Both the position numbers and the translations under genes were made by a program. This document shows, in pieces, positions 1 through 64,000 of a stretch of 64,000 bases of DNA (positions within the stretch are counted from its first letter, which is position 1; each line of letters opens with the position of its first letter). The stretch comes from Bdellovibrio sp. (lineage in GTDB: Bacteria > Bdellovibrionota > Bdellovibrionia > Bdellovibrionales > Bdellovibrionaceae): contig JBKCUU010000047.1 in the NCBI GenBank assembly GCA_046318155.1, positions 10,433-74,432 on the forward strand, given 5' to 3'. The notes beneath the pieces are model-generated. The model was not told the DNA's origin. It did not search any database and saw only the letters and a program-made list of their open reading frames with translations.

Positions 1-1009
1 TCTTCAGAAAAACACACAACTCAGCATCGGGGCTTTCGACTCTGGGCTGATCCCCCAACTTCAACGGACTGATCACGCGACTTTCGCTGTCGAGGCGAAG
101 AAGCGCGAGAACTTCCTTTTCATTGACGGTCAGGTCATCCATACCCGCCGCTAAAGACTGCAAGAAAAGCGCGTCCATTCGGTAAGGGCCATTCGCCGCA
201 ACGTCGCAAGCAGGCATGCCTTCTAAATTGTGCCCAACGGGGCAAGCCGCGTGAGCAAACAGGGCCGTCTTACCATTGCCATCACTGTGACGTGATTCGT
301 GAAACAAAGTTCCCAATCGAAAAAAAGAGTACAAGCGTTCCGCCGCATTTGGAAAACCCAGCTGCTCGGCAATAGGAACAAAGAGTCCCGCGCCGATTTG
401 AAAGATCCCTGCGCGCGCTGACTTCACGGGCACAGTGCCGATGCCATCGACGTTAAGACCCATCAGCACGTTGTTCTGCTTGCCCAATAAATACAAAATT
501 CCACCAACGTTCGACATGATGATCATGGGTCCCGACGAGGTGGGCGCTTCTTGATCCAAAGCCGCATCAGTGAGGGGTCCGGTCGCAACTAAATTGGGCT
601 CAGTTCGGTTCATCCCGATCTGGGGCATGAGATCGGGATTGGGATACATCACGTTTGTGTCCAAAATCGCGATGGCTTTCTCATCAATCGTGAAATCTTC
701 GCCCAAAATGACCTGCGCCCGCTCCTGCAACCAAGGCTGCAAGTACTCGGGCGTCATTGCGGGAACTTTATAGATCCGAGCGGCTTCACCATCGACATCT
801 TTAAATTTGAGAGAATCGAGCAAAACAAGGTCGGCATTGAGGCGCTCGCTCTGAGAGGCGGGGACACCGCTGGCATACTGGAGAACGACCTTGGGGGCAG
901 CCCAGATCGGGGAGGCCGCGGCAAGAGTCACAGCCGTGACGACAAGCCGATAACGCAAGAACTGACACACGAAACGACTCACACGACCGCTGTTGATCCC
1001 ATAAACCAT
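1..1009 (-). CDS. secreted hypothetical protein with HExxH motif (possible zinc metallopeptidase); 3' end lies outside the window
   Basis: Absent from the ORF track because it has no stop inside the window. I translated the reverse strand from the ATG at 1009..1007 and it stays open to position 1. The N-terminus MVYGINSGRVSRFVCQFLRYRLVVTAVTLAAASPIWAAPK looks like a signal peptide. FHESRHSDGNG (HExxH) is encoded at complement 287..301. Confidence 0.6.
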   Translation of the reverse strand, partial: MVYGINSGRVSRFVCQFLRYRLVVTAVTLAAASPIWAAPKVVLQYASGVPASQSERLNADLVLLDSLKFKDVDGEAARIYKVPAMTPEYLQPWLQERAQVILGEDFTIDEKAIAILDTNVMYPNPDLMPQIGMNRTEPNLVATGPLTDAALDQEAPTSSGPMIIMSNVGGILYLLGKQNNVLMGLNVDGIGTVPVKSARAGIFQIGAGLFVPIAEQLGFPNAAERLYSFFRLGTLFHESRHSDGNGKTALFAHAACPVGHNLEGMPACDVAANGPYRMDALFLQSLAAGMDDLTVNEKEVLALLRLDSESRVISPLKLGDQPRVESPDAELCVFLK

Positions 1010-1128
1010 AGATCCCACCCCTCGATCACAGGGACCTAACATTTCGAGACGCGCTGCGCAAATGGCCTTGCCGGCACCCCTGTCCATTTGCAAAGATTTC
1101 CAAAACCCACCTGTGAAAACGAGGACCT

Positions 1129-1662
1129 ATGAACCGGCTCTTTTGGATCGACATGGAAATGACCGGACTAGACCTGAACAAAGAAGTCGTCATCGAGGTC
1201 GCGGCGATCATTACGGATTGGGACTTTCAGGTCGTCGACTCGTTTGAAACCGTGGTGAAGCAGCCCCAACACTATCTCGACAACATGGATGACTGGAACA
1301 CCGAGCACCATGGCGAGTCTGGACTCACGAAGAGAGTTCCGAAAGGAATGGACCCTACTCACGTGGAGGATCGGTTGGTTGAGATGATCTACAAAAACTA
1401 TGCGCGTGATGATGGACGCCCGGTCTTAGCTGGCAATTCAATCATGCAAGACCGGTTGTTTATTAATAAATACTTTCCTCGCTTTGCCAATCTTTTGCAT
1501 TACCGAATGTTGGATGTCACGGCATGGAAAATCGTCTGCCAAAACAAACTGGGCGTGCATTATGAAAAGCAAGGCGCGCACCGGGCCCTTGATGACATCC
1601 GCGAGAGCATTGATGAATTGAAGTATTATTTGTCCCACTTTCGCGGACCTCTCATAAAGTAG
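1129..1662 (+). CDS. orn: oligoribonuclease (DEDDh 3'-5' exoribonuclease)
   Basis: 177 aa. Exo motifs WIDMEMTGLD, GNSIMQDRLFI and HRALDDIRESIDELKYY. Size and motif order match Orn. Confidence 0.92.
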   Translation: MNRLFWIDMEMTGLDLNKEVVIEVAAIITDWDFQVVDSFETVVKQPQHYLDNMDDWNTEHHGESGLTKRVPKGMDPTHVEDRLVEMIYKNYARDDGRPVLAGNSIMQDRLFINKYFPRFANLLHYRMLDVTAWKIVCQNKLGVHYEKQGAHRALDDIRESIDELKYYLSHFRGPLIK

Positions 1663-1669
1663 AATGCTT

Positions 1670-1701
1670 GAAGCTGCAGCAACCCTTATTGCTGCAGCTT
1701 C
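1670..1701 (+). terminator. stem-loop after orn (possible intrinsic terminator)
   Basis: Perfect 13-bp inverted repeat GAAGCTGCAGCAA / TTGCTGCAGCTTC with a 6-nt loop, starting 8 nt after the orn stop. There is no clear T-tract, so confidence is moderate. Confidence 0.5.
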
Positions 1702-1919
1702 ACAGAATCTTAAGAAGAAAATTCAAATTTGTTTATAAAAGAAAACGATCGGATATTTGGTTCGTAATTTGGTCTTCAGTCGCGTGATTTTTTTGACGCC
1801 CACTCCGAATAGTGTCTTGCCTCGCTGCCCGGATGTCGCGAGGAACAAGAAGTCAATAAACGCCAAGGAGGAAGAAACATATGCTGAAACAACGCTAAGG
1901 TTGAAAAGGGGTCTATAAG

Positions 1920-2753
1920 ATGGGAATGCGCGTAACAACAAATCTCGCTGCTATTAATGCTCAGAGAAATTTAATTGGCAGCCAACGAGTCATGGGCAAA
2001 TCAATGGCTCAGTTGTCGAGTGGTAGCAGGATCAATATCGCTGCTGACGATGCCGCGGGGCTGGCGATTTCAGAGAGGCTCAAGAGCCAAATCCGGTCAG
2101 CTCGCCAGGCGAACCGAAATGCGAATGACGGGATCTCCATGGTTCAAACTGCTGAAGGCGGATTGAACGAAATCGGAAATATCGTGAGTCGCCTTCGCGA
2201 ACTTGGAATCCAATCAGCTTCCGACACGGTCGGATCAGTTGAGCGGGGCTTCATTGATAAAGAAGTTCAGCAAATGAAATCGGAAATTAACCGAATTGCG
2301 AAGAGTACGAAATGGGGAACAACGAATTTGCTTGACGGCTCGACGCCTGAGTTTGACTTCCAAATCGGTACTTTCAACAATGCGGAAGAAGATCGAATTA
2401 GTTTTACCTCGGCCGAGAACATCGCAACTTTAGATGCTTTGGGATTGAATGGTCTAGACTACACAACCAAAGAAGGTGCACAAGAAGCCTTGACGGCTCT
2501 GGACAGCTCTCAAAATTTGGTCAATGGTTATCGCGCAAACTTGGGCGCCTTGCAGAATCGCTTGACCGCGACGGTCGACAATTTGTCGGTCCAAGAAGAA
2601 AACATGAGTGCTGCCAACTCGCGTATTCGTGATACTGACGTTGCAATGGCTTCAAGCGAGATGGTTCGTAACAACATCCTCATGCAAGCAGGAACTTCAA
2701 CATTGACTCAGGCCAACTCGAACAATCAAGTTGCACTCAAATTGATCGGCTAA
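1920..2753 (+). CDS. fliC: flagellin
   Basis: 277 aa. N-terminal flagellin signature MRVTTNLAAINAQRNL...LSSGSRINIAADDAAGLAISERL. C-terminal LQNRLTATVDNLSVQEENMSAANSRIRDTDVAMASSEMVRNNILMQAGTSTLTQANS. AAGGGG RBS about 8 nt upstream. Confidence 0.95.
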   Translation: MGMRVTTNLAAINAQRNLIGSQRVMGKSMAQLSSGSRINIAADDAAGLAISERLKSQIRSARQANRNANDGISMVQTAEGGLNEIGNIVSRLRELGIQSASDTVGSVERGFIDKEVQQMKSEINRIAKSTKWGTTNLLDGSTPEFDFQIGTFNNAEEDRISFTSAENIATLDALGLNGLDYTTKEGAQEALTALDSSQNLVNGYRANLGALQNRLTATVDNLSVQEENMSAANSRIRDTDVAMASSEMVRNNILMQAGTSTLTQANSNNQVALKLIG

Positions 2754-2761
2754 TCGCTAAA

Positions 2762-2799
2762 TAGAACAGTCTCATTGATCTTACAATGAGACTGTTCTA
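2762..2799 (+). terminator. stem-loop after fliC
   Basis: 16-bp perfect inverted repeat TAGAACAGTCTCATTG / CAATGAGACTGTTCTA with a 6-nt loop, 9 nt after the fliC stop. It overlaps the ORF-track start (2786) of the next gene. Confidence 0.6.
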
Positions 2800-2803
2800 T
2801 GAA

Positions 2804-3481
2804 ATGGGCATGTCTAACCACATGCCCATTATCCTTTTGCTCTCGCCGCTCCCGCCCGAACTCAAAGTCGTGCTCAAGCGCCTCGAAGACAAAAATTTCA
2901 CTGTTCAAAAAATGGATGATGTTTACATCTGTCCCGAGTTGCGACTCATGCTGGCCGTTTCTGGTCACGGCAAAGTGCAAACTGCACTGAACACACAAAA
3001 AATTTTAATCGCACAGCCGCAAATCAAAACAGCCTTCTTGATGGGAGCCGCCGGCGCCCTCACAGAAGACGTCCGGCCTCGCGATGTGGTTGTGGCTTCA
3101 AAAAGTATCGAGCACGACTACCGTTTACTTTTTATTTCAAGACCTCTGCCCGAAATCTCGTGCCCGCATGACTACTCGGCTTCACTCACTCCGGTTGGTG
3201 AATTTGGTCTGCACGTGGGACCGATCGCCAGTGGTGACGAAGACATCATCAACACCGAGCGCGCCGCCGAATTGCAAAAAAAGACGCAAGCCTTGGCCGT
3301 CGCCTGGGAAGGCGCTGGTTTTGCCCGGGCTTGCCAATCTTGCAAAGTTTCATGGACGGAAATCCGCGCTGTCACCGACTCGGCTGATCACAAGGCCATT
3401 GATTCATTTAAGGCCAATCTTGAGCCCGCCATGAACAACGCCTTTGACGTGTTCTGGAAAATCCTCACCGTCGATCAGTAG
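2804..3481 (+). CDS. nucleoside phosphorylase family-1 protein (MTA/SAH nucleosidase-like or futalosine hydrolase-like)
   Basis: Motifs GHGKVQTAL, LMGAAGAL, SIEHDY, GPIASGDEDI, AVAWEGAGFA and IRAVTDSAD fit the PNP/UDP-1 fold of MtnN-type nucleosidases. The start is ambiguous: 2786 lies inside the fliC hairpin, and in-frame ATGs occur at 2804, 2810 and 2822. Confidence 0.75.
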   Translation: MGMSNHMPIILLLSPLPPELKVVLKRLEDKNFTVQKMDDVYICPELRLMLAVSGHGKVQTALNTQKILIAQPQIKTAFLMGAAGALTEDVRPRDVVVASKSIEHDYRLLFISRPLPEISCPHDYSASLTPVGEFGLHVGPIASGDEDIINTERAAELQKKTQALAVAWEGAGFARACQSCKVSWTEIRAVTDSADHKAIDSFKANLEPAMNNAFDVFWKILTVDQ

Positions 3482-3559
3482 CCTGAAATTTCATTTCATG
3501 TCATTTCACCCGCGACGTTCATAAAACGCTGCGTTGAGGATAACAAAAGACATATCTGC

Positions 3560-3811
3560 TTAAGATCGCGTGACAAGCCGATTGAGGATGAGCAACAGAA
3601 TCGCGCCGAAAACTGCGGTTACAAAGCCGGGCCAGGACCACTCCCCCGCTGTTCCGACTCCAAAGAACGAGCCGACAAAACCGCCGACGAAGGATCCGAA
3701 AATTCCCACCAAGGTGGTGCGAATCCAGCCCATGCCTTCACTGCCTGGTAAAATAATTTTGGCGACAATCCCCGCAAGCAAACCAAAAAAAATCCAACCG
3801 AGTATTCCCAT
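3560..3811 (-). CDS. GlsB/YeaQ/YmgE family small membrane protein
   Basis: 83 aa with glycine-rich TM segments GWIFFGLLAGIVAKIILPG and LVGIFGSFVGGFVGSFFG, typical of the transglycosylase-associated (GlsB/YeaQ/YmgE) family. Confidence 0.85.
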   Translation of the reverse strand: MGILGWIFFGLLAGIVAKIILPGSEGMGWIRTTLVGIFGSFVGGFVGSFFGVGTAGEWSWPGFVTAVFGAILLLILNRLVTRS

Positions 3812-3910
3812 AGAATGAACTGCTCCTTAGTCCCTCAAAGCGTTCCATCGATCAGCTCGAATTTCAAGCAAGTGGGCAAAGCGACGGCTGGTTCAAGATT
3901 TCGCAAACCT

Positions 3911-3960
3911 TGGCCAACAAAAAAGCCTTCCGTTTTGCGGAAGGCTTTTTTGTTGGCCAA
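3911..3960. terminator. bidirectional intrinsic terminator between ahcY and the GlsB-like gene
   Basis: Palindrome TTGGCCAACAAAAAAGCCTTCCG-TTT-TGCGGAAGGCTTTTTTGTTGGCCAA. A GC-rich core stem is flanked by A/T runs on both strands, 15 nt below the ahcY stop. Confidence 0.8.
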
Positions 3961-3974
3961 GGTTTAACCGAAGC

Positions 3975-5432
3975 CTAGTAGCGGTAGTGATCGGGTTTGA
4001 AAGGCCCTTCAACTGGCATCTCTAGATACTTGGACTGCTTGTTTGAAAGTTTGGTCAATTTCGCCCCGACGTGCTCCAAGTGAAGCGCGGCGACCTTCTC
4101 GTCCAAATGCTTCGGCAAACGGTAAACTTCGATCTCTTGGTACTTGTCACGGTTTGTAAACAACTCCATTTGAGCGATGACTTGGTTGCAAAAAGAATTC
4201 GACATCACAAAGCTGGGGTGCCCAGTCGCGCAGCCCAAGTTCACCAGTCGGCCTTTTGCCAAAACGATGATCTGTTTTCCAGATTTCATCGTGTGAATAT
4301 CCACCTGAGGCTTCACTTCGCGGATCTTCGAATTTTTGTTGAGCCAAGCCATGTCGATTTCGATATCGAAGTGCCCGATGTTGCAGACGATGGCGTTGTC
4401 TTTCATTTTTGTGAAGTGCTTGTCTGTGATGATGTCGCAGCAGCCTGTCGCCGTGACAAAGATATCAGCTTGTTCTGCCGCGTCCTCCATTGTGACAACT
4501 TCAAAACCTTCCATTGCAGCTTGAAGTGCACAGATGGGATCAATTTCGGTCACCAAAACGCGGGCGCCGTAAGCCTTCATCGAGAACGCCGATCCCTTAC
4601 CGACATCGCCGTAACCGGCAACCACAACGACTTTACCCGCAAGCATCACGTCGGTTGCGCGCTTGATTCCGTCAGCCAAAGACTCGCGGCAACCGTAGAG
4701 GTTGTCGAATTTTGACTTTGTCACTGAATCGTTGATGTTGATCGCAGGAACTTTGAGCCTGTTGTTCTCATGCATTTTGACTAAGTTGTGAACACCCGTC
4801 GTTGTCTCTTCAGACAAGCCAATGATTTTTTTGAGCTCATTCACAAAACGAGGTTCGTGCATCATGTTGGTCAAGTCACCACCATCATCCAAGATGAGGT
4901 TGTAGCCATCTTTACCCCAACCCGTAATCGTTTGCTCGATGCACCAGTTGAACTCTTCTTCGGTCTCGCCTTTCCAAGCAAAAACAGGAATGCCGGCAGC
5001 GGCAATCGCCACAGCTGCATGATCCTGCGTCGAAAAGATATTGCAAGAAGACCAACGAATTTTTGCACCTAAGTGCGTGAGAGTCTCAATCAAAACTGCT
5101 GTTTGAATTGTCATGTGCAGGCAACCCGAAATGCGGGCGCCTTTCAAAGGCTGTTGTTTGCCGTATTCTTTTCGCAAGCTCATCAAGCCAGGCATTTCTT
5201 TTTCGGCGATTTTGATTTCTTCGCGGCCCCAGCGAGCGAGCTCTTGAAATTTCTTGGGATCTTTCATGGCCTCTTCACAAACACGGTAATCAGTTCCCCA
5301 AGGATTGATTTTATCCGCGGGGTTTGTCGCCGCACGTGCAGATTTAGGTGAAGCTTTCGCCGCTTTGGGTGCCAGGTTTGCTTTTGCTTTCGCCATTTTT
5401 GCCTTCCCGTTGTTCGTTTGCAGGTTCGCCAT
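3975..5432 (-). CDS. ahcY: adenosylhomocysteinase with a Lys/Ala-rich N-terminal extension
   Basis: Strong AhcY similarity: [58 protein letters not shown]. The ORF-track start at 5438 is TTG. AAGGAG sits 9 nt upstream of the ATG at 5432, which I take as the start. Confidence 0.95.
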
Positions 5433-5460
5433 GTACAATCACTCCTTGGTTTTGCGTGCG

Positions 5461-6231
5461 CTAAGGGAGCGTCAAGATCTCGTGACCCGTATCGGTGATC
5501 AAGACCGTGTGCTCGAACTGCGCTGAAAGTTTTCCGTCTGATGTTTTATAATACTTGATGCTTGAATTGGGTATCTCAAATTCAAAAAAGGCCGCAACAC
5601 CTTGATTCACCATCGGCTCGACCGTAATACAATGCCAAGGCACAAGGATCTCCCCACGGCCCCTTTTACCGAACGAAGGGACGTAAGGGTCCTCGTGAAA
5701 GGCCCGGCCGATTCCGTGCCCGCCAATCTCCTTGACGGTCGTATAACCGCGCCTGGAGACAAGTTTGTCGGTCACAAAGCCAATATCGCCGGTGGAGGCC
5801 CCCGGTTTGATCTCTTCGATCCCTTTGTCGCGGGCCAGGCGGGCCACTTCGACCAAATCCCTGGCGTCAGGACTCACATTTCCCACAAAAAAGGTCGCTG
5901 AGCAGTCACCAAAGAATCCATCCAACAAGCTCGTCACATCGACATTGATAATGTCCCCCTCTTTGAGAACGGTCTGATCAGGCAGGCCATGGCAGACAAT
6001 TTCGTTGATCGAAGTGCAGCAGGACTTAGGATAGCCGTGGTACCCGAGAGTCGCGGGCGTTGCCCCATGCGTAAGATTGTAATCATAGACAATTTTGTCG
6101 AGCTCATCGGTCGTGATTCCGGCCCGAACAAAACGACCCACGTGCTCAAGACTTCGCGCCGCCAATCGGCAGACCGCTTTCATCTTTTTAATCTCTTCAG
6201 GTGAAAGGGGGACGATTTTTTTTTGAGCCAT
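5461..6231 (-). CDS. map: type I methionine aminopeptidase
   Basis: 256 aa with motifs CHGLPD, GDIINVDVT, GHGIGRAFHE and EPMVN..., EHTVLIT typical of MetAP type I. Confidence 0.95.
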   Translation of the reverse strand: MAQKKIVPLSPEEIKKMKAVCRLAARSLEHVGRFVRAGITTDELDKIVYDYNLTHGATPATLGYHGYPKSCCTSINEIVCHGLPDQTVLKEGDIINVDVTSLLDGFFGDCSATFFVGNVSPDARDLVEVARLARDKGIEEIKPGASTGDIGFVTDKLVSRRGYTTVKEIGGHGIGRAFHEDPYVPSFGKRGRGEILVPWHCITVEPMVNQGVAAFFEFEIPNSSIKYYKTSDGKLSAQFEHTVLITDTGHEILTLP

Positions 6232-6255
6232 CTCGACTTGTCCTTCTGGGTCTTA

Positions 6256-6290
6256 GAAAAGAAAAAACCCACTCGGTTTACGAGTGGGTT
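6256..6290 (-). terminator. intrinsic terminator of the SWIB gene
   Basis: On the minus strand: AACCCACTCG-TAAAC-CGAGTGGGTT followed by TTTTTTCTTTTC, about 29 nt after the stop at 6319. Confidence 0.8.
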
Positions 6291-6318
6291 CTCTCGAAGT
6301 TTTATCTTAAAATCAAGA

Positions 6319-6672
6319 TTACTTCAGGTGCTTGCTAACAAGTTTTGTCATTTCGAACATCGAAACTTGTGCTTTTCCGAAGATAGGCTTCAATTTGTCA
6401 TCAGCATTGATGTTGCGACGATTTTTTGTATCTTGAAGATTGTGTTTTTTGATGTAGTTCCACAATTTTTTAACAACTTCAGTGCGGGGAACGGGTGTTG
6501 CACCGATCACTGCTGCCAACGCTGTCGAAGGAGTCAAGGCCTTCATAAACGCTGCATTTGGCTTGCGCTTAGTCGCGGCTTTTTTAGAAGCAGCTTTCTT
6601 AGGAGCCGCTTTTTTTGTAGCTGCTTTTTTGGAAGCCGCTTTCTTCGTCGCTTTTTTTGCTTTTTTCGCCAT
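6319..6672 (-). CDS. SWIB/MDM2-domain protein with histone-H1-like Lys/Ala-rich N-terminal tail
   Basis: 117 aa. The N-terminus is MAKKAKKATKKAASKKAATKKAAPKKAASKKAATKRK. It is followed by a SWIB-like core: FMKALTPSTALAAVIGATPVPRTEVVKKLWNYIKKHNLQD...INADDKLKPIFG...VSMFEMTKLVSKHL. Confidence 0.85.
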   Translation of the reverse strand: MAKKAKKATKKAASKKAATKKAAPKKAASKKAATKRKPNAAFMKALTPSTALAAVIGATPVPRTEVVKKLWNYIKKHNLQDTKNRRNINADDKLKPIFGKAQVSMFEMTKLVSKHLK

Positions 6673-6790
6673 GTTTCCTCCAGTGCGAATTAGGGGGCCT
6701 TAAGGCCTGTTTTATTTGTTCGAATGGATCAAGTGTAACGACTTCTCGCCCTTTGTCCAAAAAAAAATGCAGGCCCTTCCACTTTTTTAT

Positions 6791-7057
6791 CGAGGGAAAA
6801 CCGGCTTTTTTCTGCATTTTTGCCTCGGAAACTGGTCTCTTGCCGAGGGAAAACTCAAGAAAACGCATCAAATTAGGACTCTTTTACGAGGGAAATCAGC
6901 CGATCCACAGAGCATGGGAAGCTTCGTTGAGTTCGCCGATATCCTCGAAAAAAAGATCCGCCGCGAGGTCGAGCGCGAGCTAAGAACTGAGCCTTTCTCG
7001 AGGGAAAAGAGCCCATTCTCCTCTGAAAAAGTCTCTTTAAGCTCTGAATTTCCCTCG
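6791..7057. repeat. cluster of CGAGGGAAA(A) motifs
   Basis: Direct copies at 6791-6800, 6844-6853, 6887-6896 (CGAGGGAAAT) and 6999-7008. An inverted copy lies at 7049-7057 and an inverted near-copy (CGAGGCAAAA) at 6818-6827. The first three direct copies and the near-copy lie in the SWIB / J-domain divergent intergenic region. Confidence 0.6.
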
Positions 7058-7402
7058 GAATTTGACGAATTGCCTCTGGGCTTTGCTTGGATCTTGGGTC
7101 AAGGACCTTCGTTAAAAGTTCAGCCTCAACAAGAACGCACCGGACACAAGGCCTATGGGGTAAAAGTCCGTCCTCCCACGCCTCACTGTCTGAACCCGGA
7201 GCAAAAGCGCGCCTTCGATTTGTTTTCACAATTGGGAACAAAACTCTGCCCCGCTTTTCGCGCTGGAGATTTACGCCGCGCATGGAGAAAAGCGGCGCTT
7301 GCGACCCACCCCGATCATGGCGGCACTGCCGAGGCGTTTCGACAAGCTCAAGCTGCCAACCAAGTTTTACAATCCGTTCTGCTTGCCAAGGTCACCGGAT
7401 GA
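6914..7402 (+). CDS. J-domain (DnaJ-like) protein, J domain at the C-terminus
   Basis: The C-terminal LRRAWRKAALATHPDHGGTAEAFRQAQAANQVL carries the HPD tripeptide in J-domain helix II/III context. The ORF-track start at 6716 gives an implausible N-terminus, so I use the ATG at 6914. The start remains uncertain. Confidence 0.6.
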   Translation: MGSFVEFADILEKKIRREVERELRTEPFSREKSPFSSEKVSLSSEFPSEFDELPLGFAWILGQGPSLKVQPQQERTGHKAYGVKVRPPTPHCLNPEQKRAFDLFSQLGTKLCPAFRAGDLRRAWRKAALATHPDHGGTAEAFRQAQAANQVLQSVLLAKVTG

Positions 7403-7473
7403 TCAAGCGTTTGTTGATGGCAGGGCGCATGCCGATCCAAGACCGGCTCAAAAAATAAATTTGCAGATCTCTG

Positions 7474-9147
7474 CTACTGAAGGGGACGGAATCGGATCCT
7501 CTTAGGGGCGGCATCATCGCCCATGCGTTTTTTACGGTCTTCTTCGTACTCCGTAAAGTTTCCAGTAAAGAAGTTCACTTTCGAATCGCCTTCAAAGACC
7601 AGCAAATGCGTGCAAATGCGATCCAAGAACCAGCGATCATGCGAGATCACGACGACAGAGCCGCCAAATTCAAGCAGCGCATCTTCAAGTGCCCGCATCG
7701 TATTGACGTCAATATCATTGGTCGGCTCATCCAGCAGGAGCAGATTACCGCCAGTTTTGAGAACTTTGGCCATGTTCACGCGGTTGCGCTCCCCGCCTGA
7801 AAGAACGCCCGTCTTTTTTTGCTGAGAGTCACCGGCAAAGTTAAACCACGAAGCGTACTGACGAGCATTCACTTCGCGAGCACCCAACTGAATGGTCTCT
7901 TTGCCTCCCGAAAGCTCTTCATACACACTTTTATTGGGATCAAGAGTTTCACGCGATTGATCAACGTAAGCCATCTTGACCGTCTCACCGATCTTGAAGG
8001 TTCCTGAATCCGGCTTCTCGGCACCCGTCATCATGCGAAACAGGGTTGTCTTACCGACACCATTGGGTCCAACGATGCCAACGATGGCCCCGCGAGGGAT
8101 CGAAAAGTTGAGATCATCGAACAAAAGCTTATCGCCGTAGGCTTTGCTTACATTTTTAGCTTCCACAACGATTTCACCCAAGCGAGGCCCAGGTGGGATG
8201 TAGATCGAGAGCTCTTGCAGTTTTTCGGGAGTGGGCTCTTTGATCATGTTTTCGTAGTTTGAAATGCGGGCTTTTGATTTGGCCTGACGAGCACGGGGGC
8301 TCATACGGATCCACTCCAGCTCACGCTCCATCGTCTTTTGGCGGCGGTCCTGTGCGTTTTGCTCGATTTTTTGGCGGGCTTCTTTTTGCTCAAGCCATGA
8401 CGAGTAATTCCCCTTCCAAGGAATGCCCTCGCCGCGATCCAGTTCTAAAATCCAGCCCGCTACATTGTCTAAGAAGTAACGATCATGCGTCACCGCTATG
8501 ACGGTGCCTGGAAACTTAGCTAAAAATTGCTCCAGCCAATGGACGCTTTCTGCATCCAAATGATTCGTTGGTTCGTCCAAAAGCAAAATGTCGGGATTAG
8601 AAAGGAGCAAGCGGCACAAAGCCACCCGGCGCTTTTCACCACCGGATAAGGGGCCAATGGGCATGTCCCCGTCTGGGCAGCGAAGGGCATCCATCGCTTT
8701 TTCAATGATCTGATCCACTTCCCAGCCATTCACTGATTCGATCTTTTCCGTGAGTTCGCCTTGTTTTTCGATCAGTTTTTCCATTTGATTTGGATCCAAA
8801 TCAGGATCTTCGAATTTTTTCGAAATGGCGTTGAACTCGGCCATCCACTTGGGAAGATCACCCATCCCCGCAAAAATGTTTTCTTTGACGGTCAAGTTCG
8901 CATCGAGCTCGGGCTCTTGCTGCAAATAACCGACTTTGAGTTTTTTAGCGGGAAAGGCTTCGCCTAAGAAGTCTTGGTCTGTCCCCGCCATAATTCTCAG
9001 CAAACTGGATTTACCCGATCCATTCAATCCCAAAACGCCGATCTTGGCGCCGTAAAAATACGAGAGGTAAATGTTTTTCAGGACATATCTTTGTGGGGGG
9101 TAAACTTTGCTGACACCCTTCATCGTGTAGATAATTTCGTGAGACAT
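7474..9147 (-). CDS. ettA: ABC-F ATPase, energy-dependent translational throttle EttA
   Basis: Two ABC cassettes (GLNGSGKSSLLRIMAG, LSGGEKRRVALCRLL, GPNGVGKTTLFRMM, LSGGERNRV). The N-terminus MSHEIIYTMKGVSKVYPPQRYVLKNIYLSYFYGAKIGVLGLNG parallels E. coli EttA. GGAGA lies 6 nt upstream of the ATG at 9147, so the ORF-track extension to 9372 is spurious. Confidence 0.93.
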   Translation of the reverse strand: MSHEIIYTMKGVSKVYPPQRYVLKNIYLSYFYGAKIGVLGLNGSGKSSLLRIMAGTDQDFLGEAFPAKKLKVGYLQQEPELDANLTVKENIFAGMGDLPKWMAEFNAISKKFEDPDLDPNQMEKLIEKQGELTEKIESVNGWEVDQIIEKAMDALRCPDGDMPIGPLSGGEKRRVALCRLLLSNPDILLLDEPTNHLDAESVHWLEQFLAKFPGTVIAVTHDRYFLDNVAGWILELDRGEGIPWKGNYSSWLEQKEARQKIEQNAQDRRQKTMERELEWIRMSPRARQAKSKARISNYENMIKEPTPEKLQELSIYIPPGPRLGEIVVEAKNVSKAYGDKLLFDDLNFSIPRGAIVGIVGPNGVGKTTLFRMMTGAEKPDSGTFKIGETVKMAYVDQSRETLDPNKSVYEELSGGKETIQLGAREVNARQYASWFNFAGDSQQKKTGVLSGGERNRVNMAKVLKTGGNLLLLDEPTNDIDVNTMRALEDALLEFGGSVVVISHDRWFLDRICTHLLVFEGDSKVNFFTGNFTEYEEDRKKRMGDDAAPKRIRFRPLQ

Positions 9148-9307
9148 GCTCATTCTCCAGTCAGTGTTGTGCAAAAACACGCGGTCTTTATTCGTGCGTG
9201 AGCGCACGAGGGAAGATCTGGTTTTGCCCTGAAGAGTTGTGCTTGTCAAACGGGGCTCAGTATCTCTAGACTTTGCCTTGGGGCTAGGCCCCGGCCAGGA
9301 AAACCTC

Positions 9308-9562
9308 ATGGATGACAGTAAGAACGACAAATCAACGCAGGCTCTACCACCACCAAACCAGTGGCAAAGCACCTGCAGCCAACTTAAGAATGCGTTTGAT
9401 GCTTGGGCGGATCTCAGCCGTCAGCCTCAGGCGCTTTCGGTTGACGAGAGGCGCCTTCAAGAAATGAAGGACTTGCTCCGTGATTTAAAAGGCAAAATTG
9501 ACGCTCTTTCCATGGAAGTCGAAAGCCAACAGCCCGCTCGTGATGAACAACGCGAGATTTAG
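9308..9562 (+). CDS. small hypothetical protein (coiled-coil-like)
   Basis: 84-aa reading frame MDDSKNDKSTQALPPPNQWQ...LQEMKDLLRDLKGKIDALSMEVE with AGGAAAA upstream. No recognisable family. Confidence 0.35.
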   Translation: MDDSKNDKSTQALPPPNQWQSTCSQLKNAFDAWADLSRQPQALSVDERRLQEMKDLLRDLKGKIDALSMEVESQQPARDEQREI

Positions 9563-9578
9563 AATCCCCACAACAGTC

Positions 9579-10847
9579 TCATTGAGCACCCGAGCTTTGA
9601 TTGCTCATCATGATTTTGTGCAAGGCAATACCAAGCGAGGCCCCGGTGCAGTACTCACCAAAATTTGTGGGTGCTCCGAAAATGAAAAGGTACGGTTCTC
9701 CTAAGTCAACACCGACCTTGTAGTCGAGCGGGATCTTCTCCCACGCATAGGCGTAACAGCTTGCCATCGTGGCTCCGGCCAGCGTGATATAAATGGCGTC
9801 CTTCGAATAACCTAAAAACTGCAGTGTTTGTTTTGTCATTCGAACCATGCCTCGGCCCAGCTTTTCCATTTGGATAAAATCGTGGAAGCGATCCTCGCCA
9901 GGCAATCTTCCCATGTCGTGGTATCGGCCCCAACCGGTGCTCTGAACTCCTGCACGCAGGACGAGCGCAATCGCCGCTGCGGTTGAAGTTGGCGCGCCAT
10001 TAAGCCGGGCAATCGCGGCAAAGCCTTTTTGTACAAAAAGGTCGCGTCTCTCATTTGTGCCCAAGTCGGCGTAACCACCAGCCCCACGAAATCGCCACAA
10101 AAAGCCGCCCAGGAAGGCGGACAGGGCCTGTCGGTCACTCGAGTTTAGCTCGGGATGGACGAGCTCGTGATTTTGGACACGCGACTTCGCACTCTCCTGG
10201 CCAAGCTCTCGAAGATAAAACAAAACCTCATTTGAGACTTGTTGGCGTTTGGCCATGTCAATCATTTGAGAGAGGTGCATTTTGCGAAGGGCCTTGTCGA
10301 CACGAGCTTTCATCGGACTTTCTAAAAAACGAGCGGGAAAGTCCGTTTTGGCCAAAACTCGAAACACAGCCGTCATCATCTCATCGACCTCACTCATCGC
10401 GGCCAACGTAAGATCAGAATCAGGCAGCGTCCGGTACAAAAGAAGGGGGTTCTCTAAAACTTCAAGCTCACTCAAGGCGCCGGTCTGCCTTTCTTGCGAC
10501 ACCAGCGGCGCGCCTTCAAAAGCTTGGATCATTTGCAAGGCGTCCGAGAAAATCTGCAGACTTTGTCCTCGCTCTTGCCAGGAGACTAAGCTTGATCCCC
10601 CAGCGGGATCGACCGCAACCAGGCGCGCCCGCTGAAGCCAAGCTGGGGTCTGGGCCACGCAAGGAGCGACGCCAAAGAAAGCGACGAAGACGACGGAGGA
10701 AAAGAAGTGACGAAGATTCATACCCGTTAAAATTGCAAGGGCCATGCCTCCTAAAAACTGCGCCATCTCGCAAAAAAGCACAAGCAGGGTCGTGGTGACT
10801 GTAAAAGTCTTAGGCATCCAGCGATCTTCACCGCAGGCGGGAACCAC
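9579..10847 (-). CDS. hypothetical secreted/membrane protein
   Basis: Long ORF containing a signal-peptide-like MNLRHFFSSVVFVAFFGVAPCVAQ. That Met at 10721, or one at 10745, is more likely the true start than 10847. No family recognised. Confidence 0.6.
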   Translation of the reverse strand: MVPACGEDRWMPKTFTVTTTLLVLFCEMAQFLGGMALAILTGMNLRHFFSSVVFVAFFGVAPCVAQTPAWLQRARLVAVDPAGGSSLVSWQERGQSLQIFSDALQMIQAFEGAPLVSQERQTGALSELEVLENPLLLYRTLPDSDLTLAAMSEVDEMMTAVFRVLAKTDFPARFLESPMKARVDKALRKMHLSQMIDMAKRQQVSNEVLFYLRELGQESAKSRVQNHELVHPELNSSDRQALSAFLGGFLWRFRGAGGYADLGTNERRDLFVQKGFAAIARLNGAPTSTAAAIALVLRAGVQSTGWGRYHDMGRLPGEDRFHDFIQMEKLGRGMVRMTKQTLQFLGYSKDAIYITLAGATMASCYAYAWEKIPLDYKVGVDLGEPYLFIFGAPTNFGEYCTGASLGIALHKIMMSNQSSGAQ

Positions 10848-11163
10848 CCCGGCAAGCAGGCGAGGCCATCTCGAAGGTGTCTTTGACTAAGTCCCATTCG
10901 GAAGGCGTAAAAACCCGTAATGTCAAAGCGTGCAGCCCGCGGGCGCGCTCTTCGCTGAAGAGATCTTGAACCAAACGCTGCCGGTCAATACGGGACTTCC
11001 CTGCAAACACATCTGCGACTAAAATCAATCTAAAGTGAGTTTCTGAATTGGCGGGAACCGAGTGCGAGTGGCTCTCGTTTTCCAGTTCAAAATAAACCGG
11101 ATCAAAAGCCACTTCGATCTTCCTTCGCATAGATTGTTCAATCGAACCAGGTGAAGTTGGCAT
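10828..11163 (-). CDS. BolA family protein
   Basis: 111 aa. FELENESHSHSVPANSETHFRLILVADVFAGKSRIDRQRLVQDLF matches the BolA signature (H...shf.v.ivs..F.g.s...rhr.v). Its start codon overlaps the upstream stop by 1 nt (TAATG). Confidence 0.85.
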   Translation of the reverse strand: MPTSPGSIEQSMRRKIEVAFDPVYFELENESHSHSVPANSETHFRLILVADVFAGKSRIDRQRLVQDLFSEERARGLHALTLRVFTPSEWDLVKDTFEMASPACRGGSRLR

Positions 11164-11771
11164 TACTTTTTAATTTTTGAACGGACTTGCTCAAACAAAC
11201 TTTGAGCTTTCATGCCGACGGTCAAAACTTGCATGGCCACTTTTTCGGTCACCGGACTTTCCATGACTTTTTTCTCGAGCTCTTTGGCTTTGAGCAAACC
11301 TTTTTGCAAAGCAAAATGCCCGAGCGGATGATCGATGGGAAGTTTTTCGAAATTGCCGTTGTTCACCCAATCCGTCGCAACCGCCTCTGCCACGTCAAAA
11401 GGTTTGGGAAGTTTCGAACGCAAAAGCTCGCTGCCAAAAAATTTGATTTCAACTTTGGGGCCTTCAGCCGCCGCCTCAAAATCACCCAATGATTTGTGTG
11501 AGTCTGATTTCGCGCTTGAAGAACCCGAACCGGCGGCAGGTTTGCCGGATTGCCGGTGGTCAATTTTTTCGTGAAGCGTGTGAGCTTCGTGCAAATCAGT
11601 CGAAGAGTTTGCTTCTGGGTGAACACCCGTTTCAACGTCGACAACTTTAACATCAGCGTTTGAACTTTCGGGCTCTTCTCGTCCCGGGCGGCGTTTCGCT
11701 CGTACGGTGTCTGTCTCAGTTTTTTCGTTTTGTTTGTTTTGTTTGTTTTTAAAGTCTTTTACTGATGGCAT
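11163..11771 (-). CDS. hypothetical protein downstream of the ParA-like ATPase
   Basis: 202 aa. Low-complexity charged N-terminal half (KNKQNKQNEKTE..., SGSSSAKSD) and a structured-looking C-terminal approx 100 aa. Starts 10 nt after the ParA-like gene's stop. Confidence 0.6.
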   Translation of the reverse strand: MPSVKDFKNKQNKQNEKTETDTVRAKRRPGREEPESSNADVKVVDVETGVHPEANSSTDLHEAHTLHEKIDHRQSGKPAAGSGSSSAKSDSHKSLGDFEAAAEGPKVEIKFFGSELLRSKLPKPFDVAEAVATDWVNNGNFEKLPIDHPLGHFALQKGLLKAKELEKKVMESPVTEKVAMQVLTVGMKAQSLFEQVRSKIKK

Positions 11772-11781
11772 CTGTCATCCC

Positions 11782-12729
11782 CTATTTGGTGCCAAGCTCG
11801 GAGGCGGGCACATCAAAGTGTAAAAGTTCACGAGTCACAAGATCATAATCTTCTTTAGCCGAGTTCTTGGTTGAGAAAATCGTCTTGCCCGAGGCGAGGG
11901 TGTTCTTCACCTCGCTTGAGGAACGAATATAGTTCTTCATCAGCAAATCTTCAAAGAGATCTACGCATTGACTTAAGATTTCACGACTGGCCATCTCACG
12001 CCCGTCAAAGCGAGTAAACAGGACCCGCTTTTCGAGCTTCAGATCAAACTCCTTCTCGAGGTCCTTTAAATCAGCCAAATGCTTTTGCACCCCCGACATC
12101 GAGAATTTGTCAGGATTAATAGGCAAAACCACGACGTTCGACGCGCAGGTCACGGCCGTATTGAGAATCGAAAGACTCGGCGCCGTGTCGATCAAAATCA
12201 GGTCATAGGCGTCTGAAATCTCGCGCAAGGGCCCCTTGACCGACTGAGCCCAGTTGCGATTGGACTGCAAGAGGACCCGGTCCAAAACCGAGTTGTTCAA
12301 GCTCGATGGAATCAGATCTAAACCCTCGCCAATATTCAAAATTGCTTGCGAGGGCGTGACTTTTTTCTCGACAATATCCACCCACACCGGAAGGTTCTCG
12401 GCGTCGACTCCCAAGGCAAAAGTCAGATTTGCTTGTTGGTCAAGGTCGATCATCAGAACACGAGAGCCATACATCGCCGCTCGCCAACCCAAGTTGAGAG
12501 CCGATGTCGTTTTGGCGACTCCGCCCTTGAGCATCTGAAAAGAAATCACCTGTTTCGGGATTCTGAAGCCCTTGAACTGAAGATAGGCCCGAACGATTTT
12601 CGGAGGCACCGAGGATTTATAAGGCGACTTTAATCCGATTTCGATGAGCTCTTGCGCGGTCTGTTCGGGCGACAAATGGACAAGGCTCGCCAAGTCTTGC
12701 AAACTCAAGTTTTCGTCTAAATGGGCCAT
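11782..12729 (-). CDS. ParA/MinD-family ATPase with an approx 60-aa N-terminal extension
   Basis: Deviant Walker A KGGVAKTTSALNLG, MIDLDQQANLT and ILIDTAPS motifs. The N-terminal LSLQDLASLVHLSPEQTAQELIEIG looks helix-turn-helix-like. No parB is adjacent. Confidence 0.85.
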   Translation of the reverse strand: MAHLDENLSLQDLASLVHLSPEQTAQELIEIGLKSPYKSSVPPKIVRAYLQFKGFRIPKQVISFQMLKGGVAKTTSALNLGWRAAMYGSRVLMIDLDQQANLTFALGVDAENLPVWVDIVEKKVTPSQAILNIGEGLDLIPSSLNNSVLDRVLLQSNRNWAQSVKGPLREISDAYDLILIDTAPSLSILNTAVTCASNVVVLPINPDKFSMSGVQKHLADLKDLEKEFDLKLEKRVLFTRFDGREMASREILSQCVDLFEDLLMKNYIRSSSEVKNTLASGKTIFSTKNSAKEDYDLVTRELLHFDVPASELGTK

Positions 12730-12919
12730 TCAAATTGCCTCCCGCCATTGGCTGGGTCACAGATTGATGTGGAACTGATTGTCCAATCGAAGCACCCGGT
12801 CTCGGCAGAATCAATCAGAATCACGGCAAAGGCTTCGCTGCAAGTTGCTAAAGTGGAGTTTTAAGTCTAGAAGGACCCTCTTTGCGAGTGTCTGTTAAGA
12901 TTGTTAAGAGTGTTTTTCG

Positions 12920-13864
12920 ATGAGGTCCATCAGGGAGTTCGACGTGTCTAGATTTTTACACAAAATCAATCGCTTTTCAAAATTTGCCCCCAAGCTCCGC
13001 CAGGAGTTTGAGCAGCGCTTTGAGGACCCCAAACAAACCAACTCGAACCGCTTCGTTTGGGATTATTGGCATGTCCCCGGCCAGTACACACTTTTACGAA
13101 CCCCTGCTTACCATTATTTTACCGAAAAACTTTATGCCAACTTTCACGAATCCCTCGTGATGTGGGGACGCAAGAACTTAGGCTGCTGGGACATCTCCCC
13201 CCCTTGGCTCAGTTGCTATGTCGAGGGGTGTAAACAAGAATTTCATTCGGATGTCCCCCATGGCGCTTGGGCCTACGTCTATTCACTCTCTCCTGAAAAA
13301 CCGATCTACAGCGGCGGCGAGACCCTGATCATGAAGCCAGAGACCTTAAGCTACTGGCGCCATTTTGCTTCAAGTGCGGACCGTGAAAAATCCAGTTTCA
13401 TCGAAACGGTCCCGGCGAAGTTTAACCGTTTGATCGCTTTTGATCCCCGCCTGCCCCACTCGGTTTCGGAAGTTCGTGGCACACATGATCCCCGCCATGG
13501 CCGGCTGGTCATTCACGGTTGGTTTACTCAGCCCAAAACTTACCTGGACGGCTTTCTACCCGAGAAAGCGGCCGAGAAGATTTTGAACCAAGCGACCAAC
13601 GAAGTCTCGCAGCTGGTGGGCTTGTTTGACGAGAAGTCCCCTGAAGCGCAAGGCGTGCAAGGCACTCTCGCGATTGGCCTGCAAGTCAAAGCCAGCGGTC
13701 ACGTCGCTTCGGTGAAGCTCATGACAAATACGTTGATCTCGCAAGATGGACTTGAACCTCGAGAATTGCAAAACGAAATCCTCAAAGTTTACCGAGAGCT
13801 TCAATTTCCAAAGGCCAAGGGTCCCACGTGGTTGACCGTTCCTTTGATTTTAGCAGCGGAGTAG
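12920..13864 (+). CDS. 2OG-Fe(II) oxygenase superfamily protein
   Basis: The H-x-D...H triad context EFHSDVPHGAWAYVYSL ... FNRLIAFDPRLPHSVSEV ... GRLVIHGWF is typical of the prolyl-hydroxylase-like 2OG-Fe(II) oxygenase fold. Confidence 0.7.
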   Translation: MRSIREFDVSRFLHKINRFSKFAPKLRQEFEQRFEDPKQTNSNRFVWDYWHVPGQYTLLRTPAYHYFTEKLYANFHESLVMWGRKNLGCWDISPPWLSCYVEGCKQEFHSDVPHGAWAYVYSLSPEKPIYSGGETLIMKPETLSYWRHFASSADREKSSFIETVPAKFNRLIAFDPRLPHSVSEVRGTHDPRHGRLVIHGWFTQPKTYLDGFLPEKAAEKILNQATNEVSQLVGLFDEKSPEAQGVQGTLAIGLQVKASGHVASVKLMTNTLISQDGLEPRELQNEILKVYRELQFPKAKGPTWLTVPLILAAE

Positions 13865-13885
13865 GTCACAAAAAGCTGCGGCTTT

Positions 13886-15910
13886 TTATTTGCTCTTGCC
13901 TTGATTGGCCGCCTTGGCATTTAAGTTCGCCATAAAATTAGCCATCAAGTTCTCGCGGGCGGCGCCCGAAACGGGACGAACGCCTTCCTCAAATGTCATG
14001 ATCAAACCTTTGGGCAAACCTAAAATAAATCTCGAAGGTGAAACGGGCTTGGCCTGCCCATAGCGTTTGCGCGTTCGGCACCGAGACAAGTACAGTTTGT
14101 CTTGCGCGCGCGTGATGCCCACATAAAACAAACGCCGTTCTTCTGAAATGTCAGAGCCTAGTGTTCGGTGCGGCAGCAAGTCCTCTTCGATTCCGATCAA
14201 AAATACGATCGGAAACTCGAGCCCTTTTGAGGCATGCAAAGTCATCAAAGAAACTTCTGATTTTTTATTGTCATCATCCTGATCATCTCGAAGCTCCATC
14301 GCATCGACGAATTCCAGCAGGGTCTTTTTGTCGCGTCCGCCTTTTTCAACAAAGCGGTCAAGAATGCGCGCCAAAATCTCGACGCCCGCCCAGCGCTTTT
14401 CACCCGACGCGGGATCTTTGGAGGTGTTCCAGACCAAATCTCGGTAACCAATCTCTTTCATGATTTCGATAAGCTTGGCTCCCGGCATCAGCGCCACATC
14501 ATTTAGCAAGCGGTCCGCCATACCCGACAAAAAGAGCAAAAGATTGTCGATCCCCTCGCCGGCTTTTTCTTGGATTCCGATTGCTTTCCATTGCCGAGCG
14601 GCTTTGACGAATCCCATTTTGTGCGTGTTCATGTACTCGACGATTTTTTCGATCGACGTGTCACCAATTCCGCGCGCAGGAACATTCAAGATTCGGCGAA
14701 AGGCCAAATCGTGTACGGCCAAAGAGAGACGAAGGTACGCCAAGACGTCTTTGACTTCTTTCCGGTCAAACAAGGCCGTACCGCCCGAAACCGAGAACGG
14801 GATTTGCTCTTCGCGAAGTAAACCCTCAAGAACACCAGATTGCGAGTTCGAGCGGTAGAGCACGGCCATTTCTTTGAGGGGCCGGCCCAAATCCCGGGCT
14901 TGCTTGATTTCGCGAACGACGTGCTCGGCTTCTTCTTCTTCATTTGAAAAAACAAAAAGCTCGGGCTCCCCGCCGGCTCCGCGCGAGCTCGCGGGCTTTA
15001 AGACTTTGCCGTGGCGTTTGTCATTTTGACCGATCACATGATTGGCCAGATCCAAAATTTTTGCAGTCGAGCGGTAATTGCGCTCAAGCCGAATGACTTC
15101 ACAAGGTGAATAGCGTTTGGGATAATCTAAAATATTCGAGACCTCGGCCCCACGCCAGCCATAGATCGATTGGTCATCGTCACCGACGACTGCCATATTG
15201 CGATTGGGTCCCATCAGGTGCTCGAGCAGTCTCATCTGCACTGAATTGGTATCTTGAAACTCATCAACCATTAAATAGGGGTACTGCTTCTGCAGACGGT
15301 CTCGTAGCTCAGCGTTTTCTTTGAGCATGGCCACGGGCTTTAAAAGCAGCTCTTCAAAGTCAACGACACCAAGGGCTCGCAGTTTTTGTTGATACTTGGG
15401 CGCCAAAGTCTCGGCCACGGCGTGATACTCATCGGAATCAGGTGAAGCGAATTTGCCGCGTTGGCGAAACTCTTGGATCAAGTTCAAAATTCTTTCGATA
15501 TCAAATTTATCTTTACCGCCGACGGTCAAATTTCGAAGCAGTTCTCGAACCACCGATTGCGAGTCACTCATGTCGATCACACCAAATTGTGCGGGCAAGC
15601 CTGCGGCCTGATGATGCTTGCGCAAAAGCTGCAGGCCAAAAGAGTGAAATGTGCCCGCCCACAAACCTTGGGCCTTAGGCCCGAGCTTGAGCGCGACTCG
15701 GTGTTTGAGTTCACGGGCGGCTTTGTTGGTAAAGGTGAGAACGCAAATTTCATCAGCTTTGACGATTGTATCGTCAATCAGACGACCGGTACGAGCGACC
15801 AGCACCGTCGTTTTGCCAGAGCCCGCGCCCGCCAAAATCAGCAGCGGTCCGTGAGAATGATTCACGGCCCGTGCCTGCTCTGGATTTAGGCCCCTGGTCC
15901 AATCCGTCAT
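13886..15910 (-). CDS. UvrD/PcrA/Rep-family ATP-dependent DNA helicase (no C-terminal Tudor-like domain)
   Basis: 674 aa. Contains AGAGSGKTTVLV (Walker A), LMVDEFQDTN (motif II), VGDDDQSIYGWRGA, RNYRST, TLHASKGLEFP and LFYVGITRA. Confidence 0.93.
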   Translation of the reverse strand: MTDWTRGLNPEQARAVNHSHGPLLILAGAGSGKTTVLVARTGRLIDDTIVKADEICVLTFTNKAARELKHRVALKLGPKAQGLWAGTFHSFGLQLLRKHHQAAGLPAQFGVIDMSDSQSVVRELLRNLTVGGKDKFDIERILNLIQEFRQRGKFASPDSDEYHAVAETLAPKYQQKLRALGVVDFEELLLKPVAMLKENAELRDRLQKQYPYLMVDEFQDTNSVQMRLLEHLMGPNRNMAVVGDDDQSIYGWRGAEVSNILDYPKRYSPCEVIRLERNYRSTAKILDLANHVIGQNDKRHGKVLKPASSRGAGGEPELFVFSNEEEEAEHVVREIKQARDLGRPLKEMAVLYRSNSQSGVLEGLLREEQIPFSVSGGTALFDRKEVKDVLAYLRLSLAVHDLAFRRILNVPARGIGDTSIEKIVEYMNTHKMGFVKAARQWKAIGIQEKAGEGIDNLLLFLSGMADRLLNDVALMPGAKLIEIMKEIGYRDLVWNTSKDPASGEKRWAGVEILARILDRFVEKGGRDKKTLLEFVDAMELRDDQDDDNKKSEVSLMTLHASKGLEFPIVFLIGIEEDLLPHRTLGSDISEERRLFYVGITRAQDKLYLSRCRTRKRYGQAKPVSPSRFILGLPKGLIMTFEEGVRPVSGAARENLMANFMANLNAKAANQGKSK

Positions 15911-15951
15911 ATTGATTCGCTCCTCTAGGGATCGCTTTTGATTCGTTCCGA

Positions 15952-16395
15952 TCAGGGTCGATTGTGAACGAGGCTGCGAACTTCATCTTGAAAAACAATT
16001 TCAACCTTATCGGGGTAAGACGTTTTAACAACGCCCAATCCAAATTTGGGATGCTGGATGCGGGCCTTGAGCGGAAACTTGAGTTTCATACTGTAGGTTG
16101 CCGTTTCAGCTGTAAGTGTGTCTTGCAAAAGAGCTTGATATTCGGTCTCGTGAGCGGCGGCTCGTCCCGCAGCACCGCGAGCAGAGGGGGCACGCTTGGG
16201 TTTAGCCCCACCGCTCGTCAAATCTTTGGCTGCCGTTGAAATTTTATAGGTTTTTTTCGAGTGACAAGTTTCGCATTCGACTTTTGCAGAGGTTGCCGTC
16301 GTGTGGGCAATGACGGTGTGGTAGCGTTCTGATCCGCACTTTTTGCAGTCTGTATAAACCGATTTTGCAACTGCCGGTAATGTTTGTTCAGCCAT
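15952..16395 (-). CDS. zinc-ribbon protein with C-terminal UvrD/PcrA-Tudor-like (DUF3553-like) domain
   Basis: CxxC...CxxC (DCKKCGSERYH...VECETCHSKK) at the N-terminus. The C-terminal ARIQHPKFGLGVVKTSYPDKVEIVFQDEVRSLV resembles the H.KFG.G.V...V.F motif of helicase C-terminal Tudor domains. The ATG at 16395 overlaps the upstream stop by 8 nt. Confidence 0.65.
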   Translation of the reverse strand: MAEQTLPAVAKSVYTDCKKCGSERYHTVIAHTTATSAKVECETCHSKKTYKISTAAKDLTSGGAKPKRAPSARGAAGRAAAHETEYQALLQDTLTAETATYSMKLKFPLKARIQHPKFGLGVVKTSYPDKVEIVFQDEVRSLVHNRP

Positions 16396-17272
16396 GGTTC
16401 CCTTTCGCACGATAGACCTGCAGCGGGTCCGTTAGTTTTTTTGCCGCAATGTCAGAGGCGCTTAAGAAAAAAGGGCCCTCGCCCTTTTGCAGGCGCATCT
16501 GAACATCGATCATACTCGTTTCATTGGACGGATCAACCAAAAGCCCCGAAGGCTCGTAGCGCTCGAGAAAGGGATAATCCTCTTCGCGTGTGAAGAAGGA
16601 CTCCCAGACTTCGGTGTTGACTTCAGAGCGGTAGGTGACCGTTTTGGCGTGCGTGTGGACGGGCGTGTAGGCCGTCAAAATTTGCATATGACCAAAATGC
16701 GAGTGCAGCTTTAAAGCCGGACTTCCCCACTGCGTGATCCCGCAGCAGGTCTCGACATTGGCATACCATAGACCAAACGCTTTAGACAAAAAGCCCAAAC
16801 CGTACAACCGGTCTTTTTCTTCGAGCAAAGTGTTGATGGCACATAAATTGTGCGCGATCCACTCGCCCTTACGCATGGTGGGGATGATGATAAACAGCGA
16901 GAGCGGCGTCCACTCGGTCTTGGAATCAACGCGCATGACTTTTTTAAAAGCTTCGGGAAGCTTGGCGGTCTTCATTGCAAAACCCGCGACAAATCCCGGC
17001 ATCACGGCACAGTCATAAAACACCCAGCGAGGCATCGGCATGTTGGCTTTGCCAAAGGCCAAATTCTCGAGATGGTAAATGCTTTCGGCAAACTCAAGCT
17101 CGCCCAGCATCATGGGGTCTTTATAAATCGGCGGAAACGGAAACCAGTCCAAGCGGTGACGACTTCCAGGCGCTTGCACTTTGTTTTCGGATCTCACGTA
17201 CACGTATGGGCGGATATCACCCTGAGTGACGTGTTCTTCGATCCAAGTCGCCTTCTTCAGCAATTGGTTCAT
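16388..17272 (-). CDS. conserved-looking hypothetical protein
   Basis: 294-aa ORF, ATGA-overlapped with the fumC stop. No motif I can assign; [10 protein letters not shown]...[14 protein letters not shown] is vaguely acyltransferase-like. Confidence 0.6.
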
Positions 17273-18663
17273 TTCGTCCCCAAAGGACCAATCATGGTTT
17301 CGGGGCGAACATACTGATCAAACTGCTCGGCAGTGAGGTAACCGAGCTTAACGGCCTCCTCTTTCAAAGTCGTTCCATTTTTGTGCGCAGTCTTCGCAAT
17401 CAATGCGGCCTTATCGTATCCAATATGTGGATTGAGCGCTGTCACGAGCATCAGCGAGTTGTCGAGGTGGCGTTTGATTTGACTGGTGTTGGCTTCAATG
17501 CCGACCAAGCAATTATCATGAAATGAGTCTAAAGCATCCGACAACAAACGCACGCTGTTTAAGACATTAAACACGATGACAGGTTTAAAGACGTTCAGTT
17601 CAAAGTGCCCGTTCATACCACCGACACTGACGGCCACATCATTACCGATGACTTGCGCGCAGACCATCGTCATCGCTTCACTCTGAGTCGGATTGACCTT
17701 ACCAGGCATGATGGACGAACCCGGCTCGTTCTCGGGCAAGTGGATCTCACCAATGCCGCACCGAGGACCGGATCCTAAGAGGCGCAGATCATTGGCAATT
17801 TTCATGAGTGACACCGCCAAAGTTTTAAGTGCGCCGCTGACTTCAACAAGCGCGTCGTGCGAGGCCAGAGCCTCAAATTTGTTTTCGGCCGACACAAACG
17901 GAATTCCCGTCTCGGTCGCAATGTTTTTTGCGACTTGCACGGCAAAGTCCGGATGCGTGTTCAAACCCGTTCCGACGGCGGTTCCGCCGATGGCAAGTTC
18001 ATGCAAATGCGGTAGCGTGTTTTTCACGCGTACGATTGAATGCTTCATTTGCGTTGCGTAGCCGGAGAACTCTTGCCCCAGCGTCAGAGGCGTCGCGTCC
18101 ATCAGGTGCGTTCGGCCAATTTTAACGATGCTCTTAAACTCACCCTGCTTTTTAACGAGCGCTTTGTGAAATTGTTCAAGTGCAGGAAGCAAGCGCTCGT
18201 GCACTTGCGCGGCAACGGCAATGTGCATCGCGGTCGGAAAGGTATCGTTCGAGCTTTGGCCTTTGTTGACGTCGTCATTGGGATGAATGTCTTTGGCTGG
18301 AAGCTTCAAGTTCATCAAACTCATCGCGCGGTTCGCGATCACTTCATTGGCGTTCATGTTGGTTTGCGTGCCCGAACCTGTTTGCCAAACGACCAAAGGA
18401 AAGTGTTCATCCAGCTGACCCTTGATCACTTCGTCGGCAGCCCTGACAATCATTTCGGTTTTTTTAGAATCGAGCAAACCCAATTTTGAATTGGTCAGCG
18501 CCGCGCATTTTTTAAGGACGCCCAAGGCCTTGATCATCTCGCGCGGAAAACAGTCACCGCCAATCTTAAAATTTTGTGTCGAACGCTGAGTTTGGGCTCC
18601 CCAGTACTTATCCGCGGGAACCTGAACATCACCCATCGTGTCTTTTTCAATCCGAAATTCCAT
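17269..18663 (-). CDS. fumC: class II fumarate hydratase
   Basis: 464 aa. Contains [26 protein letters not shown] and the signature [16 protein letters not shown]. Confidence 0.96.
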
Positions 18664-18702
18664 TTTCTGTCCTTTTCAAAAAAATCTTTGATCTCAAAAA
18701 AA

Positions 18703-19458
18703 CTAAGTCCGATGAACTTGCCCCACATGTGCTTGGTCGGTGGGGTAAATGACGATCTCTTGAATATTCACGTGCCCAGGGCGCGCCAGGCACCACGAAA
18801 TCGTCTCGGCAATGTCGTCCGCACTCAAAGGAGTCATGCCTTGGTAGACGGCTTTGGCCTTGAGCTCATTGCCAAGTCGAACAACCGAGAACTCGGTCTC
18901 GACCATGCCGGGTTCGATGTTCGTCACACGGATATTTTTGCCGGCCAAGTCCATGCGCAAACCTTCACTGATCGCACGCACGGCAAACTTGGAGGCACAA
19001 TAAACGGCGCCGCCAGGATACACCCAGCGTCCCGCCACCGAGCCGACATTCACGATATGTCCCCGCTCTTGCTTGAGCAAATGCGGCAGCACCCGGCGCG
19101 TGACCGTGAGCAGACCTTTAACATTGGTATCGATCATTATGTCCCAGTCATCAATATTGGCGTCTTGAACTTTTTCGGTGCCGCGAGCAAGGCCGGCGTT
19201 ATTCACAAGGACGGTCACTTCACTGAGCCAGTCCTCATGCGTTCGGCAAAAGTCTTCGATCGAGGAGCGGCTCTGCAAATCAAAAGGCGCGATGCGAATT
19301 TGATTGCCATGCCGTTTAAGTTCGTCTTGCAAAGTTTCGAGGCGGTCTTTGCGGCGGCCGCCGATAATGAGAGAGTATCCTTCGCTCGCCAAGCGGCGCG
19401 CGGTCGCCTCGCCAATTCCGGCCGAAGCCCCTGTGACAAATGCACACTTTTTAAGCAC
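18703..19458 (-). CDS. short-chain dehydrogenase/reductase (YdfG-like)
   Basis: TGASAGIGEATARRL (TGxxxGxG), NNAG and YCASKFAV (YxxxK). The probable start is the GTG at 19458 (AAGGA 7 nt upstream), giving approx 251 aa. The ORF track extends to 19566. Confidence 0.88.
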   Translation of the reverse strand: MLKKCAFVTGASAGIGEATARRLASEGYSLIIGGRRKDRLETLQDELKRHGNQIRIAPFDLQSRSSIEDFCRTHEDWLSEVTVLVNNAGLARGTEKVQDANIDDWDIMIDTNVKGLLTVTRRVLPHLLKQERGHIVNVGSVAGRWVYPGGAVYCASKFAVRAISEGLRMDLAGKNIRVTNIEPGMVETEFSVVRLGNELKAKAVYQGMTPLSADDIAETISWCLARPGHVNIQEIVIYPTDQAHVGQVHRT

Positions 19459-19571
19459 TGCGGGATCCTTTTGGGTGTCTGTAAAAACCAAGGTGAGCGC
19501 CCATTCTAGGAGAAAAATCGGCCCTAGAGCAATGCTTGATCTTCTTGGAACTGTCAGGCAAAGCATGAATC

Positions 19572-20033
19572 ATGGCAAAACAGTATTGGCTCATGAAGTC
19601 AGAACCGGAAACCTATCCGATTTCGCAGCTCCGGAAGGATAAAAAGACCTGGTGGACGGGCGTGCGCAATTATCAGGCACGCAATTTTATGATGAAAGAC
19701 ATGAAGCCCGGCGATGAGGTTCTGTTCTACCACTCCAATGCTGAACCCCCCGGAGTGGCGGGCACCGCGGTTGTTTCAAAAGCGGCCGAGGCCGACCAAA
19801 CCCAGTTTGACAAAAAGTCCGACGTCTTTGATCCGAAAGCAACAAAAGAGAAACCGACTTGGTTTTGCGTCGAGATTGAATACGGCGAAACCTTCAAAAA
19901 TTTTGTCTCGCTCCAAACTTTGAAAAACACCAAGAACTTAGCAGAAATGCAGGTCCTCAAAAAAGGTCAGCGTTTGTCCATTCAACCCGTGACCAAAGCT
20001 GAGTTCGAGCAAGTGAAAAAGCTAGGCACTTAA
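19572..20033 (+). CDS. EVE (PUA-like) domain protein
   Basis: 153 aa. YWLMKSEPETYPISQL...WTGVRNYQARNFMMKDMKPGDEVLFYHSN...GVAGTAVV matches the EVE/thymocyte-nuclear-protein-1-like family. Confidence 0.85.
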   Translation: MAKQYWLMKSEPETYPISQLRKDKKTWWTGVRNYQARNFMMKDMKPGDEVLFYHSNAEPPGVAGTAVVSKAAEADQTQFDKKSDVFDPKATKEKPTWFCVEIEYGETFKNFVSLQTLKNTKNLAEMQVLKKGQRLSIQPVTKAEFEQVKKLGT

Positions 20034-20035
20034 CT

Positions 20036-21061
20036 TTGTCTTCAAGACCCCAGGCTCCCCTCCAGCCCAAGTTGTTTCTCGCGCCGATGGAAGGCGTGAT
20101 GGATCACTTCATGCGTGATGTGCTCACGCGCTTGGGCGGTATTGATCAAACCGTGTGTGAGTTTATTCGTATTACCGATCAAACGACGCCGGATGCTGTG
20201 TTTTTTCGGGATGCGCCCGAACTTAAAAACCAAAGCCGCACACCTGCGGGCACACCCGTTTTCATTCAACTCTTGGGCGGTGATGTTTTGCGCTTAGCTG
20301 AACATGCCCGCATCGCTGTGCGCTTGGGCGCCATCGGTGTGGACCTTAACTTTGGCTGCCCAGCGAAGACCGTGAACCGGCACGATGGCGGCGCCACTCT
20401 GCTTTTGTATCCTGAACGGATGCAAAAAATTGTGCGCGCGGTTCGTGATGCCGTTCCCGCTCACATCCCGGTGACGGCAAAAATTCGCTTGGGATTTACC
20501 GACCCGTCTGCGTGCATTGAGAGCGCCTCGGCCGTGGCCGCAGGTGGTGCCGACTGGATCACGGTTCATTGCCGTACAAAAATGGACATGTACAAGCCGC
20601 CGGCTTACTGGAATTGGATTCCCGAAATCAAGAAACACCTTCAGATTCCCGTGATTGCCAATGGGGACATTTTCAATGTTCAAGACTTAAAGGCCTGCGC
20701 CGAAGTCACCGGGTGCGATCAGTTTATGATTGGCCGAGGCGCGCTGATCGATCCGTTTATCTTTTGCAAAATTAAAGGCCTCGACGTTGATTCGTCGTGG
20801 AGAGCCGTGGTCCGCTTGGTGCAAGATTTTTTTGTTCGCACGCGGGATGAGGTCTCACCGGCTTTTGCCCAAGCAAGAACAAAACAATGGCTGCGAGAAC
20901 TGGCCAAGGGACACCATCCACAAGCCAAACTCCTGTTCGATGAAATCAAAGTTCTTCGTGACCCCGAACTTTTGTATTCTCGCTTGCTTATGGCTTTGCC
21001 ACAGACGAGCGAACTGACGAGCGAAGGGCCGTCACCACGGGTGACCACAACTCCAACGTAA
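20036..21061 (+). CDS. dusC: tRNA-dihydrouridine synthase, DusC-like
   Basis: LAPMEGVMDHFMRDVLT, NQSRTPAGTPVFIQLLG, VDLNFGCPAKTVN..GGATLL, VTAKIRLG, ITVHCRTK, IPVIANGDI and MIGRGAL align well with E. coli DusC. TTG start. Confidence 0.85.
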   Translation: MSSRPQAPLQPKLFLAPMEGVMDHFMRDVLTRLGGIDQTVCEFIRITDQTTPDAVFFRDAPELKNQSRTPAGTPVFIQLLGGDVLRLAEHARIAVRLGAIGVDLNFGCPAKTVNRHDGGATLLLYPERMQKIVRAVRDAVPAHIPVTAKIRLGFTDPSACIESASAVAAGGADWITVHCRTKMDMYKPPAYWNWIPEIKKHLQIPVIANGDIFNVQDLKACAEVTGCDQFMIGRGALIDPFIFCKIKGLDVDSSWRAVVRLVQDFFVRTRDEVSPAFAQARTKQWLRELAKGHHPQAKLLFDEIKVLRDPELLYSRLLMALPQTSELTSEGPSPRVTTTPT

Positions 21062-21791
21062 ATCCAGAGTCCTGGGCGATCCAAGCCATCGTCTGGCTCG
21101 ACGGAAAGAGAATGTGCGTATTGTCACGCGCGTACCACCAGTTTTCAAAATCCGCGGGCCTCAGCTCTGTGCGAATGACCAGCCGGCCACCCGCTCGCAG
21201 TTGCTGCTTGATTTTTTCAAGCTCCGTGCGCGGTTCACGCAGGTGCTCAAAAACCTCGTGCAAGAGAATCAGATCAAAATCACCGGTGGGCCGCAGAGGC
21301 TGAAAGTACGGGTCAAAGAGTGAAACCTCATAGCCGGCTTCGGTCAAAAGCTGGGCCATCGAAGGCTCGGGGCCCGAGCCATAATCCAAAATTTTTAAGG
21401 GAGGCTGAGCGTGCTGAACGAGAAGATCCACAGTTTTCATCAGGAACTCGCGAAAGCCCCGTTGGCCCAAGTCATTGTGATGGGTCTCGTAACGCGCGCG
21501 TTCGTTCTCGGGAGTGATTTGATCTTGGGAAGGAACAAAAAAGAGATCACAATCGGGACATTGAAAAAAGCGGCGCTCTTTCCAAGCCCGGTGCTTCCTA
21601 AGCCCAAAAGGTCCCGGCCCCCGACACAAGGGGCACACAGACGATAGATTCAAAGTTTCTGGTACAGAAGAAGATGAAATTACCACGTAGACGCCCCTTT
21701 CTTCAGCTGTTACAAACTGGACAGATAAAGTTTGCCGCACCAAAGGTGCGCGTTTTACTGCCGCACCAAAGGTGCGGCCGGGAGGCCTCAT
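20988..21791 (-). CDS. class I SAM-dependent methyltransferase with N-terminal zinc ribbon
   Basis: CPLCRG...FQCPDCDLFF zinc ribbon, then ILDYGSGPEP (motif I) and LILLHEVFEHL. The true start is probably internal. The 3' end overlaps dusC convergently by 74 nt. Confidence 0.7.
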   Translation of the reverse strand: MRPPGRTFGAAVKRAPLVRQTLSVQFVTAEERGVYVVISSSSVPETLNLSSVCPLCRGPGPFGLRKHRAWKERRFFQCPDCDLFFVPSQDQITPENERARYETHHNDLGQRGFREFLMKTVDLLVQHAQPPLKILDYGSGPEPSMAQLLTEAGYEVSLFDPYFQPLRPTGDFDLILLHEVFEHLREPRTELEKIKQQLRAGGRLVIRTELRPADFENWWYARDNTHILFPSSQTMAWIAQDSGFTLELWSPVVTALRSSVRSSVAKP

Positions 21792-22044
21792 GGCTCATGT
21801 GAAAATGTACACCAAAGATCCTTGTCCCTACTGCGTTCGCGCCAAAGCCTTTTTAAATGAGAAGGGCGTGCAAGTCGAGGAAATCGATCTGACCGACGAC
21901 TTTGAAACCCTAAACCGCCTCAAAAACGAAACGGGCTGGCGGACGGTCCCCATGATTTTCATCGGCGAAAAACTCGTCGGCGGCTACAGCGACCTCAAGG
22001 CTCTCGATGACGAAGGCAAACTCGACGACCTACTCAAGGCGTAA
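21790..22044 (+). CDS. grxC: glutaredoxin 3
   Basis: MAHVKMYTKDPCPYCVRAKAFL (CPYC active site), TVPMIFIG..LVGGYSDL. GGAGG lies 4 nt upstream of the ATG at 21790. Confidence 0.92.
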   Translation: MAHVKMYTKDPCPYCVRAKAFLNEKGVQVEEIDLTDDFETLNRLKNETGWRTVPMIFIGEKLVGGYSDLKALDDEGKLDDLLKA

Positions 22045-23050
22045 ACTTGGTTGGCCTCAGGCGGTCGCGTACGAGTGAGATCAAAATTGACCCCCCGATC
22101 AAGAGAGCAATGATTGCCAGTGACCAGCTAATGGGGAACTTGCCGCCGAACACATCGTTTAAGTAGACCATCTTCAGACCAACAAAAATAAGCACACAGG
22201 CCAGACCGTACTTAATGAAGGCAAAGCGGTCCATCACGCCTGCGAGCATAAAGTACATCGAGCGCAGACCCAGGATCGCAAAAATATTAGACGTGAACAC
22301 AATCAAAGGTTCTTTGGTCAATGCAAAAATCGCAGGAACTGAGTCCACCGCAAAAATGATGTCACTCAGCTCTAAAAAAACCAGAGCCAGAAAAAGAGGC
22401 GTGACGTAAGTCAGGCCATTGATTTTGATAAAGAAATTTTGACCCTCAATTTTGGGATGAACTCGCAAAACCTTCTTTAAGCCCCGTACGATAATATTGG
22501 TGTCTAAGCTCTTTTGCTCGGTCCCTGCAAAAAACATTTTGATTCCAGTCAGAATCAGCAAGCCGCCAAAAAATAAGACGATCCATTTGTACTCCATCAA
22601 CACAGAACCCATCGCAATAAAGACCGCGCGGAAAAAAAGCGCGCCAAGAATTCCCCAGAATAAAACTCGATGCTGATAGATTTTTGGAATGCCGAAATAG
22701 GCAAAGACGACCGCAAAGACAAAAATATTGTCGACGGCCAACGACTTTTCGACAACGAAACCTGTTAAGAACTCAAGCGCCGTCGTCTTCGCCTGCCCAT
22801 CAGGATCGAAATTGGGAATTTGCAGATAGCGTGGGTCGGTCGAAAAGCGAAACTGGGCGTAAAGATAGAACAGGTAATTGAACACCAAGGCCATGGCGAT
22901 CCAAAGCGAGGTCCAAACTGAAGCCTCCTTAAAACTCACTTCGTGAGCTTCTTTGTGAAAGACGCCGAGATCAAGCGCAAGGACGATAAGAACGAAAACG
23001 GTAAACCCGAGGTAGAACCACCAATAGTCAGCAAACGGAAATAGGATCAT
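22034..23050 (-). CDS. TerC family integral membrane protein
   Basis: 338 aa, multi-TM. EFLTGFVVEKSLAVDNIFVF and FLELSDIIFAVDSVPAIFALT are the duplicated TerC signature. Confidence 0.88.
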   Translation of the reverse strand: MILFPFADYWWFYLGFTVFVLIVLALDLGVFHKEAHEVSFKEASVWTSLWIAMALVFNYLFYLYAQFRFSTDPRYLQIPNFDPDGQAKTTALEFLTGFVVEKSLAVDNIFVFAVVFAYFGIPKIYQHRVLFWGILGALFFRAVFIAMGSVLMEYKWIVLFFGGLLILTGIKMFFAGTEQKSLDTNIIVRGLKKVLRVHPKIEGQNFFIKINGLTYVTPLFLALVFLELSDIIFAVDSVPAIFALTKEPLIVFTSNIFAILGLRSMYFMLAGVMDRFAFIKYGLACVLIFVGLKMVYLNDVFGGKFPISWSLAIIALLIGGSILISLVRDRLRPTKFTP

Positions 23051-23158
23051 GTTGAGAGATCTCCTTTACATGAAAGATAGCCCACCTTATGATAGCTTTC
23101 AAATCGATAATTTATTAGGCTTCTATCGTAAAATACGATGCATCAAAGCGAGGCTCGC

Positions 23159-24043
23159 ATGAATATTTGGATCAACTATCATCACCTTTTTTATTTCAAA
23201 ACGATCGCCGAAGAAGGAAGTGTCTCGAAAGCCGCCCAAAAATTGAACCTTGGCCAGCCCACGCTTTCAGCTCAGCTCAAGCAATTTGAAGAAACCATTG
23301 GCGTTCAACTTTTTGATCGACAACACAAAAAACTAATTCTGACCGAGCAAGGAAAAATCGCGCTGGATTACGCCAAGACGATTTTTCGAATGGGGTCTGA
23401 GATGTTTGAGGTTCTGCACGACAGACTTAGACCCTTGAGACCGTCTTTTCACCTCGGTGCCCTTGATAGCATCCCTAAACAAATCATTCTGCAAATTGTG
23501 AAACATGCCTTTAAAATTTCGGATTGCCAGGTGACGCTCTCGGAGGGGCGCCCAGACGAACTGCTTCGAGCGCTCGGAGCGCACCAGGTCGATCTCATTC
23601 TTTCGAACTTTATTCCAGCAGGAGTTTCAGCGAAAGGGCTTTTTCCCAAGACCATTAGTACAAAACCCGTTTCCTTTTACGGGGCTCCTAGCTTTAAGGT
23701 CTATCGAAAAGGCTTTCCACAGTCGTTGTCTGGCTTACCTTTGATTCTTCCGACTTATGATAGCAAGCTCAGGCAGGATATCGAGCACTGGGGCAAGCTC
23801 CATAAAATGGAACTCAACATCATCGTCGAGAGCCAAGACATTGCGATTAAGAAAATGATGGCGATGAGTGGACTTGGGGTCATCGCAGCTGCAAGCCACA
23901 CCGTCACCGGCCAGGTCCTGCGCGGCGAGCTCAATGAGATTGGACCTTTGGCTGGCGTCTCCGAGAACCTCTACCTCATCAGCGCCCAGAGAAAAATCGA
24001 GAACCCGATCGCAGGGAAGCTGATGCAGAGTTTTGTCGTTTAG
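23159..24043 (+). CDS. LysR-family transcriptional regulator, NhaR-like
   Basis: MNIWINYHHLFYFKTIAEEGSVSKAAQKLNLGQPTLSAQLKQFEE parallels the NhaR N-terminus (INYNHLYYF...). LysR substrate-binding domain follows. Confidence 0.88.
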   Translation: MNIWINYHHLFYFKTIAEEGSVSKAAQKLNLGQPTLSAQLKQFEETIGVQLFDRQHKKLILTEQGKIALDYAKTIFRMGSEMFEVLHDRLRPLRPSFHLGALDSIPKQIILQIVKHAFKISDCQVTLSEGRPDELLRALGAHQVDLILSNFIPAGVSAKGLFPKTISTKPVSFYGAPSFKVYRKGFPQSLSGLPLILPTYDSKLRQDIEHWGKLHKMELNIIVESQDIAIKKMMAMSGLGVIAAASHTVTGQVLRGELNEIGPLAGVSENLYLISAQRKIENPIAGKLMQSFVV

Positions 24044-24057
24044 CTTTAAAAGATGAG

Positions 24058-24120
24058 ATGCATTTGTGCATATCAAGCATGCATTTATCGTTGTTTACAA
24101 GACGGATTTTTCTGACGAAG
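24058..24120 (+). promoter_or_regulatory. repeated operator/promoter box, copy 1 (ATGCATTTGTGCATAT-N5-CATGCATTTAT...TGTTTACAAG)
   Basis: Contains the inverted repeat ATGCA-N4-TGCAT. Roughly 75% identical over about 100 nt to 25792..25890 (by eye). Its 5' part recurs at 26688..26716. Confidence 0.5.
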
Positions 24121-24250
24121 CTCAATCAAGCAAGTTCGCGACAGGAGGTGTCTTCTTTATGTTGTTTTGAACACCTATTCAAATAAACTAAACAATCCAA
24201 TTCGTGCTTGGATCTGCCGCTATTTCTTCAACCAAAACCTTTAAGGGAAA

Positions 24251-24814
24251 ATGTCTATGAAATATTTTTTGTGCCTCCTTGTTCTGATAGGCTCAACGGC
24301 GCAAGCCGAGAGCTTAAGTCTTGCCGACTCAGGAATCAAAGTGAACGTTCTTTGGCCAATTTATCCGGGCAATAGGTACCGAGTAGCGTGGCGCTACGCT
24401 CTCCACTCTGGTGACTCATACCGGACGGAGCTTAACTTAGGTCTCGGGTATACGGGAGAGGAAGATAGAAAAACAGAAGGGAAATTTTCTGAGGTTCATG
24501 CCATTTTGGGAGTTCGTCAATACTTTGGCTCGGCCTTCCATGGCGAATTAAACGTCAATCCCGGTCAATCTCAACTAAAAGATCATGTCACGAAAAAGAA
24601 AGACTATACGAGCACAGATCTCGAGGTTCAGGCCTTTCTTGGATATGAATGGAGGCTCAGCAAGAGCTTTACTCTTGATTTACAAGCGGGCGCGGTACAA
24701 GTGGTTTCTAAAACCAATTATTGGCCCGTGTATGAAGACGATGACCTCGCCAAGGAACTTGATGGAGAACCCATTGTTCCTGTGGGTCTAGTCAATGTAA
24801 CCTATTGGTTCTAG
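24251..24814 (+). CDS. small outer-membrane beta-barrel-like protein
   Basis: Signal peptide MKYFLCLLVLIGSTAQA, alternating beta-strand pattern, and a C-terminal ...VNVTYWF (aromatic terminal residue typical of OMPs). The ATG at 24257 is equally possible. Confidence 0.65.
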   Translation: MSMKYFLCLLVLIGSTAQAESLSLADSGIKVNVLWPIYPGNRYRVAWRYALHSGDSYRTELNLGLGYTGEEDRKTEGKFSEVHAILGVRQYFGSAFHGELNVNPGQSQLKDHVTKKKDYTSTDLEVQAFLGYEWRLSKSFTLDLQAGAVQVVSKTNYWPVYEDDDLAKELDGEPIVPVGLVNVTYWF

Positions 24815-24893
24815 AAGACGACAGGTCATGGATATGAGATGAGAGAAGGGGACAAGAAAATAAAGCTCTTTTAACCTTCTTTCTTCTCGATGG

Positions 24894-25748
24894 TTATGTT
24901 TTGAACACACTCTTCACCCAGCCCCAGGCGGCATCGACATGGGGAAGTCTCCTCACAGCTTTAGGTGAGGCCATGTAAAGCTCGGCAGGCAGATTTGGCC
25001 AGCTATCCACTTCGATCAAGTTTAAAGTTCTCAAATGTAAACCAAAGACTTCTGGGAGGAGGAGGACCCCCGCACCCCTTTCTGCAGCAATCAGATTTGA
25101 GGCAAGTCGATTTGAAATCAGGCGAATTTGAATCGAATCAAACTGTGGAGACATTTTTTTTAAGAGCGAAACCTCGTTTTGCATGCACAGGATGGGGAGA
25201 CTTGTCAGCTGAACCTTGCCGGAGTCTGAGGTGAAGATCTTGTGTCCGAAAAATTTGAGGGGTGAATATGTCAGCCGTAAGTTAAATGTCTCCCCCCTCG
25301 CCGGTTTATCGACCAGTATCGCGATATCACATTCAAGCCTGTTAAGATCGAAATCTTTGTTTGTGGTGCTCAAGCGAATTCGAACCATCGGGTATTTATT
25401 TAAAAAATCGGGAACATGAGGCGCCAACATTCGATCTGCAATTGCGCTAGTGCAAGAAATATGCACTTCACCCGAAGGCACTCGATTTTCTGTACTTTCG
25501 AAGTTTCGTACACGTGAAACCAGAAGTTCAATTTTTTCTGCTGTCTCCAGCAATTCTTTGACCAATTGAGTGGGTTCAAGCCCCGAGCGATGGCGAGAGA
25601 ATAGATTTTTGCCAACTTTAGCCTCGAGAGCTTGCAGTTGCCGAGAGATGGTCGACTGGTCGATTCCCATTTTTTTTGCCGCTGAGGAAATCGTTTGAGC
25701 TCTTGTTAGCTCCAGAAGAAAAACGAGATCATCAGCTGTGAAGCGCAT
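24894..25748 (-). CDS. LysR-family transcriptional regulator
   Basis: 284 aa. The HTH is LLELTRAQTISSAAKKMGIDQSTISRQLQALE. LysR C-terminal domain follows. Confidence 0.88.
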   Translation of the reverse strand: MRFTADDLVFLLELTRAQTISSAAKKMGIDQSTISRQLQALEAKVGKNLFSRHRSGLEPTQLVKELLETAEKIELLVSRVRNFESTENRVPSGEVHISCTSAIADRMLAPHVPDFLNKYPMVRIRLSTTNKDFDLNRLECDIAILVDKPARGETFNLRLTYSPLKFFGHKIFTSDSGKVQLTSLPILCMQNEVSLLKKMSPQFDSIQIRLISNRLASNLIAAERGAGVLLLPEVFGLHLRTLNLIEVDSWPNLPAELYMASPKAVRRLPHVDAAWGWVKSVFKT

Positions 25749-25792
25749 TGACGAGTCTCAAATTTTTATGTTTCTCAGGGCTTTGACAAGCA

Positions 25793-25868
25793 GGCATTTG
25801 TACATATTTACCATGCATTTATGTGTGTTTACAAGGTGGATTGTTCTGCCGAAAATCAATCAAGGTCA
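25793..25868 (+). promoter_or_regulatory. repeated operator/promoter box, copy 2
   Basis: GGCATTTGTACATATTTACCATGCATTTATGTGTGTTTACAAGGTGGATTGTTCTGCCGAAAATCAATCAAGG aligns with 24058..24130. It lies between the divergent LysR gene (24894..25748) and the second omp-like gene. Confidence 0.5.
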
Positions 25869-25887
25869 CAACGGGAGGGTTTGCTTA

Positions 25888-26502
25888 ATGTCAGGTTTTT
25901 TAAAACATATTCTATTTTTCATTCTTTTTGTCAGTTTTGGTTCCAAGAGCATGGCAGGCCAGCTCACCTTGGGAGCGGATTTGATTCAGCCATTTGTGCT
26001 TGGTGGCTGGAACCTCAATGGGTACTACTACTTTGATAATGGCTTGGTTTTTGGCTGGTCGCATGGGGATAATCTCGAAATGTCTTTTGAGGATTCTTTT
26101 GCACCTGATCCTATTAAGGATGCTAAGGCTTCAGTATTCACAGACTGGTCCACCGGACCTGAGCTCGGATACAGGCTGGGGAAGAACTGGGATGTGAGAA
26201 TGGACTTCAAAGCACATTACAATCGAGTTAAATTTGATTCGAACCCAGCACCGATCAGGTACACCCTGTACACCGTTGGGCCAAGTGTATTTTATAATTG
26301 GTTTCCTTTTTCAGCCGATACTAACGGTTTTCTTGTTCAGTTCTCTGCCCGTTATTGGGTTGAAGTTGATGATGACTTCAATGACGATAATTTCACTTAC
26401 ATCGACAAAAACGGAAACACCAAAAAGCATGATCCGAGGGATTTCTGGGATGGTGGGATCAGTGGTTTTGGTTTAAACGTCGCATTTGGCTGGGCATTTT
26501 AA
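25888..26502 (+). CDS. small outer-membrane beta-barrel-like protein
   Basis: Start at the ATG at 25888 with GGGAGGG RBS. Signal peptide MSGFLKHILFFILFVSFGSKSMAG. Aromatic-rich strands and a C-terminal ...NVAFGWAF. Confidence 0.65.
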   Translation: MSGFLKHILFFILFVSFGSKSMAGQLTLGADLIQPFVLGGWNLNGYYYFDNGLVFGWSHGDNLEMSFEDSFAPDPIKDAKASVFTDWSTGPELGYRLGKNWDVRMDFKAHYNRVKFDSNPAPIRYTLYTVGPSVFYNWFPFSADTNGFLVQFSARYWVEVDDDFNDDNFTYIDKNGNTKKHDPRDFWDGGISGFGLNVAFGWAF

Positions 26503-26550
26503 TCACATGAACAAAAGCAATCAAATCTGCTTTTCCGGCACTTCGGCGCC

Positions 26551-26690
26551 CTCCGCGGCGAGCTCAAGGAGATTGGACCTTTGGCGCGGGCGTCTCCGAA
26601 AACCTCTACCTCATCAGCGCCCCGAGAAGAATTGAGAACCAGATCGCAGTAAAGCTCATGCAGAGTTTTGTTGTATAGCTTTAAACGATG
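26551..26690 (+). pseudogene. degenerate duplicate of the 3' end of the NhaR-like LysR gene
   Basis: Aligns base-for-base with 23918..24057 (CGCGGCGAGCTCAA.GAGATTGGACCTTTGGC...CTCTACCTCATCAGCGCCC...ATGCAGAGTTTTGT). A 2-nt indel and substitutions break the frame, and there is no upstream gene body. Confidence 0.8.
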
Positions 26691-26716
26691 ATGTGCATAT
26701 TTCTTATGCATTTTAA
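26688..26716 (+). promoter_or_regulatory. repeated operator box, copy 3, upstream of the eRF1/Pelota-like operon
   Basis: GATGTGCATATTTCTTATGCATTTTAA matches the 5' part of copies 1 and 2. A TATAAAAT -10-like element follows at about 26723. Confidence 0.45.
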
Positions 26717-26779
26717 CATTCCTATAAAATCACCGATCCTTTAAGTAAGCGCAGGATGCGCAAACTCAAAGGAGATCAC

Positions 26780-27916
26780 ATGCAAAGTATCAAATCCTCT
26801 TTAAAGCCTCTTATCGAATCCTCGCATGGCGTTCACGTCACAATCTACATGGTGAACGAGGGTGGACAAGAAAATATCATGCGCCAACTTCGACAATCGC
26901 TCGAAGAAGCCCACGACTTCCTTCAGCCCGTCATGTCTTTGCAGGAGCGGCAGATGCTTCTTGCTCCGCTCGATCATTTATTAGTTGAGGGACACGTTTT
27001 TCACCACATGCAGGGAAATATCGGCCTCTTCCGCACGAAAGACTCCTTTCGCATTTTGAGCATCCCCGTTGACATGCCTCGCAGTGTCCATGTCGCGACG
27101 ACTTTTCATGTCAAGCCTTTGCTGCAATGGATTCAGGTCGACCAAGAATACTTTTTGCTTGGACTTGATGGTCAACAGGCCCATCTTTACATCGGCAACT
27201 ATCACTCCATCCAGTTGATTGAGTCCATCGCTTGCCCGCTCCAGAGCGGTCTTGCGGATAGCGCGAGCTTGGCAAAAAAAGGCGACGACGAAGAGATCTT
27301 GAGTGGTGAAATCCCTGTTTGGATCAGGAGCTGGATTTGGCAGCGAGCAAGCAAGACGAATCCTCTTTTTTTTATTGCTGGGCCCCCGGCCTATTGCCGA
27401 CAAATTTTTAAAGGCATCAAGTACCATCGGACCGTCCGCGAGCCTCTTTTGACAAGCTTTTCGAAACCGGCTCTCGAAAGCTGCACCTCTGCGATCCAAG
27501 ACTATCTAGAAAGTCATGCTCACCGTGAACTCGCTTCAGCGCTCGTCGAATATGAAGTCGCGTCCGAAGAAAATCGGACCCGGCGAAATATCTTTCAGAT
27601 CGCAAAGGCGGCAGCGCTCGGAAAAGTACGCAAGCTCATTATCGCCAAGGACACCGTTATTCACGGCAAGTTGGATCTCAGAACTGGGGGCCTTGCGCTT
27701 CATCCGTTTGATTTGGACCATGAGGATGACGACATCTTGGATGACTTGGCGCAGGCGGTTCTTGCCCGCGGCGGCGAGGTGCTCGTTGTTGACAAGGCCC
27801 AGTTACCGAAGGGACGCGCGGCTCTGGCAATTCTGGATGAGTCTCTTCATCTGGAGCAATCGCCTTCGCCTTACCTGGGGTCGGCTCTCAATTCTCGCGG
27901 AACACCCCAACTCTAA
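26780..27916 (+). CDS. eRF1/Pelota(Dom34)-superfamily protein, bacterial baeRF-type, paralogue A
   Basis: 378 aa from the ATG at 26780 (AAAGGAGA RBS). Blocks GVHVTIYM, IGLFRTKDSFRIL, HVKPLLQWIQ, FFIAGPPAYCRQIF, GKVRKLIIAKD, HEDDDILDDLAQAVLARGGEVLVV...GRAALAIL follow the order of eRF1/Pelota N, central and C domains. The assignment is motif-level only. Confidence 0.6.
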   Translation: MQSIKSSLKPLIESSHGVHVTIYMVNEGGQENIMRQLRQSLEEAHDFLQPVMSLQERQMLLAPLDHLLVEGHVFHHMQGNIGLFRTKDSFRILSIPVDMPRSVHVATTFHVKPLLQWIQVDQEYFLLGLDGQQAHLYIGNYHSIQLIESIACPLQSGLADSASLAKKGDDEEILSGEIPVWIRSWIWQRASKTNPLFFIAGPPAYCRQIFKGIKYHRTVREPLLTSFSKPALESCTSAIQDYLESHAHRELASALVEYEVASEENRTRRNIFQIAKAAALGKVRKLIIAKDTVIHGKLDLRTGGLALHPFDLDHEDDDILDDLAQAVLARGGEVLVVDKAQLPKGRAALAILDESLHLEQSPSPYLGSALNSRGTPQL

Positions 27917-27940
27917 CATTTGAATAAACTGGAGAATTTT

Positions 27941-29074
27941 ATGCTCAAATCCACGACAAAAACTCTTTCGAATTTACTCACCTCTCAAGGCGGTGTTCAC
28001 CTCACGATCTACTTGAACAATAACGGTGACATCATTGACCTTAAGGATCAGCTCCGAAAACGACTCCTCGAAGCAAAAGACTGGCTTGAGCCCGTGATGA
28101 CGCCGGTTCAGCAAGAAAAATTTCTTGAGCCAATCAATGCACTCGTTTTGGACACACGACTTTTAAAAGACCTTAAGGGGGCTATCGGGCTGTTTAAAAA
28201 CACCGACTCGTTTCGGTTGCTGGGGATTCCAGGAAGCGTCGATCCGAGCTACCACGTGGCAAGCTCTTATCACGTCAAACCGCTCCTTCGTTGGATCCAG
28301 ACAGATCAAGACTTCATGTTTCTGGGATTTGAAAAAACGCGTGTGCACCTGTACTCTGGAACGCAAAATTCATTTAGACTGATCGATTCTGTCTTGTTTC
28401 CAGATCTCATTTCAAAATCATTGGACCACGGCGAAGACAATCTCAAAGGAGCACGCCAACAAAAAGCGCAAGTGAAGCAAACCTTGCTCTGGCTCAATCA
28501 ATGGATTGCAGAACTCACGGCCCAGTCGATGCCTGCGCTTTTTGTGGCGGGTGAGGCGTCGCTGACAAAAGAATTCTTCAAGTTCTCCACTTACAAGAAT
28601 TTGGTCCCGACGGCCTTGTCTGGTTTTTTTAATAAAAACGAAGCTCTCAGCTTTGCTCGGCGCATTCGAAATCTGCAAAAATCCGAATCTTCAAAAAAAT
28701 TTGAAGGCGCACTCCAGGATTTTGAAATTGCCGACAAACAGAACCAGGCTTGTTCGGATCTCTTCGAGATGACCGCGGCTGCCGTTAGAGGCCAAGTCCA
28801 AAAACTGGTCATTGCGGATGACATGAGCCTCTTCGGAAAAGTGGATCATGATTCAGGTGTTCTGACTCTGCATGCGCATGACCTCAACCACGAGGACGAT
28901 TGCATTTTAGATGATCTGGCGCAGCTTGTTCTTAACCAAGGCGGGCAAGTGGTGATCGCAAAACAAAATCAGATTCCTGACGGGCGCCCGGCACTCGCGA
29001 TCTTGAATGACGAAAGACCCCAGACAACGGCGCACGCAGGTCTGCACGATGTCCTGCAAGAGAGGTTTGGATGA
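27941..29074 (+). CDS. eRF1/Pelota(Dom34)-superfamily protein, bacterial baeRF-type, paralogue B
   Basis: 377 aa from the ATG at 27941 (GGAGA RBS). Collinear with paralogue A: GVHLTIYL, IGLFKNTDSFRLL, HVKPLLRWIQ, LFVAGEASLTKEFF, GQVQKLVIADD, HEDDCILDDLAQLVLNQGGQVVIA...GRPALAIL. Confidence 0.6.
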   Translation: MLKSTTKTLSNLLTSQGGVHLTIYLNNNGDIIDLKDQLRKRLLEAKDWLEPVMTPVQQEKFLEPINALVLDTRLLKDLKGAIGLFKNTDSFRLLGIPGSVDPSYHVASSYHVKPLLRWIQTDQDFMFLGFEKTRVHLYSGTQNSFRLIDSVLFPDLISKSLDHGEDNLKGARQQKAQVKQTLLWLNQWIAELTAQSMPALFVAGEASLTKEFFKFSTYKNLVPTALSGFFNKNEALSFARRIRNLQKSESSKKFEGALQDFEIADKQNQACSDLFEMTAAAVRGQVQKLVIADDMSLFGKVDHDSGVLTLHAHDLNHEDDCILDDLAQLVLNQGGQVVIAKQNQIPDGRPALAILNDERPQTTAHAGLHDVLQERFG

Positions 29075-29478
29075 ACAAGCTGATCTTGCTCGAAATCTGG
29101 AGAAAAGCGCAAACGCAACCGAGAGTCATGCGAAAGCTCAAGATTTTTTTGATCGTCGGCGTCCTGGGCTGCGTGTTGACAGCAAGTCTTGTCATCTGGG
29201 CGGGCATTTCGGCCCTTTCGTTTGTTGTCGGCAAATCAAGAGACCTCATGCAGTCGCCTCAGGTGTCGGCTCATGTCGAAAAAATGCAAGACCTTCCCGT
29301 TCACGCCGTGACATTTCAGCCAGTTGAATGCTGGCAAAGAGCGCTCAGCCTTTTAGCTGTCGAACCTTGGGTTTTGCAGTCGGCCCTGACTAACTTGCAA
29401 AACTTAAAAGCCTCATGCCTTGGCTCGCCAGCTTCCTCAGATTCGATGAACAACTCACCCACCAACAAGGAGAATTGA
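29071..29478 (+). CDS. small single-pass membrane protein
   Basis: 135 aa. ATGA overlap with the upstream stop. TM segment IFLIVGVLGCVLTASLVIWAGISALSFVV. No family recognised. Confidence 0.55.
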   Translation: MNKLILLEIWRKAQTQPRVMRKLKIFLIVGVLGCVLTASLVIWAGISALSFVVGKSRDLMQSPQVSAHVEKMQDLPVHAVTFQPVECWQRALSLLAVEPWVLQSALTNLQNLKASCLGSPASSDSMNNSPTNKEN

Positions 29479-29479
29479 G

Positions 29480-29863
29480 ATGATTCAAATAAAATTTAAA
29501 AACCTTGAGAAATCACAATTGGCCAGTGAGGCAGCTTTAGAAAGAATCGAAGGGCTCATCCTGAAATTCCCTGACCTCGCAAAAAGCCATGTCCAGCTGA
29601 CCCTCGAAATGCAGAACTCACCCTTTCAAGCCGGTCCTGATCTGTTCAAAATCAAGCTGTGCACCACACGGGGACGATACACAGGGATCGTGGTCGAAAA
29701 AGAGGATGCGAATCTTTACGTCGCCCTGGCTGAACTGACTGACGACATGCTTGAGGTCCTCAATCGATTCGGTGATCGCGAACGCGTAAAAAGACTCAAG
29801 CAAGCGCGAACCTTCGTTCGAGAGCTCAAGAAAAAGAGCGTGGACCACGACAAGGCGGGGTGA
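29480..29863 (+). CDS. HPF/RaiA (ribosome hibernation factor, S30AE)-like protein
   Basis: 127 aa with GGAGA RBS. The beta-alpha-beta-beta-beta-alpha pattern IQIKFKNLE / QLASEAALERIEGLILKF / HVQLTLEM / FKIKLCT / IVVEKEDANLYVALAELTDDMLEVLNRF parallels HPF/YfiA proteins. Motif-level only. Confidence 0.55.
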   Translation: MIQIKFKNLEKSQLASEAALERIEGLILKFPDLAKSHVQLTLEMQNSPFQAGPDLFKIKLCTTRGRYTGIVVEKEDANLYVALAELTDDMLEVLNRFGDRERVKRLKQARTFVRELKKKSVDHDKAG

Positions 29864-29902
29864 CTGGCTCTCGTTTCAAGATCATGAGCTGGAGTGGCGA
29901 GC

Positions 29903-30988
29903 CTATTCTCTGAGCGCTGTTCGCCGGGTCATCGAGACCCGCGAATTGAAAAAATCGGCCATCGCCTGCTGAATACTGTCGCCGGATTTCGCTATCATCA
30001 CGGCTGAAAAAAGGGCGTGACCAAAATCAAGCCATACACTTGTCATTCGCACATGAAAACGAAATTTTCGCAGCGCCAAGCTTTCGCTGTGGGTTTCGAG
30101 CAAGATCATTAAAAGTTGGCGCAAACAACGCCCGTACTCGGCGCCCTCCTCTTCGGGTGTTTGCGGCGCCCTTTCACCCTCGCGGCCATAGGGAGCCGCA
30201 AGCCCCAGGCGCTCACCCACCTGCCACATCATCCAAGGCCGGGCGGCGAGCGCGCGGCCACTCATGGCGAGATCACACCCGGTTTCTTCAAGAATCTGAA
30301 AGACGTCATCGACGGTTTGCACATCGCCATTACCGATGACCGGAATGTTGACGTTCTCGCGAAGGCGCTTGATCTGATCCCAATCGGCGCTGCCTCGTCT
30401 TTTTTGTTCGGCCGTGCGAGGGTGCAAAGTGACCCAAGAGGCCCCGGCGTCTTGAAGTCTGTGAACGAAGTTAAGTAAAAAATGAAGGTCCCCTTGAGGT
30501 CCGGCACGCAACTTGACGCTGACGGGGACCGAACTATTCCTCACCGTCATGCGCACCACTTCGGCCGCATAGGCCGGATCACCCATCAGCGCGACGCCAT
30601 AATTGTGCTTGAGCGCTTTTTGTACGGGGCAGCCCATATTGATATCGATGCCCTCGGCTCCCCACTCGATCAGGCGCGCGACGGTTTCTTGAATGGGGCC
30701 TTCTTCATTGCCTAAAATTTGCGGCACCAAGCCCGATTCAAAAGGGGCACGCAGGGTTTCGGGCGTTTGTCCGACTTTTTCTTTGGGGATTTTCCAAGAA
30801 CTCAGCATTTCGGTGGGCCAAATGGTTTTGGCTCCCGCAGGCAGATAATTTCGTGTGACCAAGCGAAGCGCCATGTGCGACATCCCAACCATGGGAGCCA
30901 TACAGAGGGGAAAATTCACCTCCCCGTTCAACAATGAGCGACGTGTCGCCCCAAAGCCGGGGGCACGAATTGTCCTTAAGTCTTGCAC
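29903..30988 (-). CDS. tRNA-dihydrouridine synthase (second Dus paralogue)
   Basis: MAPMVGMSHMALR, IDINMGCPVQKA, VSVKLRAG, VTLHPRTAEQ, IPVIGNGDV and AMSGRAL are Dus-family motifs. Confidence 0.88.
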   Translation of the reverse strand: MQDLRTIRAPGFGATRRSLLNGEVNFPLCMAPMVGMSHMALRLVTRNYLPAGAKTIWPTEMLSSWKIPKEKVGQTPETLRAPFESGLVPQILGNEEGPIQETVARLIEWGAEGIDINMGCPVQKALKHNYGVALMGDPAYAAEVVRMTVRNSSVPVSVKLRAGPQGDLHFLLNFVHRLQDAGASWVTLHPRTAEQKRRGSADWDQIKRLRENVNIPVIGNGDVQTVDDVFQILEETGCDLAMSGRALAARPWMMWQVGERLGLAAPYGREGERAPQTPEEEGAEYGRCLRQLLMILLETHSESLALRKFRFHVRMTSVWLDFGHALFSAVMIAKSGDSIQQAMADFFNSRVSMTRRTALRE

Positions 30989-31037
30989 CCCTGTCGTTTA
31001 ACCAATAATTTGTCAAAAAGAAAGGACTCTCAAAGAT

Positions 31038-32141
31038 ATGCAAAAACGCATCGGCATCCTTGGTGGCGGTCAACTGGCCCGCATGCTCGCTCTCGCAGGA
31101 GCTCCCCTTGGATTTGAAATGCATATCTTGAGTCCCTCCAAACTCGACCCGGCGGCACAGGTCACCGGCTTTCACCATCTTGGTGATCCCAGCAAACTCG
31201 AAGATCTTAAAAAGTTTTTGACCCAAATCGATCACCTCACTTTTGAGAGTGAGTTCTTCGATATGGATGTGCTGCAAAAGGCACTGGGTTCTTTAGCTCA
31301 AGCCCCTGGTGTTTTTCCAAATGCGGGCGTCATGCGTGACTTGCAAGATCGCAGCAGTCAAAAGCAACTCTTGATCACGCATGGTTTGGCGACATCGCCG
31401 TGTATGTTTGTTCAGAGACCCCTTGATCTGAAAACTGCGTTTGAAAAATTCAAAAAAGGTTATGTCGTTAAAAAAGTGCGTGGGGGCTACGACGGCACCG
31501 GCACGTTTTACGTCAAGAGTCTTCAAGAGCTCGAAAAGCTTCAGGTCGCCTTTCCGGGGATTTCAATTGCCGAGAGTTTTGTCAAATTTAAACGCGAACT
31601 TGCTACTTCGGTCGTTTGCGATGGCAAGAAAGTGCACTTTCTTCCACTTGTCGAATCTCATCAAACGGATTCACGTTGCGACTGGGTTCGCGGGCCCGTT
31701 AAACACCGCGCCTGGAACAAGCTCTCGTTGAAAATCGAAAAGATGCTGCTCAAAATTGGCTATCAAGGCGTGATCGCCTTTGAGCTTTTTGATACTGGCA
31801 CGAATCTCCTGGTCAATGAAATCGCCCCGCGGGTGCACAACTCAGCTCACTACACACAAGACGCGCTTAATTTTTCGCAATTTGCTTTGCACCTCCTAGC
31901 TGGCACAGGCGCCAAGCTTCCACGCCTGGAACTCAAAACAAAATGTTTTGTCATGATGAATCTGGTTGGCGAGAGCTACTCGTCTTTTGTTTTTCCGGAT
32001 GTTTTAGAAGGAAACCTTCACTGGTACGGCAAAGCCTCGAACCGCCCAGGTCGCAAAATGGGACACCTCAACTGGGTCGGCGCGCGACTCGTGCCGCTTT
32101 TTAAAAACGCTCTCAATGAGCGCGCAAGGATCCGCAAATGA
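31038..32141 (+). CDS. purK: N5-carboxyaminoimidazole ribonucleotide synthase
   Basis: IGILGGGQLARMLA and an ATP-grasp core (VVKKVRGGYDGTGTF, VNEIAPRVHNSAHYT). Overlaps purE by ATGA. Confidence 0.93.
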   Translation: MQKRIGILGGGQLARMLALAGAPLGFEMHILSPSKLDPAAQVTGFHHLGDPSKLEDLKKFLTQIDHLTFESEFFDMDVLQKALGSLAQAPGVFPNAGVMRDLQDRSSQKQLLITHGLATSPCMFVQRPLDLKTAFEKFKKGYVVKKVRGGYDGTGTFYVKSLQELEKLQVAFPGISIAESFVKFKRELATSVVCDGKKVHFLPLVESHQTDSRCDWVRGPVKHRAWNKLSLKIEKMLLKIGYQGVIAFELFDTGTNLLVNEIAPRVHNSAHYTQDALNFSQFALHLLAGTGAKLPRLELKTKCFVMMNLVGESYSSFVFPDVLEGNLHWYGKASNRPGRKMGHLNWVGARLVPLFKNALNERARIRK

Positions 32142-32647
32142 AAAAGCCAAAAGCTCCGCCGAAGAAAAAAGTCGCCATCATTATGGGAAGCAAAACCGAT
32201 TTGAAGGTCATGCAGGCCGCGGCCGATGTGTTAAAAGAATTTGGCATTCCCTACCACCTCGAGGTGGTATCGGCCCACCGAACTCCCGAAAAAATGTTTG
32301 AGTTTGCCCGCCTTGCGCACGAACGTTTTAGCTTGATTATTGCGGGGGCTGGCGGCGCAGCCCATCTGCCTGGAATGGTGGCATGCTTGACGACCTTGCC
32401 GGTTATTGGCGTTCCTGTCCAATTGGGGTCGCTCAAAGGGATGGATGCCTTGTTGTCAGTTGTGCAAATGCCAAAAGGGATTCCGGTTGCAACAGTTGCC
32501 ATCGACAACGCCGCCAACGCGGGACTTTTAGCCGCCCGTTTTGTGGGAATGAATGACGAAAAGATCCAAAAGAAGCTGCAAAAGTACCAGTCATCGCAAA
32601 AAAAGAAAGTTGCGCAAATGAACCGCGAGATTAGGCTCGCGCGGTAA
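32138..32647 (+). CDS. purE: N5-carboxyaminoimidazole ribonucleotide mutase
   Basis: VAIIMGSKTDLKVM, VVSAHRTPEKM, IAGAGGAAHLPGMVA and VIGVPV are PurE signatures. Confidence 0.95.
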   Translation: MKKPKAPPKKKVAIIMGSKTDLKVMQAAADVLKEFGIPYHLEVVSAHRTPEKMFEFARLAHERFSLIIAGAGGAAHLPGMVACLTTLPVIGVPVQLGSLKGMDALLSVVQMPKGIPVATVAIDNAANAGLLAARFVGMNDEKIQKKLQKYQSSQKKKVAQMNREIRLAR

Positions 32648-33155
32648 CGGCCTGCTCGCGGCGCTCGGCCAAAGCCCGAGCCGCCAAGCCAATGGCACCT
32701 GAGAACACCAGATCACCTGCCATTTGATTTTTCAAAAATGGCAAAGCCATTACGAAACATTCCGACAGCCCCCTGACGTTCATCGGGTACATTTGACCTG
32801 ACATCCAAACGCCAAAGTTCGTGATGAAAAAAAATAAAAGACTCGCGGTCAAGCTGCCGGCCACTGTGCGCATCCAAGAGGCTCGTGGCTGAATCCAAAG
32901 CGACAAGGCCGTGATCAGCATGAAAGCGCCGTACACCCAAAACAGGGTGGAGTGAAAACCCAAAATGAAATCACTCAGGATCAGGATGATGATTGGAATG
33001 GCAAAGGCGGCCCGCCGGTCTTGAAACAGAGTGGTCGCCCACAAGGCCAGAGCACCCACGGCTGTAAAGTTCGCTGGGTGCGGCATCAATCGGGTCAGGA
33101 CACCGAGCAAAACGAATCCAACGGCTATAAAAAATCCAACTCGCTTCGACATCAT
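32631..33155 (-). CDS. integral membrane protein, DUF6580-like
   Basis: 174 aa, 5-6 TM. LTRLMPHPANFTAVGALALW...ILSDFILGFHS resembles the R..PHPPNFTP.GA.ALF start of DUF6580 proteins. The family call is from memory of that family and is not verified. Confidence 0.6.
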   Translation of the reverse strand: MMSKRVGFFIAVGFVLLGVLTRLMPHPANFTAVGALALWATTLFQDRRAAFAIPIIILILSDFILGFHSTLFWVYGAFMLITALSLWIQPRASWMRTVAGSLTASLLFFFITNFGVWMSGQMYPMNVRGLSECFVMALPFLKNQMAGDLVFSGAIGLAARALAERREQAVTARA

Positions 33156-33388
33156 TCGCCTCCCGGGAGTCGCTTAGCTTAACACCGAAGGCCTTGTTTT
33201 TACTTTAGAATTGTCAGATGTCAAGGGCCCTGAGCCCCCCAGCAAAAAAGCATCTGCAGCTTTGACTTTAAGACCCCTTCTCGTTAATCCCTTAGTCTTT
33301 AAAGACCTCAGAGATTTGGCAAGGACAGGTGGCTGCTTACCATGGCGTCAATCCCTAACTTGCACCCAAATACATAGGAGCTTGGTCA

Positions 33389-34156
33389 ATGCTTTCGACA
33401 CTCTTCTTGCTCACCTCTTTTGCTTGGTCCGCGAACTCGAATTTGATCGACACCGCTCAAATCGAGGCGACGTCTTCGCTTGAAGAAAAGATCGAGACGA
33501 AAACCACTAAAAAGCCAGCAAATCAAAAGAGCCGCTTGGTACCCGATATCTCTGGATCTCTCAACACCGAGCAAATTTCGATTCTTCGACTTGAAGACAA
33601 ATACCAAACCCCGCGCACACGCACCTACGATTTTCGCGCAGATTTGACCTTTGAAAGCCTGCGCCTAAAAGGCGAAGCGCCGAATTCTTACTTGGGCGCG
33701 TACAATGCTCAAGACGCCGGCGCGATTCCGCTGGTCGCCTTGCATTTTGGTTTCTTAGCACCGATCAAAGGCGCTTTCTCGGCAGGTCTCTCGGCTTTTG
33801 GCGCCTACGGATTGCGGGAGTACAACTTGGTCTCGCCTGATGGCTCATCGCTGAAGCCCCGCTTAAATGTGGTCATGTACGGAATCAGTGCTCAGGCACG
33901 CTATGCTTTCAAGCCCCATCTTTTTTCTGAGTTTGCTTATGAGCAGGGCCAGCTCGGCATTCGTCAGTCGTCAAACGAAAGTACACTGGCGCAATGGAGC
34001 GATGATGCTCGCACGCAGGCTTCTAAGCTGGGTGTTGGTTATATTTTTACAAACGGCTGGGAGCTCGCGGGACACGTCCAACAACGCACCTTGCTTGCCA
34101 GTGCCTTTGAGGTAGATTTGAATCAATGGTCGATCTCCACAGGAGTGAAGTGGTAG
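33389..34156 (+). CDS. outer-membrane beta-barrel-like hypothetical protein
   Basis: TAGGAG RBS. Signal peptide MLSTLFLLTSFAWSA. Alternating strands and a C-terminal ...WSISTGVKW. Confidence 0.6.
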   Translation: MLSTLFLLTSFAWSANSNLIDTAQIEATSSLEEKIETKTTKKPANQKSRLVPDISGSLNTEQISILRLEDKYQTPRTRTYDFRADLTFESLRLKGEAPNSYLGAYNAQDAGAIPLVALHFGFLAPIKGAFSAGLSAFGAYGLREYNLVSPDGSSLKPRLNVVMYGISAQARYAFKPHLFSEFAYEQGQLGIRQSSNESTLAQWSDDARTQASKLGVGYIFTNGWELAGHVQQRTLLASAFEVDLNQWSISTGVKW

Positions 34157-35733
34157 TGACTCAAACAGCTTTGATCGTCAGCGTTCTTCTTCTCTTAGTT
34201 GCAGCCGGCGGCCACGCGCGGACATCGCCAACTCCGGCCGATTCCAATCTCCGAGCGGCTCAACCCCCAGCTCCTGCGCCTGGTCGCCCTGTCTTGATAC
34301 TGACTCCCCGGGACGTCGCTCACCGTATTTTGAACGACAGTGACCGAGCCAAAGAGGTCAATTACAACGCCGACCTCATTCGCCTACCGTACGCTCAGGT
34401 TTTGTCGAAGTATGATTTTTCGGTTTACTTTGAAACCGGCTATCAGCGTTCAAAAGTTGAATCCGTAGGCGGCAACGCCTCGTCAGATATGGATCAGAGC
34501 AATTTGACAACGTTCACCTTGCAAAAATCCTTCAGCACTGGAACGACTGCGCACATTGAGTTTACTCGAAATCAGACTCGTTACGACTTGCTTGCGACGG
34601 CGCCCGTCACTTTTGTTGACCGCTACACGCAAAATATTGCAGGCCTCACGTTGACACAAAACTTGTGGGGCAATTTTTTCGGGATGGCCGATCGCGCCGA
34701 GGTCTCGTCGGCCGAGAAGTATTACATGGCTTCGCGCGTGACTCGCGCCAATGATTTGCAGACGCTTGTTCTTGAAGCCCTCGAAGCCTATTGGACGGCG
34801 TACGTCGCTCAAGAAACATTTCAAGAGTCTTTGAGCTCGCGTGATCGGTACGAAAAGCTGGTGAGTTCAATCCGCCGCAAATCTTCGTTCGGTTACTCAA
34901 GCCCCGGAGAACTGCCGCAAATCCAAGCTGAGTTCGAAATCCGCCAGCAAACGGTCAAGACGGCGTCTGCGAATTATCTGCAAGCGCTTGACTCTTTGGC
35001 CACCTTGCTTCGCATTCCTCCTGGAACCGAAATTCAGTTTCAGTCCAGCGAAGAGTTGCCGCCGCCGCCCAAGCTCGGTCCCGTTGAGATTGATAAACTT
35101 CGCGCTGTTAAGTCCGCCCGCCTTCGAAAAGAGGCCGCGGAGTCATCTTATGACGGCAGCAAATCACGCAACCGTGCGGACCTCTCGCTCGTCGGCAAGG
35201 TCTACACCTCTGGTTTGGACGAAACTGATAGCGGTGCCGACAATGAGTTCTTAGCGGGTACTCGGCCTCGCTCCTACGTCGGCATTCGTTACCAATATAC
35301 GTTTGGCAGCGGTTTGCGTGAAGAAGATATCTTGAACAAAAAGCTGACGAAGGATCTTGAGGCCACCAGATTTGAGCGCATGCGACTTGAAACGAGCGAT
35401 CAGTTGCTCAATCTTGAACGCCAAATTCAGGCCAATTACAACGTCGCCGTCAGTTCGAAAAATCAACGCGTGTTGCGCGAAAAAGCGATCAACGAATTGA
35501 ACCGCACCTACGCGCAAGGGCGCACCGATATCGCGATCTTGATCGAGGCGATGAACAAGTATTTTAATTCTGAAATTGATTTGATCCGCTCGATTGGAAA
35601 TTACCAAATTGCGCTCAACCGCTTTGCGGCTCTTCGCGATGAATTGATCCCAGATCCTTCTGTTCCAAATGCCAACGTACAAACTGGGATGCCGGTTTCC
35701 GAAGAAGCTCCCACGCCTGGAGGCGCACGATGA
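34150..35733 (+). CDS. TolC-family outer membrane efflux protein
   Basis: Two OEP-type repeats (ADLIRLPYAQVLSKYDFSVYFETGYQRSK ... ALEAYWTAYVAQE ... ; second half ... RLETSDQLLNLERQIQANYN). The start is probably the GTG at 34150 or 34156, after AGGAG at 34141. The ORF track gives 34126. Confidence 0.8.
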   Translation: MVVTQTALIVSVLLLLVAAGGHARTSPTPADSNLRAAQPPAPAPGRPVLILTPRDVAHRILNDSDRAKEVNYNADLIRLPYAQVLSKYDFSVYFETGYQRSKVESVGGNASSDMDQSNLTTFTLQKSFSTGTTAHIEFTRNQTRYDLLATAPVTFVDRYTQNIAGLTLTQNLWGNFFGMADRAEVSSAEKYYMASRVTRANDLQTLVLEALEAYWTAYVAQETFQESLSSRDRYEKLVSSIRRKSSFGYSSPGELPQIQAEFEIRQQTVKTASANYLQALDSLATLLRIPPGTEIQFQSSEELPPPPKLGPVEIDKLRAVKSARLRKEAAESSYDGSKSRNRADLSLVGKVYTSGLDETDSGADNEFLAGTRPRSYVGIRYQYTFGSGLREEDILNKKLTKDLEATRFERMRLETSDQLLNLERQIQANYNVAVSSKNQRVLREKAINELNRTYAQGRTDIAILIEAMNKYFNSEIDLIRSIGNYQIALNRFAALRDELIPDPSVPNANVQTGMPVSEEAPTPGGAR

Positions 35734-36641
35734 AAAGATTTGCTCTCTCTCTCATGATGATTTTGTCGCTAATCCTGTCGGCCTGTGCCTTTGATGGTAA
35801 AGATGACACCGATCAACGCGACCTCGAAGACCGCGAAGAACTCTTGCGAACTTTTTCGCAGATTCAAGGGATCTACACGGGAACCATCGAAACTCAGTAC
35901 AAGACCATGCCCGCGAAGCTCACGATCACTTACCGAGAAATCGTCGTCGGTAAAGACTCAGACGGACAGCCAAGGTACCGCCCTGTACTGGTCGCCCGCC
36001 TGAGCCGGCCTGAGCTTTTTGCTCTGGATATCCGCATGGACGGCAAATACATTTCGCGTACGGGTGATCTGACTCTTTCGACGAGTGAAAACGGCGGCGA
36101 ATTTTTGCAAGGCCGAGGCAGCATCTTGGGCGGCAACTACCAAGCAACACTATCAAATGCGAACTTGGGCTATTACGGCCTCTTGCGCGTCGCTTTGCTC
36201 TCGCGTGAAATTCGCACCGAAGAAAACGACGATGCCGAACAGCGTGACCGCATTCGCGATCGCATGAACCGACTGGCTGGCACTTATGCGGCCGTGATTA
36301 GACCTGATGTGACAATTCCAGATGAACCCGAAGACGTGATCCGCTCAGAGCTGCGATTGCTGGTCGAAGAGACCGACACATTTCCGCGCTTGATCGCCTT
36401 CTACAATCACAAATGCGGCGCCTTGGTTCCCATTCGCTCGACAGTGACATTCCGTCCAGAGATGGTGCCACCCGAGATTTCATTCGTGACGGACTCTGGA
36501 ACAAACGGGCTCAAAATCTCATTTGCTGGCACCTTTGTGAACTCGGCGATTGAAGGCCGCTTCCAATTCCCAACCTTCAGCGGCGCCCTTAAAGCCGCCA
36601 AACGCACCGACGGCCGCCCCACCTGCAACAAACCCAAATAG
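35730..36641 (+). CDS. hypothetical lipoprotein
   Basis: ATGA overlap with the TolC-like gene. Lipobox MKRFALSLMMILSLILSAC. Confidence 0.65.
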   Translation: MKRFALSLMMILSLILSACAFDGKDDTDQRDLEDREELLRTFSQIQGIYTGTIETQYKTMPAKLTITYREIVVGKDSDGQPRYRPVLVARLSRPELFALDIRMDGKYISRTGDLTLSTSENGGEFLQGRGSILGGNYQATLSNANLGYYGLLRVALLSREIRTEENDDAEQRDRIRDRMNRLAGTYAAVIRPDVTIPDEPEDVIRSELRLLVEETDTFPRLIAFYNHKCGALVPIRSTVTFRPEMVPPEISFVTDSGTNGLKISFAGTFVNSAIEGRFQFPTFSGALKAAKRTDGRPTCNKPK

Positions 36642-36715
36642 GTGCCTGCTTCCCTTTGCAGAAGTGCTGCGCCACTTTGTGGCGCAGCGCTTCTGCAAAG
36701 GGAAGCAGGCACCTA
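36639..36715. terminator. 77-nt near-perfect hairpin (37-bp stem, 3-nt loop) between convergent genes
   Basis: TAGGTGCCTGCTTCCCTTTGCAGAAGTGCTGCGCCAC-TTT-GTGGCGCAGCGCTTCTGCAAAGGGAAGCAGGCACCTA with one G-U position. The TAG stops of both flanking genes (36639-41 on +, 36713-15 on -) are the outermost stem positions. Confidence 0.8.
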
Positions 36716-38638
36716 GAGGCGGTTGTTGATTAGGTCTTGGACGACGCTGGGGTCGGCGAGAGTGCTGGTGTCGCCTAAGGTGTCGATTTGGTTTTCGGCT
36801 ATTTTGCGCAGGATTCGGCGCATGATTTTTCCAGAGCGGGTCTTTGGCAAAGCGGGTGCCCATTGAAGCAAATCGGGTTTTGCAATCGGCGAAATTGCTT
36901 GAGCCACAAACTGAATCAGTGTTTTGCGCAGCTCTTCAGTGGGCCGGATGCCCGTCTTTAAGGTCACAAACACGTAGATGCCTTGTCCTTTTATATCATG
37001 TGGATATCCCACAACTGCGGCTTCGGCGACTTCGTGATGGGCGACCAGTGCGCTTTCAATTTCGGCGGTGCCCAAGCGGTGTCCCGAGACATTCAAGACG
37101 TCGTCGACCCGGCCCGTGATCCACCAATACCCATCTTTATCACGGCGGCAACCGTCTCCCGAAAAGTAATAGCCGGGGAAAGATGAAAAATAAGTTTCTT
37201 CGAAACGCGCGTGATCCTTATAGACCGTTCGCATCTGGCCTGGCCACGAATCGTCCAAAACCAAAACGCCCTCGCCTGCTCCTTCAATGATGTTGCCTTC
37301 GGGCGTGAGGAGCTTGGGCAAAATGCCTGGCAGCGGCTTCGTCGCCGATCCGGGTTTGAGATCGATGGCGCCAGGAACGGGACTGATCAAAATCCCACCT
37401 GTTTCGGTTTGCCACCACGTATCCACGATCGGACAGCGCTCATCACCAACGATCTTATAATACCAGAGCCAAGCTTCGGGATTGATCGGCTCACCGACGC
37501 TCCCCAAGAGACGCAGTGACTTTCGCGAGGTCTTGCGCACCGGCTCCTCGCCCTCACGCATCAGTGAGCGAATCGCCGTCGGTGCGGTATAGAAAATCGA
37601 AACCTGGTGTTTATCGATGACCTGCCAAAACCTGGAGACGTCCGGATAAGTTGGCAGACCTTCAAAAATCACGCTCGTGGCCGCATTCGCCAGCGGGCCA
37701 TAGACAATGTAACTGTGACCTGTGACCCAGCCCACGTCGGCCGTGCACCAGTAAACGTCTTCAAGTTTGTAATCGAAAACTTTTTTAAATGTCGAGGCGG
37801 CATAAACCAAATCGCCGCCGGTCGTGTGCAACACTCCTTTGGGCTTTCCGGTTGAACCGGAGGTGTACAAAATAAACAAAGGATCTTCGGCGTCCATGAT
37901 TTCGGGTGCGCACGTGGCCCCTACCTTCTCGCGCTCCTCATGCCACCAAAGATCTCGTCCCTCGACAAAATTGACATCGGCCCCCGTCACTCTGACGACC
38001 AGCACGTTTTTAACTAAATCTGTTTTCTCGAGTGCTGCATCGATCGTATTTTTGAGCGCAACTTTGCGGCCTCCGCGGCGACCTTCATCGGCCGTGATGA
38101 CAAAGCTGCTTTCGCAGTCTTTGATCCGGTCCGCAACCGATTCAGCGCTGAAGCCGCCAAAGACAACAGAGTGAACAGCGCCAATGCGCGCGCACGCCAG
38201 CATGGCCATTGCCGTCTCGGGAACCATTGGCATATAGATGGTCACTCGGTCGCCTTTTTTGACGCCAGACTTTTTGAGGACGTTGGCCAAGCGGCAGACT
38301 TCCCCACGCAACTCACCAAAGGTGATTCTTCTTGAAGGGGCCTCGATGCTGTCGCCTTCAAAAATAAAGGCCGTACGATTTTGGTGCAGAGGTAAGTGCC
38401 GGTCGAGACAGTTATAAGAGACATTGAGTTTACCACCCAAATACCACTCAATCGAAACCGGTTTTTTAAAAGACGTTTTTTTGACTTGGGTCCATCTTTC
38501 AAACCAATGAAGCGCTTCACCCTCGGCCGCCCAGAACTTGTCTGAGTTTTGAATCGAACCCTGATAGAGAGCTGGATACTCGACTTTCTTGATATGGGCA
38601 TTTTTTTCGAACTCGGGCTTAACGGGAATCAAGTCCAT
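36713..38638 (-). CDS. acs: acetyl-CoA synthetase (AMP-forming)
   Basis: [44 protein letters not shown] and [12 protein letters not shown]. The start is set at the ATG at 38638, preceded by GGAGGACAG. The ORF track extends to 38671. Confidence 0.95.
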
Positions 38639-38730
38639 CTGTCCTCCAAAAGCGGATGCAGACCCCGACAATCAAGGGGACCTTCACAAGCTTCACCCGA
38701 AGTACAAGCCACCACCGCCAAAAAAGCACC

Positions 38731-38767
38731 AAAAAAAACCCGTCTCGGCAGCCGAGACGGGTTTTTC
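38731..38767. terminator. bidirectional intrinsic terminator downstream of dnaK
   Basis: AAAAAAAA-CCCGTCTCGG-CAG-CCGAGACGGG-TTTTTC. Lies about 50 nt after the dnaK stop. Confidence 0.85.
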
Positions 38768-38818
38768 AAAAATCACTGCATAAGTAAGATAGTTTACAAT
38801 CGATGCCGTCAGACGCTC

Positions 38819-40738
38819 TTAGTTCACGTCTTTGTAGTCCGCGTCGATAACGTCATCATTCTTTTTATCAGCACCGGCCTCGGCTCCACCGGCTTCGCCG
38901 CCTGCGTTGGATTCAGCACCGCCCGCAGCTCCTGCCGATGCTTTCTTGTAAAGCTCAGCCGAGATGCGGTGAGAGATTGCTTGCAAAGCGTCTTGCGCTT
39001 TTTTGAGTTCTTCCCCTGTTGACGCTTTGTTATCGAAGACTTTGCGAGCATCGGCAACCGCGTCGGTCGCCGCTTTCTTGTCGACTTCAGCGAGATCTTT
39101 GTTATCGGCAACCAATTTCTCGGTTTGATAGATCAAGTTATCCAAGCCATTTCGAGCCGCGACAGCCTTTTGTTTTTCTTCATCCTCCGCCTTGTGAGCT
39201 TCGGCATCAGCCACGGCACGCTTGATATCTTCTTCAGACAAACCACTCTGTGCTGTGATCTTGATTTGCTGCTGTTTACCAGAAGACAAATCCTTCGCCG
39301 AAACGTTCAAGATCCCGTTGGCATCAATATCAAAAGTCACTTCAACCTGAGGTACTCCGCGGGGCGCAGGCGGCAAACCCACCAGCTCAAAGCGTCCCAA
39401 AGTTTTGTTGTCTGACGACATCTTACGCTCACCCTGCAAGACATGGATGTCGACTGCAGGTTGATTGTCGGCAGCCGTCGAAAAAACCTGAGATTTTTTT
39501 GAAGGAATGGTCGTGTTGCGTTCGATCAGAACTGTCATGACGCCGCCCATCGTTTCGATACCCAAAGACAAAGGCGTCACGTCCAAGAGCAAAACGTCTT
39601 TCACGTCGCCCGCCAAGACACCACCCTGAATCGCGGCGCCCACGGCAACCACTTCATCAGGATTCACCGTGCGGTTCGGCTCTTTACCGAAAAAGTCTTT
39701 CACGGCTTTTTGAATCGCGGGAACGCGAGTCGATCCGCCGACCAAAACGACTTCATCGATATCCGACGTTTTCCAACCCGAATCGGCCAAGGCTTTTTTG
39801 CAAGGCTCAATTGAACGCTTCACCAAGTCTTCGATCATTTGCTCGAATTTGGCGCGAGAAAGTTTAATCTGTAAGTGCTTAGGACCGCTTTGATCTGCCG
39901 TGATGAACGGCAAATTGATTTCGGTTTCTTGAGCTGTTGAGAGCTCAATTTTTGCTTTCTCAGCCGCTTCTTTCAAACGCTGTAAAGCCATTTTGTCATT
40001 TTTCAAATCAATGGCTTGATCTTTTTTAAACTCAGCGATCAACCACTCAAGGATGCGCGTATCCAAATTGTCACCACCCAAATGCGTATCGCCATTGGTT
40101 GATTTGACTTCGACAACGCCGTCACCCACTTCGAGGATCGACACGTCAAACGTTCCTCCACCGAAATCGTAAATCACGATTTTTTGTTCTTTCTTTTTGT
40201 CCAAGCCGTAAGCCAGCGCTGCCGCCGTTGGCTCATTGATAATACGTTTTACATCAAGACCGGCAATGCGGCCGGCATCTTTTGTTGCCTGGCGCTGCGA
40301 ATCGTTAAAATAAGCAGGAACGGTAATGACCGCTTCAGTTACGGGCTCACCCAGATAGTCTTCGGCTACTTTTTTGAGTTTACCCAAAACAGCGGCCGCG
40401 ATCTCTTCGGGAGAAACGGTTTTGCCGCCCTGAATTTTAAAAGCGGTGTCGTTGCCTTTTTCGATCACGGTATAAGGCACAAGTTTTGTTTCTTCAGCGG
40501 TCTCGGAGTAACGACGGCCAATGAAACGTTTGGCCGAGTAAATTGTATTTTCGGGGTTGGTCACCGCTTGGCGTTTTGCGATTTGACCGACCAGACGCTC
40601 GCCGTCTTTTGTAAACGCCACCACCGAAGGTGTTGTGCGCGCGCCTTCTTCGTTGACCAAAACTTTGGGCTCGCCGCCCTCCATAATGGCAACACAAGAG
40701 TTCGTCGTCCCTAAGTCGATTCCGATAATTTTTCCCAT
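38819..40738 (-). CDS. dnaK: molecular chaperone DnaK (Hsp70)
   Basis: [28 protein letters not shown] and [13 protein letters not shown]. The ATG at 40738 has AGGAA 6 nt upstream. The ORF-track start is 40744. Confidence 0.97.
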
Positions 40739-40826
40739 GGTCATTTCCTTTCAAATCTGTTTCAAAAATCGAGTCTTCTTAACAAGTTTAATGTGGGGGC
40801 GCTGAGCCTCCCGTCAAGGTCAGGGC

Positions 40827-41954
40827 CTACTTTTTTCGTCCCCAGAAGCCTGGTTTCGCGGATTTAGCGTCCAGCGGAATCCCGCGGTGAGACGCGATTT
40901 CTCTCAGAAGCTTCTCTTCGTCTTTCTCGATTTTTTTGGGGAACTCGACATCGAGATGATAGTAAATGTCGCCGCGCCGGCTGCCGCGCAGCGAAGGCAA
41001 ACCTTCGCCCACGAGCTTCACCGTGTCTCCCATTTGCAAGCCTTTAGGAATCTGAAGATTCTTGCTCCCCGTCACCGTCTCAACAACGATCTCTGCGCCG
41101 AGGAGGAGCTGCAAATAATCGACTTTTAATGACGACAAAAGATGATCGCCCTGACGTTGAAAGCGCTCGTCTTGCTCAACTTGAACTTCGACGTACAAAT
41201 CACCATTCGGGCCGCCGCGGTAACCACCTTCACCCTCATTTGAGACGCGAAGACGTGTCCCAGTATCAACACCAGGAGGAATCGAGACGCGAATGCGGCG
41301 GTTCTTTTTTTGCCGTCCTCGGCCTTTGCAATCCGTGCAGGGGCTCTTGATCATGACGCCTTCACCTTGGCAAGTGGGGCACGTTGTTGCCATCGAGAAA
41401 AAGCCCTGCTGACGCACGACTTGGCCGCGGCCACTGCAAGTCGTGCAGGTTTGCGGAACCGTGCCCTTTTCGGCGCCCGATCCGTTGCAGGTATTGCAGT
41501 TTTCATCGACGTCAAATTTGATTTCACGGTCGATGCCTTCGATGACTTCTTTGAATGACACTTCAGTCACATAACGTAGATCAGCCCCTCGGCGAGGCGA
41601 GGTGCGGTTTTGTTTTTGCGAACGACCACCACCGGATTGTGCGCCGCCAAAGAAGTCGCCAAAAATATCAGAGAACGAAGAGAAAATATCGTCGACGTCC
41701 TGAAAGCCCGCACCATTTCCACCGCCTTGAAAAGCTTTGTGGCCAAATCTGTCGTAGCGGGCACGTTTATCGGCATCCGATAAAACCTCATAGGCGCTCG
41801 CGGCTTCTTTAAACTTCTCTTCGGCGTCTTGATCACCCGGATTCTTATCAGGATGAAGCTTCATCGCGAGCTTGCGATAGGCCTTCTTAATGGTATCCGC
41901 ATCGGCATCCCGGCTGACGCCCAGAACCTCGTAAAAATCGCGCATTTGACTCAT
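40827..41954 (-). CDS. dnaJ: molecular chaperone DnaJ
   Basis: J domain [36 protein letters not shown], a G/F region, and four CxxCxGxG zinc repeats ([32 protein letters not shown]). Confidence 0.96.
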
Positions 41955-41960
41955 GCACGC

Positions 41961-41990
41961 AATGTGAGGAATGAGGCCGTTTCTGTCAAG
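41961..41990 (-). promoter_or_regulatory. sigma-32-like promoter candidate for dnaJ-dnaK
   Basis: The minus strand reads CTTGACA-N14-CCTCACATT (compare the consensus CTTGAAA-N13-15-CCCCATNT). It also reads as TTGACA-N17-CACATT. The -10 ends only 7 nt before the first ATG, so either the transcript is leaderless or the call is wrong. Confidence 0.35.
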
Positions 41991-42019
41991 CTCCCAAGAC
42001 CCGGAAATTGGGGCCTCAT

Positions 42020-42727
42020 TCAGTCGGAAGAGGGGACTGTACTCTGAATTTTTTGACGCAAACGATCCTGCACCTTTTCGTCCAAGCCAAGAGCCCGCAT
42101 TTCACTCAAGACGCGCTCGGCCAACTCGCGTTTTCCCGCGTCAGTGTAGAGCCTTCCCGAGAGAATGTAAACCCAGTCCGGCGCCCCGCGCTCTGCTGCT
42201 TTTTTCATCAGATTAGCGGCTTTGAGCGTGTCCTGTTCTTCATACAGCGCGTGGTAAGCAGCTTTGTAAGCAAGCACCCAATCCTGGGGAAACGCGCGCG
42301 TGCCCTTGTCAAAAATTTGCGAAGCGCCGGGGACATCTGAGACGATCACCGATAAGGCCGCGCCTCCGGCCGAATAGGCCATGCGAAACTCCGGGTCGAG
42401 TTGCGTGGTGAGATCCAAAGTCTGGAACAACCACCCACGGCCTTGGCAAAGATTTTTGCCCAGCGCCTTTTCACAGTAATCAAAATCCTGCAGGGTTCGA
42501 ATCCAAAGCAGATCAGCCATTGGCAAACGAAACCCAAAATGAAAGTGCTCAAGTGCTAGCGGCGGCGCCACGAGTTCGCGGCCGCGGGCTTTTTGTTCTA
42601 GCTGCGCGCGGTGGCCGCTGGCCCAGAAGCCCAAGCCGAGCGCCAACCCCAAAAACAAAAGCCCCACCGTTAAGGCGGGGCTTTTGCTGACGTTCAAACT
42701 TTGAACTTTCGAATCAGAGAGTGCCAT
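42020..42727 (-). CDS. membrane-anchored TPR-like hypothetical protein
   Basis: N-terminal [21 protein letters not shown] followed by helical-repeat-like sequence. Overlaps the pilA stop region by 14 nt. Confidence 0.6.
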
Positions 42728-43304
42728 CGCTGTTATTCGCTAAGCCTTTATCTTGGTTGATAATCCAAGAATCCTCCAGCGCACCAGACACGAGCTGAGC
42801 ACGAGCCCCGGCCGCAAAAGTACTGAAGTCCGTCGCAACACAGGCTGTACCTAAAGTCGCCGTCCGAGGCGTGTTCACGGGGCAGGTGCCGGCTGCGATA
42901 TCAGTCGGAGCCGCGTTGTTTGCACCATTCAAAGTCGTGCATCGGCCACCCGTACAGACGGCTTTTGTGCTCGAAGGGGTCGTGCACGCAGCCGCCCCTT
43001 TTAAGGTTGTGAAGTTTGTAGGACATGCGCCCGTACCGCTGACCCAGCCGATGTTGTACCGAAGGTTTCCCTCGGGAACAAAACCAAGCGCATCGAAAGA
43101 GGAGCTGTAGCCTTGAAACTCAACAAAGAAATTTTTATTGAAAGTATACAGAGACGATAGATTCACTTGCGCTTCTGATTGCCGCGCTTTCGCGATAAAC
43201 TTATTGACACGGGGGATGGCGATCGTCGCCAAAATTCCGATGATCGCAACGACCACCATTAATTCGACAAGCGAGAATCCGCGTTGGTTGGATTTATTCA
43301 TCAT
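42714..43304 (-). CDS. pilA: type IVa pilin
   Basis: MMNKSNQRG|FSLVELMVVVAIIGILATIAIP class III signal peptide with Gly-1/Phe+1/Glu+5. GGAGG lies 8 nt upstream of the ATG at 43304. A Cys-rich C-terminal region follows. Confidence 0.9.
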   Translation of the reverse strand: MMNKSNQRGFSLVELMVVVAIIGILATIAIPRVNKFIAKARQSEAQVNLSSLYTFNKNFFVEFQGYSSSFDALGFVPEGNLRYNIGWVSGTGACPTNFTTLKGAAACTTPSSTKAVCTGGRCTTLNGANNAAPTDIAAGTCPVNTPRTATLGTACVATDFSTFAAGARAQLVSGALEDSWIINQDKGLANNSDGTL

Positions 43305-43319
43305 GAGTAGTCCTCCTAG

Positions 43320-43340
43320 TTGGCACCCATAGTTTGCCAA
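43320..43340. promoter_or_regulatory. palindrome TTGGCA-N9-TGCCAA in the pilA leader
   Basis: TTGGCACCCATAGTTTGCCAA lies immediately upstream of the pilA RBS. It is a candidate operator with no known cognate factor. Confidence 0.3.
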
Positions 43341-43441
43341 AGACTTGTCAAGACTCCAAGGCTTCTTTTGCAGAGGCCTTGGGGCAACGGAGGCGGTCCC
43401 ATTTTGGAGCGTCGTTCCCCCAGGCGGTCAACCGCACCCAT

Positions 43442-43469
43442 CTTGACTTCCCACAAAGACTCCCCAAAC
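43442..43469 (+). promoter_or_regulatory. sigma-32-like promoter candidate for clpS-clpA
   Basis: CTTGACT-N13-CCCCAAAC, about 80 nt upstream of the clpS ATG. Confidence 0.4.
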
Positions 43470-43550
43470 TTAAGCTAACGATGGGTCGTTCCCTCGGCGC
43501 TCGACCTTGGTCCCAAGCATTTGCGTGAACCTAAGAAGAGAACATAAACT

Positions 43551-43931
43551 ATGAAGATGAAGACTCTCAAATCCGAGAAACGCCTCATTCCAATTCCAAA
43601 AGCCAACAGTGACTCGGGCAATCAAAACGATTCAGGGGAAGACCGTCAGGGCGTCGTCGAATTGGATCACCGGGTCGACCATCCCAAGATGTACCGCGTG
43701 ATGCTACTCAATGATGATTTTACACCGATGGATTTTGTTGTTTTGGTTTTGCGCCGCTTTTTTGGCAAGAACGAAGATGAGGCCACCGCCGTGATGCTCG
43801 ACGTGCACAAAAAGGGCGCGGGCACCGCCGGCGTTTACACGCTAGAAATGGCCGAAATGAAAGTCATGCAAGTCAATCAGTTTGGCCGCATGAATCAGCA
43901 CCCCCTCAAAAGTGTTCTCGAGCCCGAGTGA
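43551..43931 (+). CDS. clpS: ATP-dependent Clp protease adaptor ClpS
   Basis: YRVMLLNDDFTPMDFVVLVLRRFF...DEATAVMLDVHKKGAGTAGVYTLEMAE is the ClpS core. It has a long flexible N-terminus. Confidence 0.92.
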   Translation: MKMKTLKSEKRLIPIPKANSDSGNQNDSGEDRQGVVELDHRVDHPKMYRVMLLNDDFTPMDFVVLVLRRFFGKNEDEATAVMLDVHKKGAGTAGVYTLEMAEMKVMQVNQFGRMNQHPLKSVLEPE

Positions 43932-43951
43932 TCTCACCCTAAGGAGGATCG

Positions 43952-46234
43952 ATGCTTAACCGTGAAATCGAACGCCGTATGGCAGAGGCCGCGGAAAACG
44001 CCAAAAAATCCAAGCACGAGTTTGTCACGGTCGAACATGTCCTCCTGGCGCTGACCGAAGCCGCACCGATGAGCGAAATCTTGCGCAGCATAGGCGCCAA
44101 CGTGCCTGAACTGCGAAAGGCGCTTAAGGGCTACGTCAAAGCGCACTGTCCACAGATCACGACCGAACAGCTGGGTGCTTACGGCGGCTTTGACGTGTGG
44201 CAACCCGAGTTTACCTTAGCTTGCCACCGCTGGATCCAGCGCGCGGCCCTGCAAGTCCGCAGCGCAGGGCGAGACGAAATTTCAGAAGGCCATTTGCTGG
44301 TTGCACTCTTTTATGAGCAAGACTCACACTCTGTTTTTGCTCTGACCCAGCAAGGGATCACGCAGTTTGACGTGATCAATTACGTCTCGCACGGACTCGA
44401 AAAAGATCTCGGTCCAGACGACGACAAAGAATCTTCAGAGCCCAAAGCGCTCCCCCACTCGGGCGGCGAGTTTGAGGCCGAGAAAGAAGAAAAAAAATCT
44501 CCGCTCGAATCTTTTTGCGTCAACTTAAATGAACGCGCCATCGATGGTCGCATCGATCCTTTGATCGGCCGCGATGATGTCGTGGACCGCGTGATGCAGG
44601 TCCTTTGCCGCCGCACGAAAAACAACCCCTTGCTCATTGGTGAGCCCGGTGTCGGCAAAACCGCCATCGCTGAGGGGCTAGCGGCCAAAATTGTTCAAGG
44701 CAAGACGCCCGAGGCTCTAAAAGATAAACTCATCTACTCGCTCGATTTAGGTTCGCTGCTCGCGGGAACTAAATTTCGCGGGGATTTTGAGGGCCGCCTC
44801 AAAGGAGTGATGAAAGAAGTCAGAAAACGCAAAAACGTCATTTTGTTTATCGATGAGATCCACACGATCGTCGGCGCCGGCGCGACCAGCGGAGGCTCAA
44901 TGGATGCGTCGAACTTACTGAAGCCTGCGCTTGCCAGTGGTGACATGAGCTGCATTGGTTCGACCACACACCAAGAGTACCGTCAGCACTTTGAAAAAGA
45001 CCGAGCCTTGGCCCGCCGCTTTCAGCGCATTGATGTCAACGAACCTTCGAGTGCTGATGCGACCGAGATTTTACGCGGCTTGAAGTCACGCTTTGAAGAG
45101 CATCACGATGTGACCTACACCGACGAAGCCATTAAAGCTTCGGTCGAGTTGTCATCGAAGTATCTGCACGGCAAGTTGCTCCCCGATAAAGCCATCGACG
45201 TGATGGATGAAGCCGGTGCGTGGGCCAAGCTCAATGATAAAAAAGGCATGAACATCAGTGATAAAGACATCGAGCGCATCATCGCCAAAATGGCGCAGGT
45301 CCCGGTGGCCAGCATCGGAACCAATGAAAAAGATCAGCTCAAATCGCTGGATCTGCAACTCAAATCCGCGATCTTTGGACAGGATGAGGCGATTGAACGC
45401 CTTGTCGCGGCGATCAAGTTTTCGCGCAGCGGTCTTTCGCGGGACAACAAACCCGTTGGCAGCTTCTTATTTGCTGGCCCCACCGGCGTCGGCAAAACCG
45501 AAGTGTGCAAACAGCTGGCGCAAATCTTAGGCATCCCGCTGGTGCGCTTCGATATGTCGGAGTACATGGAGAAGCACACAGTGGCTCGTTTGATCGGCGC
45601 GCCTCCCGGGTACGTGGGCCACGACGAGGGCGGCCAGCTGACCGAACAGGTCAACCGCACGGGTCACTGCGTTTTACTTTTGGATGAGATGGAAAAAGCC
45701 CATCCCGATGTCTTTAACGTTTTGTTGCAAGTGATGGATGCGGGCCGCTTGACCGATTCAACGGGCCGAACCACTGACTTTCGCAATGTGATTTTGGTGA
45801 TGACTTCAAACGCGGGCGCTGTCGATGTGGCTCGCGGAACGATCGGTCTCACCAACGCACCTACTCGCAATCTCTCGCTCGACGCAATTAAAAAGGCGTT
45901 TGCACCTGAGTTCATCAACCGGTTAGATGCTGTCGTCACCTTCCGTGACTTGAACGAAGGTATTTTGCTGCAAGTCGTGCGCAAGTTTGTTGAAGAACTG
46001 CAAATGCAATTGCAGAAAAAAGGCGTCGTCCTCACGGTGACCGACGCGGCCAAAAAACAGCTGCTCAAAAAAGGGTACGACCCCGTCTACGGCGCCCGTC
46101 CCTTAGGTCGGGCTATCGATGAGCATCTGAAAAAACCACTCGTTGACGAGCTGCTCTTTGGTCGCTTGGTGGATGGCGGCAAGGTCACGATCGATCTCAA
46201 GCAAGACGCCTTCGACTTTCATTTTGAAAAGTGA
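43952..46234 (+). CDS. clpA: ATP-dependent Clp protease ATP-binding subunit ClpA
   Basis: 760 aa. Clp N-domain and two AAA+ modules ([15 protein letters not shown]; [15 protein letters not shown]). [22 protein letters not shown]. Confidence 0.96.
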
Positions 46235-46297
46235 ACAAATTCTTCGCCTGCATTGATGCATCCTGTTTTAATAGACGGTGTGCACACAATCTGCTAC

Positions 46298-46326
46298 CTT
46301 GACAGCAAGGTATCACGTCCCAAATT
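46298..46326 (+). promoter_or_regulatory. sigma-32-like promoter candidate for htpX
   Basis: CTTGACA-N14-CCCAAATT ends 30 nt before the htpX ATG. AGGAGGA RBS at 46341-46347. Confidence 0.45.
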
Positions 46327-46355
46327 GAAGCTGTTCTTTTAGGAGGACTCTTTAT

Positions 46356-47243
46356 ATGAAATGGTTCAAACGCATCTCTTTGTTTCTTCTGACAAACATG
46401 CTGGTCTTGGTGACCATCAGCATCGCGCTGGCGGTGATTCAATCGGTCTTTGGCATAAACCTTCATGGCGGTCAAATGTCTGGACTGATGGTTTTGTGTG
46501 CAGTCTGGGGGATGGGCGGCGCCTTTATCTCGCTACTGATTTCAAAGTTCATGGCCAAACGCATGATGGGTGTCCAGATTATAGACCCAGCCACAGTCAA
46601 CCCCCGAGAGCGCGAGATCGTGCAAATGGTTTACAACATGGCAACACGCGCGGGCCTCGAAAAGATGCCCGAGGTCGGTATCTACGAGTCACCCGAGGTG
46701 AATGCTTTTGCGACAGGCCCCAGCAAGAAAAACTCACTGGTCGCCGTGAGCACAGGCTTGCTCAGCAAAATGTCTAAAGATGAAGTCGAAGGTGTCATCG
46801 GTCACGAAGTGGCTCACATCGCCAACGGTGACATGGTCACCATGACACTCATCCAAGGTGTTGTGAATGCCTTTGTGATGTTCTTTGCACGTCTTGCCGC
46901 CAAAGCGATAGCCTCTCAAACAGATGAGCGATCGCAAGGGGCGGTCTACTTTGGCCTGTCGTTGCTCTTTGATATCGTGTTTGGACTTTTGGGTTCTATT
47001 CTGGTCGCTTACTTCTCGCGCTTGCGAGAGTACCGAGCGGATGCGGGCGGAGCGATGTATGCCGGCAAACCTAAAATGATTGCGGGTCTTAAGCGCTTGC
47101 AATCCATGTATGACCAACTGGAGCCCGACAACGGTTCGATGGCCACAATGAAAATCTCGAGCCGTCCTGGTGGATTTATGGCTTTCTTCTCGACGCACCC
47201 GCCTCTTGAAGAACGGATCCGCCGCCTGCAAGAGACTTTCTAA
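46356..47243 (+). CDS. htpX: membrane zinc protease HtpX (M48)
   Basis: GVIGHEVAHIANGD (HExxH), TM segments, and a C-terminal FSTHPPLEERI. Confidence 0.95.
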   Translation: MKWFKRISLFLLTNMLVLVTISIALAVIQSVFGINLHGGQMSGLMVLCAVWGMGGAFISLLISKFMAKRMMGVQIIDPATVNPREREIVQMVYNMATRAGLEKMPEVGIYESPEVNAFATGPSKKNSLVAVSTGLLSKMSKDEVEGVIGHEVAHIANGDMVTMTLIQGVVNAFVMFFARLAAKAIASQTDERSQGAVYFGLSLLFDIVFGLLGSILVAYFSRLREYRADAGGAMYAGKPKMIAGLKRLQSMYDQLEPDNGSMATMKISSRPGGFMAFFSTHPPLEERIRRLQETF

Positions 47244-48156
47244 AGCGAGCGGCGCGATCAAAACCCCCGCTCGGCTTTCAAAGCGAACCAAATTCTTTAC
47301 AGATCGAAACCAAGGGCTGCTTCTCGCAGCCCTTGTTGCTTTGCTTTGGGGCGTTCTTGGTTTTGGTCTGCGCGAGGCCTTTCGATTTAGTGATCCTGCC
47401 ACAGTCTCTTGGTTTCGATTTACTTTTTCGTTTTTGTCTTTGAGTCTGATCATCTTTATCAGGCAACCAGAATCTCTCCCTCACACTCGCCGCATCCCGT
47501 GGTGGATGATCCTTGCGGCCTTGGGCCTTGCGCTCAACTATTTGGGCTACGCCAAAGGCGTACAGTTCACAACACCCGGAAACGCCCAAATGCTGAGCCA
47601 GCTGGGCCCGTTGCTGGCAGTCGTTGGCGGGATCTTTATTTTGCACGAGCGCTTGAGCCCGAGGCAGTGGGCTGGCGTTCTTGTGGCTTTGACGGGTTTT
47701 GCTCTTTTTTATTTGGACCAGTTGCAGTTTTTTGTCGCTTCACGCGAAGAGTATAAGCGCGGCAATCTCTGGATCCTTGTCGGAAGTGTGTCGTGGGCGA
47801 CGTGGGCCTTGATGCAAAAGCGCGCCACAAGGCTGGGGCATACACCTCGCCTGCTCAACTTTTTTGTCTACGGCTGGAGCGCGGTGTTTTTGTTTTCTTT
47901 TGCCCAGCTCACAACACTTCAAGGTCTGGGACTCTGGCCCTGGGTCTTGCTTTTACTTTTGGCGATAAACACTCTCGTTGCTTACGGGGCACTCGCGCTC
48001 GCGCTTGAAAAAGCGCCATCCTCCTTGGTTAATTTGATCATCGCGTGCAATCCCCTGGTCTCGCTGGCCATCGACCATGATCAAGTGGCTTGGACAGGCT
48101 GGGTCGGTGCCGGATTTGTGCTGACAGGGGTTGTGTTCACTCTCAAGCGCACGTAG
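47170..48156 (+). CDS. EamA/DMT-family transporter
   Basis: Ten-TM pattern with LLAALVALLWGV and a second EamA repeat. The start is uncertain. No ATG/GTG/TTG lies between the htpX stop and TM1, so the GTG at 47170 (74-nt overlap with htpX) is kept. Confidence 0.75.
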   Translation: MDLWLSSRRTRLLKNGSAACKRLSKASGAIKTPARLSKRTKFFTDRNQGLLLAALVALLWGVLGFGLREAFRFSDPATVSWFRFTFSFLSLSLIIFIRQPESLPHTRRIPWWMILAALGLALNYLGYAKGVQFTTPGNAQMLSQLGPLLAVVGGIFILHERLSPRQWAGVLVALTGFALFYLDQLQFFVASREEYKRGNLWILVGSVSWATWALMQKRATRLGHTPRLLNFFVYGWSAVFLFSFAQLTTLQGLGLWPWVLLLLLAINTLVAYGALALALEKAPSSLVNLIIACNPLVSLAIDHDQVAWTGWVGAGFVLTGVVFTLKRT

Positions 48157-48165
48157 TCTATCAGA

Positions 48166-50184
48166 GTGAAAAATATCATTTTTGGATTCTTACTGCTGTG
48201 TCCCTCCTTGGTTTTTGCACGAACCCTCAGCTCGTCCATGCAGGCTTTTATCGAGGCCAAAAATCTTGAGAAAATTCAGCCGGATAAATCTTGCGTCCTT
48301 TATCAAGAGCTCGCAAAAAACGAAAAGTTTGTTTTACAAGACTTGGCGATGCTCAAACAAACCTTGTCCTGCACGAGTCCTCTCACCGAGCCTGTTTTGG
48401 ATTTTTCAGATAAACCTTGGCTGAGCAATCTGATCTTAGCGACCGAAGAGAAAAGAGCTCGCCTGACTTCGGATGCCCTTGGCTTTGTCGAAGTTCGGGG
48501 CCGTCTAGCACGCCTGCAAAAGGGCCAAAAACTGGGGCTCGCGGTTTTGAGCGACACCGAAAAAGACATTCAAAAATTTTCGACGCCTGAAAAAGATCTT
48601 AAAAAAGCGCGTGAACGCTTACTGGTCATCAAGCAAGAGATGGCCCCGCGTTTCAAAATAGCGCCCGCGCCCGAGGATTTTACACGAGTCGCACAAGATT
48701 ACCTGGGGGCGCGTGAGTTTGCCAAAGCTCGCCTTTGGGCGCAAAAAGTGATCGACCGCAAAAAATCAACTCTGGACGAACTCTTGGTGGCACGCAAAAT
48801 TCGTCGATCCAGCCACAAGCTTGAGCAAAAAACCCCTGCTTTTTTAAAAGCTCTTCAAGGCGATTGGCAATGGGCTGAAAAGCAATCTCGCCCCCGTCTG
48901 GCCATCGAGCTGGGCTTGCTCTACGTCAGGGCACTTTGGACTGCAGACAATCTCGGAACCGCAAAGAGTATTCTGACCCAGCTTGAAAAAAAGCATCAAG
49001 CTTCGGGTCGCCTGAATGAAATTTATTTTGTTCGCGGTAAAATGTTCGAAGAAGGCAAGCAGTGGGCCCAAGCCGTCGCCGAATATCAAAAGGCAACGCT
49101 GGATTTAAAGATCACCTTGGATAAAAAAATTCAATTCGCCAAAGCGTGGAGCGCATGGAAGGCCAAGGACGATGCCAAAGTGATCGAATCGCTCGAGCCT
49201 TTGATCGCCCTCGGCCAAGACGATCCGTTCGAAAGCGCCCGCGGCCTTTACTGGAAGTCGCGTGCGCTCAAGCGACAAAATCAAGATCAAGCCGCGAACG
49301 CGGCTCTTCAGCAATTGCAGCTTCTAGACCCGGTTGGATTTTATGGGACGATTTCTTACCATGCCCTCAATCAGAACTTTCCTCCCCTTACCGTTCCAAA
49401 AACACCGAGCGAGTTCCAAAAATCACCACTCTTTAATGCCGATTACCTCCAGGCTCTTTACGACGTCGGCGAGCTCGAAATTTTACAAGCGGTCGTTGCC
49501 GACGCTGTCAAAAAAGTAAAGCCCGAAGCGCCGCCAGAACAGTGGCTCCCCGTGTTTTTAGCGGCGGCCAAGGCCAATTCGTATCTGCCGTTGTTTTCGC
49601 AAATCTCGCTCCTGACGCCCGAGAATCGCAATCAGCTGCTGACCCGAGATCCTGAACTTTTATTTCCGCTGGATCACAAAGACGTGATCCATGCTGCTTC
49701 ACAAAAATTTAAAGTGTCGCCCGAATTGATTTTTTCGATCATTCGGCAAGAGTCGGCTTTTGACACTTTTGCCCGAAGTCCCGCCGATGCTTTGGGGCTG
49801 ATGCAGCTGTTACCCTCGATCGCCAGTCATTATGAAAAGCAGGTCGGATTTTCGCTCGACCATTTTGAAGATCTGTATAAGCCCGAAATGAACGTTCCCT
49901 TTGGCGCCGCCTTGCTCAGGGATTTACTGAATCGATACGACGGAAAAATCTATCTGGCCGCAGCGGCCTACAACGCGAGCGAAAAGGCCCTGCGCACGTG
50001 GCTCAAGATGAGATGGACCGGCGACGTCGTTGAATTCATCGAAGAGATCCCTTACGAAGAAACTCGAACATACGTGAAGCTCATCACGCGCAACTATGCC
50101 TTTTACACGCGCCTTCTCAAGAGCGGGAAAGCCACGCCGTTTCCGGCGGCCTGTCTGGAAGTTTGGCAGTCACCGTCACCGTGA
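48166..50184 (+). CDS. slt: soluble lytic murein transglycosylase (Slt70-like)
   Basis: Signal peptide, a long helical-repeat N-terminal region, and a C-terminal GH23 SLT domain (IIRQESAFDTFARSPADALGLMQLLP...AAAYNASEKAL). Confidence 0.88.
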   Translation: MKNIIFGFLLLCPSLVFARTLSSSMQAFIEAKNLEKIQPDKSCVLYQELAKNEKFVLQDLAMLKQTLSCTSPLTEPVLDFSDKPWLSNLILATEEKRARLTSDALGFVEVRGRLARLQKGQKLGLAVLSDTEKDIQKFSTPEKDLKKARERLLVIKQEMAPRFKIAPAPEDFTRVAQDYLGAREFAKARLWAQKVIDRKKSTLDELLVARKIRRSSHKLEQKTPAFLKALQGDWQWAEKQSRPRLAIELGLLYVRALWTADNLGTAKSILTQLEKKHQASGRLNEIYFVRGKMFEEGKQWAQAVAEYQKATLDLKITLDKKIQFAKAWSAWKAKDDAKVIESLEPLIALGQDDPFESARGLYWKSRALKRQNQDQAANAALQQLQLLDPVGFYGTISYHALNQNFPPLTVPKTPSEFQKSPLFNADYLQALYDVGELEILQAVVADAVKKVKPEAPPEQWLPVFLAAAKANSYLPLFSQISLLTPENRNQLLTRDPELLFPLDHKDVIHAASQKFKVSPELIFSIIRQESAFDTFARSPADALGLMQLLPSIASHYEKQVGFSLDHFEDLYKPEMNVPFGAALLRDLLNRYDGKIYLAAAAYNASEKALRTWLKMRWTGDVVEFIEEIPYEETRTYVKLITRNYAFYTRLLKSGKATPFPAACLEVWQSPSP

Positions 50185-50305
50185 ACACTTGGGCCCCCTT
50201 GTCTCATCTTGATCCCTAAATCATTTCAATGGTTTAGGATCAAAATTGCCATCAAAAGAGTGGCCCTTCTCTTGCTCTTCTTCCACGTATCAAGGGGAGG
50301 CAGAG

Positions 50306-51649
50306 ATGTTTATGACTTCAAAGAAGCGCATCGTTCTCATTATGGGATTCACAGTTTCGGTTGTTGGTGCGGGCGCGTATTGGGCCTCTCACTTAGACCG
50401 CGCGGGTGAGGTTGAGCTCGCTTCTAAAATGGCGAAGAAGAAGTCACAGCGCCCTCTGGATCTCAGCAAGGCCTCGAACACGACTTCGCAAACAAAAGAA
50501 GAGGCGAAGGTTCTTTTGAATGACCCTGCCATTTCACAAGCCTGGGGAATAAAAAAATCCGATGCTCAGCGCGCCTGGGAAGTATCGCAGGGTTCGCGCG
50601 AAATTATTGTGGCCGTGATCGACACGGGTGCAGACATTGATCACGAAGACTTAAAAGCCAACATCTGGTTCAACGCGGGTGAAACCGGCAAAGACTCGAA
50701 AGGCCGCGACAAGGCGACCAACGGGATCGACGACGATGGCAACGGTTTTGTTGACGACATCAATGGCTGGAACTTTGTTTCTGGCAACGCAAGCCTTGTC
50801 GACAATCATGGTCATGGCAGCCACATTGGCGGCATCATTGGTGCTGAAGCGGGCAACAACAAAGGCATCGCCGGCATCTCTCCTAAAGTTAGCCTCATGA
50901 TCTTGAAGTACTTTGATCCCAAGGTTCCAAGCACGGACAACTTGAAAAACACCGTCAACGCGATCAAGTATGCCGTCAAGAACGGAGCTAAGATCATCAA
51001 TTACTCGGGCGGCGGGACCGAATTCTCTCAAGAGGAAAAAGACGCGATCGAAGAAGCACGCAAAGCCGGTATCTTGTTTGTCGCGGCGGCGGGCAACGAG
51101 CGTTCAAACTCGGATCACCACAAGTACTACCCTGCTGATTATGGTCTTAGCAACATTATCTCGGTGACGGCAATTGATCCATCGACTGAAGTTTTGGCTT
51201 CGTCAAACTACGGTGTTGAAACCGTTGATATCGCAGCCCCTGGACAGAATATCTTAAGTACGCTTCCGAACAGCGCCTACGGTTACATGACCGGAACTTC
51301 GCAAGCAACTGCGTTTGTGACCGGCGCTGCAGTTTTGGTAATGGCTCATCACAAGGGCTTCTCGGCCGAAGAAACCAAGAAGTACATTTTAGCGACGGGC
51401 GACAGTCAGCAAAGTTTGCTTGCTAAAACACGCACCTCTCGTCAGCTGAATCTTTACAAGGCCCTAACCATGATCGATTCACAAATCACCGCGAACGGAT
51501 CTCGCGATATGGGCGGAGCTGGCCCCGTAACGTCAAGTGGTGGAATCAACATAGATGATTCTCAAGCACTGGATGCTGACAACCGACGCATCACGAGCTT
51601 TGGCCGTACGATCATGGATTCTTTAAAAGCCGATGAACAGCGAAACTAA
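50306..51649 (+). CDS. secreted subtilisin-like serine protease (S8)
   Basis: Catalytic triad contexts VAVIDTGADIDHEDL, HGSHIGGIIGA and GTSQATAFVTGAA. The ATG at 50306 is preceded by GGGGAGG. N-terminal TM/signal segment. Confidence 0.9.
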   Translation: MFMTSKKRIVLIMGFTVSVVGAGAYWASHLDRAGEVELASKMAKKKSQRPLDLSKASNTTSQTKEEAKVLLNDPAISQAWGIKKSDAQRAWEVSQGSREIIVAVIDTGADIDHEDLKANIWFNAGETGKDSKGRDKATNGIDDDGNGFVDDINGWNFVSGNASLVDNHGHGSHIGGIIGAEAGNNKGIAGISPKVSLMILKYFDPKVPSTDNLKNTVNAIKYAVKNGAKIINYSGGGTEFSQEEKDAIEEARKAGILFVAAAGNERSNSDHHKYYPADYGLSNIISVTAIDPSTEVLASSNYGVETVDIAAPGQNILSTLPNSAYGYMTGTSQATAFVTGAAVLVMAHHKGFSAEETKKYILATGDSQQSLLAKTRTSRQLNLYKALTMIDSQITANGSRDMGGAGPVTSSGGINIDDSQALDADNRRITSFGRTIMDSLKADEQRN

Positions 51650-51707
51650 CGCTCCTGATTTCTTCTCGCTTGTTTGACTTCTGATGAACCCGCTGATGAC
51701 ATGAGGA

Positions 51708-52733
51708 GTGGCCAAAATATTCCTCATTCAGGGCAGCATCCTCTTGTCGATTCTTTGTTTTCCTGCTTTTGCTGAGCCTTTGACGGGCGAAGCTTTTTCG
51801 TTCTATCTCGAAAATGACACGCGCAAAATTGGCGGACCCGGAACAGATGAGTCGTACTCGAACGGCTTTCGCTTTGCTTACGTATTTGCGCAAGACCGAG
51901 TTCCCAACTGGGCGCCGATCATTAAGCGCGCGAACAAATCGCTTCGCGAAAAGCTTGAGAAAGCGCCCTCCAACTTTGGCTTTTCATTTGGCCAGCAAGT
52001 GTTTACTCCGGACGACACCCGGGCCCCGGGACTGATCAAAAAGGACCGCCCTTACGCGGGCTATTTATCAGTGGGGTTTAATGCGACCGTGCAGATCGAT
52101 GATGTGTGCGAATTGTTCTCGCTTGAGCTGGGGACAATCGGCCCCGACGCGCGCGGCGAAGAGGTACAAAATGGCTTTCACCGAATGATCGGCATCGCAG
52201 ACGCCGAGGGCTGGGACAACCAACTTGAGAATGAGCCCACGATCCAGCTGGCTTACCAACGTCGATTTCGAACCGCTCAACTTTTTGTAAGGTCATCAAA
52301 AAATTTCGACGTGATTCCATTTGTCGGTGTGGCCCTCGGAAACGTGGTGGTCTCGGCCCATACCGGGCTCATCGCAAGAGTGGGCGTCAACATCCCCGAT
52401 GATTTTGGCCCTTCAAGACCATCCGCCACCGACGGCGACATTTTTACCGTTCCAAAAGAAGAGTCCAAACTCAAAGGCTGGGGCTTTTATGCGTTTGGTG
52501 GCTTGCGCGGAAACGCCGTTGCTCGCAACATCTTCTTAGATGGCAACACCTTCGTCGAAAGCCATCGTGTCGAGCGCAACCCCTGGGTCGCCGAAAACGA
52601 ACTCGGCTGGGGCGCTCATTTGGGCCGCATGTCCCTCATCTGGCGCTACGTCACCCGAACCCCTGAGTTCACCGAAAACACCCGCACCGACTCCTTCGCC
52701 TCGGTCAGCCTCCACTACTACCACGGCCTCTAA
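51708..52733 (+). CDS. lipid A deacylase LpxR-family outer membrane protein
   Basis: Signal peptide. FYLENDT...GTDESYSNGFRF, DRPYAGYL, LELGTIGPDARGEEVQNGFHRMIG and GWDNQLENEP match LpxR (DUF2219) family hallmarks. GTG start. Confidence 0.82.
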   Translation: MAKIFLIQGSILLSILCFPAFAEPLTGEAFSFYLENDTRKIGGPGTDESYSNGFRFAYVFAQDRVPNWAPIIKRANKSLREKLEKAPSNFGFSFGQQVFTPDDTRAPGLIKKDRPYAGYLSVGFNATVQIDDVCELFSLELGTIGPDARGEEVQNGFHRMIGIADAEGWDNQLENEPTIQLAYQRRFRTAQLFVRSSKNFDVIPFVGVALGNVVVSAHTGLIARVGVNIPDDFGPSRPSATDGDIFTVPKEESKLKGWGFYAFGGLRGNAVARNIFLDGNTFVESHRVERNPWVAENELGWGAHLGRMSLIWRYVTRTPEFTENTRTDSFASVSLHYYHGL

Positions 52734-52790
52734 ATAAATAGGACGCCGAGAGGCATGCGGAGTCTGCACAAGCAGATTTACCAATAGACG

Positions 52791-53579
52791 TTATTTCCAG
52801 AAGTCTTGCCAGTGGATGCGGCCCTTCAGAAAAAGCGCCATCCCCAGCGACATAAAAACAATCGATGTGCCGATCCCAATCAGATTGCGGAGGCTCCCGT
52901 GAGAAGCTCCGATCATGACTAAAACCGCGGCCAAAAACAAAGGCGAGAGGCGAATCACTCGGCCCCAATTCACCTTGTCGGTCCACTTTTGCACCTTGGC
53001 CATGTGCTGGCCCATGAGTTCTGCGGGTTTCGCAAAAGACTTAAACAACGTGTGACGAAACATTTTTTGCGCAATTTCATCATGCGGCTGCGCTTCTTTG
53101 AGATCTTGATACTTTTTGAGTGCAAAAGGCACGGCCTGCAAATCGTCGCAGCGGTCGACAAAAGCCAAGTGCTTCGTAAAGTTCGAATAATCACTCATCA
53201 GCTCTTGCCAAGCGCGCATCAAACTGGGAAGCGCGCCCATTTTTGCGTCCAACGGAAGATTTTCGATCTTGGCAAAGATCACCCCGCACTTGTGGCACTC
53301 CTCACTTAAGCGAGGACTAAAGCCCTCACACTTGGGACACTTGCGAAGACCTTCAGCCTTTTCGGCACCACCCGCATGCGGACTCTCGACACGCTGAACA
53401 CCCGCCTTGAGCGATGAGGTCAGGCGGCCCAAACTGCGAGTCACAAACTTGCGCGGGTGCTTGGCATCCGCTTCGATCGTAAACATTGTTTGACAAGACG
53501 AACAGTCAAAGTGGGGAGTTTGAGACTTTAAATCTCGCGTGTCGATTTTATAAAGTTTGTTGCAGCCGGGGCATCGCAT
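52791..53579 (-). CDS. double zinc-ribbon membrane protein (MJ0042-type zinc finger)
   Basis: MRCPGCNKLYKI...FDCSSCQTMFTI, then CPKCEGF...CHKCGVIF, and C-terminal TM segments. The start is set at the ATG at 53579. The ORF-track start at 53744 would overlap the divergent lnt start. Confidence 0.6.
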   Translation of the reverse strand: MRCPGCNKLYKIDTRDLKSQTPHFDCSSCQTMFTIEADAKHPRKFVTRSLGRLTSSLKAGVQRVESPHAGGAEKAEGLRKCPKCEGFSPRLSEECHKCGVIFAKIENLPLDAKMGALPSLMRAWQELMSDYSNFTKHLAFVDRCDDLQAVPFALKKYQDLKEAQPHDEIAQKMFRHTLFKSFAKPAELMGQHMAKVQKWTDKVNWGRVIRLSPLFLAAVLVMIGASHGSLRNLIGIGTSIVFMSLGMALFLKGRIHWQDFWK

Positions 53580-53682
53580 TTGAACAGACAAGGGCCTCAG
53601 ATAAGTTCTCTGAAATAGAGGGTCTTGCGATTGAGAAGGTAGCTTCCACTTTTTCACAGGGCGATGTACTCTTAAGGCCATC

Positions 53683-55260
53683 ATGAACCGGACGTTTTTG
53701 TTTTTCAAGAAATATCGCTGGGCGCTCCTCTCCGGAGTTCTCATGGGTACGAGCTACATTCCACTCCCACCATGGGCTTTGTTGTTTTGCTGGGTGCCAC
53801 TTTGGTATGACCTTGTGACCAACACCCGTTCACTGAAAGAAGCTTTCATCAAGGGTTGGTGGACGCAGTTTTTGCTGACGCTCATCGGGTTTCACTGGAT
53901 CGCTTACGTCGCGCACGTTTTTGGATTTTTTCCGTGGCCGCTCGCCATCGGAATTTTAATTTTGTTCGCGGCCCTCGCCCACTTGTACATCGCCGTCGCC
54001 GCCGTTCTTGCCGTATGGCTTCGCCATCGCTTTGGTCTAGGAGCCCTGTCGACGGTGCTTCTACTGGCCTGCTTTCAAAACTTAGGCGAGGCTTTTTGGC
54101 CCTCCATCTTTTCTTGGAATTTAGGATACCCACTCCTGTGGATCCATTCGGGCTGGGCCCAATGGGCCGACGCGATTGGATTTTTGGGCCTCTCCTTCGT
54201 TGTGCACCTCATCAATTCGCAGCTCACCTGGGTTTGGATTCGTCGAAAAACCAAGCCCGCTTGGATCTCGCTTGGGGTCACCGCCCTTTTGCTGGTGATC
54301 ACGGGCTTTACTGGCGTCTGGCGCAGCGAAAAATGGCAAGGCACCGAAAGCTTTAAAGCCACTCTGGTCCAGGCCAACATCGGAAATCTCGAAAAGATTT
54401 ATGCCGAGCGCGGGGTGGGTTACCAACGCGAAATTTTAGAACGGTATTTTGGTTTATCAAAACGTGCCGTCGCTCAGAACCCCGAGACCACCTTGCTGGT
54501 TTGGCCCGAGTCCGCGGTCCCTGAGTTTTTGAATCCCCATAACAGCGAGCGCCGCTATGCCCGCCTGTTTTTTGATTCACAACGCGAATTGGGCCGTAGT
54601 CTTTTTACCGGCGCCTACTCGAACGACCCCCCCGAGACCCGCCCCCGTGAGGATTACAATGGCCTGTTCTTGTTTGATGAAGTCGGAACTCCGCTAGCGC
54701 CGGGCTACCACAAAACCAATCTGCTGATTTTTGGCGAGTACGCACCGCTCGGCCACGTGTTTCCGATTTTACGAAAATGGAACCCGGGAGGAGAAGGTTT
54801 TGGTCAGGGCACCGGCCCCACGATTTTTCCGTGGCGGGGACTTAAGATTGGACCGCAAATTTGTTATGACAGCCTCTACCCACATTTTTCTCGAAATTTG
54901 GCTTTGCTTGGTGCCGATTTTTTAATCAACCTGACCAACGACTCTTGGTTTGGACCTAGCTTTGAACCTGAACAGCATCTTTACATGACGCTGGCCCGCG
55001 CCATCGAAGTTCGCCGGCCACTTTTGCGCAGCACCAATACCGGAATTTCAACCGTGATCGAGGCAACTGGGCAGATTCATGTTCAATCACCCAAGTTCGA
55101 AGAGTGGTTTCATACTTACGACGTGAAATACCTGAAAAGTGCCGACCTGACATTCTACACCCGCTTCGGAGCTTTTCTTTCCTTGCTCCCCTTGCTCGTG
55201 GTAGGACTGGTGTTAGGAATCGGAGCCCGTGGAACATCTCGACTGGAACGAAGTACTTAA
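53683..55260 (+). CDS. lnt: apolipoprotein N-acyltransferase
   Basis: 525 aa. N-terminal multi-TM region plus a C-terminal nitrilase-like CN-hydrolase domain (LVWPESAVP, FGEYAPL, ICYDSLYP, NDSWFG). Confidence 0.92.
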   Translation: MNRTFLFFKKYRWALLSGVLMGTSYIPLPPWALLFCWVPLWYDLVTNTRSLKEAFIKGWWTQFLLTLIGFHWIAYVAHVFGFFPWPLAIGILILFAALAHLYIAVAAVLAVWLRHRFGLGALSTVLLLACFQNLGEAFWPSIFSWNLGYPLLWIHSGWAQWADAIGFLGLSFVVHLINSQLTWVWIRRKTKPAWISLGVTALLLVITGFTGVWRSEKWQGTESFKATLVQANIGNLEKIYAERGVGYQREILERYFGLSKRAVAQNPETTLLVWPESAVPEFLNPHNSERRYARLFFDSQRELGRSLFTGAYSNDPPETRPREDYNGLFLFDEVGTPLAPGYHKTNLLIFGEYAPLGHVFPILRKWNPGGEGFGQGTGPTIFPWRGLKIGPQICYDSLYPHFSRNLALLGADFLINLTNDSWFGPSFEPEQHLYMTLARAIEVRRPLLRSTNTGISTVIEATGQIHVQSPKFEEWFHTYDVKYLKSADLTFYTRFGAFLSLLPLLVVGLVLGIGARGTSRLERST

Positions 55261-57556
55261 AAAAATCCAAAGCTTCGCGACCAGCGGAACTGCTCGTCTT
55301 ACTTTGCAAGAGCTGCCGCCCAAAAGCAATGCCGACGAAGCGCGGCTTCACCTCAACGATGTTTTTGATGCGATGACCTTGCTTTCGCATGGCCCGCGCC
55401 CCTTCATGGAAAGCCTGGATTTGTTTGAACCCTGGCACTCGCGCATCAAACGCAATGCGGTTCTCAAAGCGCTCGAGATCAAAGATGTGCGCAGTTTTTG
55501 CCTTGAAGTCATTGCGCTCGATGAGGTCTTAAAACTTTCAAACACCGCCTGGGCCCGCCGCACTCAAAGCCAGTTGATGGCCGCCGAAGAGCCCTTGTCA
55601 GCCATTGATCAGATCCTCACACCTCGCGGAGAGATCCGCAGCGATGCCAGCGAAAAACTGTACAACCTGTTTCGCGAAAAAGAAAATCTCGCCCGGCAAG
55701 TGGAGCACACACTTGACCGGTTAGTGAAAGACAACGACATGCAAACGTATTTGCAAGACAAGTACGTCACCACCCGCGATGGCCGCTGGGTTTTGCCAAT
55801 TCGAAGTGGCTCACGTCATTCGGTTGAGGGTGTCATTCACGGTTCGAGCCACACCAAGCAAACCGTCTTTATGGAGCCGGCCGGCGTCATTCCGCTCAAC
55901 AATCGTCTTCGCCAAGTTGAAGTCGAAATTGAAGACGAGATCGAACGTCTCTTAACCCAACTATCCGAATACCTGGCCACAAAAACTCTGGGCTTTACCG
56001 AATCGCGTTCACTTTTAAGCGAAGCGGATTCACTCTTGGCGCAGGCCCAGTTTTCGGTTTTGATCGAAGGCAAGGGCTTTGAGTTTAGCGATGAAGAGAT
56101 TCTTCTCAATGAGGTGAAGCATCCGCTCTTAGTCATCGCTCAAAAAAATCCGGTGGCCAACACGGTGCAAATGCCGCAGCAAAAATCGATCTTGCTGCTT
56201 TCGGGACCAAACGCCGGCGGCAAAACAGTGCTGATGAAATCAATTGGCCTTGCCGCGCAGATGGCGCGCGCGGGTCTTCCAATTTGCGCGGGCGAAGGAT
56301 CACGGCTTCCGTTCTTTGAAAAGATTTTGGTGGGAATTGGCGATTCGCAAAACATCGGCGCCGAGCTTTCGACCTTTGCCGCTCACCTTAAAGTTTTACA
56401 TTCGGCTTCTGAGCTGAAAGGTTTTCAAAATCTGATTTTGGTCGACGAGATTTGCGGCGCCACCGATCCCGAAGAAGGCAGTGCCCTGGCCCGGGCTTTC
56501 ATCGAAAAATTCTCAAAAAACAAAACTTTTGCCGTCGTGACGTCACACTTAGGGCCGCTCAAATCTGGTTGGACCGAGGATGACCGCGTTTTGAATGGCA
56601 GCCTCGAGTATGACAGCAAGTCGGGCCGGCCCACCTATCAATTTATTCAAGGGATCCCCGGCGACTCTCTTGCGATCCAAACGGCCAAGCGCGTCGGCGT
56701 GCCGCAAGATTTGATCGAACGGGCGATGACACTTTTGTCACCCGTGACGCGCTCTCGGCTCGCGGGGCTTGAGCAAATTGAACAAATTAAGAGTGATCTG
56801 CATTTGCTGCAAGACTCGTTGAAACGCGAGAAATCAAAGACCTTTGCCGAAAAAGAGAAATACCAAAAACTTTTAGCCGAGCACGAAAAAGACAAAGAAA
56901 ATCTGCTGGCCAAGGCTGTGCGCGAAGCGCAGAAAAAAGTCGATGAACTGATCAGCCAGGCCCGCGCGGATGAGACCTTCAAAAAGCACCGCAGCTTGCA
57001 AGAGATCAAGCACCAGCTCCCCGAGATCGTCAAATCTCGGGCGGGCGTGACCCAACAAGTGACCGCCGTCACCACCTCTGAAGAGTTTGGCAAACGCTTC
57101 CCGCCCGGCACCAAAGTTTATATTCCCAGCCTTGGGCAAGACGGCGTGATTCAAAGTACACCCAACGGCAAAGGCGAGATCTTGGTCATGTCCAATTCGA
57201 TCCGCCTTTCGCTCCCGTGGAGCGAACTCAAACCGCCGATGGTGGCAAGCAATCCCACCGCCGAAATTTTGCGCCGCTCAGGCCCCGTCACGGTCGCCCT
57301 TCATGATTCGGACCGAGTCATCGACTTGCGCGGCATGACCGTTGAAGAATCGATTGAGCAACTTGAAATGAGTCTTGATCAAGCGTCAGCATCTCAAGAA
57401 GACCGAATAAAAATTGTCCATGGTCACGGAACCGAGGCTCTCAAAAAAGCGGTTCGCACTTACTTGTCTCGTAGCGTTTACGTTAAAAAATGGAAAGCGG
57501 GCTCGCCCGAGCAAGGCGGCGACGGCGTCACTTGGGCTGAACTTGGCGACGCTTGA
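55229..57556 (+). CDS. mutS2: endonuclease MutS2 (with C-terminal Smr domain)
   Basis: LLLSGPNAGGKTVLMKS, LVDEICGATDPEEGSAL, and the C-terminal Smr IDLRGMTVEESIEQLEMSLDQA...IKIVHGHGTEALKKAVRTYL. GTG start overlapping lnt by 32 nt. Confidence 0.93.
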   Translation: MEHLDWNEVLKKIQSFATSGTARLTLQELPPKSNADEARLHLNDVFDAMTLLSHGPRPFMESLDLFEPWHSRIKRNAVLKALEIKDVRSFCLEVIALDEVLKLSNTAWARRTQSQLMAAEEPLSAIDQILTPRGEIRSDASEKLYNLFREKENLARQVEHTLDRLVKDNDMQTYLQDKYVTTRDGRWVLPIRSGSRHSVEGVIHGSSHTKQTVFMEPAGVIPLNNRLRQVEVEIEDEIERLLTQLSEYLATKTLGFTESRSLLSEADSLLAQAQFSVLIEGKGFEFSDEEILLNEVKHPLLVIAQKNPVANTVQMPQQKSILLLSGPNAGGKTVLMKSIGLAAQMARAGLPICAGEGSRLPFFEKILVGIGDSQNIGAELSTFAAHLKVLHSASELKGFQNLILVDEICGATDPEEGSALARAFIEKFSKNKTFAVVTSHLGPLKSGWTEDDRVLNGSLEYDSKSGRPTYQFIQGIPGDSLAIQTAKRVGVPQDLIERAMTLLSPVTRSRLAGLEQIEQIKSDLHLLQDSLKREKSKTFAEKEKYQKLLAEHEKDKENLLAKAVREAQKKVDELISQARADETFKKHRSLQEIKHQLPEIVKSRAGVTQQVTAVTTSEEFGKRFPPGTKVYIPSLGQDGVIQSTPNGKGEILVMSNSIRLSLPWSELKPPMVASNPTAEILRRSGPVTVALHDSDRVIDLRGMTVEESIEQLEMSLDQASASQEDRIKIVHGHGTEALKKAVRTYLSRSVYVKKWKAGSPEQGGDGVTWAELGDA

Positions 57557-57772
57557 CGAAGCTGAGAGCTGGAAAGTGTCGAAGAAAATCGGGTGTTCGT
57601 TTTCACTGGTCGCCTGTCTATACATCAGGCACTCCCTTCAGTACGCAGGACCTTGCCGTTAGTTTCGTTTCATAATGAGATACGCAAACACCTGAAATCA
57701 TTTGCTTTTAGTAAAATTTCAGGGTGAGACATGGCACTCCCCTTGCTCCCTTAGACAAGCATCGGGGGATGT

Positions 57773-58504
57773 ATGAAACGCAAGTCGATCAAAATTGCTT
57801 TTTTCGCGAGCCTGTCTGTGTTGCTTCTCTCGGGGTGCGGAGCTCAGAAATTTCAAACCAACTCGAGCGGCCCCACCTCGGGAAGCCTGACGCTGGGATC
57901 GACCAGCGCGGCGGCGGCAAAGTGCAGTCATGATATCGATAACTTAACGAACCTCAGTACTCGACTTAAAGTTTATGAAGATGGCACCTCTGGAATTCGA
58001 AACGATTTGATTCGCGTTAAATTCAATCGCTTTCCGACTGAATTTACCAATGCAGCGGATGCCATCAAACTTTGGACTCGCACCGTTGATGGCAATGGAA
58101 CATGGGGCACTTGGCACGCGGTTTCGTTTTATGTCGAGCGTTACACAACAAGTGGCATTGTGCGCTCACCTTACAAATACATGGATTTAACTTGGGCACA
58201 AATGCAACAGCTTGGAACTTATTTTGGAGTTCCTGCCAAAACGGCAACTGAGTTTTTAAATTCTGTGGTTTTGCTCGCTGAACTGGGTGACTTAAACGTC
58301 GCCAAAGTTTTGACGACCAAAGTTTATATGAGTGCAACGTCGCCCGAAGTCACCACTTTGATTCCCCAGTTTAAGGCCAATCCTCGAGAGTACGCCAAGG
58401 ACCACCCAAAGGCCTTGCTTGATCTGCACCCCTTAGCTTACCTCTGGAACAACAACTACAGCGAAGATCAGTACGCCTTTGAGGCCAATCAGTTTTGTTT
58501 TTAA
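57773..58504 (+). CDS. hypothetical lipoprotein
   Basis: Lipobox MKRKSIKIAFFASLSVLLLSGC. No recognised domain. Confidence 0.65.
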   Translation: MKRKSIKIAFFASLSVLLLSGCGAQKFQTNSSGPTSGSLTLGSTSAAAAKCSHDIDNLTNLSTRLKVYEDGTSGIRNDLIRVKFNRFPTEFTNAADAIKLWTRTVDGNGTWGTWHAVSFYVERYTTSGIVRSPYKYMDLTWAQMQQLGTYFGVPAKTATEFLNSVVLLAELGDLNVAKVLTTKVYMSATSPEVTTLIPQFKANPREYAKDHPKALLDLHPLAYLWNNNYSEDQYAFEANQFCF

Positions 58505-58879
58505 AGCATAAAGATGCCGTTTGCAAACAGGCCCGCCTGGGAAGGATTCACAAATTCTAACTATGAACACCTGGCAAGGCTTTATTCTTTTGATATTGTT
58601 TGATCTGACTAGGCTTCTGAAAAGTCGCAGGAACTTTGGGCCTTGATCAGACCCCAAGTGATCGAAACAATTCGCCTTAAACACAAAAAAAATCAGTGAC
58701 CGTCCGGTGGACTGCAAGACCCTTGATCGCCTGATCAAATCGTGGGCAGGCGCAAACCATAATTTGTCACCTCAATCCTTTTTAGTTACAGCCGAGATGG
58801 CAGAAAAACTGCCGTCTCTTGCCCAGCATCCTTGTCATTTTATGGCATTTCTTTTGAAGAGGAGTTCCTTAGGAGATCC

Positions 58880-60037
58880 ATGCGCCTCATCGTCGTCATT
58901 TTTAGCTTTTGGTTGTTCCTACCGCAGGCTTTCGCCCAAACGGCCGCCTGTTCATCCCTGTATTCGACAACTCCAGCAAAGGCCTGGCTCGAGGAGCGAA
59001 TTGTCCAAGTGATCACGAGCCAACTTTTGAACCCAAAAACTCCGAGCCTATCGAAGGCCGGCAGCCGCCCGGCAGAAGTCAATGTCACCGAGGCGACACG
59101 CAATGCACTTTTGGCTGAAGCGATCTACGGGACGGGCTTGGTTGAAGCCTCCACCTACTCACGCTTGATGAGCGACAAGCTGTTTCAGGTGAAATATCTG
59201 TCTCAAGTAACCCCCGACGTTGCCGCTTATTTTCCTCGAACATTTGGCTTCCGTGAGTTTCTTGGACGCCACGGTCTTTTGACTTCACGAGGGCAGCTCT
59301 CTGGAAATGAAACTCAAATTTTTCAAGCATTTCAACGAGAGTTTCCTGAAGGTTTTGTCGTCAAGCCGGTCGCTGGGTACAACACAGCCGGCAAGGGTTT
59401 TTACATCAATGAAGCTCGAGTCCTGGTCCAAGATCTTCTAAAAGATCCCAATAAGTTTTTAGGATCTGACAGCAGTTTTTTATTTTCTAGTCCCGAGCTT
59501 GGACTTGCCTCTGGTGAGGGTTGGCTTGTGCAGCAATTGCTCCAAGCTAAAGTCAAGGGTCTCCCCATTTCCGGAAAACCACCTGAATACCGGGTTCACA
59601 CGTATCAAAAGCACGTGGTTCCCCAGGCAACCGAATCCCGATGGCTGGTTGCTGGCGAAAAAAATTTTCCAGAAGTAAACGCTTACGTGCAAAAGTTTTT
59701 GGACCGTATTCCAGACGCGCACTTGGCAAAACAAGCTTGGGGTCTGGATGTGGTGCAGCTCGGTCCTGGTGAATTTCGCATTATCGAAATCAACACCAAT
59801 CGCGGCCAACCCATTCAATGGAGTGGTTACTTGCTCTCGGGCTTGCAATTGGGTGCTCATGTTCGCCACTGGGAAGCGGTTGGAGTTTTAAAATTGAACG
59901 GTCCTACGGCTGAACCCTTTCGTCGAAACCGCGCCAATCTCGAAAGCTGGATCCGCAAAGAAGGCCGAGACGCCGTGATTCAAGATCTTCGTATCAATGA
60001 TCCCGAACTTGCCCGTGAGGTTGAAAATGAAATCTAG
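58880..60037 (+). CDS. signal-peptide-bearing ATP-grasp-like protein
   Basis: AGGAGA RBS before the ATG at 58880. Signal peptide MRLIVVIFSFWLFLPQAFA. ATP-grasp-like blocks GFVVKPVAGYNTAGKGFYI, WLVQQLLQ, EYRVHTYQKHVV and WGLDVVQLGPGEFRIIEINTNRG. Confidence 0.6.
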   Translation: MRLIVVIFSFWLFLPQAFAQTAACSSLYSTTPAKAWLEERIVQVITSQLLNPKTPSLSKAGSRPAEVNVTEATRNALLAEAIYGTGLVEASTYSRLMSDKLFQVKYLSQVTPDVAAYFPRTFGFREFLGRHGLLTSRGQLSGNETQIFQAFQREFPEGFVVKPVAGYNTAGKGFYINEARVLVQDLLKDPNKFLGSDSSFLFSSPELGLASGEGWLVQQLLQAKVKGLPISGKPPEYRVHTYQKHVVPQATESRWLVAGEKNFPEVNAYVQKFLDRIPDAHLAKQAWGLDVVQLGPGEFRIIEINTNRGQPIQWSGYLLSGLQLGAHVRHWEAVGVLKLNGPTAEPFRRNRANLESWIRKEGRDAVIQDLRINDPELAREVENEI

Positions 60038-62267
60038 CCCACTCTTTTTTCTTTTCTCCGTCATTGGATTTTTGGTTGCTCCCTCTCTCACGGTGGCCGC
60101 CCCCTTTTGCGGACAAGTTTTCCGCTCCATCGAGACTCAAGGCCCCGCCAAGACGGCCCCAGATTTTACATCTGTCCTTCGGTTTGACGAAAACGGTTTT
60201 GTCTTTGCCCGCGGCGCTAAAGGCAAAGATCAAGAGGTGCAGTTTGGCTTTGAATCCGAGTACACCGCTCACGAACTAGGGCCGATGACAAAATTTTATG
60301 GACCAGACCCTGTTTCCTCCGGCATCTCCGCACAGGCTTGGAAGGCGACCCCGATCGAGGGCCGCCTCGCTTGGGTCCTCGCCAAGTTGAAGACCATTCC
60401 CTATGGGGCAAAAGAAACAGTTCTTGTTCGCCTTGATAAAGACCCATCCTTGGCTTTTTTGCCGGAAACGCTGATTAAGGACGATACCGGCAACGTTGAA
60501 GTTATTCTGTCGCCAGTCTCGAGCTTTGAGGTTTGGAAAAACCAAATGCAATGGATCAATCGCAATTTGGGTGTGGGCTCCATGCAAGCGATGATCAGTC
60601 AGCCTCGCGGCACTTTTTTTCCCCAGGCCGATGGGCCCATGGCGACAGTCATTTATAAAGAGAATAAGGGTTTCTTTAACTTTGTCCATGAAAGCGATGC
60701 CCTTGATCGCATGGCCCGCGGAGCCGAAAAATACCAAGCAGATCCCTCTAAAGAGGTGATGCGGCCGTTTCTGCATCCTTACTTGGGACCGATGATTGAG
60801 TTTCGCCACAAACGAATGCGTAAAGCCATGTTCGAACACGCGCAAGGCAAAGACCTCGAACAGGCCACTCTCGAAGCCATCGTTCGGCGCGAACAGTCCT
60901 TTAAGTACATTGGCTCGACCGCTTATCGCCCTGACATTGGCGCTCCCACGCGCATCTCGCAAGAAGTCCGCGATGCCCACAAAGATGAGGATGTTCTGAT
61001 CGAGCGTGTGAAAAGATCAATGGTTTACATGCAAGAAGGCCGGTCCCACTTTTTACGTGCGGCGGACATTAAGCCGTTCGACAGTGAAGTTCAGTTCAAC
61101 AATCTGACGCCTCAGGTGCAAAACTTCTTGAAAACAGTTTTCCCGCACAAGGCTCCTGCACGCGTTCAAGAGTTCGAAAATGCTTTGTTTGTTCACGAGA
61201 CGTACCGCAATTTTGCGTACCCCTTACATCAGTTTCGGCCTTGGTTGGCCTTTATGAACCGCATGGACCTCGTGAAAACGGTTGAACAGGCGCAAAATCG
61301 TTACCGCGAAAAGCTCGAGAGCCTGGCGGAACAACTCGAAGCGGGCTCTGTCACCAAAGAAGACGCCAGTCGCCTCGCTCAAGGTGCCTTGGCTCAATTC
61401 GCAGTCGAAAGTAAACTGAGCGACGCCTTCAAAAATTATGAGGCTGAATTCCTTCGCAAAGCTTCAAGAGAGCGCTCGACGACCCAAACTTTGGATCAGC
61501 CGGCGCGCGCCCTCGAAGCACGTCTGATCTTGCTGACCGATCGTTGGCAAGAAAACGTGCAAATGGTTTCAAACGTTCGGTTCAGACACAAAGACGAAAA
61601 TCAAAAAAATGCAGCGGACCGCCGAATTTTGGTGGTTTCGACACATGGACTTTCAGGGGGTCAAAAAGAAAATCTCAAGACCGATTACCTCAATCTTTTG
61701 ATTGGCGGAACGGTTTCATTCCCTCTGAAAGAGCGAGCAACACATCTCTTAGTCCGAGTGAACGAAATGATCTACGACTTGGGCTTTTGGCCCACTCCTC
61801 ACTTTCCACGGTTTCGAGTGAAGGACTACCAACTTCCGCGTGGTCCTCGTCTTGAATCTGTTGTCCTGCTCTCGCGCGTCGAAGAATCGCGTCTGAAGCA
61901 GTATATTGAAAATGTTCAGGAAAGCCGTTCAAAAGTTTTGGGAGCATTTGCCTACCGAGGCGCCCCCGAAACGCGCGGGACACTGACTGACAATCGCAGC
62001 CTTGGCTGCGGTCACAACTGCACGACCTGGATCGCAACTTCTCCCATCGGCGCAAAAAATGAGTCGCTCTTGAACTTGCTGAACGCCGAAGGCGCGGTTC
62101 CTTGGATTGCGCAAAATCCAGGCTGGCTGACGTCCTGGCTGACAGCAAGTGCTCCCAGCGAGCGCGTGCCTTTTTTGGTTTATTGGACTGACAAGCCCCT
62201 TGCCGAAACGTTGAAATCCAAAGTCAAAGAGAACGAACTTTTAGAATGGGATTTTAACAAAAAATAA
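60027..62267 (+). CDS. large secreted hypothetical protein (GS-like amidoligase-type motifs N-terminally, NC..W cysteine motif C-terminally)
   Basis: 746 aa. The ATG at 60027 overlaps the upstream stop by 11 nt. Signal peptide MKSSPLFFLFSVIGFLVAPSLTVAAP. Motifs FGFESEY, GNVEVILSP, GSMQAMIS, SQEVRDAH and later LGCGHNCTTWIA. Confidence 0.6.
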   Translation: MKSSPLFFLFSVIGFLVAPSLTVAAPFCGQVFRSIETQGPAKTAPDFTSVLRFDENGFVFARGAKGKDQEVQFGFESEYTAHELGPMTKFYGPDPVSSGISAQAWKATPIEGRLAWVLAKLKTIPYGAKETVLVRLDKDPSLAFLPETLIKDDTGNVEVILSPVSSFEVWKNQMQWINRNLGVGSMQAMISQPRGTFFPQADGPMATVIYKENKGFFNFVHESDALDRMARGAEKYQADPSKEVMRPFLHPYLGPMIEFRHKRMRKAMFEHAQGKDLEQATLEAIVRREQSFKYIGSTAYRPDIGAPTRISQEVRDAHKDEDVLIERVKRSMVYMQEGRSHFLRAADIKPFDSEVQFNNLTPQVQNFLKTVFPHKAPARVQEFENALFVHETYRNFAYPLHQFRPWLAFMNRMDLVKTVEQAQNRYREKLESLAEQLEAGSVTKEDASRLAQGALAQFAVESKLSDAFKNYEAEFLRKASRERSTTQTLDQPARALEARLILLTDRWQENVQMVSNVRFRHKDENQKNAADRRILVVSTHGLSGGQKENLKTDYLNLLIGGTVSFPLKERATHLLVRVNEMIYDLGFWPTPHFPRFRVKDYQLPRGPRLESVVLLSRVEESRLKQYIENVQESRSKVLGAFAYRGAPETRGTLTDNRSLGCGHNCTTWIATSPIGAKNESLLNLLNAEGAVPWIAQNPGWLTSWLTASAPSERVPFLVYWTDKPLAETLKSKVKENELLEWDFNKK

Positions 62268-64000
62268 ATGAAATTACTCGCCTGCTTTTTTCTTATTTTA
62301 GGGACCCCCTTCGCCGCCGCAGACATGCCGGCGAAACCTGCCGTCGTTCGCGGAGTTCTGACCGACACGCAGCGGATTTACTTTGATCTTGGTGATGGCG
62401 CACGTCTGACCTTTGACCCTTCTTTGCACTTTCAGGCCGCCAGTGATGAGCTCACCACGCAAGCTCTCGGGTTAGAAAGTCGCAGCCGCCTTGTGATCAA
62501 TGAGAATTTCGTTCTCAACAAATCGGATTTTCAGAAAATGATGCACGTCTGGCCCGAAATGCCGCTCAAAGCGTCCTGGACCTCGCGGCTTCAGATTTTA
62601 AAGGCCGCTGGCGATTCTGTGACCGTACTCGTGCGCAAAGGCCTCATGCGAACGCAATCTTCAATCGAAGTCCCTCGATCAATCGCCGTGTGGCTGGGCT
62701 GCGCTCGCGATACAACTCAATGCTTGGGGATGACCGATACTATTTCAAACCCCAATCTCCTCAATGCCGTTCCGACGGCACTTGAGCTTAATCTGCTCAA
62801 CGCTGATGAGATCAAAGACCTGCAAGCACGAACAGCCGGTCTCAATCTCGAATCGCTGAAATCCGTTTTTCTCAAAAACGGATTTCCCAACGCTATGGCC
62901 GAATGGATGGGGCTCAAGCTGTTGGCTCGGCGCCATGCCCTCGTGCTTGATTCCGAACGTGACCGCGTTCTGAATCAACTCCAGGCGTACTCGTCTTTGC
63001 CACTCATTAAAAACGGGCAATTGATGTCCGCGCCCGAAGGGTTTGAGACGGATTTGACCTTGCACCATCTCGAAGCACGTCTGAACGCCTTCCTCTTGAG
63101 CCGTCTCGATGATGTTCAAAAACTAGCTGAGTTCGTGCTGAGAAATTTTCCGTACATGACCCTAGAGACTGAAAAATCCATCGGCGGTTGGTCGGTATCA
63201 CCAGGGTTCATGATTCGGGTCAACCGCCGCATCGAAAAAAATGTCCACGCTCGAAGCGTGCTGGAGCAATTTCGCATCGAAGACTCACTCGAAGTCTTTG
63301 CATCGGTAACGGTCGGACCCCATTTTGAGCGCGGGATTCTGAGTGCCTCGGCCGGCGTGGGCCCGGCCTACTTGCGCCGATACACGCGCGTTCACATGGC
63401 AGCCAGCGAAGAAGACGCGCGCAAGGGTTACTGGAAGATCCCAAAAGATCTGATCTTGCGTAAAAAGTATGTCGATCTTGAACCGCGCGAGCGCCTCACC
63501 ATTCAAAGTGGTTGGTTGGCCAATGCGAGCTTGAATGGCAATATTCGGATTCTGGGGCAGTCCAAGGTCCGTCCTCAAGCTTGGGTGATGGGAAATCACC
63601 AGTGGCTTTCGCTCAGTCACGTGTACCGAGCCCACGACGGCGATCTTTACTTTGGACACGGCAACTCAAAAGGTTTTGAAGTCAGTTCGCAGGCGTTCTG
63701 GCGGGTGATTAGCAAAATCGCGCGCATTCCGGTTCTCAACTTTCGCAAAGCGTGGATGTCCGCGACGAATGCTGTTTACAAAGTCGATGCGGCGACCTTA
63801 AGTCGCCAAGATGAAAAGGCCATCTTGCTCAAAGAAGCCATCGAGTCGGGAGATCTGTCAGCTCTGAACCCCCAGCCGCCTCGTGTGCAGGCCCAGGCGA
63901 CCTACCAGGCGAGCGAGCTGTGGCTGGATTGGGGCTTAGGCAATTACGATCGCACTCAGTGGTCTGGAGTGCTGCAAGCGACGCCGCCAAGCACAGGCAC
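62268..64000 (+). CDS. large secreted hypothetical protein, 3' end outside the window
   Basis: Absent from the ORF track (no stop in the window). The ATG at 62268 directly abuts the upstream TAA. I translated it by hand and it stays open to 64000 (>577 aa). Signal peptide MKLLACFFLILGTPFAAA. Confidence 0.6.
   Translation, partial: MKLLACFFLILGTPFAAADMPAKPAVVRGVLTDTQRIYFDLGDGARLTFDPSLHFQAASDELTTQALGLESRSRLVINENFVLNKSDFQKMMHVWPEMPLKASWTSRLQILKAAGDSVTVLVRKGLMRTQSSIEVPRSIAVWLGCARDTTQCLGMTDTISNPNLLNAVPTALELNLLNADEIKDLQARTAGLNLESLKSVFLKNGFPNAMAEWMGLKLLARRHALVLDSERDRVLNQLQAYSSLPLIKNGQLMSAPEGFETDLTLHHLEARLNAFLLSRLDDVQKLAEFVLRNFPYMTLETEKSIGGWSVSPGFMIRVNRRIEKNVHARSVLEQFRIEDSLEVFASVTVGPHFERGILSASAGVGPAYLRRYTRVHMAASEEDARKGYWKIPKDLILRKKYVDLEPRERLTIQSGWLANASLNGNIRILGQSKVRPQAWVMGNHQWLSLSHVYRAHDGDLYFGHGNSKGFEVSSQAFWRVISKIARIPVLNFRKAWMSATNAVYKVDAATLSRQDEKAILLKEAIESGDLSALNPQPPRVQAQATYQASELWLDWGLGNYDRTQWSGVLQATPPSTG

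Follow-up and report, generated by a model that had tools for sequence, protein, structure and literature searches.

A Bdellovibrionota gene cassette resembling the Balon–RaiA ribosome hibernation pair

The four-gene locus described here lies in a 64-kb stretch of DNA (the window, taken at its full length) and is probably a form taken by the Balon–RaiA ribosome hibernation system in Bdellovibrionota, a reading to which we give a probability of roughly 0.78. It is a real feature, largely explained by the known Balon–RaiA pair. All four genes have conserved homologues and their order recurs in dozens of genomes, which makes the locus more than a product of chance. Members of Bdellovibrionota alternate between non-growing and growing phases, and a preliminary description of this DNA had suggested a ribosome hibernation module, in agreement with the known function of Balon and RaiA. 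Hibernation by an aeRF1 mimic together with HPF/RaiA was predicted computationally in 2019 and seen by cryo-EM in 2024, so the main contribution of the locus is to carry a known system into this phylum. What it adds is a LysR gene conserved upstream, a promoter/operator-like motif that is nearly invariant, and a 5'-UTR hairpin that covaries.

Organization and conservation of the locus

The cassette comprises the following genes:

26780-27916, + strand: g1, 378-aa ORF, Balon-like (baeRF-1 clade) aeRF1-family protein, divergent paralogue
27941-29074, + strand: g2, 377-aa ORF, Balon-like (baeRF_family3) aeRF1-family protein, counterpart of the single gene in related loci
29071-29478, + strand: g3, 135-aa ORF, orphan single-pass membrane protein
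29480-29863, + strand: g4, 127-aa ORF, short HPF/RaiA-family protein

The ORFs are co-directional, and the spacings first reported were reproduced exactly: 24 nt between g1 and g2, a 4-nt ATGA overlap (-4) between g2 and g3, and 1 nt between g3 and g4. Purine-rich ribosome-binding sites (RBS) precede each of them, namely AAAGGAGA for g1, TGGAGAA for g2, AGAGAGG for g3 and AAGGAGAA for g4. An alternative ATG for g1 at 26756, the annotated start, would yield 386 aa; the originally proposed start at 26780 agrees better with the family alignment and with the orthologue P0115, whose first residues are MQSIKSSLKP. No promoter-like or terminator-like site was found on the + strand of the operon interior. 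Given this result, the short gaps and an upstream motif that occurs once in the window, g1–g4 most likely form one transcription unit under one regulated promoter located 5' of g1, within which g3 is, judging by the ATGA overlap, translationally coupled to g2.

A survey of gene neighborhoods outside this genome revealed strong co-occurrence. In 51 of 69 Bdellovibrionota-type loci a RaiA-like gene comes after the Balon-like gene, and in 31 of the 69 a membrane gene stands between the two. At least eight loci lack a RaiA-like gene although their downstream sequence is intact, and the pairing is therefore frequent, not obligatory. Two Balon copies in tandem were found only in this window among the 69 loci, so that the tandem pair, initially regarded as part of the conserved module, is instead lineage-specific.

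The region upstream of g1 contains four further features:

23138..24043, + strand: gene for a LysR-type transcriptional regulator (Pfam HTH_1 and LysR_substrate), conserved upstream neighbor of the cassette
26550..26698, + strand: second, remnant copy of the LysR 3' end (final ~127 nt of the gene) and its stop region, immediately 5' of the g1 promoter region
26704..26720, + strand: promoter/operator-like motif TTATGCATTTTAACATT, family consensus TTATCTATTTTAACAAT
26737..26773, + strand: 5'-UTR stem-loop with the core GCGCA-GGA-TGCGC at 26749-26761

Among the 64 loci with enough upstream DNA, a LysR orthologue lies co-directionally 40-630 nt upstream (mostly 70-115 nt) in 38, and terC is divergent in 34. 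The LysR protein of the window is 73% identical to the one encoded directly upstream of the Balon-like gene in locus L071. In this window, a 2.6-kb insertion parts LysR from g1, and the end of the LysR gene recurs as direct repeats (23917-23952 vs 26550-26585, 94%; 23951-24063 vs 26586-26698, 88%).

Within the consensus TTATCTATTTTAACAAT, a LysR-box-like dyad (TTA-N7-TAA) overlaps a -35-like TTAACA. Of 71 loci, 55 have the motif 5' of their Balon-like gene; in the 64-kb window it has a single match, where 0.1 would be expected by chance. A -10 element, CCGTAAAGT, is present in most loci and absent upstream of g1, which makes the putative promoter assignment weaker in this window than in its relatives. 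Control of the operon would presumably fall to the neighboring LysR regulator.

In the leader, the outer stem of the hairpin is formed by UCCUUU (26737-26742) pairing with the RBS AAAGGA (26768-26773). ViennaRNA folding of the window leader gave -15.7 kcal/mol (z -4.2), with a mean z of -1.9 across 51 leaders. Covariation was tested on nine hand-specified pairs across 32 leaders aligned with MAFFT: the share of pairing cells is 73%, compared with 60% in shuffles (0 of 500 reaching 73%) and 39-43% in slid controls, and compensatory changes occur at 9/9 pairs. The hairpin had no match in Rfam. The upstream motif, the LysR gene and the leader hairpin are all strongly conserved and offer a concrete handle on the regulation of Balon operons.

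Features of the encoded proteins

The proteins encoded by g1 and g2 had been described as collinear paralogues, and they do align at full length, with 37% identity across 356 residues (E 7e-88). Most of the sequence blocks said to be shared stood up to inspection (GVH.TIY, IGLF..DSFR.L, HVKPLL.WIQ, F.AG, KL.IA.D, HEDD.ILDDLAQ and GR.ALAIL), the exception being GG.V.V, which in g2 reads GGQVVI. In Pfam, g2 scores 39.7 bits against PF18845 (baeRF_family3), above the gathering score of 31.5, while g1 alone stays below it at 18.6 bits; 26 of 28 aligned family members match this model. Against the NCBIfam Balon model NF052287 ("AOC03_06830"), g2 reaches 81.1 bits at full length (E 1e-22) and g1 72.2 bits (E 5e-20), both far under the equivalog cut-off of 330 bits. 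On these scores, both proteins are homologous to Psychrobacter Balon along their full length, but are not its equivalogs. The sole PDB sequence match for the Balon-like proteins is Balon itself (8rd8_B; family profile E 3.7e-8 over residues 38-350), and identity to the characterized Balon is ~16%.

The AF2 model of g2 (pLDDT 84.4, pTM 0.78) displays a three-domain aeRF1-like fold, with N, middle and C domains. The best Foldseek match is Balon 8rd8_B (E 4e-21, TM 0.62-0.65), with 8rdw_B and 8rdv_B also at E ~1e-21, and after Balon come Msmeg1130, aRF1/eRF1, Rv2629 and Pelota. TM values are ~0.6-0.67 for ribosome-bound Balon, Msmeg1130 and Rv2629, versus 0.25-0.5 for full-length aRF1/eRF1 and Pelota chains. 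The g1 protein presumably adopts the same three-domain fold, given its identity to g2. The eRF1/Pelota-like fold originally proposed for both genes is thus borne out, for g2 by the baeRF_family3 score and the matches of its model to Balon, aRF1/eRF1 and Pelota, and for g1 through paralogy and NF052287.

The NIKS stop-codon motif is absent from all 66 family members, and no conserved catalytic GGQ loop was found among them; GGQ occurs sporadically and only at non-homologous positions, namely residue 334 of g2, a C-domain position at which the family carries GGE, and residue 28 of g1. The middle-domain loop spans 4-24 aa and has no conserved Gln (at most 9% in any column). It is here, in a loop that in Balon approaches the peptidyl-transferase center, that g1 and g2 diverge most. 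The C domain of the g2 model carries a two-strand insert (beta-hairpin; strands 298-301 and 308-310) between a core strand and helix 322-332. Balon touches A1492 and A1913 through an extended loop of its N domain, the HP motif; the HP dipeptide is absent from the N domain of g1 and g2, and the N-terminal 36 residues of Balon fall outside every alignment obtained.

The g4 protein scores 20.5 bits against Pfam PF02482 (Ribosomal_S30AE; E 8e-4), just below the gathering score of 23.7. Precomputed annotation assigns the same domain, with one exception, to the other g4 homologues listed (119, at 60-73% identity), and some orthologues are named RaiA or HPF by JGI or NCBI. The predicted HPF/RaiA-like fold was recovered in the AF2 model (pLDDT 86.8), which has the beta-alpha-beta-beta-beta-alpha order (DSSP: E2-7, H13-29, E37-44, E56-64, E71-77, H79-). 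The top 31 PDB matches in Foldseek are all HPF/YfiA/pY/RaiA proteins, with TMt up to 0.77. They include 8rd8_D, also the best PDB sequence match of the g4 family profile (E 8e-4), which is the RaiA sharing the Psychrobacter ribosome with Balon. The C-terminal extension is one long charged predicted helix (residues 79-125, 12 K/R and 9 D/E), and the dimerization domain of long HPF is absent from this 127-aa protein, whose only predicted element after residue 79 is that helix. Being short and RaiA-like, g4 would therefore be expected to take part in 70S rather than 100S hibernation.

As first suggested, g3 encodes a single-pass membrane protein, with a basic N-tail (7 K/R vs 1 D/E), one hydrophobic segment at about residues 22-54, which forms a single Kyte-Doolittle peak, and a C-terminal region of ~80 aa. 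W43, C87, W100 and C116 are invariant among its homologues, and no match was found in Pfam, NCBIfam, PDB or PADLOC. Homologues occupy the interval between the Balon-like and the RaiA-like gene at 31 of the 69 loci (~45%), and g3 is an optional accessory of the cassette. If we had to guess, we would take it for a modulator or sensor anchored in the membrane, its Cys-containing domain periplasmic and its basic tail cytoplasmic; should it prove functional, hibernation would gain a new accessory component.

Proposed mechanism and alternative explanations

In the mechanism proposed here, which extrapolates from the homologous systems of Psychrobacter and Mycobacterium, g4, the RaiA-like protein, would bind the decoding and mRNA-channel region of the 30S subunit. 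The A site would be filled by g1 and g2, aeRF1 mimics without catalytic activity that EF-Tu probably brings to the ribosome. Acting jointly, the three proteins would keep ribosomes inactive and protected, as 70S particles, while cells are not growing. The analysis directly shows the conserved gene order, the paralogy, the folds, the lack of catalytic motifs, and the conservation of the upstream motif and leader hairpin; from these and the known systems we infer ribosome binding, EF-Tu dependence, co-transcription, LysR control and any division of labor between g1 and g2. A wake-up role by Dom34-style splitting, raised in the preliminary description, finds no support: the characterized relative does not split ribosomes but puts them into hibernation, blocking the A site without catalysis.

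A different role would be ribosome rescue or toxin counteraction, in which the aeRF1-like proteins relieve effector-stalled or damaged ribosomes in a Dom34-like or release-factor-like manner. Biological conflict would suit a predatory bacterium, the fold is common to Pelota/Dom34 and eRF1, and Burroughs and Aravind proposed conflict-driven origins and lateral transfer of the baeRF-1 clade (PMC6514570). However, the proteins have neither a GGQ loop nor a conserved loop Gln, their nearest structures are hibernation factors and not Pelota, and their conserved partner, RaiA, is itself a hibernation factor. None of the four matches a PADLOC defense model, and the conserved neighbors are the LysR regulator and terC, with no adjacent toxin, nuclease, RtcB or mobile-element genes. 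We consider this role unlikely. Far less probable still is participation in regulated translation, for example as factors of stop-codon-dependent pausing or of a termination-like step, instead of idle-ribosome storage; the complete three-domain aeRF1 architecture would fit such a function, but NIKS is absent and the binding of characterized relatives is independent of mRNA.

Other alternatives concern the composition of the cassette. The functional module could consist of g2 and g4, possibly with g3, leaving g1 as a redundant or decaying duplicate produced by local rearrangement, with no distinct role. The tandem arrangement seen once among 69 loci, the rearranged DNA directly upstream of g1 (the 2.6-kb insertion and the duplicated LysR 3' end) and the g1 score under the Pfam gathering threshold all point that way. 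Yet g1 is open at full length, retains 29 of the 29 invariant columns of the family alignment and has its own RBS, while its orthologue P0115 is intact at a different locus in another organism and is preceded by a homologous leader with CGATCCTTT and a hairpin. Moreover, an identity of 37% implies an old duplication that has since been kept, and we consider redundancy of g1 improbable. Two diverged Balon paralogues in one predicted transcription unit provide a natural case for asking about paralogue specialization. A broader proposal, which we regard as doubtful, is that many Bdellovibrionota possess a three- or four-part hibernation system composed of a membrane-anchored g3 (its Cys-pair domain in the periplasm, its basic tail in the cytoplasm), specialized Balon paralogues and a switch made of LysR and an RBS-sequestering leader. 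If it were true, g3 could make hibernation respond to the state of the envelope or to redox conditions, or could hold hibernating ribosomes at the membrane; the paralogues could serve different ribosome states, such as vacant and peptidyl-tRNA-bearing ones; and LysR with the leader could switch the system as cells move between non-growing hunting and growth.

Comparison with known systems

The gene combination, presented at first as lacking an experimental description, has clear precedents. The operonic association of baeRF-1 with HPF and the prediction of a non-catalytic A-site blocker appear in a 2019 study (PMC6514570), and Balon and RaiA were observed on the same hibernating ribosome by cryo-EM in 2024 (PMC10901736). 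The latter work (Helena-Bueno et al., Nature 2024) characterized Psychrobacter urativorans Balon with RaiA and EF-Tu, together with the mycobacterial homologues Msmeg1130 and Rv2629 (PDB 8RD8, 8RDV, 8RDW, 8V9J-L), and reported that these proteins bind ribosomes independently of mRNA (PMC10901736). The literature searched contained no experimental study of this Balon-like subfamily, nor any ribosome hibernation study of Bdellovibrionota.

With the baeRF-1 clade (Burroughs and Aravind, IJMS 2019; Pfam baeRF_family1-12), the cassette shares the operonic link to HPF, a variable loop without the catalytic Gln and, in the Pelota domain, an insert of two strands; that description is computational and general and, in its available text, makes no mention of a membrane protein, a LysR/promoter context or tandem paralogues (PMC6514570). 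A conceptual parallel to g3, by analogy only, is offered by YqjD, ElaB and YgaM, small C-tail-anchored membrane proteins linked to ribosome inactivation. No sequence similarity to them was detected, and the topology is opposite, with only ~23 N-terminal cytoplasmic residues in g3 and the bulk predicted outside the membrane. The g4 protein (127 aa) is close in length to P. urativorans RaiA (126 aa), with its C-terminal extension in the place of the long-HPF dimerization domain. Compared with RaiA/YfiA/pY, it differs in falling just under the Pfam gathering score and in having one long charged helix as its extension, and it is one of the non-canonical HPF isoforms, a class that has been reported next to Balon genes.

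The closest system remains Balon. Its three-domain aeRF1-like fold is the best structural match to g2, the Balon-like family has neither NIKS nor a GGQ loop, the g2 model carries the two-strand insert of the EF-Tu-binding C domain, and a RaiA-type gene, the commonest neighbor reported for Balon, adjoins (PMC10901736). Several copies per genome are also common, occurring in 38% of species, but the copies in that study lie at separate loci, whereas here two stand in tandem in one operon (PMC10901736). The Bdellovibrionota proteins differ further in their ~16% identity and sub-equivalog score, and the cassette in having an extra conserved membrane-protein gene between its Balon-like and RaiA-like genes.

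Gene layout and the encoded proteins

The locus consists of four co-directional genes, each confirmed as an open reading frame (ORF) in the sequence.

26780-27916, + strand: g1, Balon-like protein of the aeRF1 family
27941-29074, + strand: g2, Balon-like protein of the aeRF1 family
29071-29478, + strand: g3, small membrane protein
29480-29863, + strand: g4, RaiA/HPF-like protein

The ORFs, coordinates and spacings (24 nt, a 4-nt ATGA overlap and 1 nt) agree with those of the preliminary description, a purine-rich ribosome-binding site (RBS) precedes every gene, and g1 and g2 are collinear paralogues, as had been proposed, with 37% identity across 356 residues (E 7e-88) and with the sequence blocks then listed common to both. 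Public annotation places the start of g1 at 26756, an ATG that falls within the leader hairpin of this gene; 26780 is favoured by the family alignment and by the g1 orthologue P0115, which sits at L069 (L numbers denote related loci in other genomes).

Both g1 and g2 are related to Balon, the ribosome hibernation factor of Psychrobacter urativorans. The Pfam family baeRF_family3 (PF18845) is matched by g2 at 39.7 bits, above the cut-off of 31.5, and by g1 below threshold. The Balon family of NCBIfam (NF052287, 'AOC03_06830 family ribosome hibernation factor') matches g1 with 72 bits and g2 with 81 bits, the latter in a full-length alignment, both scores lying far under the equivalog cut-off of 330. 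The sole PDB sequence match is Balon itself (8rd8_B; E 0.0078 for g2, 0.11 for g1), and a 28-sequence family profile reaches it with E 3.7e-8 over residues 38-350; none of the PDB sequence alignments used to map the HP motif covers Balon residues 1-36. In the PDB sequence file, chain B (Balon) of 8rd8, 8rdv and 8rdw is named 'Methyl-accepting chemotaxis protein', a misannotation that hides the relationship from name-based searches.

The AlphaFold2 model of g2 has three domains (pLDDT 84.4, pTM 0.78), with a two-strand insert in the C domain that is typical of the baeRF-1 clade and Balon. Foldseek ranked ribosome-bound Balon structures first for this model (E about 4e-21, TM 0.62-0.67), followed by the mycobacterial homologue Msmeg1130 and aRF1/eRF1, with Rv2629 (rank 20) and Pelota/Dom34 lower. 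Together with the Pfam match of g2, these results bear out the eRF1/Pelota-like fold suggested earlier for both paralogues. A motif check of family members found no NIKS, GGQ appears at scattered, non-homologous positions only, and the middle-domain loop, 4 to 24 residues long, lacks a conserved Gln. The reading as an active release factor or peptidyl hydrolase was rejected, because neither GGQ nor Gln is conserved. An anti-phage or defence system was likewise rejected: PADLOC gave no match, and toxin or mobile genes were not found nearby.

The g4 protein scores 20.5 bits against S30AE (PF02482), slightly under the gathering score of 23.7, and all but one of its listed homologues (60-73% identity) carry this domain, some being called RaiA or HPF by JGI/NCBI. 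Its model (pLDDT 86.8) shows a beta-alpha-beta-beta-beta-alpha topology plus one long C-terminal helix, and the top 31 Foldseek matches are all HPF/YfiA/pY/RaiA, so the HPF/RaiA-like fold had been correctly recognised. The best PDB sequence match of the g4 family profile is 8rd8_D, the RaiA bound to the same Psychrobacter ribosome as Balon.

The g3 protein combines a basic N-terminal tail (7 K/R against 1 D/E), a single hydrophobic stretch at about residues 22-54 and a C-terminal region of about 80 residues in which W100, C87 and C116 are invariant. By the positive-inside rule, its N terminus would be cytoplasmic and the Cys-containing part outside. Searches of the g3 family against Pfam, NCBIfam, PDB profiles and PADLOC gave noise only, and a word-indexed homology search returned six relatives; our guess is that it might act as a membrane-anchored sensor or modulator.

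Conservation across related loci

A survey with one genome per species yielded 68 loci, and ORF and HMM analysis was performed on 69 (these and the window). Nearly all of the 68 belong to Bdellovibrionota (Bdellovibrionales, Pseudobdellovibrionaceae, Bacteriovoracaceae, Oligoflexales and Silvanigrellaceae), and two are distant Acholeplasmataceae. A g4-like gene directly follows the Balon-like gene in 51/69 loci, and 31/69 have a g3-like gene between the two, mostly with the identical 4-nt overlap. Some of the loci without a g4-like gene are truncated where the contig stops; in at least eight, the gene is missing although the flanks are intact. On a wider scale, a profile search of 1.84 billion protein representatives returned 282 clusters at E <= 1e-30 (the subfamily) and 5615 at E <= 1e-3 (the wider clade); its best 150 matches were all from the close subfamily, with no canonical Balon sequence among them.

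Individual loci depart from this layout. In L001 (Bdellovibrionaceae), another g4-like ORF, of 125 aa, follows the first after about 1.4 kb (L001:9356-9733; jackhmmer E 1e-29). In L012, the membrane-protein gene is followed by an ORF (L012:7547-7864) that begins with MIQIK as in RaiA-like proteins and is then wholly divergent, probably a RaiA-like gene that has decayed or undergone a frameshift; an intact Balon-like/RaiA-like pair is present at another locus of this genome (LWDK01), L025.

Among the 69 loci, the window alone has a tandem pair of Balon-like genes. In another organism, the g1 orthologue P0115 occurs as a lone copy with an unrelated ORF of 235 aa after it, and g1 retains all 29 invariant positions of the family alignment. 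Judged from sequence, g1 is an old, maintained paralogue and not a recent copy, since its orthologue exists in another organism. The largest difference between g1 and g2 is the variable middle-domain loop, where any specialisation would be expected to reside. Different baeRF paralogues cluster elsewhere too: in an Oligoflexus sp. MAG, the Balon-like/RaiA-like pair is accompanied, 2.6 kb downstream and on the opposite strand, by another, highly divergent baeRF-like gene (L030:9769-10962, minus strand; family-profile E 2e-46) that groups with the Acholeplasmataceae outgroup.

Upstream region and candidate regulatory elements

A highly conserved, co-directional LysR-type regulator gene precedes the Balon-like gene by 40-630 nt (mostly 70-115 nt) in 38 of the 64 loci with enough upstream DNA, and 34/64 have a divergent terC on its far side. 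The corresponding gene of the window (lysR; 73% identity to that of L071) is separated from g1 by 2.6 kb.

23138-24043, + strand: lysR
23917-24063: last ~127 nt of lysR and its stop region
about 24064-26549: inserted segment
24251-24814: outer-membrane-like ORF A, with signal peptide, ending TYWF
24894-25748, minus strand: second LysR gene, unrelated to lysR
about 25888-26502: outer-membrane-like ORF B, with signal peptide, ending GWAF
26550-26698: duplicate of 23917-24063, 88-94% identity, 2.63 kb downstream, just before g1

In relatives, lysR directly abuts the Balon-like gene, and the segment therefore resembles an insertion accompanied by duplication of the target region. Recent gene duplication was also considered and rejected: the two LysR genes share 30% identity in the HTH region only, and ORFs A and B show no significant similarity. 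Two Dus (tRNA-dihydrouridine synthase) genes flank the region in opposite orientation (20036-21061, +; 29903-30988, -); at only 31% identity, they are ordinary paralogues and not recent duplicates. A repeat search found three copies of a palindrome-like element, TGTGCATAT-N5-6-ATGCATTT, in the window (24066-24095, 25800-25830 and 26693-26715). They lie upstream of ORF A, ORF B and g1, which suggests a candidate operator common to the three units.

The near-invariant motif TTATCTATTTTAACAAT lies between lysR and the Balon-like gene in 55/71 loci and includes a TTA-N7-TAA dyad overlapping a -35-like TTAACA; about 11 nt past it, most loci have CCGTAAAGT. In related loci, the distance from this region to the start of the Balon-like gene is ~60-100 nt (e.g., L001:5912-6003, L016:5912-6003 and L028:5913-6003), and its counterpart in the window is 26704-26779. 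A sigma-28 (FliA-type) reading of the CCGTAAAGT box fits poorly in its -35 and spacing. In the window, TTATCTATTTTAACAAT occurs once, at 26704-26720 upstream of g1, and is absent from the 24 nt before g2; transcription of g2-g4 therefore most likely depends on the g1 promoter. A simple scan of the + strand found no promoters or terminators within the operon, totals being at shuffle level.

Related leaders also contain a hairpin of variable sequence between TTATCTATTTTAACAAT/CCGTAAAGT and the RBS, whose stem variants carry compensatory changes (GTGAAAGC/GCTTTCAC, AGTCAGAG/CTCTGACT and AATCAAAAG/CTTTTGATT). Single leaders give more stable folds than shuffled sequences do (mean z -1.9). With nine leader pairs specified by hand on an ordinary MAFFT alignment, 73% were paired against 60% in shuffles (0/500 reaching 73%) and 39-43% when slid, compensatory changes being present in 9/9; RNAalifold on the leader alignment gave no consensus structure, hairpin support appearing only with the hand-specified pairs. 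Rfam gave no match in 23000-31000 (E <= 1) or, at gathering score, in the whole window, and the RNA-element search found no tRNA or tmRNA. The g1-type leaders (window 26737-26773; L069:1340-1385) are without the CCGTAAAGT box and both have CGATCCTTT. Its CCUUU is able to base-pair with AAGGAG of the RBS, enclosing an inner GC hairpin (z -4.2 in the window, -0.8 in L069); speculatively, this pairing might serve as a thermometer-like element or a translational switch.

Expected action on the ribosome and known systems

By analogy with Balon and RaiA, g1, g2 and g4 are expected to bind ribosomes. From cryo-EM homologues, g4 would occupy the 30S decoding and mRNA-channel region, and g1 and g2, probably together with EF-Tu, would fill the A site as aeRF1 mimics without catalytic activity, in a way compatible with RaiA being bound at the same time. 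Hibernation of 70S rather than 100S ribosomes would be expected, because g4 lacks the long-HPF dimerisation domain.

The ribosome-hibernation role proposed in the preliminary description agrees with the work of Helena-Bueno et al. (2024; PMC10901736), in which hibernating ribosomes carry Balon with RaiA and with EF-Tu, RaiA is the commonest Balon gene neighbour, and 38% of species have 2-4 Balon copies, at different loci. Burroughs and Aravind (2019; PMC6514570) define the baeRF-1 families, report their 'persistent operonic association' with HPF and predict them to be non-catalytic A-site blockers alongside HPF, and a 2025 preprint describes Balon genes as often adjoined by non-canonical HPF isoforms. 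The earlier view that this gene combination was undescribed is outdated in light of these three papers. Our literature search found no paper on a Balon-like/RaiA-like system in Bdellovibrio or on baeRF_family3 specifically.

The g1-g4 locus is a real, conserved feature, and its core Balon-like/RaiA-like pairing will not surprise a specialist. To our knowledge, the new elements are the tandem Balon-like paralogues within one operon, the conserved membrane-protein insert, the association with an upstream LysR gene and promoter-like motif, and the covarying leader hairpin. The accessory g3 and the regulatory elements offer modest, testable leads.

Follow-up and report, generated by a model that had tools for sequence, protein, structure and literature searches.

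A cassette of predicted exported proteins in Bdellovibrio that couples an ATP-grasp enzyme to a two-domain protein and may use prey ATP

It is textbook knowledge that ATP-dependent ligases work in the cytoplasm, since no ATP is present in the bacterial periplasm. Glutathionylspermidine synthetase/amidase (GspS) – a bifunctional enzyme comprising a ligase and a Cys amidase – is likewise cytoplasmic. In amidoligase-peptidase neighbourhoods an ATP-grasp enzyme is found with a GS-like COOH-NH2 ligase or Amidoligase_2 protein and a thiol peptidase (Iyer, Abhiman, Burroughs and Aravind 2009, cited in PMC4431377). ATP-grasp proteins of the R2K clade have been predicted to be effectors delivered by T6SS or T4SS (PMC4431377), and Lpg1684 and Lpg1925 are ATP-grasp effectors of the Legionella Dot/Icm system (PMC11696984). 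Finally, the rlo and rim operons of Pseudomonas encode a secreted retropepsin-like peptidase together with a cytoplasmic ATP-grasp enzyme, RloC or RimK (PMC11957051).

The locus described here lies at the edge of a window – the whole 64,000-nucleotide stretch of Bdellovibrio sp. DNA analysed – and comprises translationally coupled plus strand genes, P1, P2, P3 and P4, the last of which lies just past the window edge (Table 1). An initial annotation had described a coupled trio with an 11-nt overlap and a TAAATG junction, preceded by a 375-bp spacer and a lipoprotein gene. The ORF coordinates confirm each of these features: the overlap between P1 and P2 reads atgaaatctag, and the ATG of P3 abuts the P2 stop. 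P1 and P2 are each preceded by a ribosome binding site (AGGAG and GAGG, respectively) placed 6 nt 5′ of the ATG. What that annotation overlooked is a fourth coupled gene: beyond position 64000 the parent contig encodes P4, a protein of 177 aa whose gene overlaps P3 by 16 nt. Conservation of the trio is also borne out: at least seven further loci of the Bdellovibrio type keep the three genes in synteny.

Table 1. Features of the locus and their positions in the window.
Feature	Position	Strand	Description
Lipoprotein gene	57773..58504	+	243 aa, lipobox LLLSG/C; neighbour, outside module core
Spacer 5′ of P1	58505..58879		375 bp; presumed promoter region
P1	58880..60037	+	ATG 58880, stop 60037; 385 aa; predicted exported ATP-grasp enzyme
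P1 signal peptide	58880..58936	+	residues 1-19, MRLIVVIFSFWLFLPQAFA/Q; predicted by heuristic
P1 ATP-binding strand and Gly-rich loop	59363..59398	+	K162-P163 ... G171-x-G173
P1 catalytic motifs	59585..59794	+	E236-Y-R238, D290, E303-I-N305
P2	60027..62267	+	ATG 60027, stop 62267; 746 aa; predicted exported, two domains
P2 signal peptide	60027..60098	+	about residues 1-24; predicted by heuristic
P2 N-domain	60159..61481	+	about residues 45-485; possible GS/amidoligase-like ligase domain
P2 C-domain	61494..62264	+	about residues 490-746; putative thiol amidase or transferase
P3	62268..64000	+	ATG 62268; predicted exported protein; 577 of 825 aa inside window (577 codons open to base 64000; full length on parent contig)

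Evidence that P1 is an ATP-grasp enzyme came firstly from structure. The AF2 model (pLDDT 84.7, pTM 0.84) was compared with the PDB using Foldseek and the best 50 matches were all ATP-grasp proteins (best E 2e-6, probability 1.0, TM 0.3-0.45), among them Ddl, PsnB, RimK, LysX/ArgX, TTL and biotin carboxylase. Against the curated Pfam and NCBIfam ATP-grasp models every P1 score falls below the gathering threshold; the sub-threshold Pfam matches of the P1 family are nonetheless mostly ATP-grasp (ten among 14 members), the best being R2K_3 (5e-4, in 5 of 14 members), with YheCD (0.0024), R2K_2 (0.0066) and ATPgrasp_ST (0.079) as further examples. P1 also aligns to the PurK encoded within the window (hhalign E 0.003), the stretch from K162 to G173 falling on the PurK loop VVKK..GGYDGTG. 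The ATP-grasp blocks noted previously are present and invariant or nearly so: K162, P163 and G171 in all 14 aligned sequences, G173 only within the 11 closer homologues, and E236/R238, D290 and N305 – with E303 nearly invariant – in exported members and cytoplasmic paralogues alike. D290 and E303 are collinear with acidic residues of PurK, a correspondence drawn from a greedy hhalign alignment and not from superposed structures. Foldseek, the sub-threshold Pfam consensus and the alignment to PurK agree: P1 has a predicted three-domain ATP-grasp fold and keeps the ATP/Mg2+ residues. All P1 homologues recovered came from Bdellovibrio-like organisms; in other Bdellovibrionota there are related ATP-grasp paralogues of the cytoplasmic kind.

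With the carboxylate-amine ligases Ddl, RimK, LysX/ArgX and PsnB, P1 shares the predicted fold, the Lys strand with its Gly-rich loop and the Asp ... Glu-x-Asn arrangement, but it differs from them in its sub-threshold Pfam and NCBIfam scores, in its Sec signal peptide and in a Cys-containing N-terminal tag. The likeness to the R2K-clade and Legionella effectors is that an ATP-grasp protein is proposed to act outside its producer using target-cell ATP, and that the best sub-threshold Pfam match of the P1 family is R2K_3. The R2K.3 family motif is nevertheless absent: the last-strand motif of P1, I-I-E-I-N-T-N-R-G, carries the standard E-x-N in place of E-x-G-D. P1 differs from these effectors also in its Sec signal peptide, and no T6SS/T4SS, PAAR/VgrG or immunity genes lie near it.

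A critical issue is whether these proteins leave the cytoplasm. Signal peptides were called by an n/h/c-region heuristic, which flags 12 of the 55 long ORFs of the window, together with conservation in orthologues. By this measure the N-termini of P1, P2 and P3 each combine a basic residue with 10-13 hydrophobic residues in a row and a site of the A-x-A type, a Sec-type pattern kept in 10/10 full-length P1 homologues, in most full-length P2 homologues and in 3/3 other P3 homologues; P4 orthologues likewise conserve signal-peptide features. The predicted signal peptide of P3 spans residues 1-18. In P1 a conserved Cys24 (58949-58951) follows the predicted signal peptide, and in P2 Cys28 stands in a C-x-x-V-F tag (60108-60122) after the predicted signal peptide. 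The cytoplasmic P1 paralogues (L015, L017, P0011) lack the whole segment. Our data uphold the signal-peptide-like N-termini first noted for P1, P2 and P3, and indicate that all of P1 to P4 carry predicted signal peptides of the cleavable type, conserved in orthologues.

Two readings would deny export. Wrong start calls could have created the signal peptides on what are ordinary cytoplasmic enzymes, a refutation that the initial annotation had itself raised; indeed, the NCBI start for P3 is the internal M20, which removes the hydrophobic N-terminus that homologues keep. We find this reading scarcely credible. P1 has no alternative Met before its conserved core (the next is residue 96), the ribosome binding sites of P1 and P2 are correctly spaced from the upstream ATGs, the ATG of P3 abuts the P2 stop, the JGI call gives P3 its 825 aa, and orthologues at 45-78% identity keep both frame and signal-peptide features. 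The second reading holds that the N-termini are uncleaved anchors and that the proteins are membrane-bound cytoplasmic ligases making an envelope precursor with cytoplasmic ATP. This accords with one copy of the locus (L020), which sits in a cell-wall gene cluster between murC and ftsQ, and with a paralogous cassette of cytoplasmic proteins – described below – linked to glycosyltransferases and an exporter. It is improbable all the same: hydrophobic runs of some 10-13 residues are below the length of a transmembrane helix, and a basic residue before the run with A-x-A after it is the N-in/C-out pattern of a signal peptide. The feature is moreover common to P1-P4 and to the lipoprotein gene that lies upstream in the window and in the nearest relatives. 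Finally, the Cys pairs of P3 are invariant (C145/C152, 62700-62723, being one such pair), as expected of an oxidising compartment, and we count them in favour of export.

P2 (AF2 model pLDDT 91.6, pTM 0.88) belongs to a family for which a search of 1.84 billion proteins gave 353 representatives at E<=1e-3. The family was found only in Bdellovibrionota; a pattern scan revealed no copy in a B. bacteriovorus species-representative genome. The family includes N-domain-only and C-domain-only proteins: P2 is a fusion of two conserved domains that also exist as separate proteins. The N-domain has no Pfam, NCBIfam, PHROG or PDB sequence match, and in none of 62 N-domain proteins was there a match to PF12224, GCS2 or Gln-synt_C at E<=1. 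In an alignment of these 62 proteins E158, Q187, K293, R301, D303, E313 and R315 are invariant and E76, E78, H250 and H318 nearly so. The whole-protein Foldseek match of highest probability was a phage 'Amidoligase enzyme' from BFVD (E 0.059, probability 0.60); glutamine synthetase 3fky from the PDB (E 0.84) and glycocyamine kinase (E 1.8) also appeared, none of them significant. Similarly, in a non-significant hhalign alignment (E 0.8) four motifs are collinear with the Amidoligase_2 protein of a related locus (L005), E76/E78, E158, Q187, R301 and E313/R315 corresponding to GIEVEM, TEIVTDP, SIQ and ENR. Of the earlier label 'amidoligase-like', then, a weak and non-significant resemblance in fold and motifs stands, whereas a sequence-family match does not; the modelled N-domain is only suggestive of a GS/amidoligase-like protein.

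The Cys motif of P2, by comparison, is firmly conserved. Across 45 aligned C-domain proteins H663-N664-C665 is invariant and H573 nearly so, the GHNCTTW of P2 (62010-62030) having the invariant family form G-H-N-C-T-[ST]-W; in the model a helix starts two residues past C665. The C-domain matched no Pfam, PDB, fold or peptidase model. A putative ATP-dependent amide ligase and a putative Cys-nucleophile amidase-type domain in one polypeptide recall GspS, but the two proteins share neither sequence similarity nor significant structural similarity, and their domain order and their folds are different or unassigned.

The cassette as a whole would be a previously undescribed variant of the amidoligase-peptidase neighbourhoods. 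As these are characterised in the citing source, the likeness lies in an ATP-grasp gene coupled to P2, in a possibly GS-like order of N-domain motifs (GxExE, E..[ST]P, SxQ, ExR), in the invariant Cys of the C-domain and in a true Amidoligase_2 gene inserted in two related loci (L005, L022). The P2 domains, however, match no Amidoligase_2, GCS2 or peptidase model, all components of the cassette are predicted to be exported, and nothing in the neighbourhoods as cited there corresponds to P3 or P4. The rlo and rim operons similarly combine an ATP-grasp gene with exported, envelope-acting partners, but in Bdellovibrio the ATP-grasp enzyme itself carries a predicted signal peptide whereas RloC and RimK are cytoplasmic.

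That P3 contains no recognisable domain and is cut by the window edge was noted at the outset and holds: it matched no family or PDB entry. Upstream of P1, the lipoprotein gene – whose product found no family match – is not a conserved component of the module: it is confined to close relatives (L001-L004, L006), and L005 and L007 lack it. The spacer gave no Rfam, sigma-70 or terminator match, and in L002 and L006 it is only some 115-140 bp, with neither length nor sequence conserved. Neither a conserved small ORF nor a gene for a precursor is present. These data bear on the possibility that the locus is a cytoplasmic peptide-modification, graspetide-like RiPP or secondary-metabolite cluster, in which P1 would macrocyclise or ligate a small precursor peptide. 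PsnB, a graspetide ATP-grasp enzyme, is among the top structural matches of P1, and pathways of this sort are known to be encoded in ligase-plus-peptidase neighbourhoods (Iyer et al. 2009, as cited in PMC4431377). Yet with no precursor gene, an unconserved spacer, predicted signal peptides on all enzymes and neither exporter nor leader-peptidase gene in the Bdellovibrio-type loci, we regard this as very improbable.

The partners of P2 are informative. The gene 5′ of P2 always encodes an ATP-using fold. It is an ATP-grasp gene with a predicted signal peptide in the window and in L002, L006, L007 and L020; in L021 a P1-type gene is cut by the contig edge, so that the sequence covers no more than its C-terminal end and its N-terminus falls outside. 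In L005 and L022 the upstream partners are an ATP-grasp and a Pfam Amidoligase_2 protein (E 1e-17), and in L019 a PI3_PI4_kinase-like protein (E 9e-12), all with predicted signal peptides. The paralogous cassette without signal peptides comprises N-domain, C-domain, His_Phos_1, ATP-grasp, DUF2334 and glycosyltransferase genes adjoining an ABC/MFP/OMF exporter; the cassette described here seems to be either an exported offshoot or a sister of this cytoplasmic cassette for glycoconjugate biosynthesis. The alternative partners, the paralogous cassette and the restriction of the P2 family to Bdellovibrionota had not featured in the initial annotation.

Other neighbours invite an ATP-free interpretation, namely that the cassette degrades prey-derived peptides or amides – such as D-amino-acid-containing peptidoglycan peptides – in the predator periplasm or bdelloplast, the C-domain of P2 being a hydrolase, and P1 and the N-domain substrate-binding or ATP-independent transferase modules. 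Peptidase_S58 (DmpA-like), CN_hydrolase and/or Amidohydro_3 genes adjoin P2 relatives in 9/13 genome loci, several with predicted signal peptides, and in one relative (P0068) a CN_hydrolase domain is fused to the N-domain where the C-domain otherwise sits. That many P2 relatives lie beside hydrolases rather than ligases fits an ATP-independent catabolic role equally well; the established absence of ATP from the periplasm also favours it. We consider such a module unlikely, since the ATP/Mg2+ residues of P1 are as invariant in exported members as in cytoplasmic paralogues, three ATP-using folds (ATP-grasp, Amidoligase_2 and PI3/4-kinase-like) partner P2 in Bdellovibrio, and the Bdellovibrio-type loci lack S58 and CN_hydrolase neighbours.

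That an ATP-grasp enzyme is conserved, catalytically intact and yet equipped with a predicted signal peptide suggests that exported enzymes can find ATP in some compartment, and the case is made stronger by signal-peptide-bearing Amidoligase_2 or PI3/PI4-kinase-like proteins that fill the same operon position in relatives. With no ATP in the periplasm, the cassette would most likely act in a compartment that holds prey ATP. We favour, tentatively and at a little short of an even chance, a ligase/amidase module that is exported and operates in places supplied with prey ATP. The amide-chemistry genes beside P2 relatives, and the fusion of an N-domain to CN_hydrolase, speak for this reading too. 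P1 would be an active carboxylate-amine ligase operating through an acyl-phosphate intermediate; the N-domain of P2 may provide a second ATP-dependent activity, as a GS/amidoligase-like ligase or phosphotransfer domain; and the C-domain, as a Cys/His amidase or transamidase, could act on the same amide-linked substrate by trimming or transferring it, in the manner of ligase-plus-amidase pairs. P3 and P4 may be exported accessory or scaffold proteins. The module would remodel amide- or peptide-linked molecules of the prey or envelope, peptidoglycan peptides being a candidate, either in the periplasm of the bdelloplast, once the prey membrane has been permeabilised, or in the prey cytoplasm.

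An ATP transport system is on record for B. bacteriovorus 109J (Ruby and McCabe 1986, as listed in PMC4834554), from which we infer that ATP may be accessible to the predator inside its prey. For ATP-grasp enzymes predicted to enter target cells there is precedent (PMC4431377, PMC11696984). The operon has no linked secretion-system gene, immunity gene or domain for prey targeting, and gene tables and ORF maps of L001-L007 and L019-L022 contain no T6SS/T4SS/T5SS trafficking domain or immunity gene; as a Sec signal reaches the periplasm only, delivery to the prey would be pure inference. A more doubtful idea takes ATP-grasp, Amidoligase_2 and PI3/PI4-kinase-like proteins as a set of ordinarily cytoplasmic ATP-using enzymes that Bdellovibrionota export, each bearing a short Cys tag, C-x-x-[VIL]-[FY], close behind the signal peptide or at the C-terminus. 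Outside the predator cytoplasm they would pair with P2, which is tagged too, possibly by disulfides and possibly on P3/P4, and would draw on prey ATP to ligate or remodel prey molecules within the bdelloplast or the cytoplasm of the prey.

For an intraperiplasmic predator the invaded prey is the obvious candidate for an ATP-holding compartment. If confirmed, an exported ligase/amidase module would add ligation or modification chemistry to the known hydrolytic repertoire of prey-directed enzymes, would give functions to unannotated families – both domains of P2 (353 cluster representatives), P3 and P4 – and would offer a testable handle on energy availability within the bdelloplast. Should the pathway prove to be an ATP-independent amidase pathway, the locus would still be a catabolic module specific to this lineage of predatory bacteria and made up of uncharacterised families; were tagged enzymes indeed to draw on prey ATP, bacterial predation would have a new kind of ATP-dependent enzymology that takes place outside the cytoplasm.

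The gene layout claimed by the initial annotation – coordinates, the 11-nt overlap, the TAAATG junction, the 375-bp spacer and the lipoprotein gene ahead of it – was reproduced in full. Extending the sequence past position 64000 on the parent contig brings P3 to its end at 825 aa, followed by a further gene (P4) and then by a gene on the opposite strand. The claim of a three-gene operon thus holds for the window, but P4 is coupled beyond its edge and the operon therefore comprises four genes, one of them off-window. P1, P2 and P3 are 100% identical to the NCBI MAG entries ACK5P7_05460, ACK5P7_05465 and ACK5P7_05470, all of which are named 'hypothetical protein'; the lipoprotein has no match above threshold in Pfam or NCBIfam. 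Upstream lie the ordinary housekeeping genes lnt (LNT_N and CN_hydrolase domains) and mutS2 (MutS_V, Smr), a pair that is syntenic in relatives; in one related locus (L002) an acyl-CoA dehydrogenase gene sits between mutS2 and the lipoprotein gene.

Coordinates of the operon, its motifs and the comparator genes in the window, and of features in homologous loci of relatives (L handles). A slash marks the predicted cleavage site.
Feature	Position	Strand	Remarks
P1, putative exported ATP-grasp	58880-60037	+	385 aa; AGGAG 6 nt 5' of ATG
P1 Cys motif, C24-S-S-L-Y	58949-58963	+	
P2, two-domain protein	60027-62267	+	746 aa; 11-nt overlap with P1 (atgaaatctag)
P2 Cys motif, C28-G-Q-V-F	60108-60122	+	
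P3	62268 to past window edge	+	TAAATG junction with P2; 825 aa on parent contig
P3 segment lost in NCBI call	62268-62326		signal peptide
P4	beyond window		177 aa; 16-nt overlap with P3
Lipoprotein gene			243 aa, LLLSG/C; upstream of 375-bp spacer
lnt and mutS2	53683-57556		32-nt overlap
purK	31038-32141		
purK and following ORF	31038-32647		ORF of 169 aa
L005 Amidoligase_2 gene	6906-7991		signal peptide
L022 Amidoligase_2 gene	2000-3079		signal peptide
L019 kinase-like gene	5949-7004		signal peptide, …STTWA/AD
L020 contig	1-12516		metagenomic, Bdellovibrio-like
L015 type C cluster	7821-16842		beside divergent ABC/MFP/OMF exporter
L017 type C cluster	7902-16995		beside divergent ABC/MFP/OMF exporter

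The 375-bp spacer matched nothing in Rfam and no promoter or terminator consensus; alignment of relatives revealed neither sequence conservation nor a conserved small ORF. A riboswitch or precursor peptide in the spacer was rejected on these grounds, and the same lack of conservation and of a small ORF makes it very improbable that the genes form a RiPP-like cluster, a reading that fits the data less well.

Signal peptides were judged by a simple n/h/c-region heuristic, which flags 12 of the 55 long ORFs of the window, together with conservation in homologues. The predicted peptides are MRLIVVIFSFWLFLPQAFA in P1 (followed by QTAAC), MKSSPLFFLFSVIGFLVAPSLTVA in P2 (followed by APFC) and MKLLACFFLILGTPFAAA in P3 (followed by D). 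An N-terminus of the same type is present in all ten full-length P1 homologues (51-78% identity), in most full-length P2 homologues, in the three other P3 homologues and in every P4 orthologue. That these peptides are artefacts of start-codon choice draws on the NCBI call for P3 (ACK5P7_05470, 806 aa), which starts internally at M20 and thereby loses the signal peptide; but the ATG at 62268 is backed by the 825-aa JGI call and by all homologues, and abuts the P2 stop, the ribosome-binding sites of P1 and P2 are correctly spaced for initiation at the upstream ATGs, and P1 offers no second Met ahead of its conserved core. The signal peptides originally proposed for P1-P3 accordingly survive as predictions, and the artefact reading, which fits worse, is barely credible. 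It is likewise improbable, and a poorer fit, that P1 and P2 are cytoplasmic ligases anchored in the membrane, because the predicted hydrophobic runs span just 10-13 residues and are too short for an anchor. P3 carries invariant Cys pairs, which would fit an oxidising compartment.

None of the Pfam or NCBIfam models reaches threshold on P1, and a profile search of PDB sequences, also with a widened P1 set, returned only noise. The AlphaFold model is confident (pLDDT 84.7, pTM 0.84); the best 50 PDB matches found by Foldseek are all ATP-grasp proteins (best E 2e-6, probability 1.0), among them D-Ala-D-Ala ligases, the graspetide ligase PsnB, RimK, LysX/ArgX, tubulin tyrosine ligase and biotin carboxylase. 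Among 14 P1-family members the four commonest sub-threshold Pfam matches are all to ATP-grasp families: R2K_3 (5/14, best 5e-4), ATPgrasp_ST (3/14), YheCD (1/14) and R2K_2 (1/14). As an internal comparator we used the purK gene of the window, an ordinary gene (Pfam ATP-grasp, RS_preATP-grasp-like, PurK_C) followed by an ORF that is presumably purE. Aligned with hhalign against PurK (Pfam ATP-grasp, E 1.4e-36), the P1-family profile scores E 0.003, with K162 and the Gly-rich loop falling on the PurK K-loop, and collinearity extends through D290 and E303 when the alignment is made greedier. Exported P1 and signal-peptide-less paralogues alike keep K162, E236/R238, D290 and N305-T-N-R-G without exception, with E303 nearly invariant, and the catalytic apparatus is therefore preserved in the exported proteins. 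The last-strand motif is the standard E-x-N; the E-x-G-D that replaces it in the R2K.3 family (PMC4431377) is absent. Fold, profile and motifs thus uphold the original assignment: P1 is a predicted ATP-grasp enzyme with intact catalytic motifs.

P2 has nothing above threshold in Pfam or NCBIfam, and its profile search of PDB sequences gave noise. In an exhaustive search its own profile recruits 353 cluster representatives (E<=1e-3), which include N-domain-only (about 400-530 aa) and C-domain-only (about 250-440 aa) proteins; neither domain profile matches a Pfam family or PDB sequence, and P2 is a fusion of two uncharacterised families. Some relatives have further architectures: an N-terminal HAD phosphatase precedes the N-domain in P0065 (1139 aa) and P0115 (850 aa), while in P0064 a full P2-like unit ends an otherwise unannotated protein of 1875 aa.

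In the N-domain E158, Q187, K293, R301, D303, E313 and R315 are invariant and E76, E78, H250 and H318 nearly so; in the very confident AlphaFold model (pLDDT 91.6, pTM 0.88) the conserved residues lie on successive beta-strands. Glutamine-synthetase-like carboxylate-amine ligases share this motif order (G-x-E-x-E, E..[ST]P, S-x-Q, R, E-x-R). Foldseek with the whole model found no significant match in PDB (glutamine synthetase E 0.84, guanidino kinase E 1.8) or in BFVD, where the highest-probability match was a phage 'Amidoligase enzyme' (E 0.059, probability 0.60, not significant). Alignment by hhalign of P2 or its N-domain with a single Amidoligase_2 neighbour from a related operon is collinear over four motifs, at a non-significant E of 0.8; 62 N-domain proteins yielded no recurring PHROGs family, and tblastn of the Amidoligase_2 neighbour gave no matches in phages and one in plasmids. 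The amidoligase-like label first given to P2 is suggested by its collinear motif order, with no significant match from Foldseek, hhalign, Pfam or PHROGs; we consider the N-domain probably glutamine-synthetase-like.

The Cys motif also claimed for P2 was borne out, GHNCT[ST]W (H663-N664-C665) being invariant among C-domain relatives, with H573 nearly so; in the model C665 is followed two residues on by the start of a helix. In P0068 a CN_hydrolase (thiol amidase) domain stands in place of the C-domain. The most economical reading is that the C-domain is a putative Cys-dependent amidase or transamidase.

P3 is, as first described, without a recognisable domain: Pfam (full-length P3 included), NCBIfam and a profile search of PDB sequences gave no match above noise. 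P4 (from L002 and L005) has nothing above threshold in Pfam, and relatives of both were detected solely within this operon type. An outer-membrane beta-barrel reading of P3 is unsupported by any family or PDB match, and its C-terminus (...KWFGH) does not end in an aromatic residue.

A second Cys motif, C-x-x-[VIL]-[FY], lies 3-8 residues past the signal-peptidase site in P1, a 448-aa paralogue, P2 and split exported N- and C-domain proteins. A Cys occupies this position in 82 of 104 signal-peptide-bearing P2-family representatives. The strict motif fits 38/104, against a background of 0.2% in interior windows, and fits just 2/58 cytoplasmic members. The motif recurs at the C-terminus of Amidoligase_2 proteins in L005 and L022 (…ARACSAVFAGH and …ARACTRVFGN, each at the stop) and of a kinase-like protein in L019 (…SCHGIFF…). 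It is no lipobox; a lipoprotein reading of the P1 and P2 Cys was rejected, positions -1 to -3 being a misfit and the h-region ending well ahead of the Cys. An attractive hypothesis is that the motif may serve as a docking or disulfide tag joining partner enzymes after export.

Among 185,579 species-representative genomes, a pattern scan for P2-type loci returned 13, all belonging to Bdellovibrionota: Bdellovibrionaceae, Bacteriovoracaceae, Pseudobdellovibrionaceae, and MAGs classified no further than Bdellovibrionia, Bacteriovoracia, Bdellovibrionales or Oligoflexia. The module is restricted to this lineage of predatory bacteria; the scan recovered no locus in a B. bacteriovorus species representative. 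Loci of the genus Bdellovibrio (type A) carry a heuristic signal peptide on every enzyme seen whole. The trio is syntenic in at least seven other Bdellovibrio-type loci. The order P1-P2-P3-P4 (A1) is shared by the window, L002, L006 and L007; L021 has P2-P3-P4, where the contig edge cuts off all but the end of a P1-type gene, and L020 lacks P4. The L020 module, a single occurrence, lies inside a division/cell-wall cluster between murC and ftsQ, roughly the usual place of ddl or murB. In A2 (L005 and L022, from two Bdellovibrio lineages) the 448-aa ATP-grasp paralogue and then a genuine Amidoligase_2 protein (Pfam, E 1e-17) precede P2-P3-P4. In A3 (L019) a PI3_PI4_kinase-like protein (E 9e-12, above the Pfam threshold) precedes P2 alone; its gene, translationally coupled to that of the P2 orthologue, replaces the ATP-grasp gene, and it has DRHKKN (DRHxxN) and IDHG motifs. 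These arrangements show that the upstream partners of P2 are interchangeable, all with predicted ATP-using folds.

In type B (nine loci of Bacteriovoracaceae and other Bdellovibrionota: L008-L014, L016, L018) P2, or its N- and C-domains as separate genes, adjoin genes for Peptidase_S58 (DmpA-like), CN_hydrolase and/or Amidohydro_3, many with predicted signal peptides; in L016 a single N-domain gene, five C-domain paralogues and an S58 gene follow one another. Type C (L015, L017 and the surroundings of the relative P0047) is without signal peptides and combines separate N- and C-domain genes with a His_Phos_1 phosphatase, a P1-like ATP-grasp, DUF2334 and four glycosyltransferase genes; this glycosyltransferase, phosphatase, deacetylase-like and ligase set resembles a possible pathway for a sugar-amino-acid conjugate. 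A predicted cytoplasmic biosynthetic form of the ATP-grasp/P2 partnership thus exists, and the partnership would therefore be older than the export signal.

We tentatively read the Bdellovibrio module as an exported ligase/amidase cassette that may act on prey ATP, a possibility we rate as serious but short of probable. The main rival, an ATP-independent periplasmic amidase pathway, would account for the hydrolase-rich type B neighbourhoods, but leaves unexplained the conserved catalytic residues of P1 and the three different ATP-using partners of P2; we consider it unlikely.

The module is undescribed in the literature searched on Bdellovibrio with ATP-grasp or amidoligase, or on secreted, periplasmic, extracellular or exported ATP-grasp enzymes. 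Overall it resembles the amidoligase-peptidase neighbourhoods of Iyer et al. 2009, as cited in PMC4431377; unlike those neighbourhoods, each component is predicted to be exported, the P2 domains, P3 and P4 come from unannotated families, and it is found in Bdellovibrionota only. Precedents for delivery of ATP-grasp enzymes to targets are predictions only: R2K-clade proteins with effector contexts of the T6SS and T4SS kind (PMC4431377) and a pair of Legionella Dot/Icm effectors (PMC11696984). The title of Ruby & McCabe 1986, as cited in PMC4834554, names an 'ATP transport system' of B. bacteriovorus 109J.

Were the exported cassette to operate as we picture it, P1 would convert a carboxylate to an acyl-phosphate and couple this with an amine, a second ATP-dependent ligation or a phosphotransfer would fall to the P2 N-domain, and the C-domain would hydrolyse or transfer an amide on the same substrate, with P3 and P4 as accessory proteins. 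To our knowledge the periplasm holds no ATP; activity outside the cytoplasm would therefore require prey ATP, from the bdelloplast (the invaded prey cell) or the prey cytoplasm.
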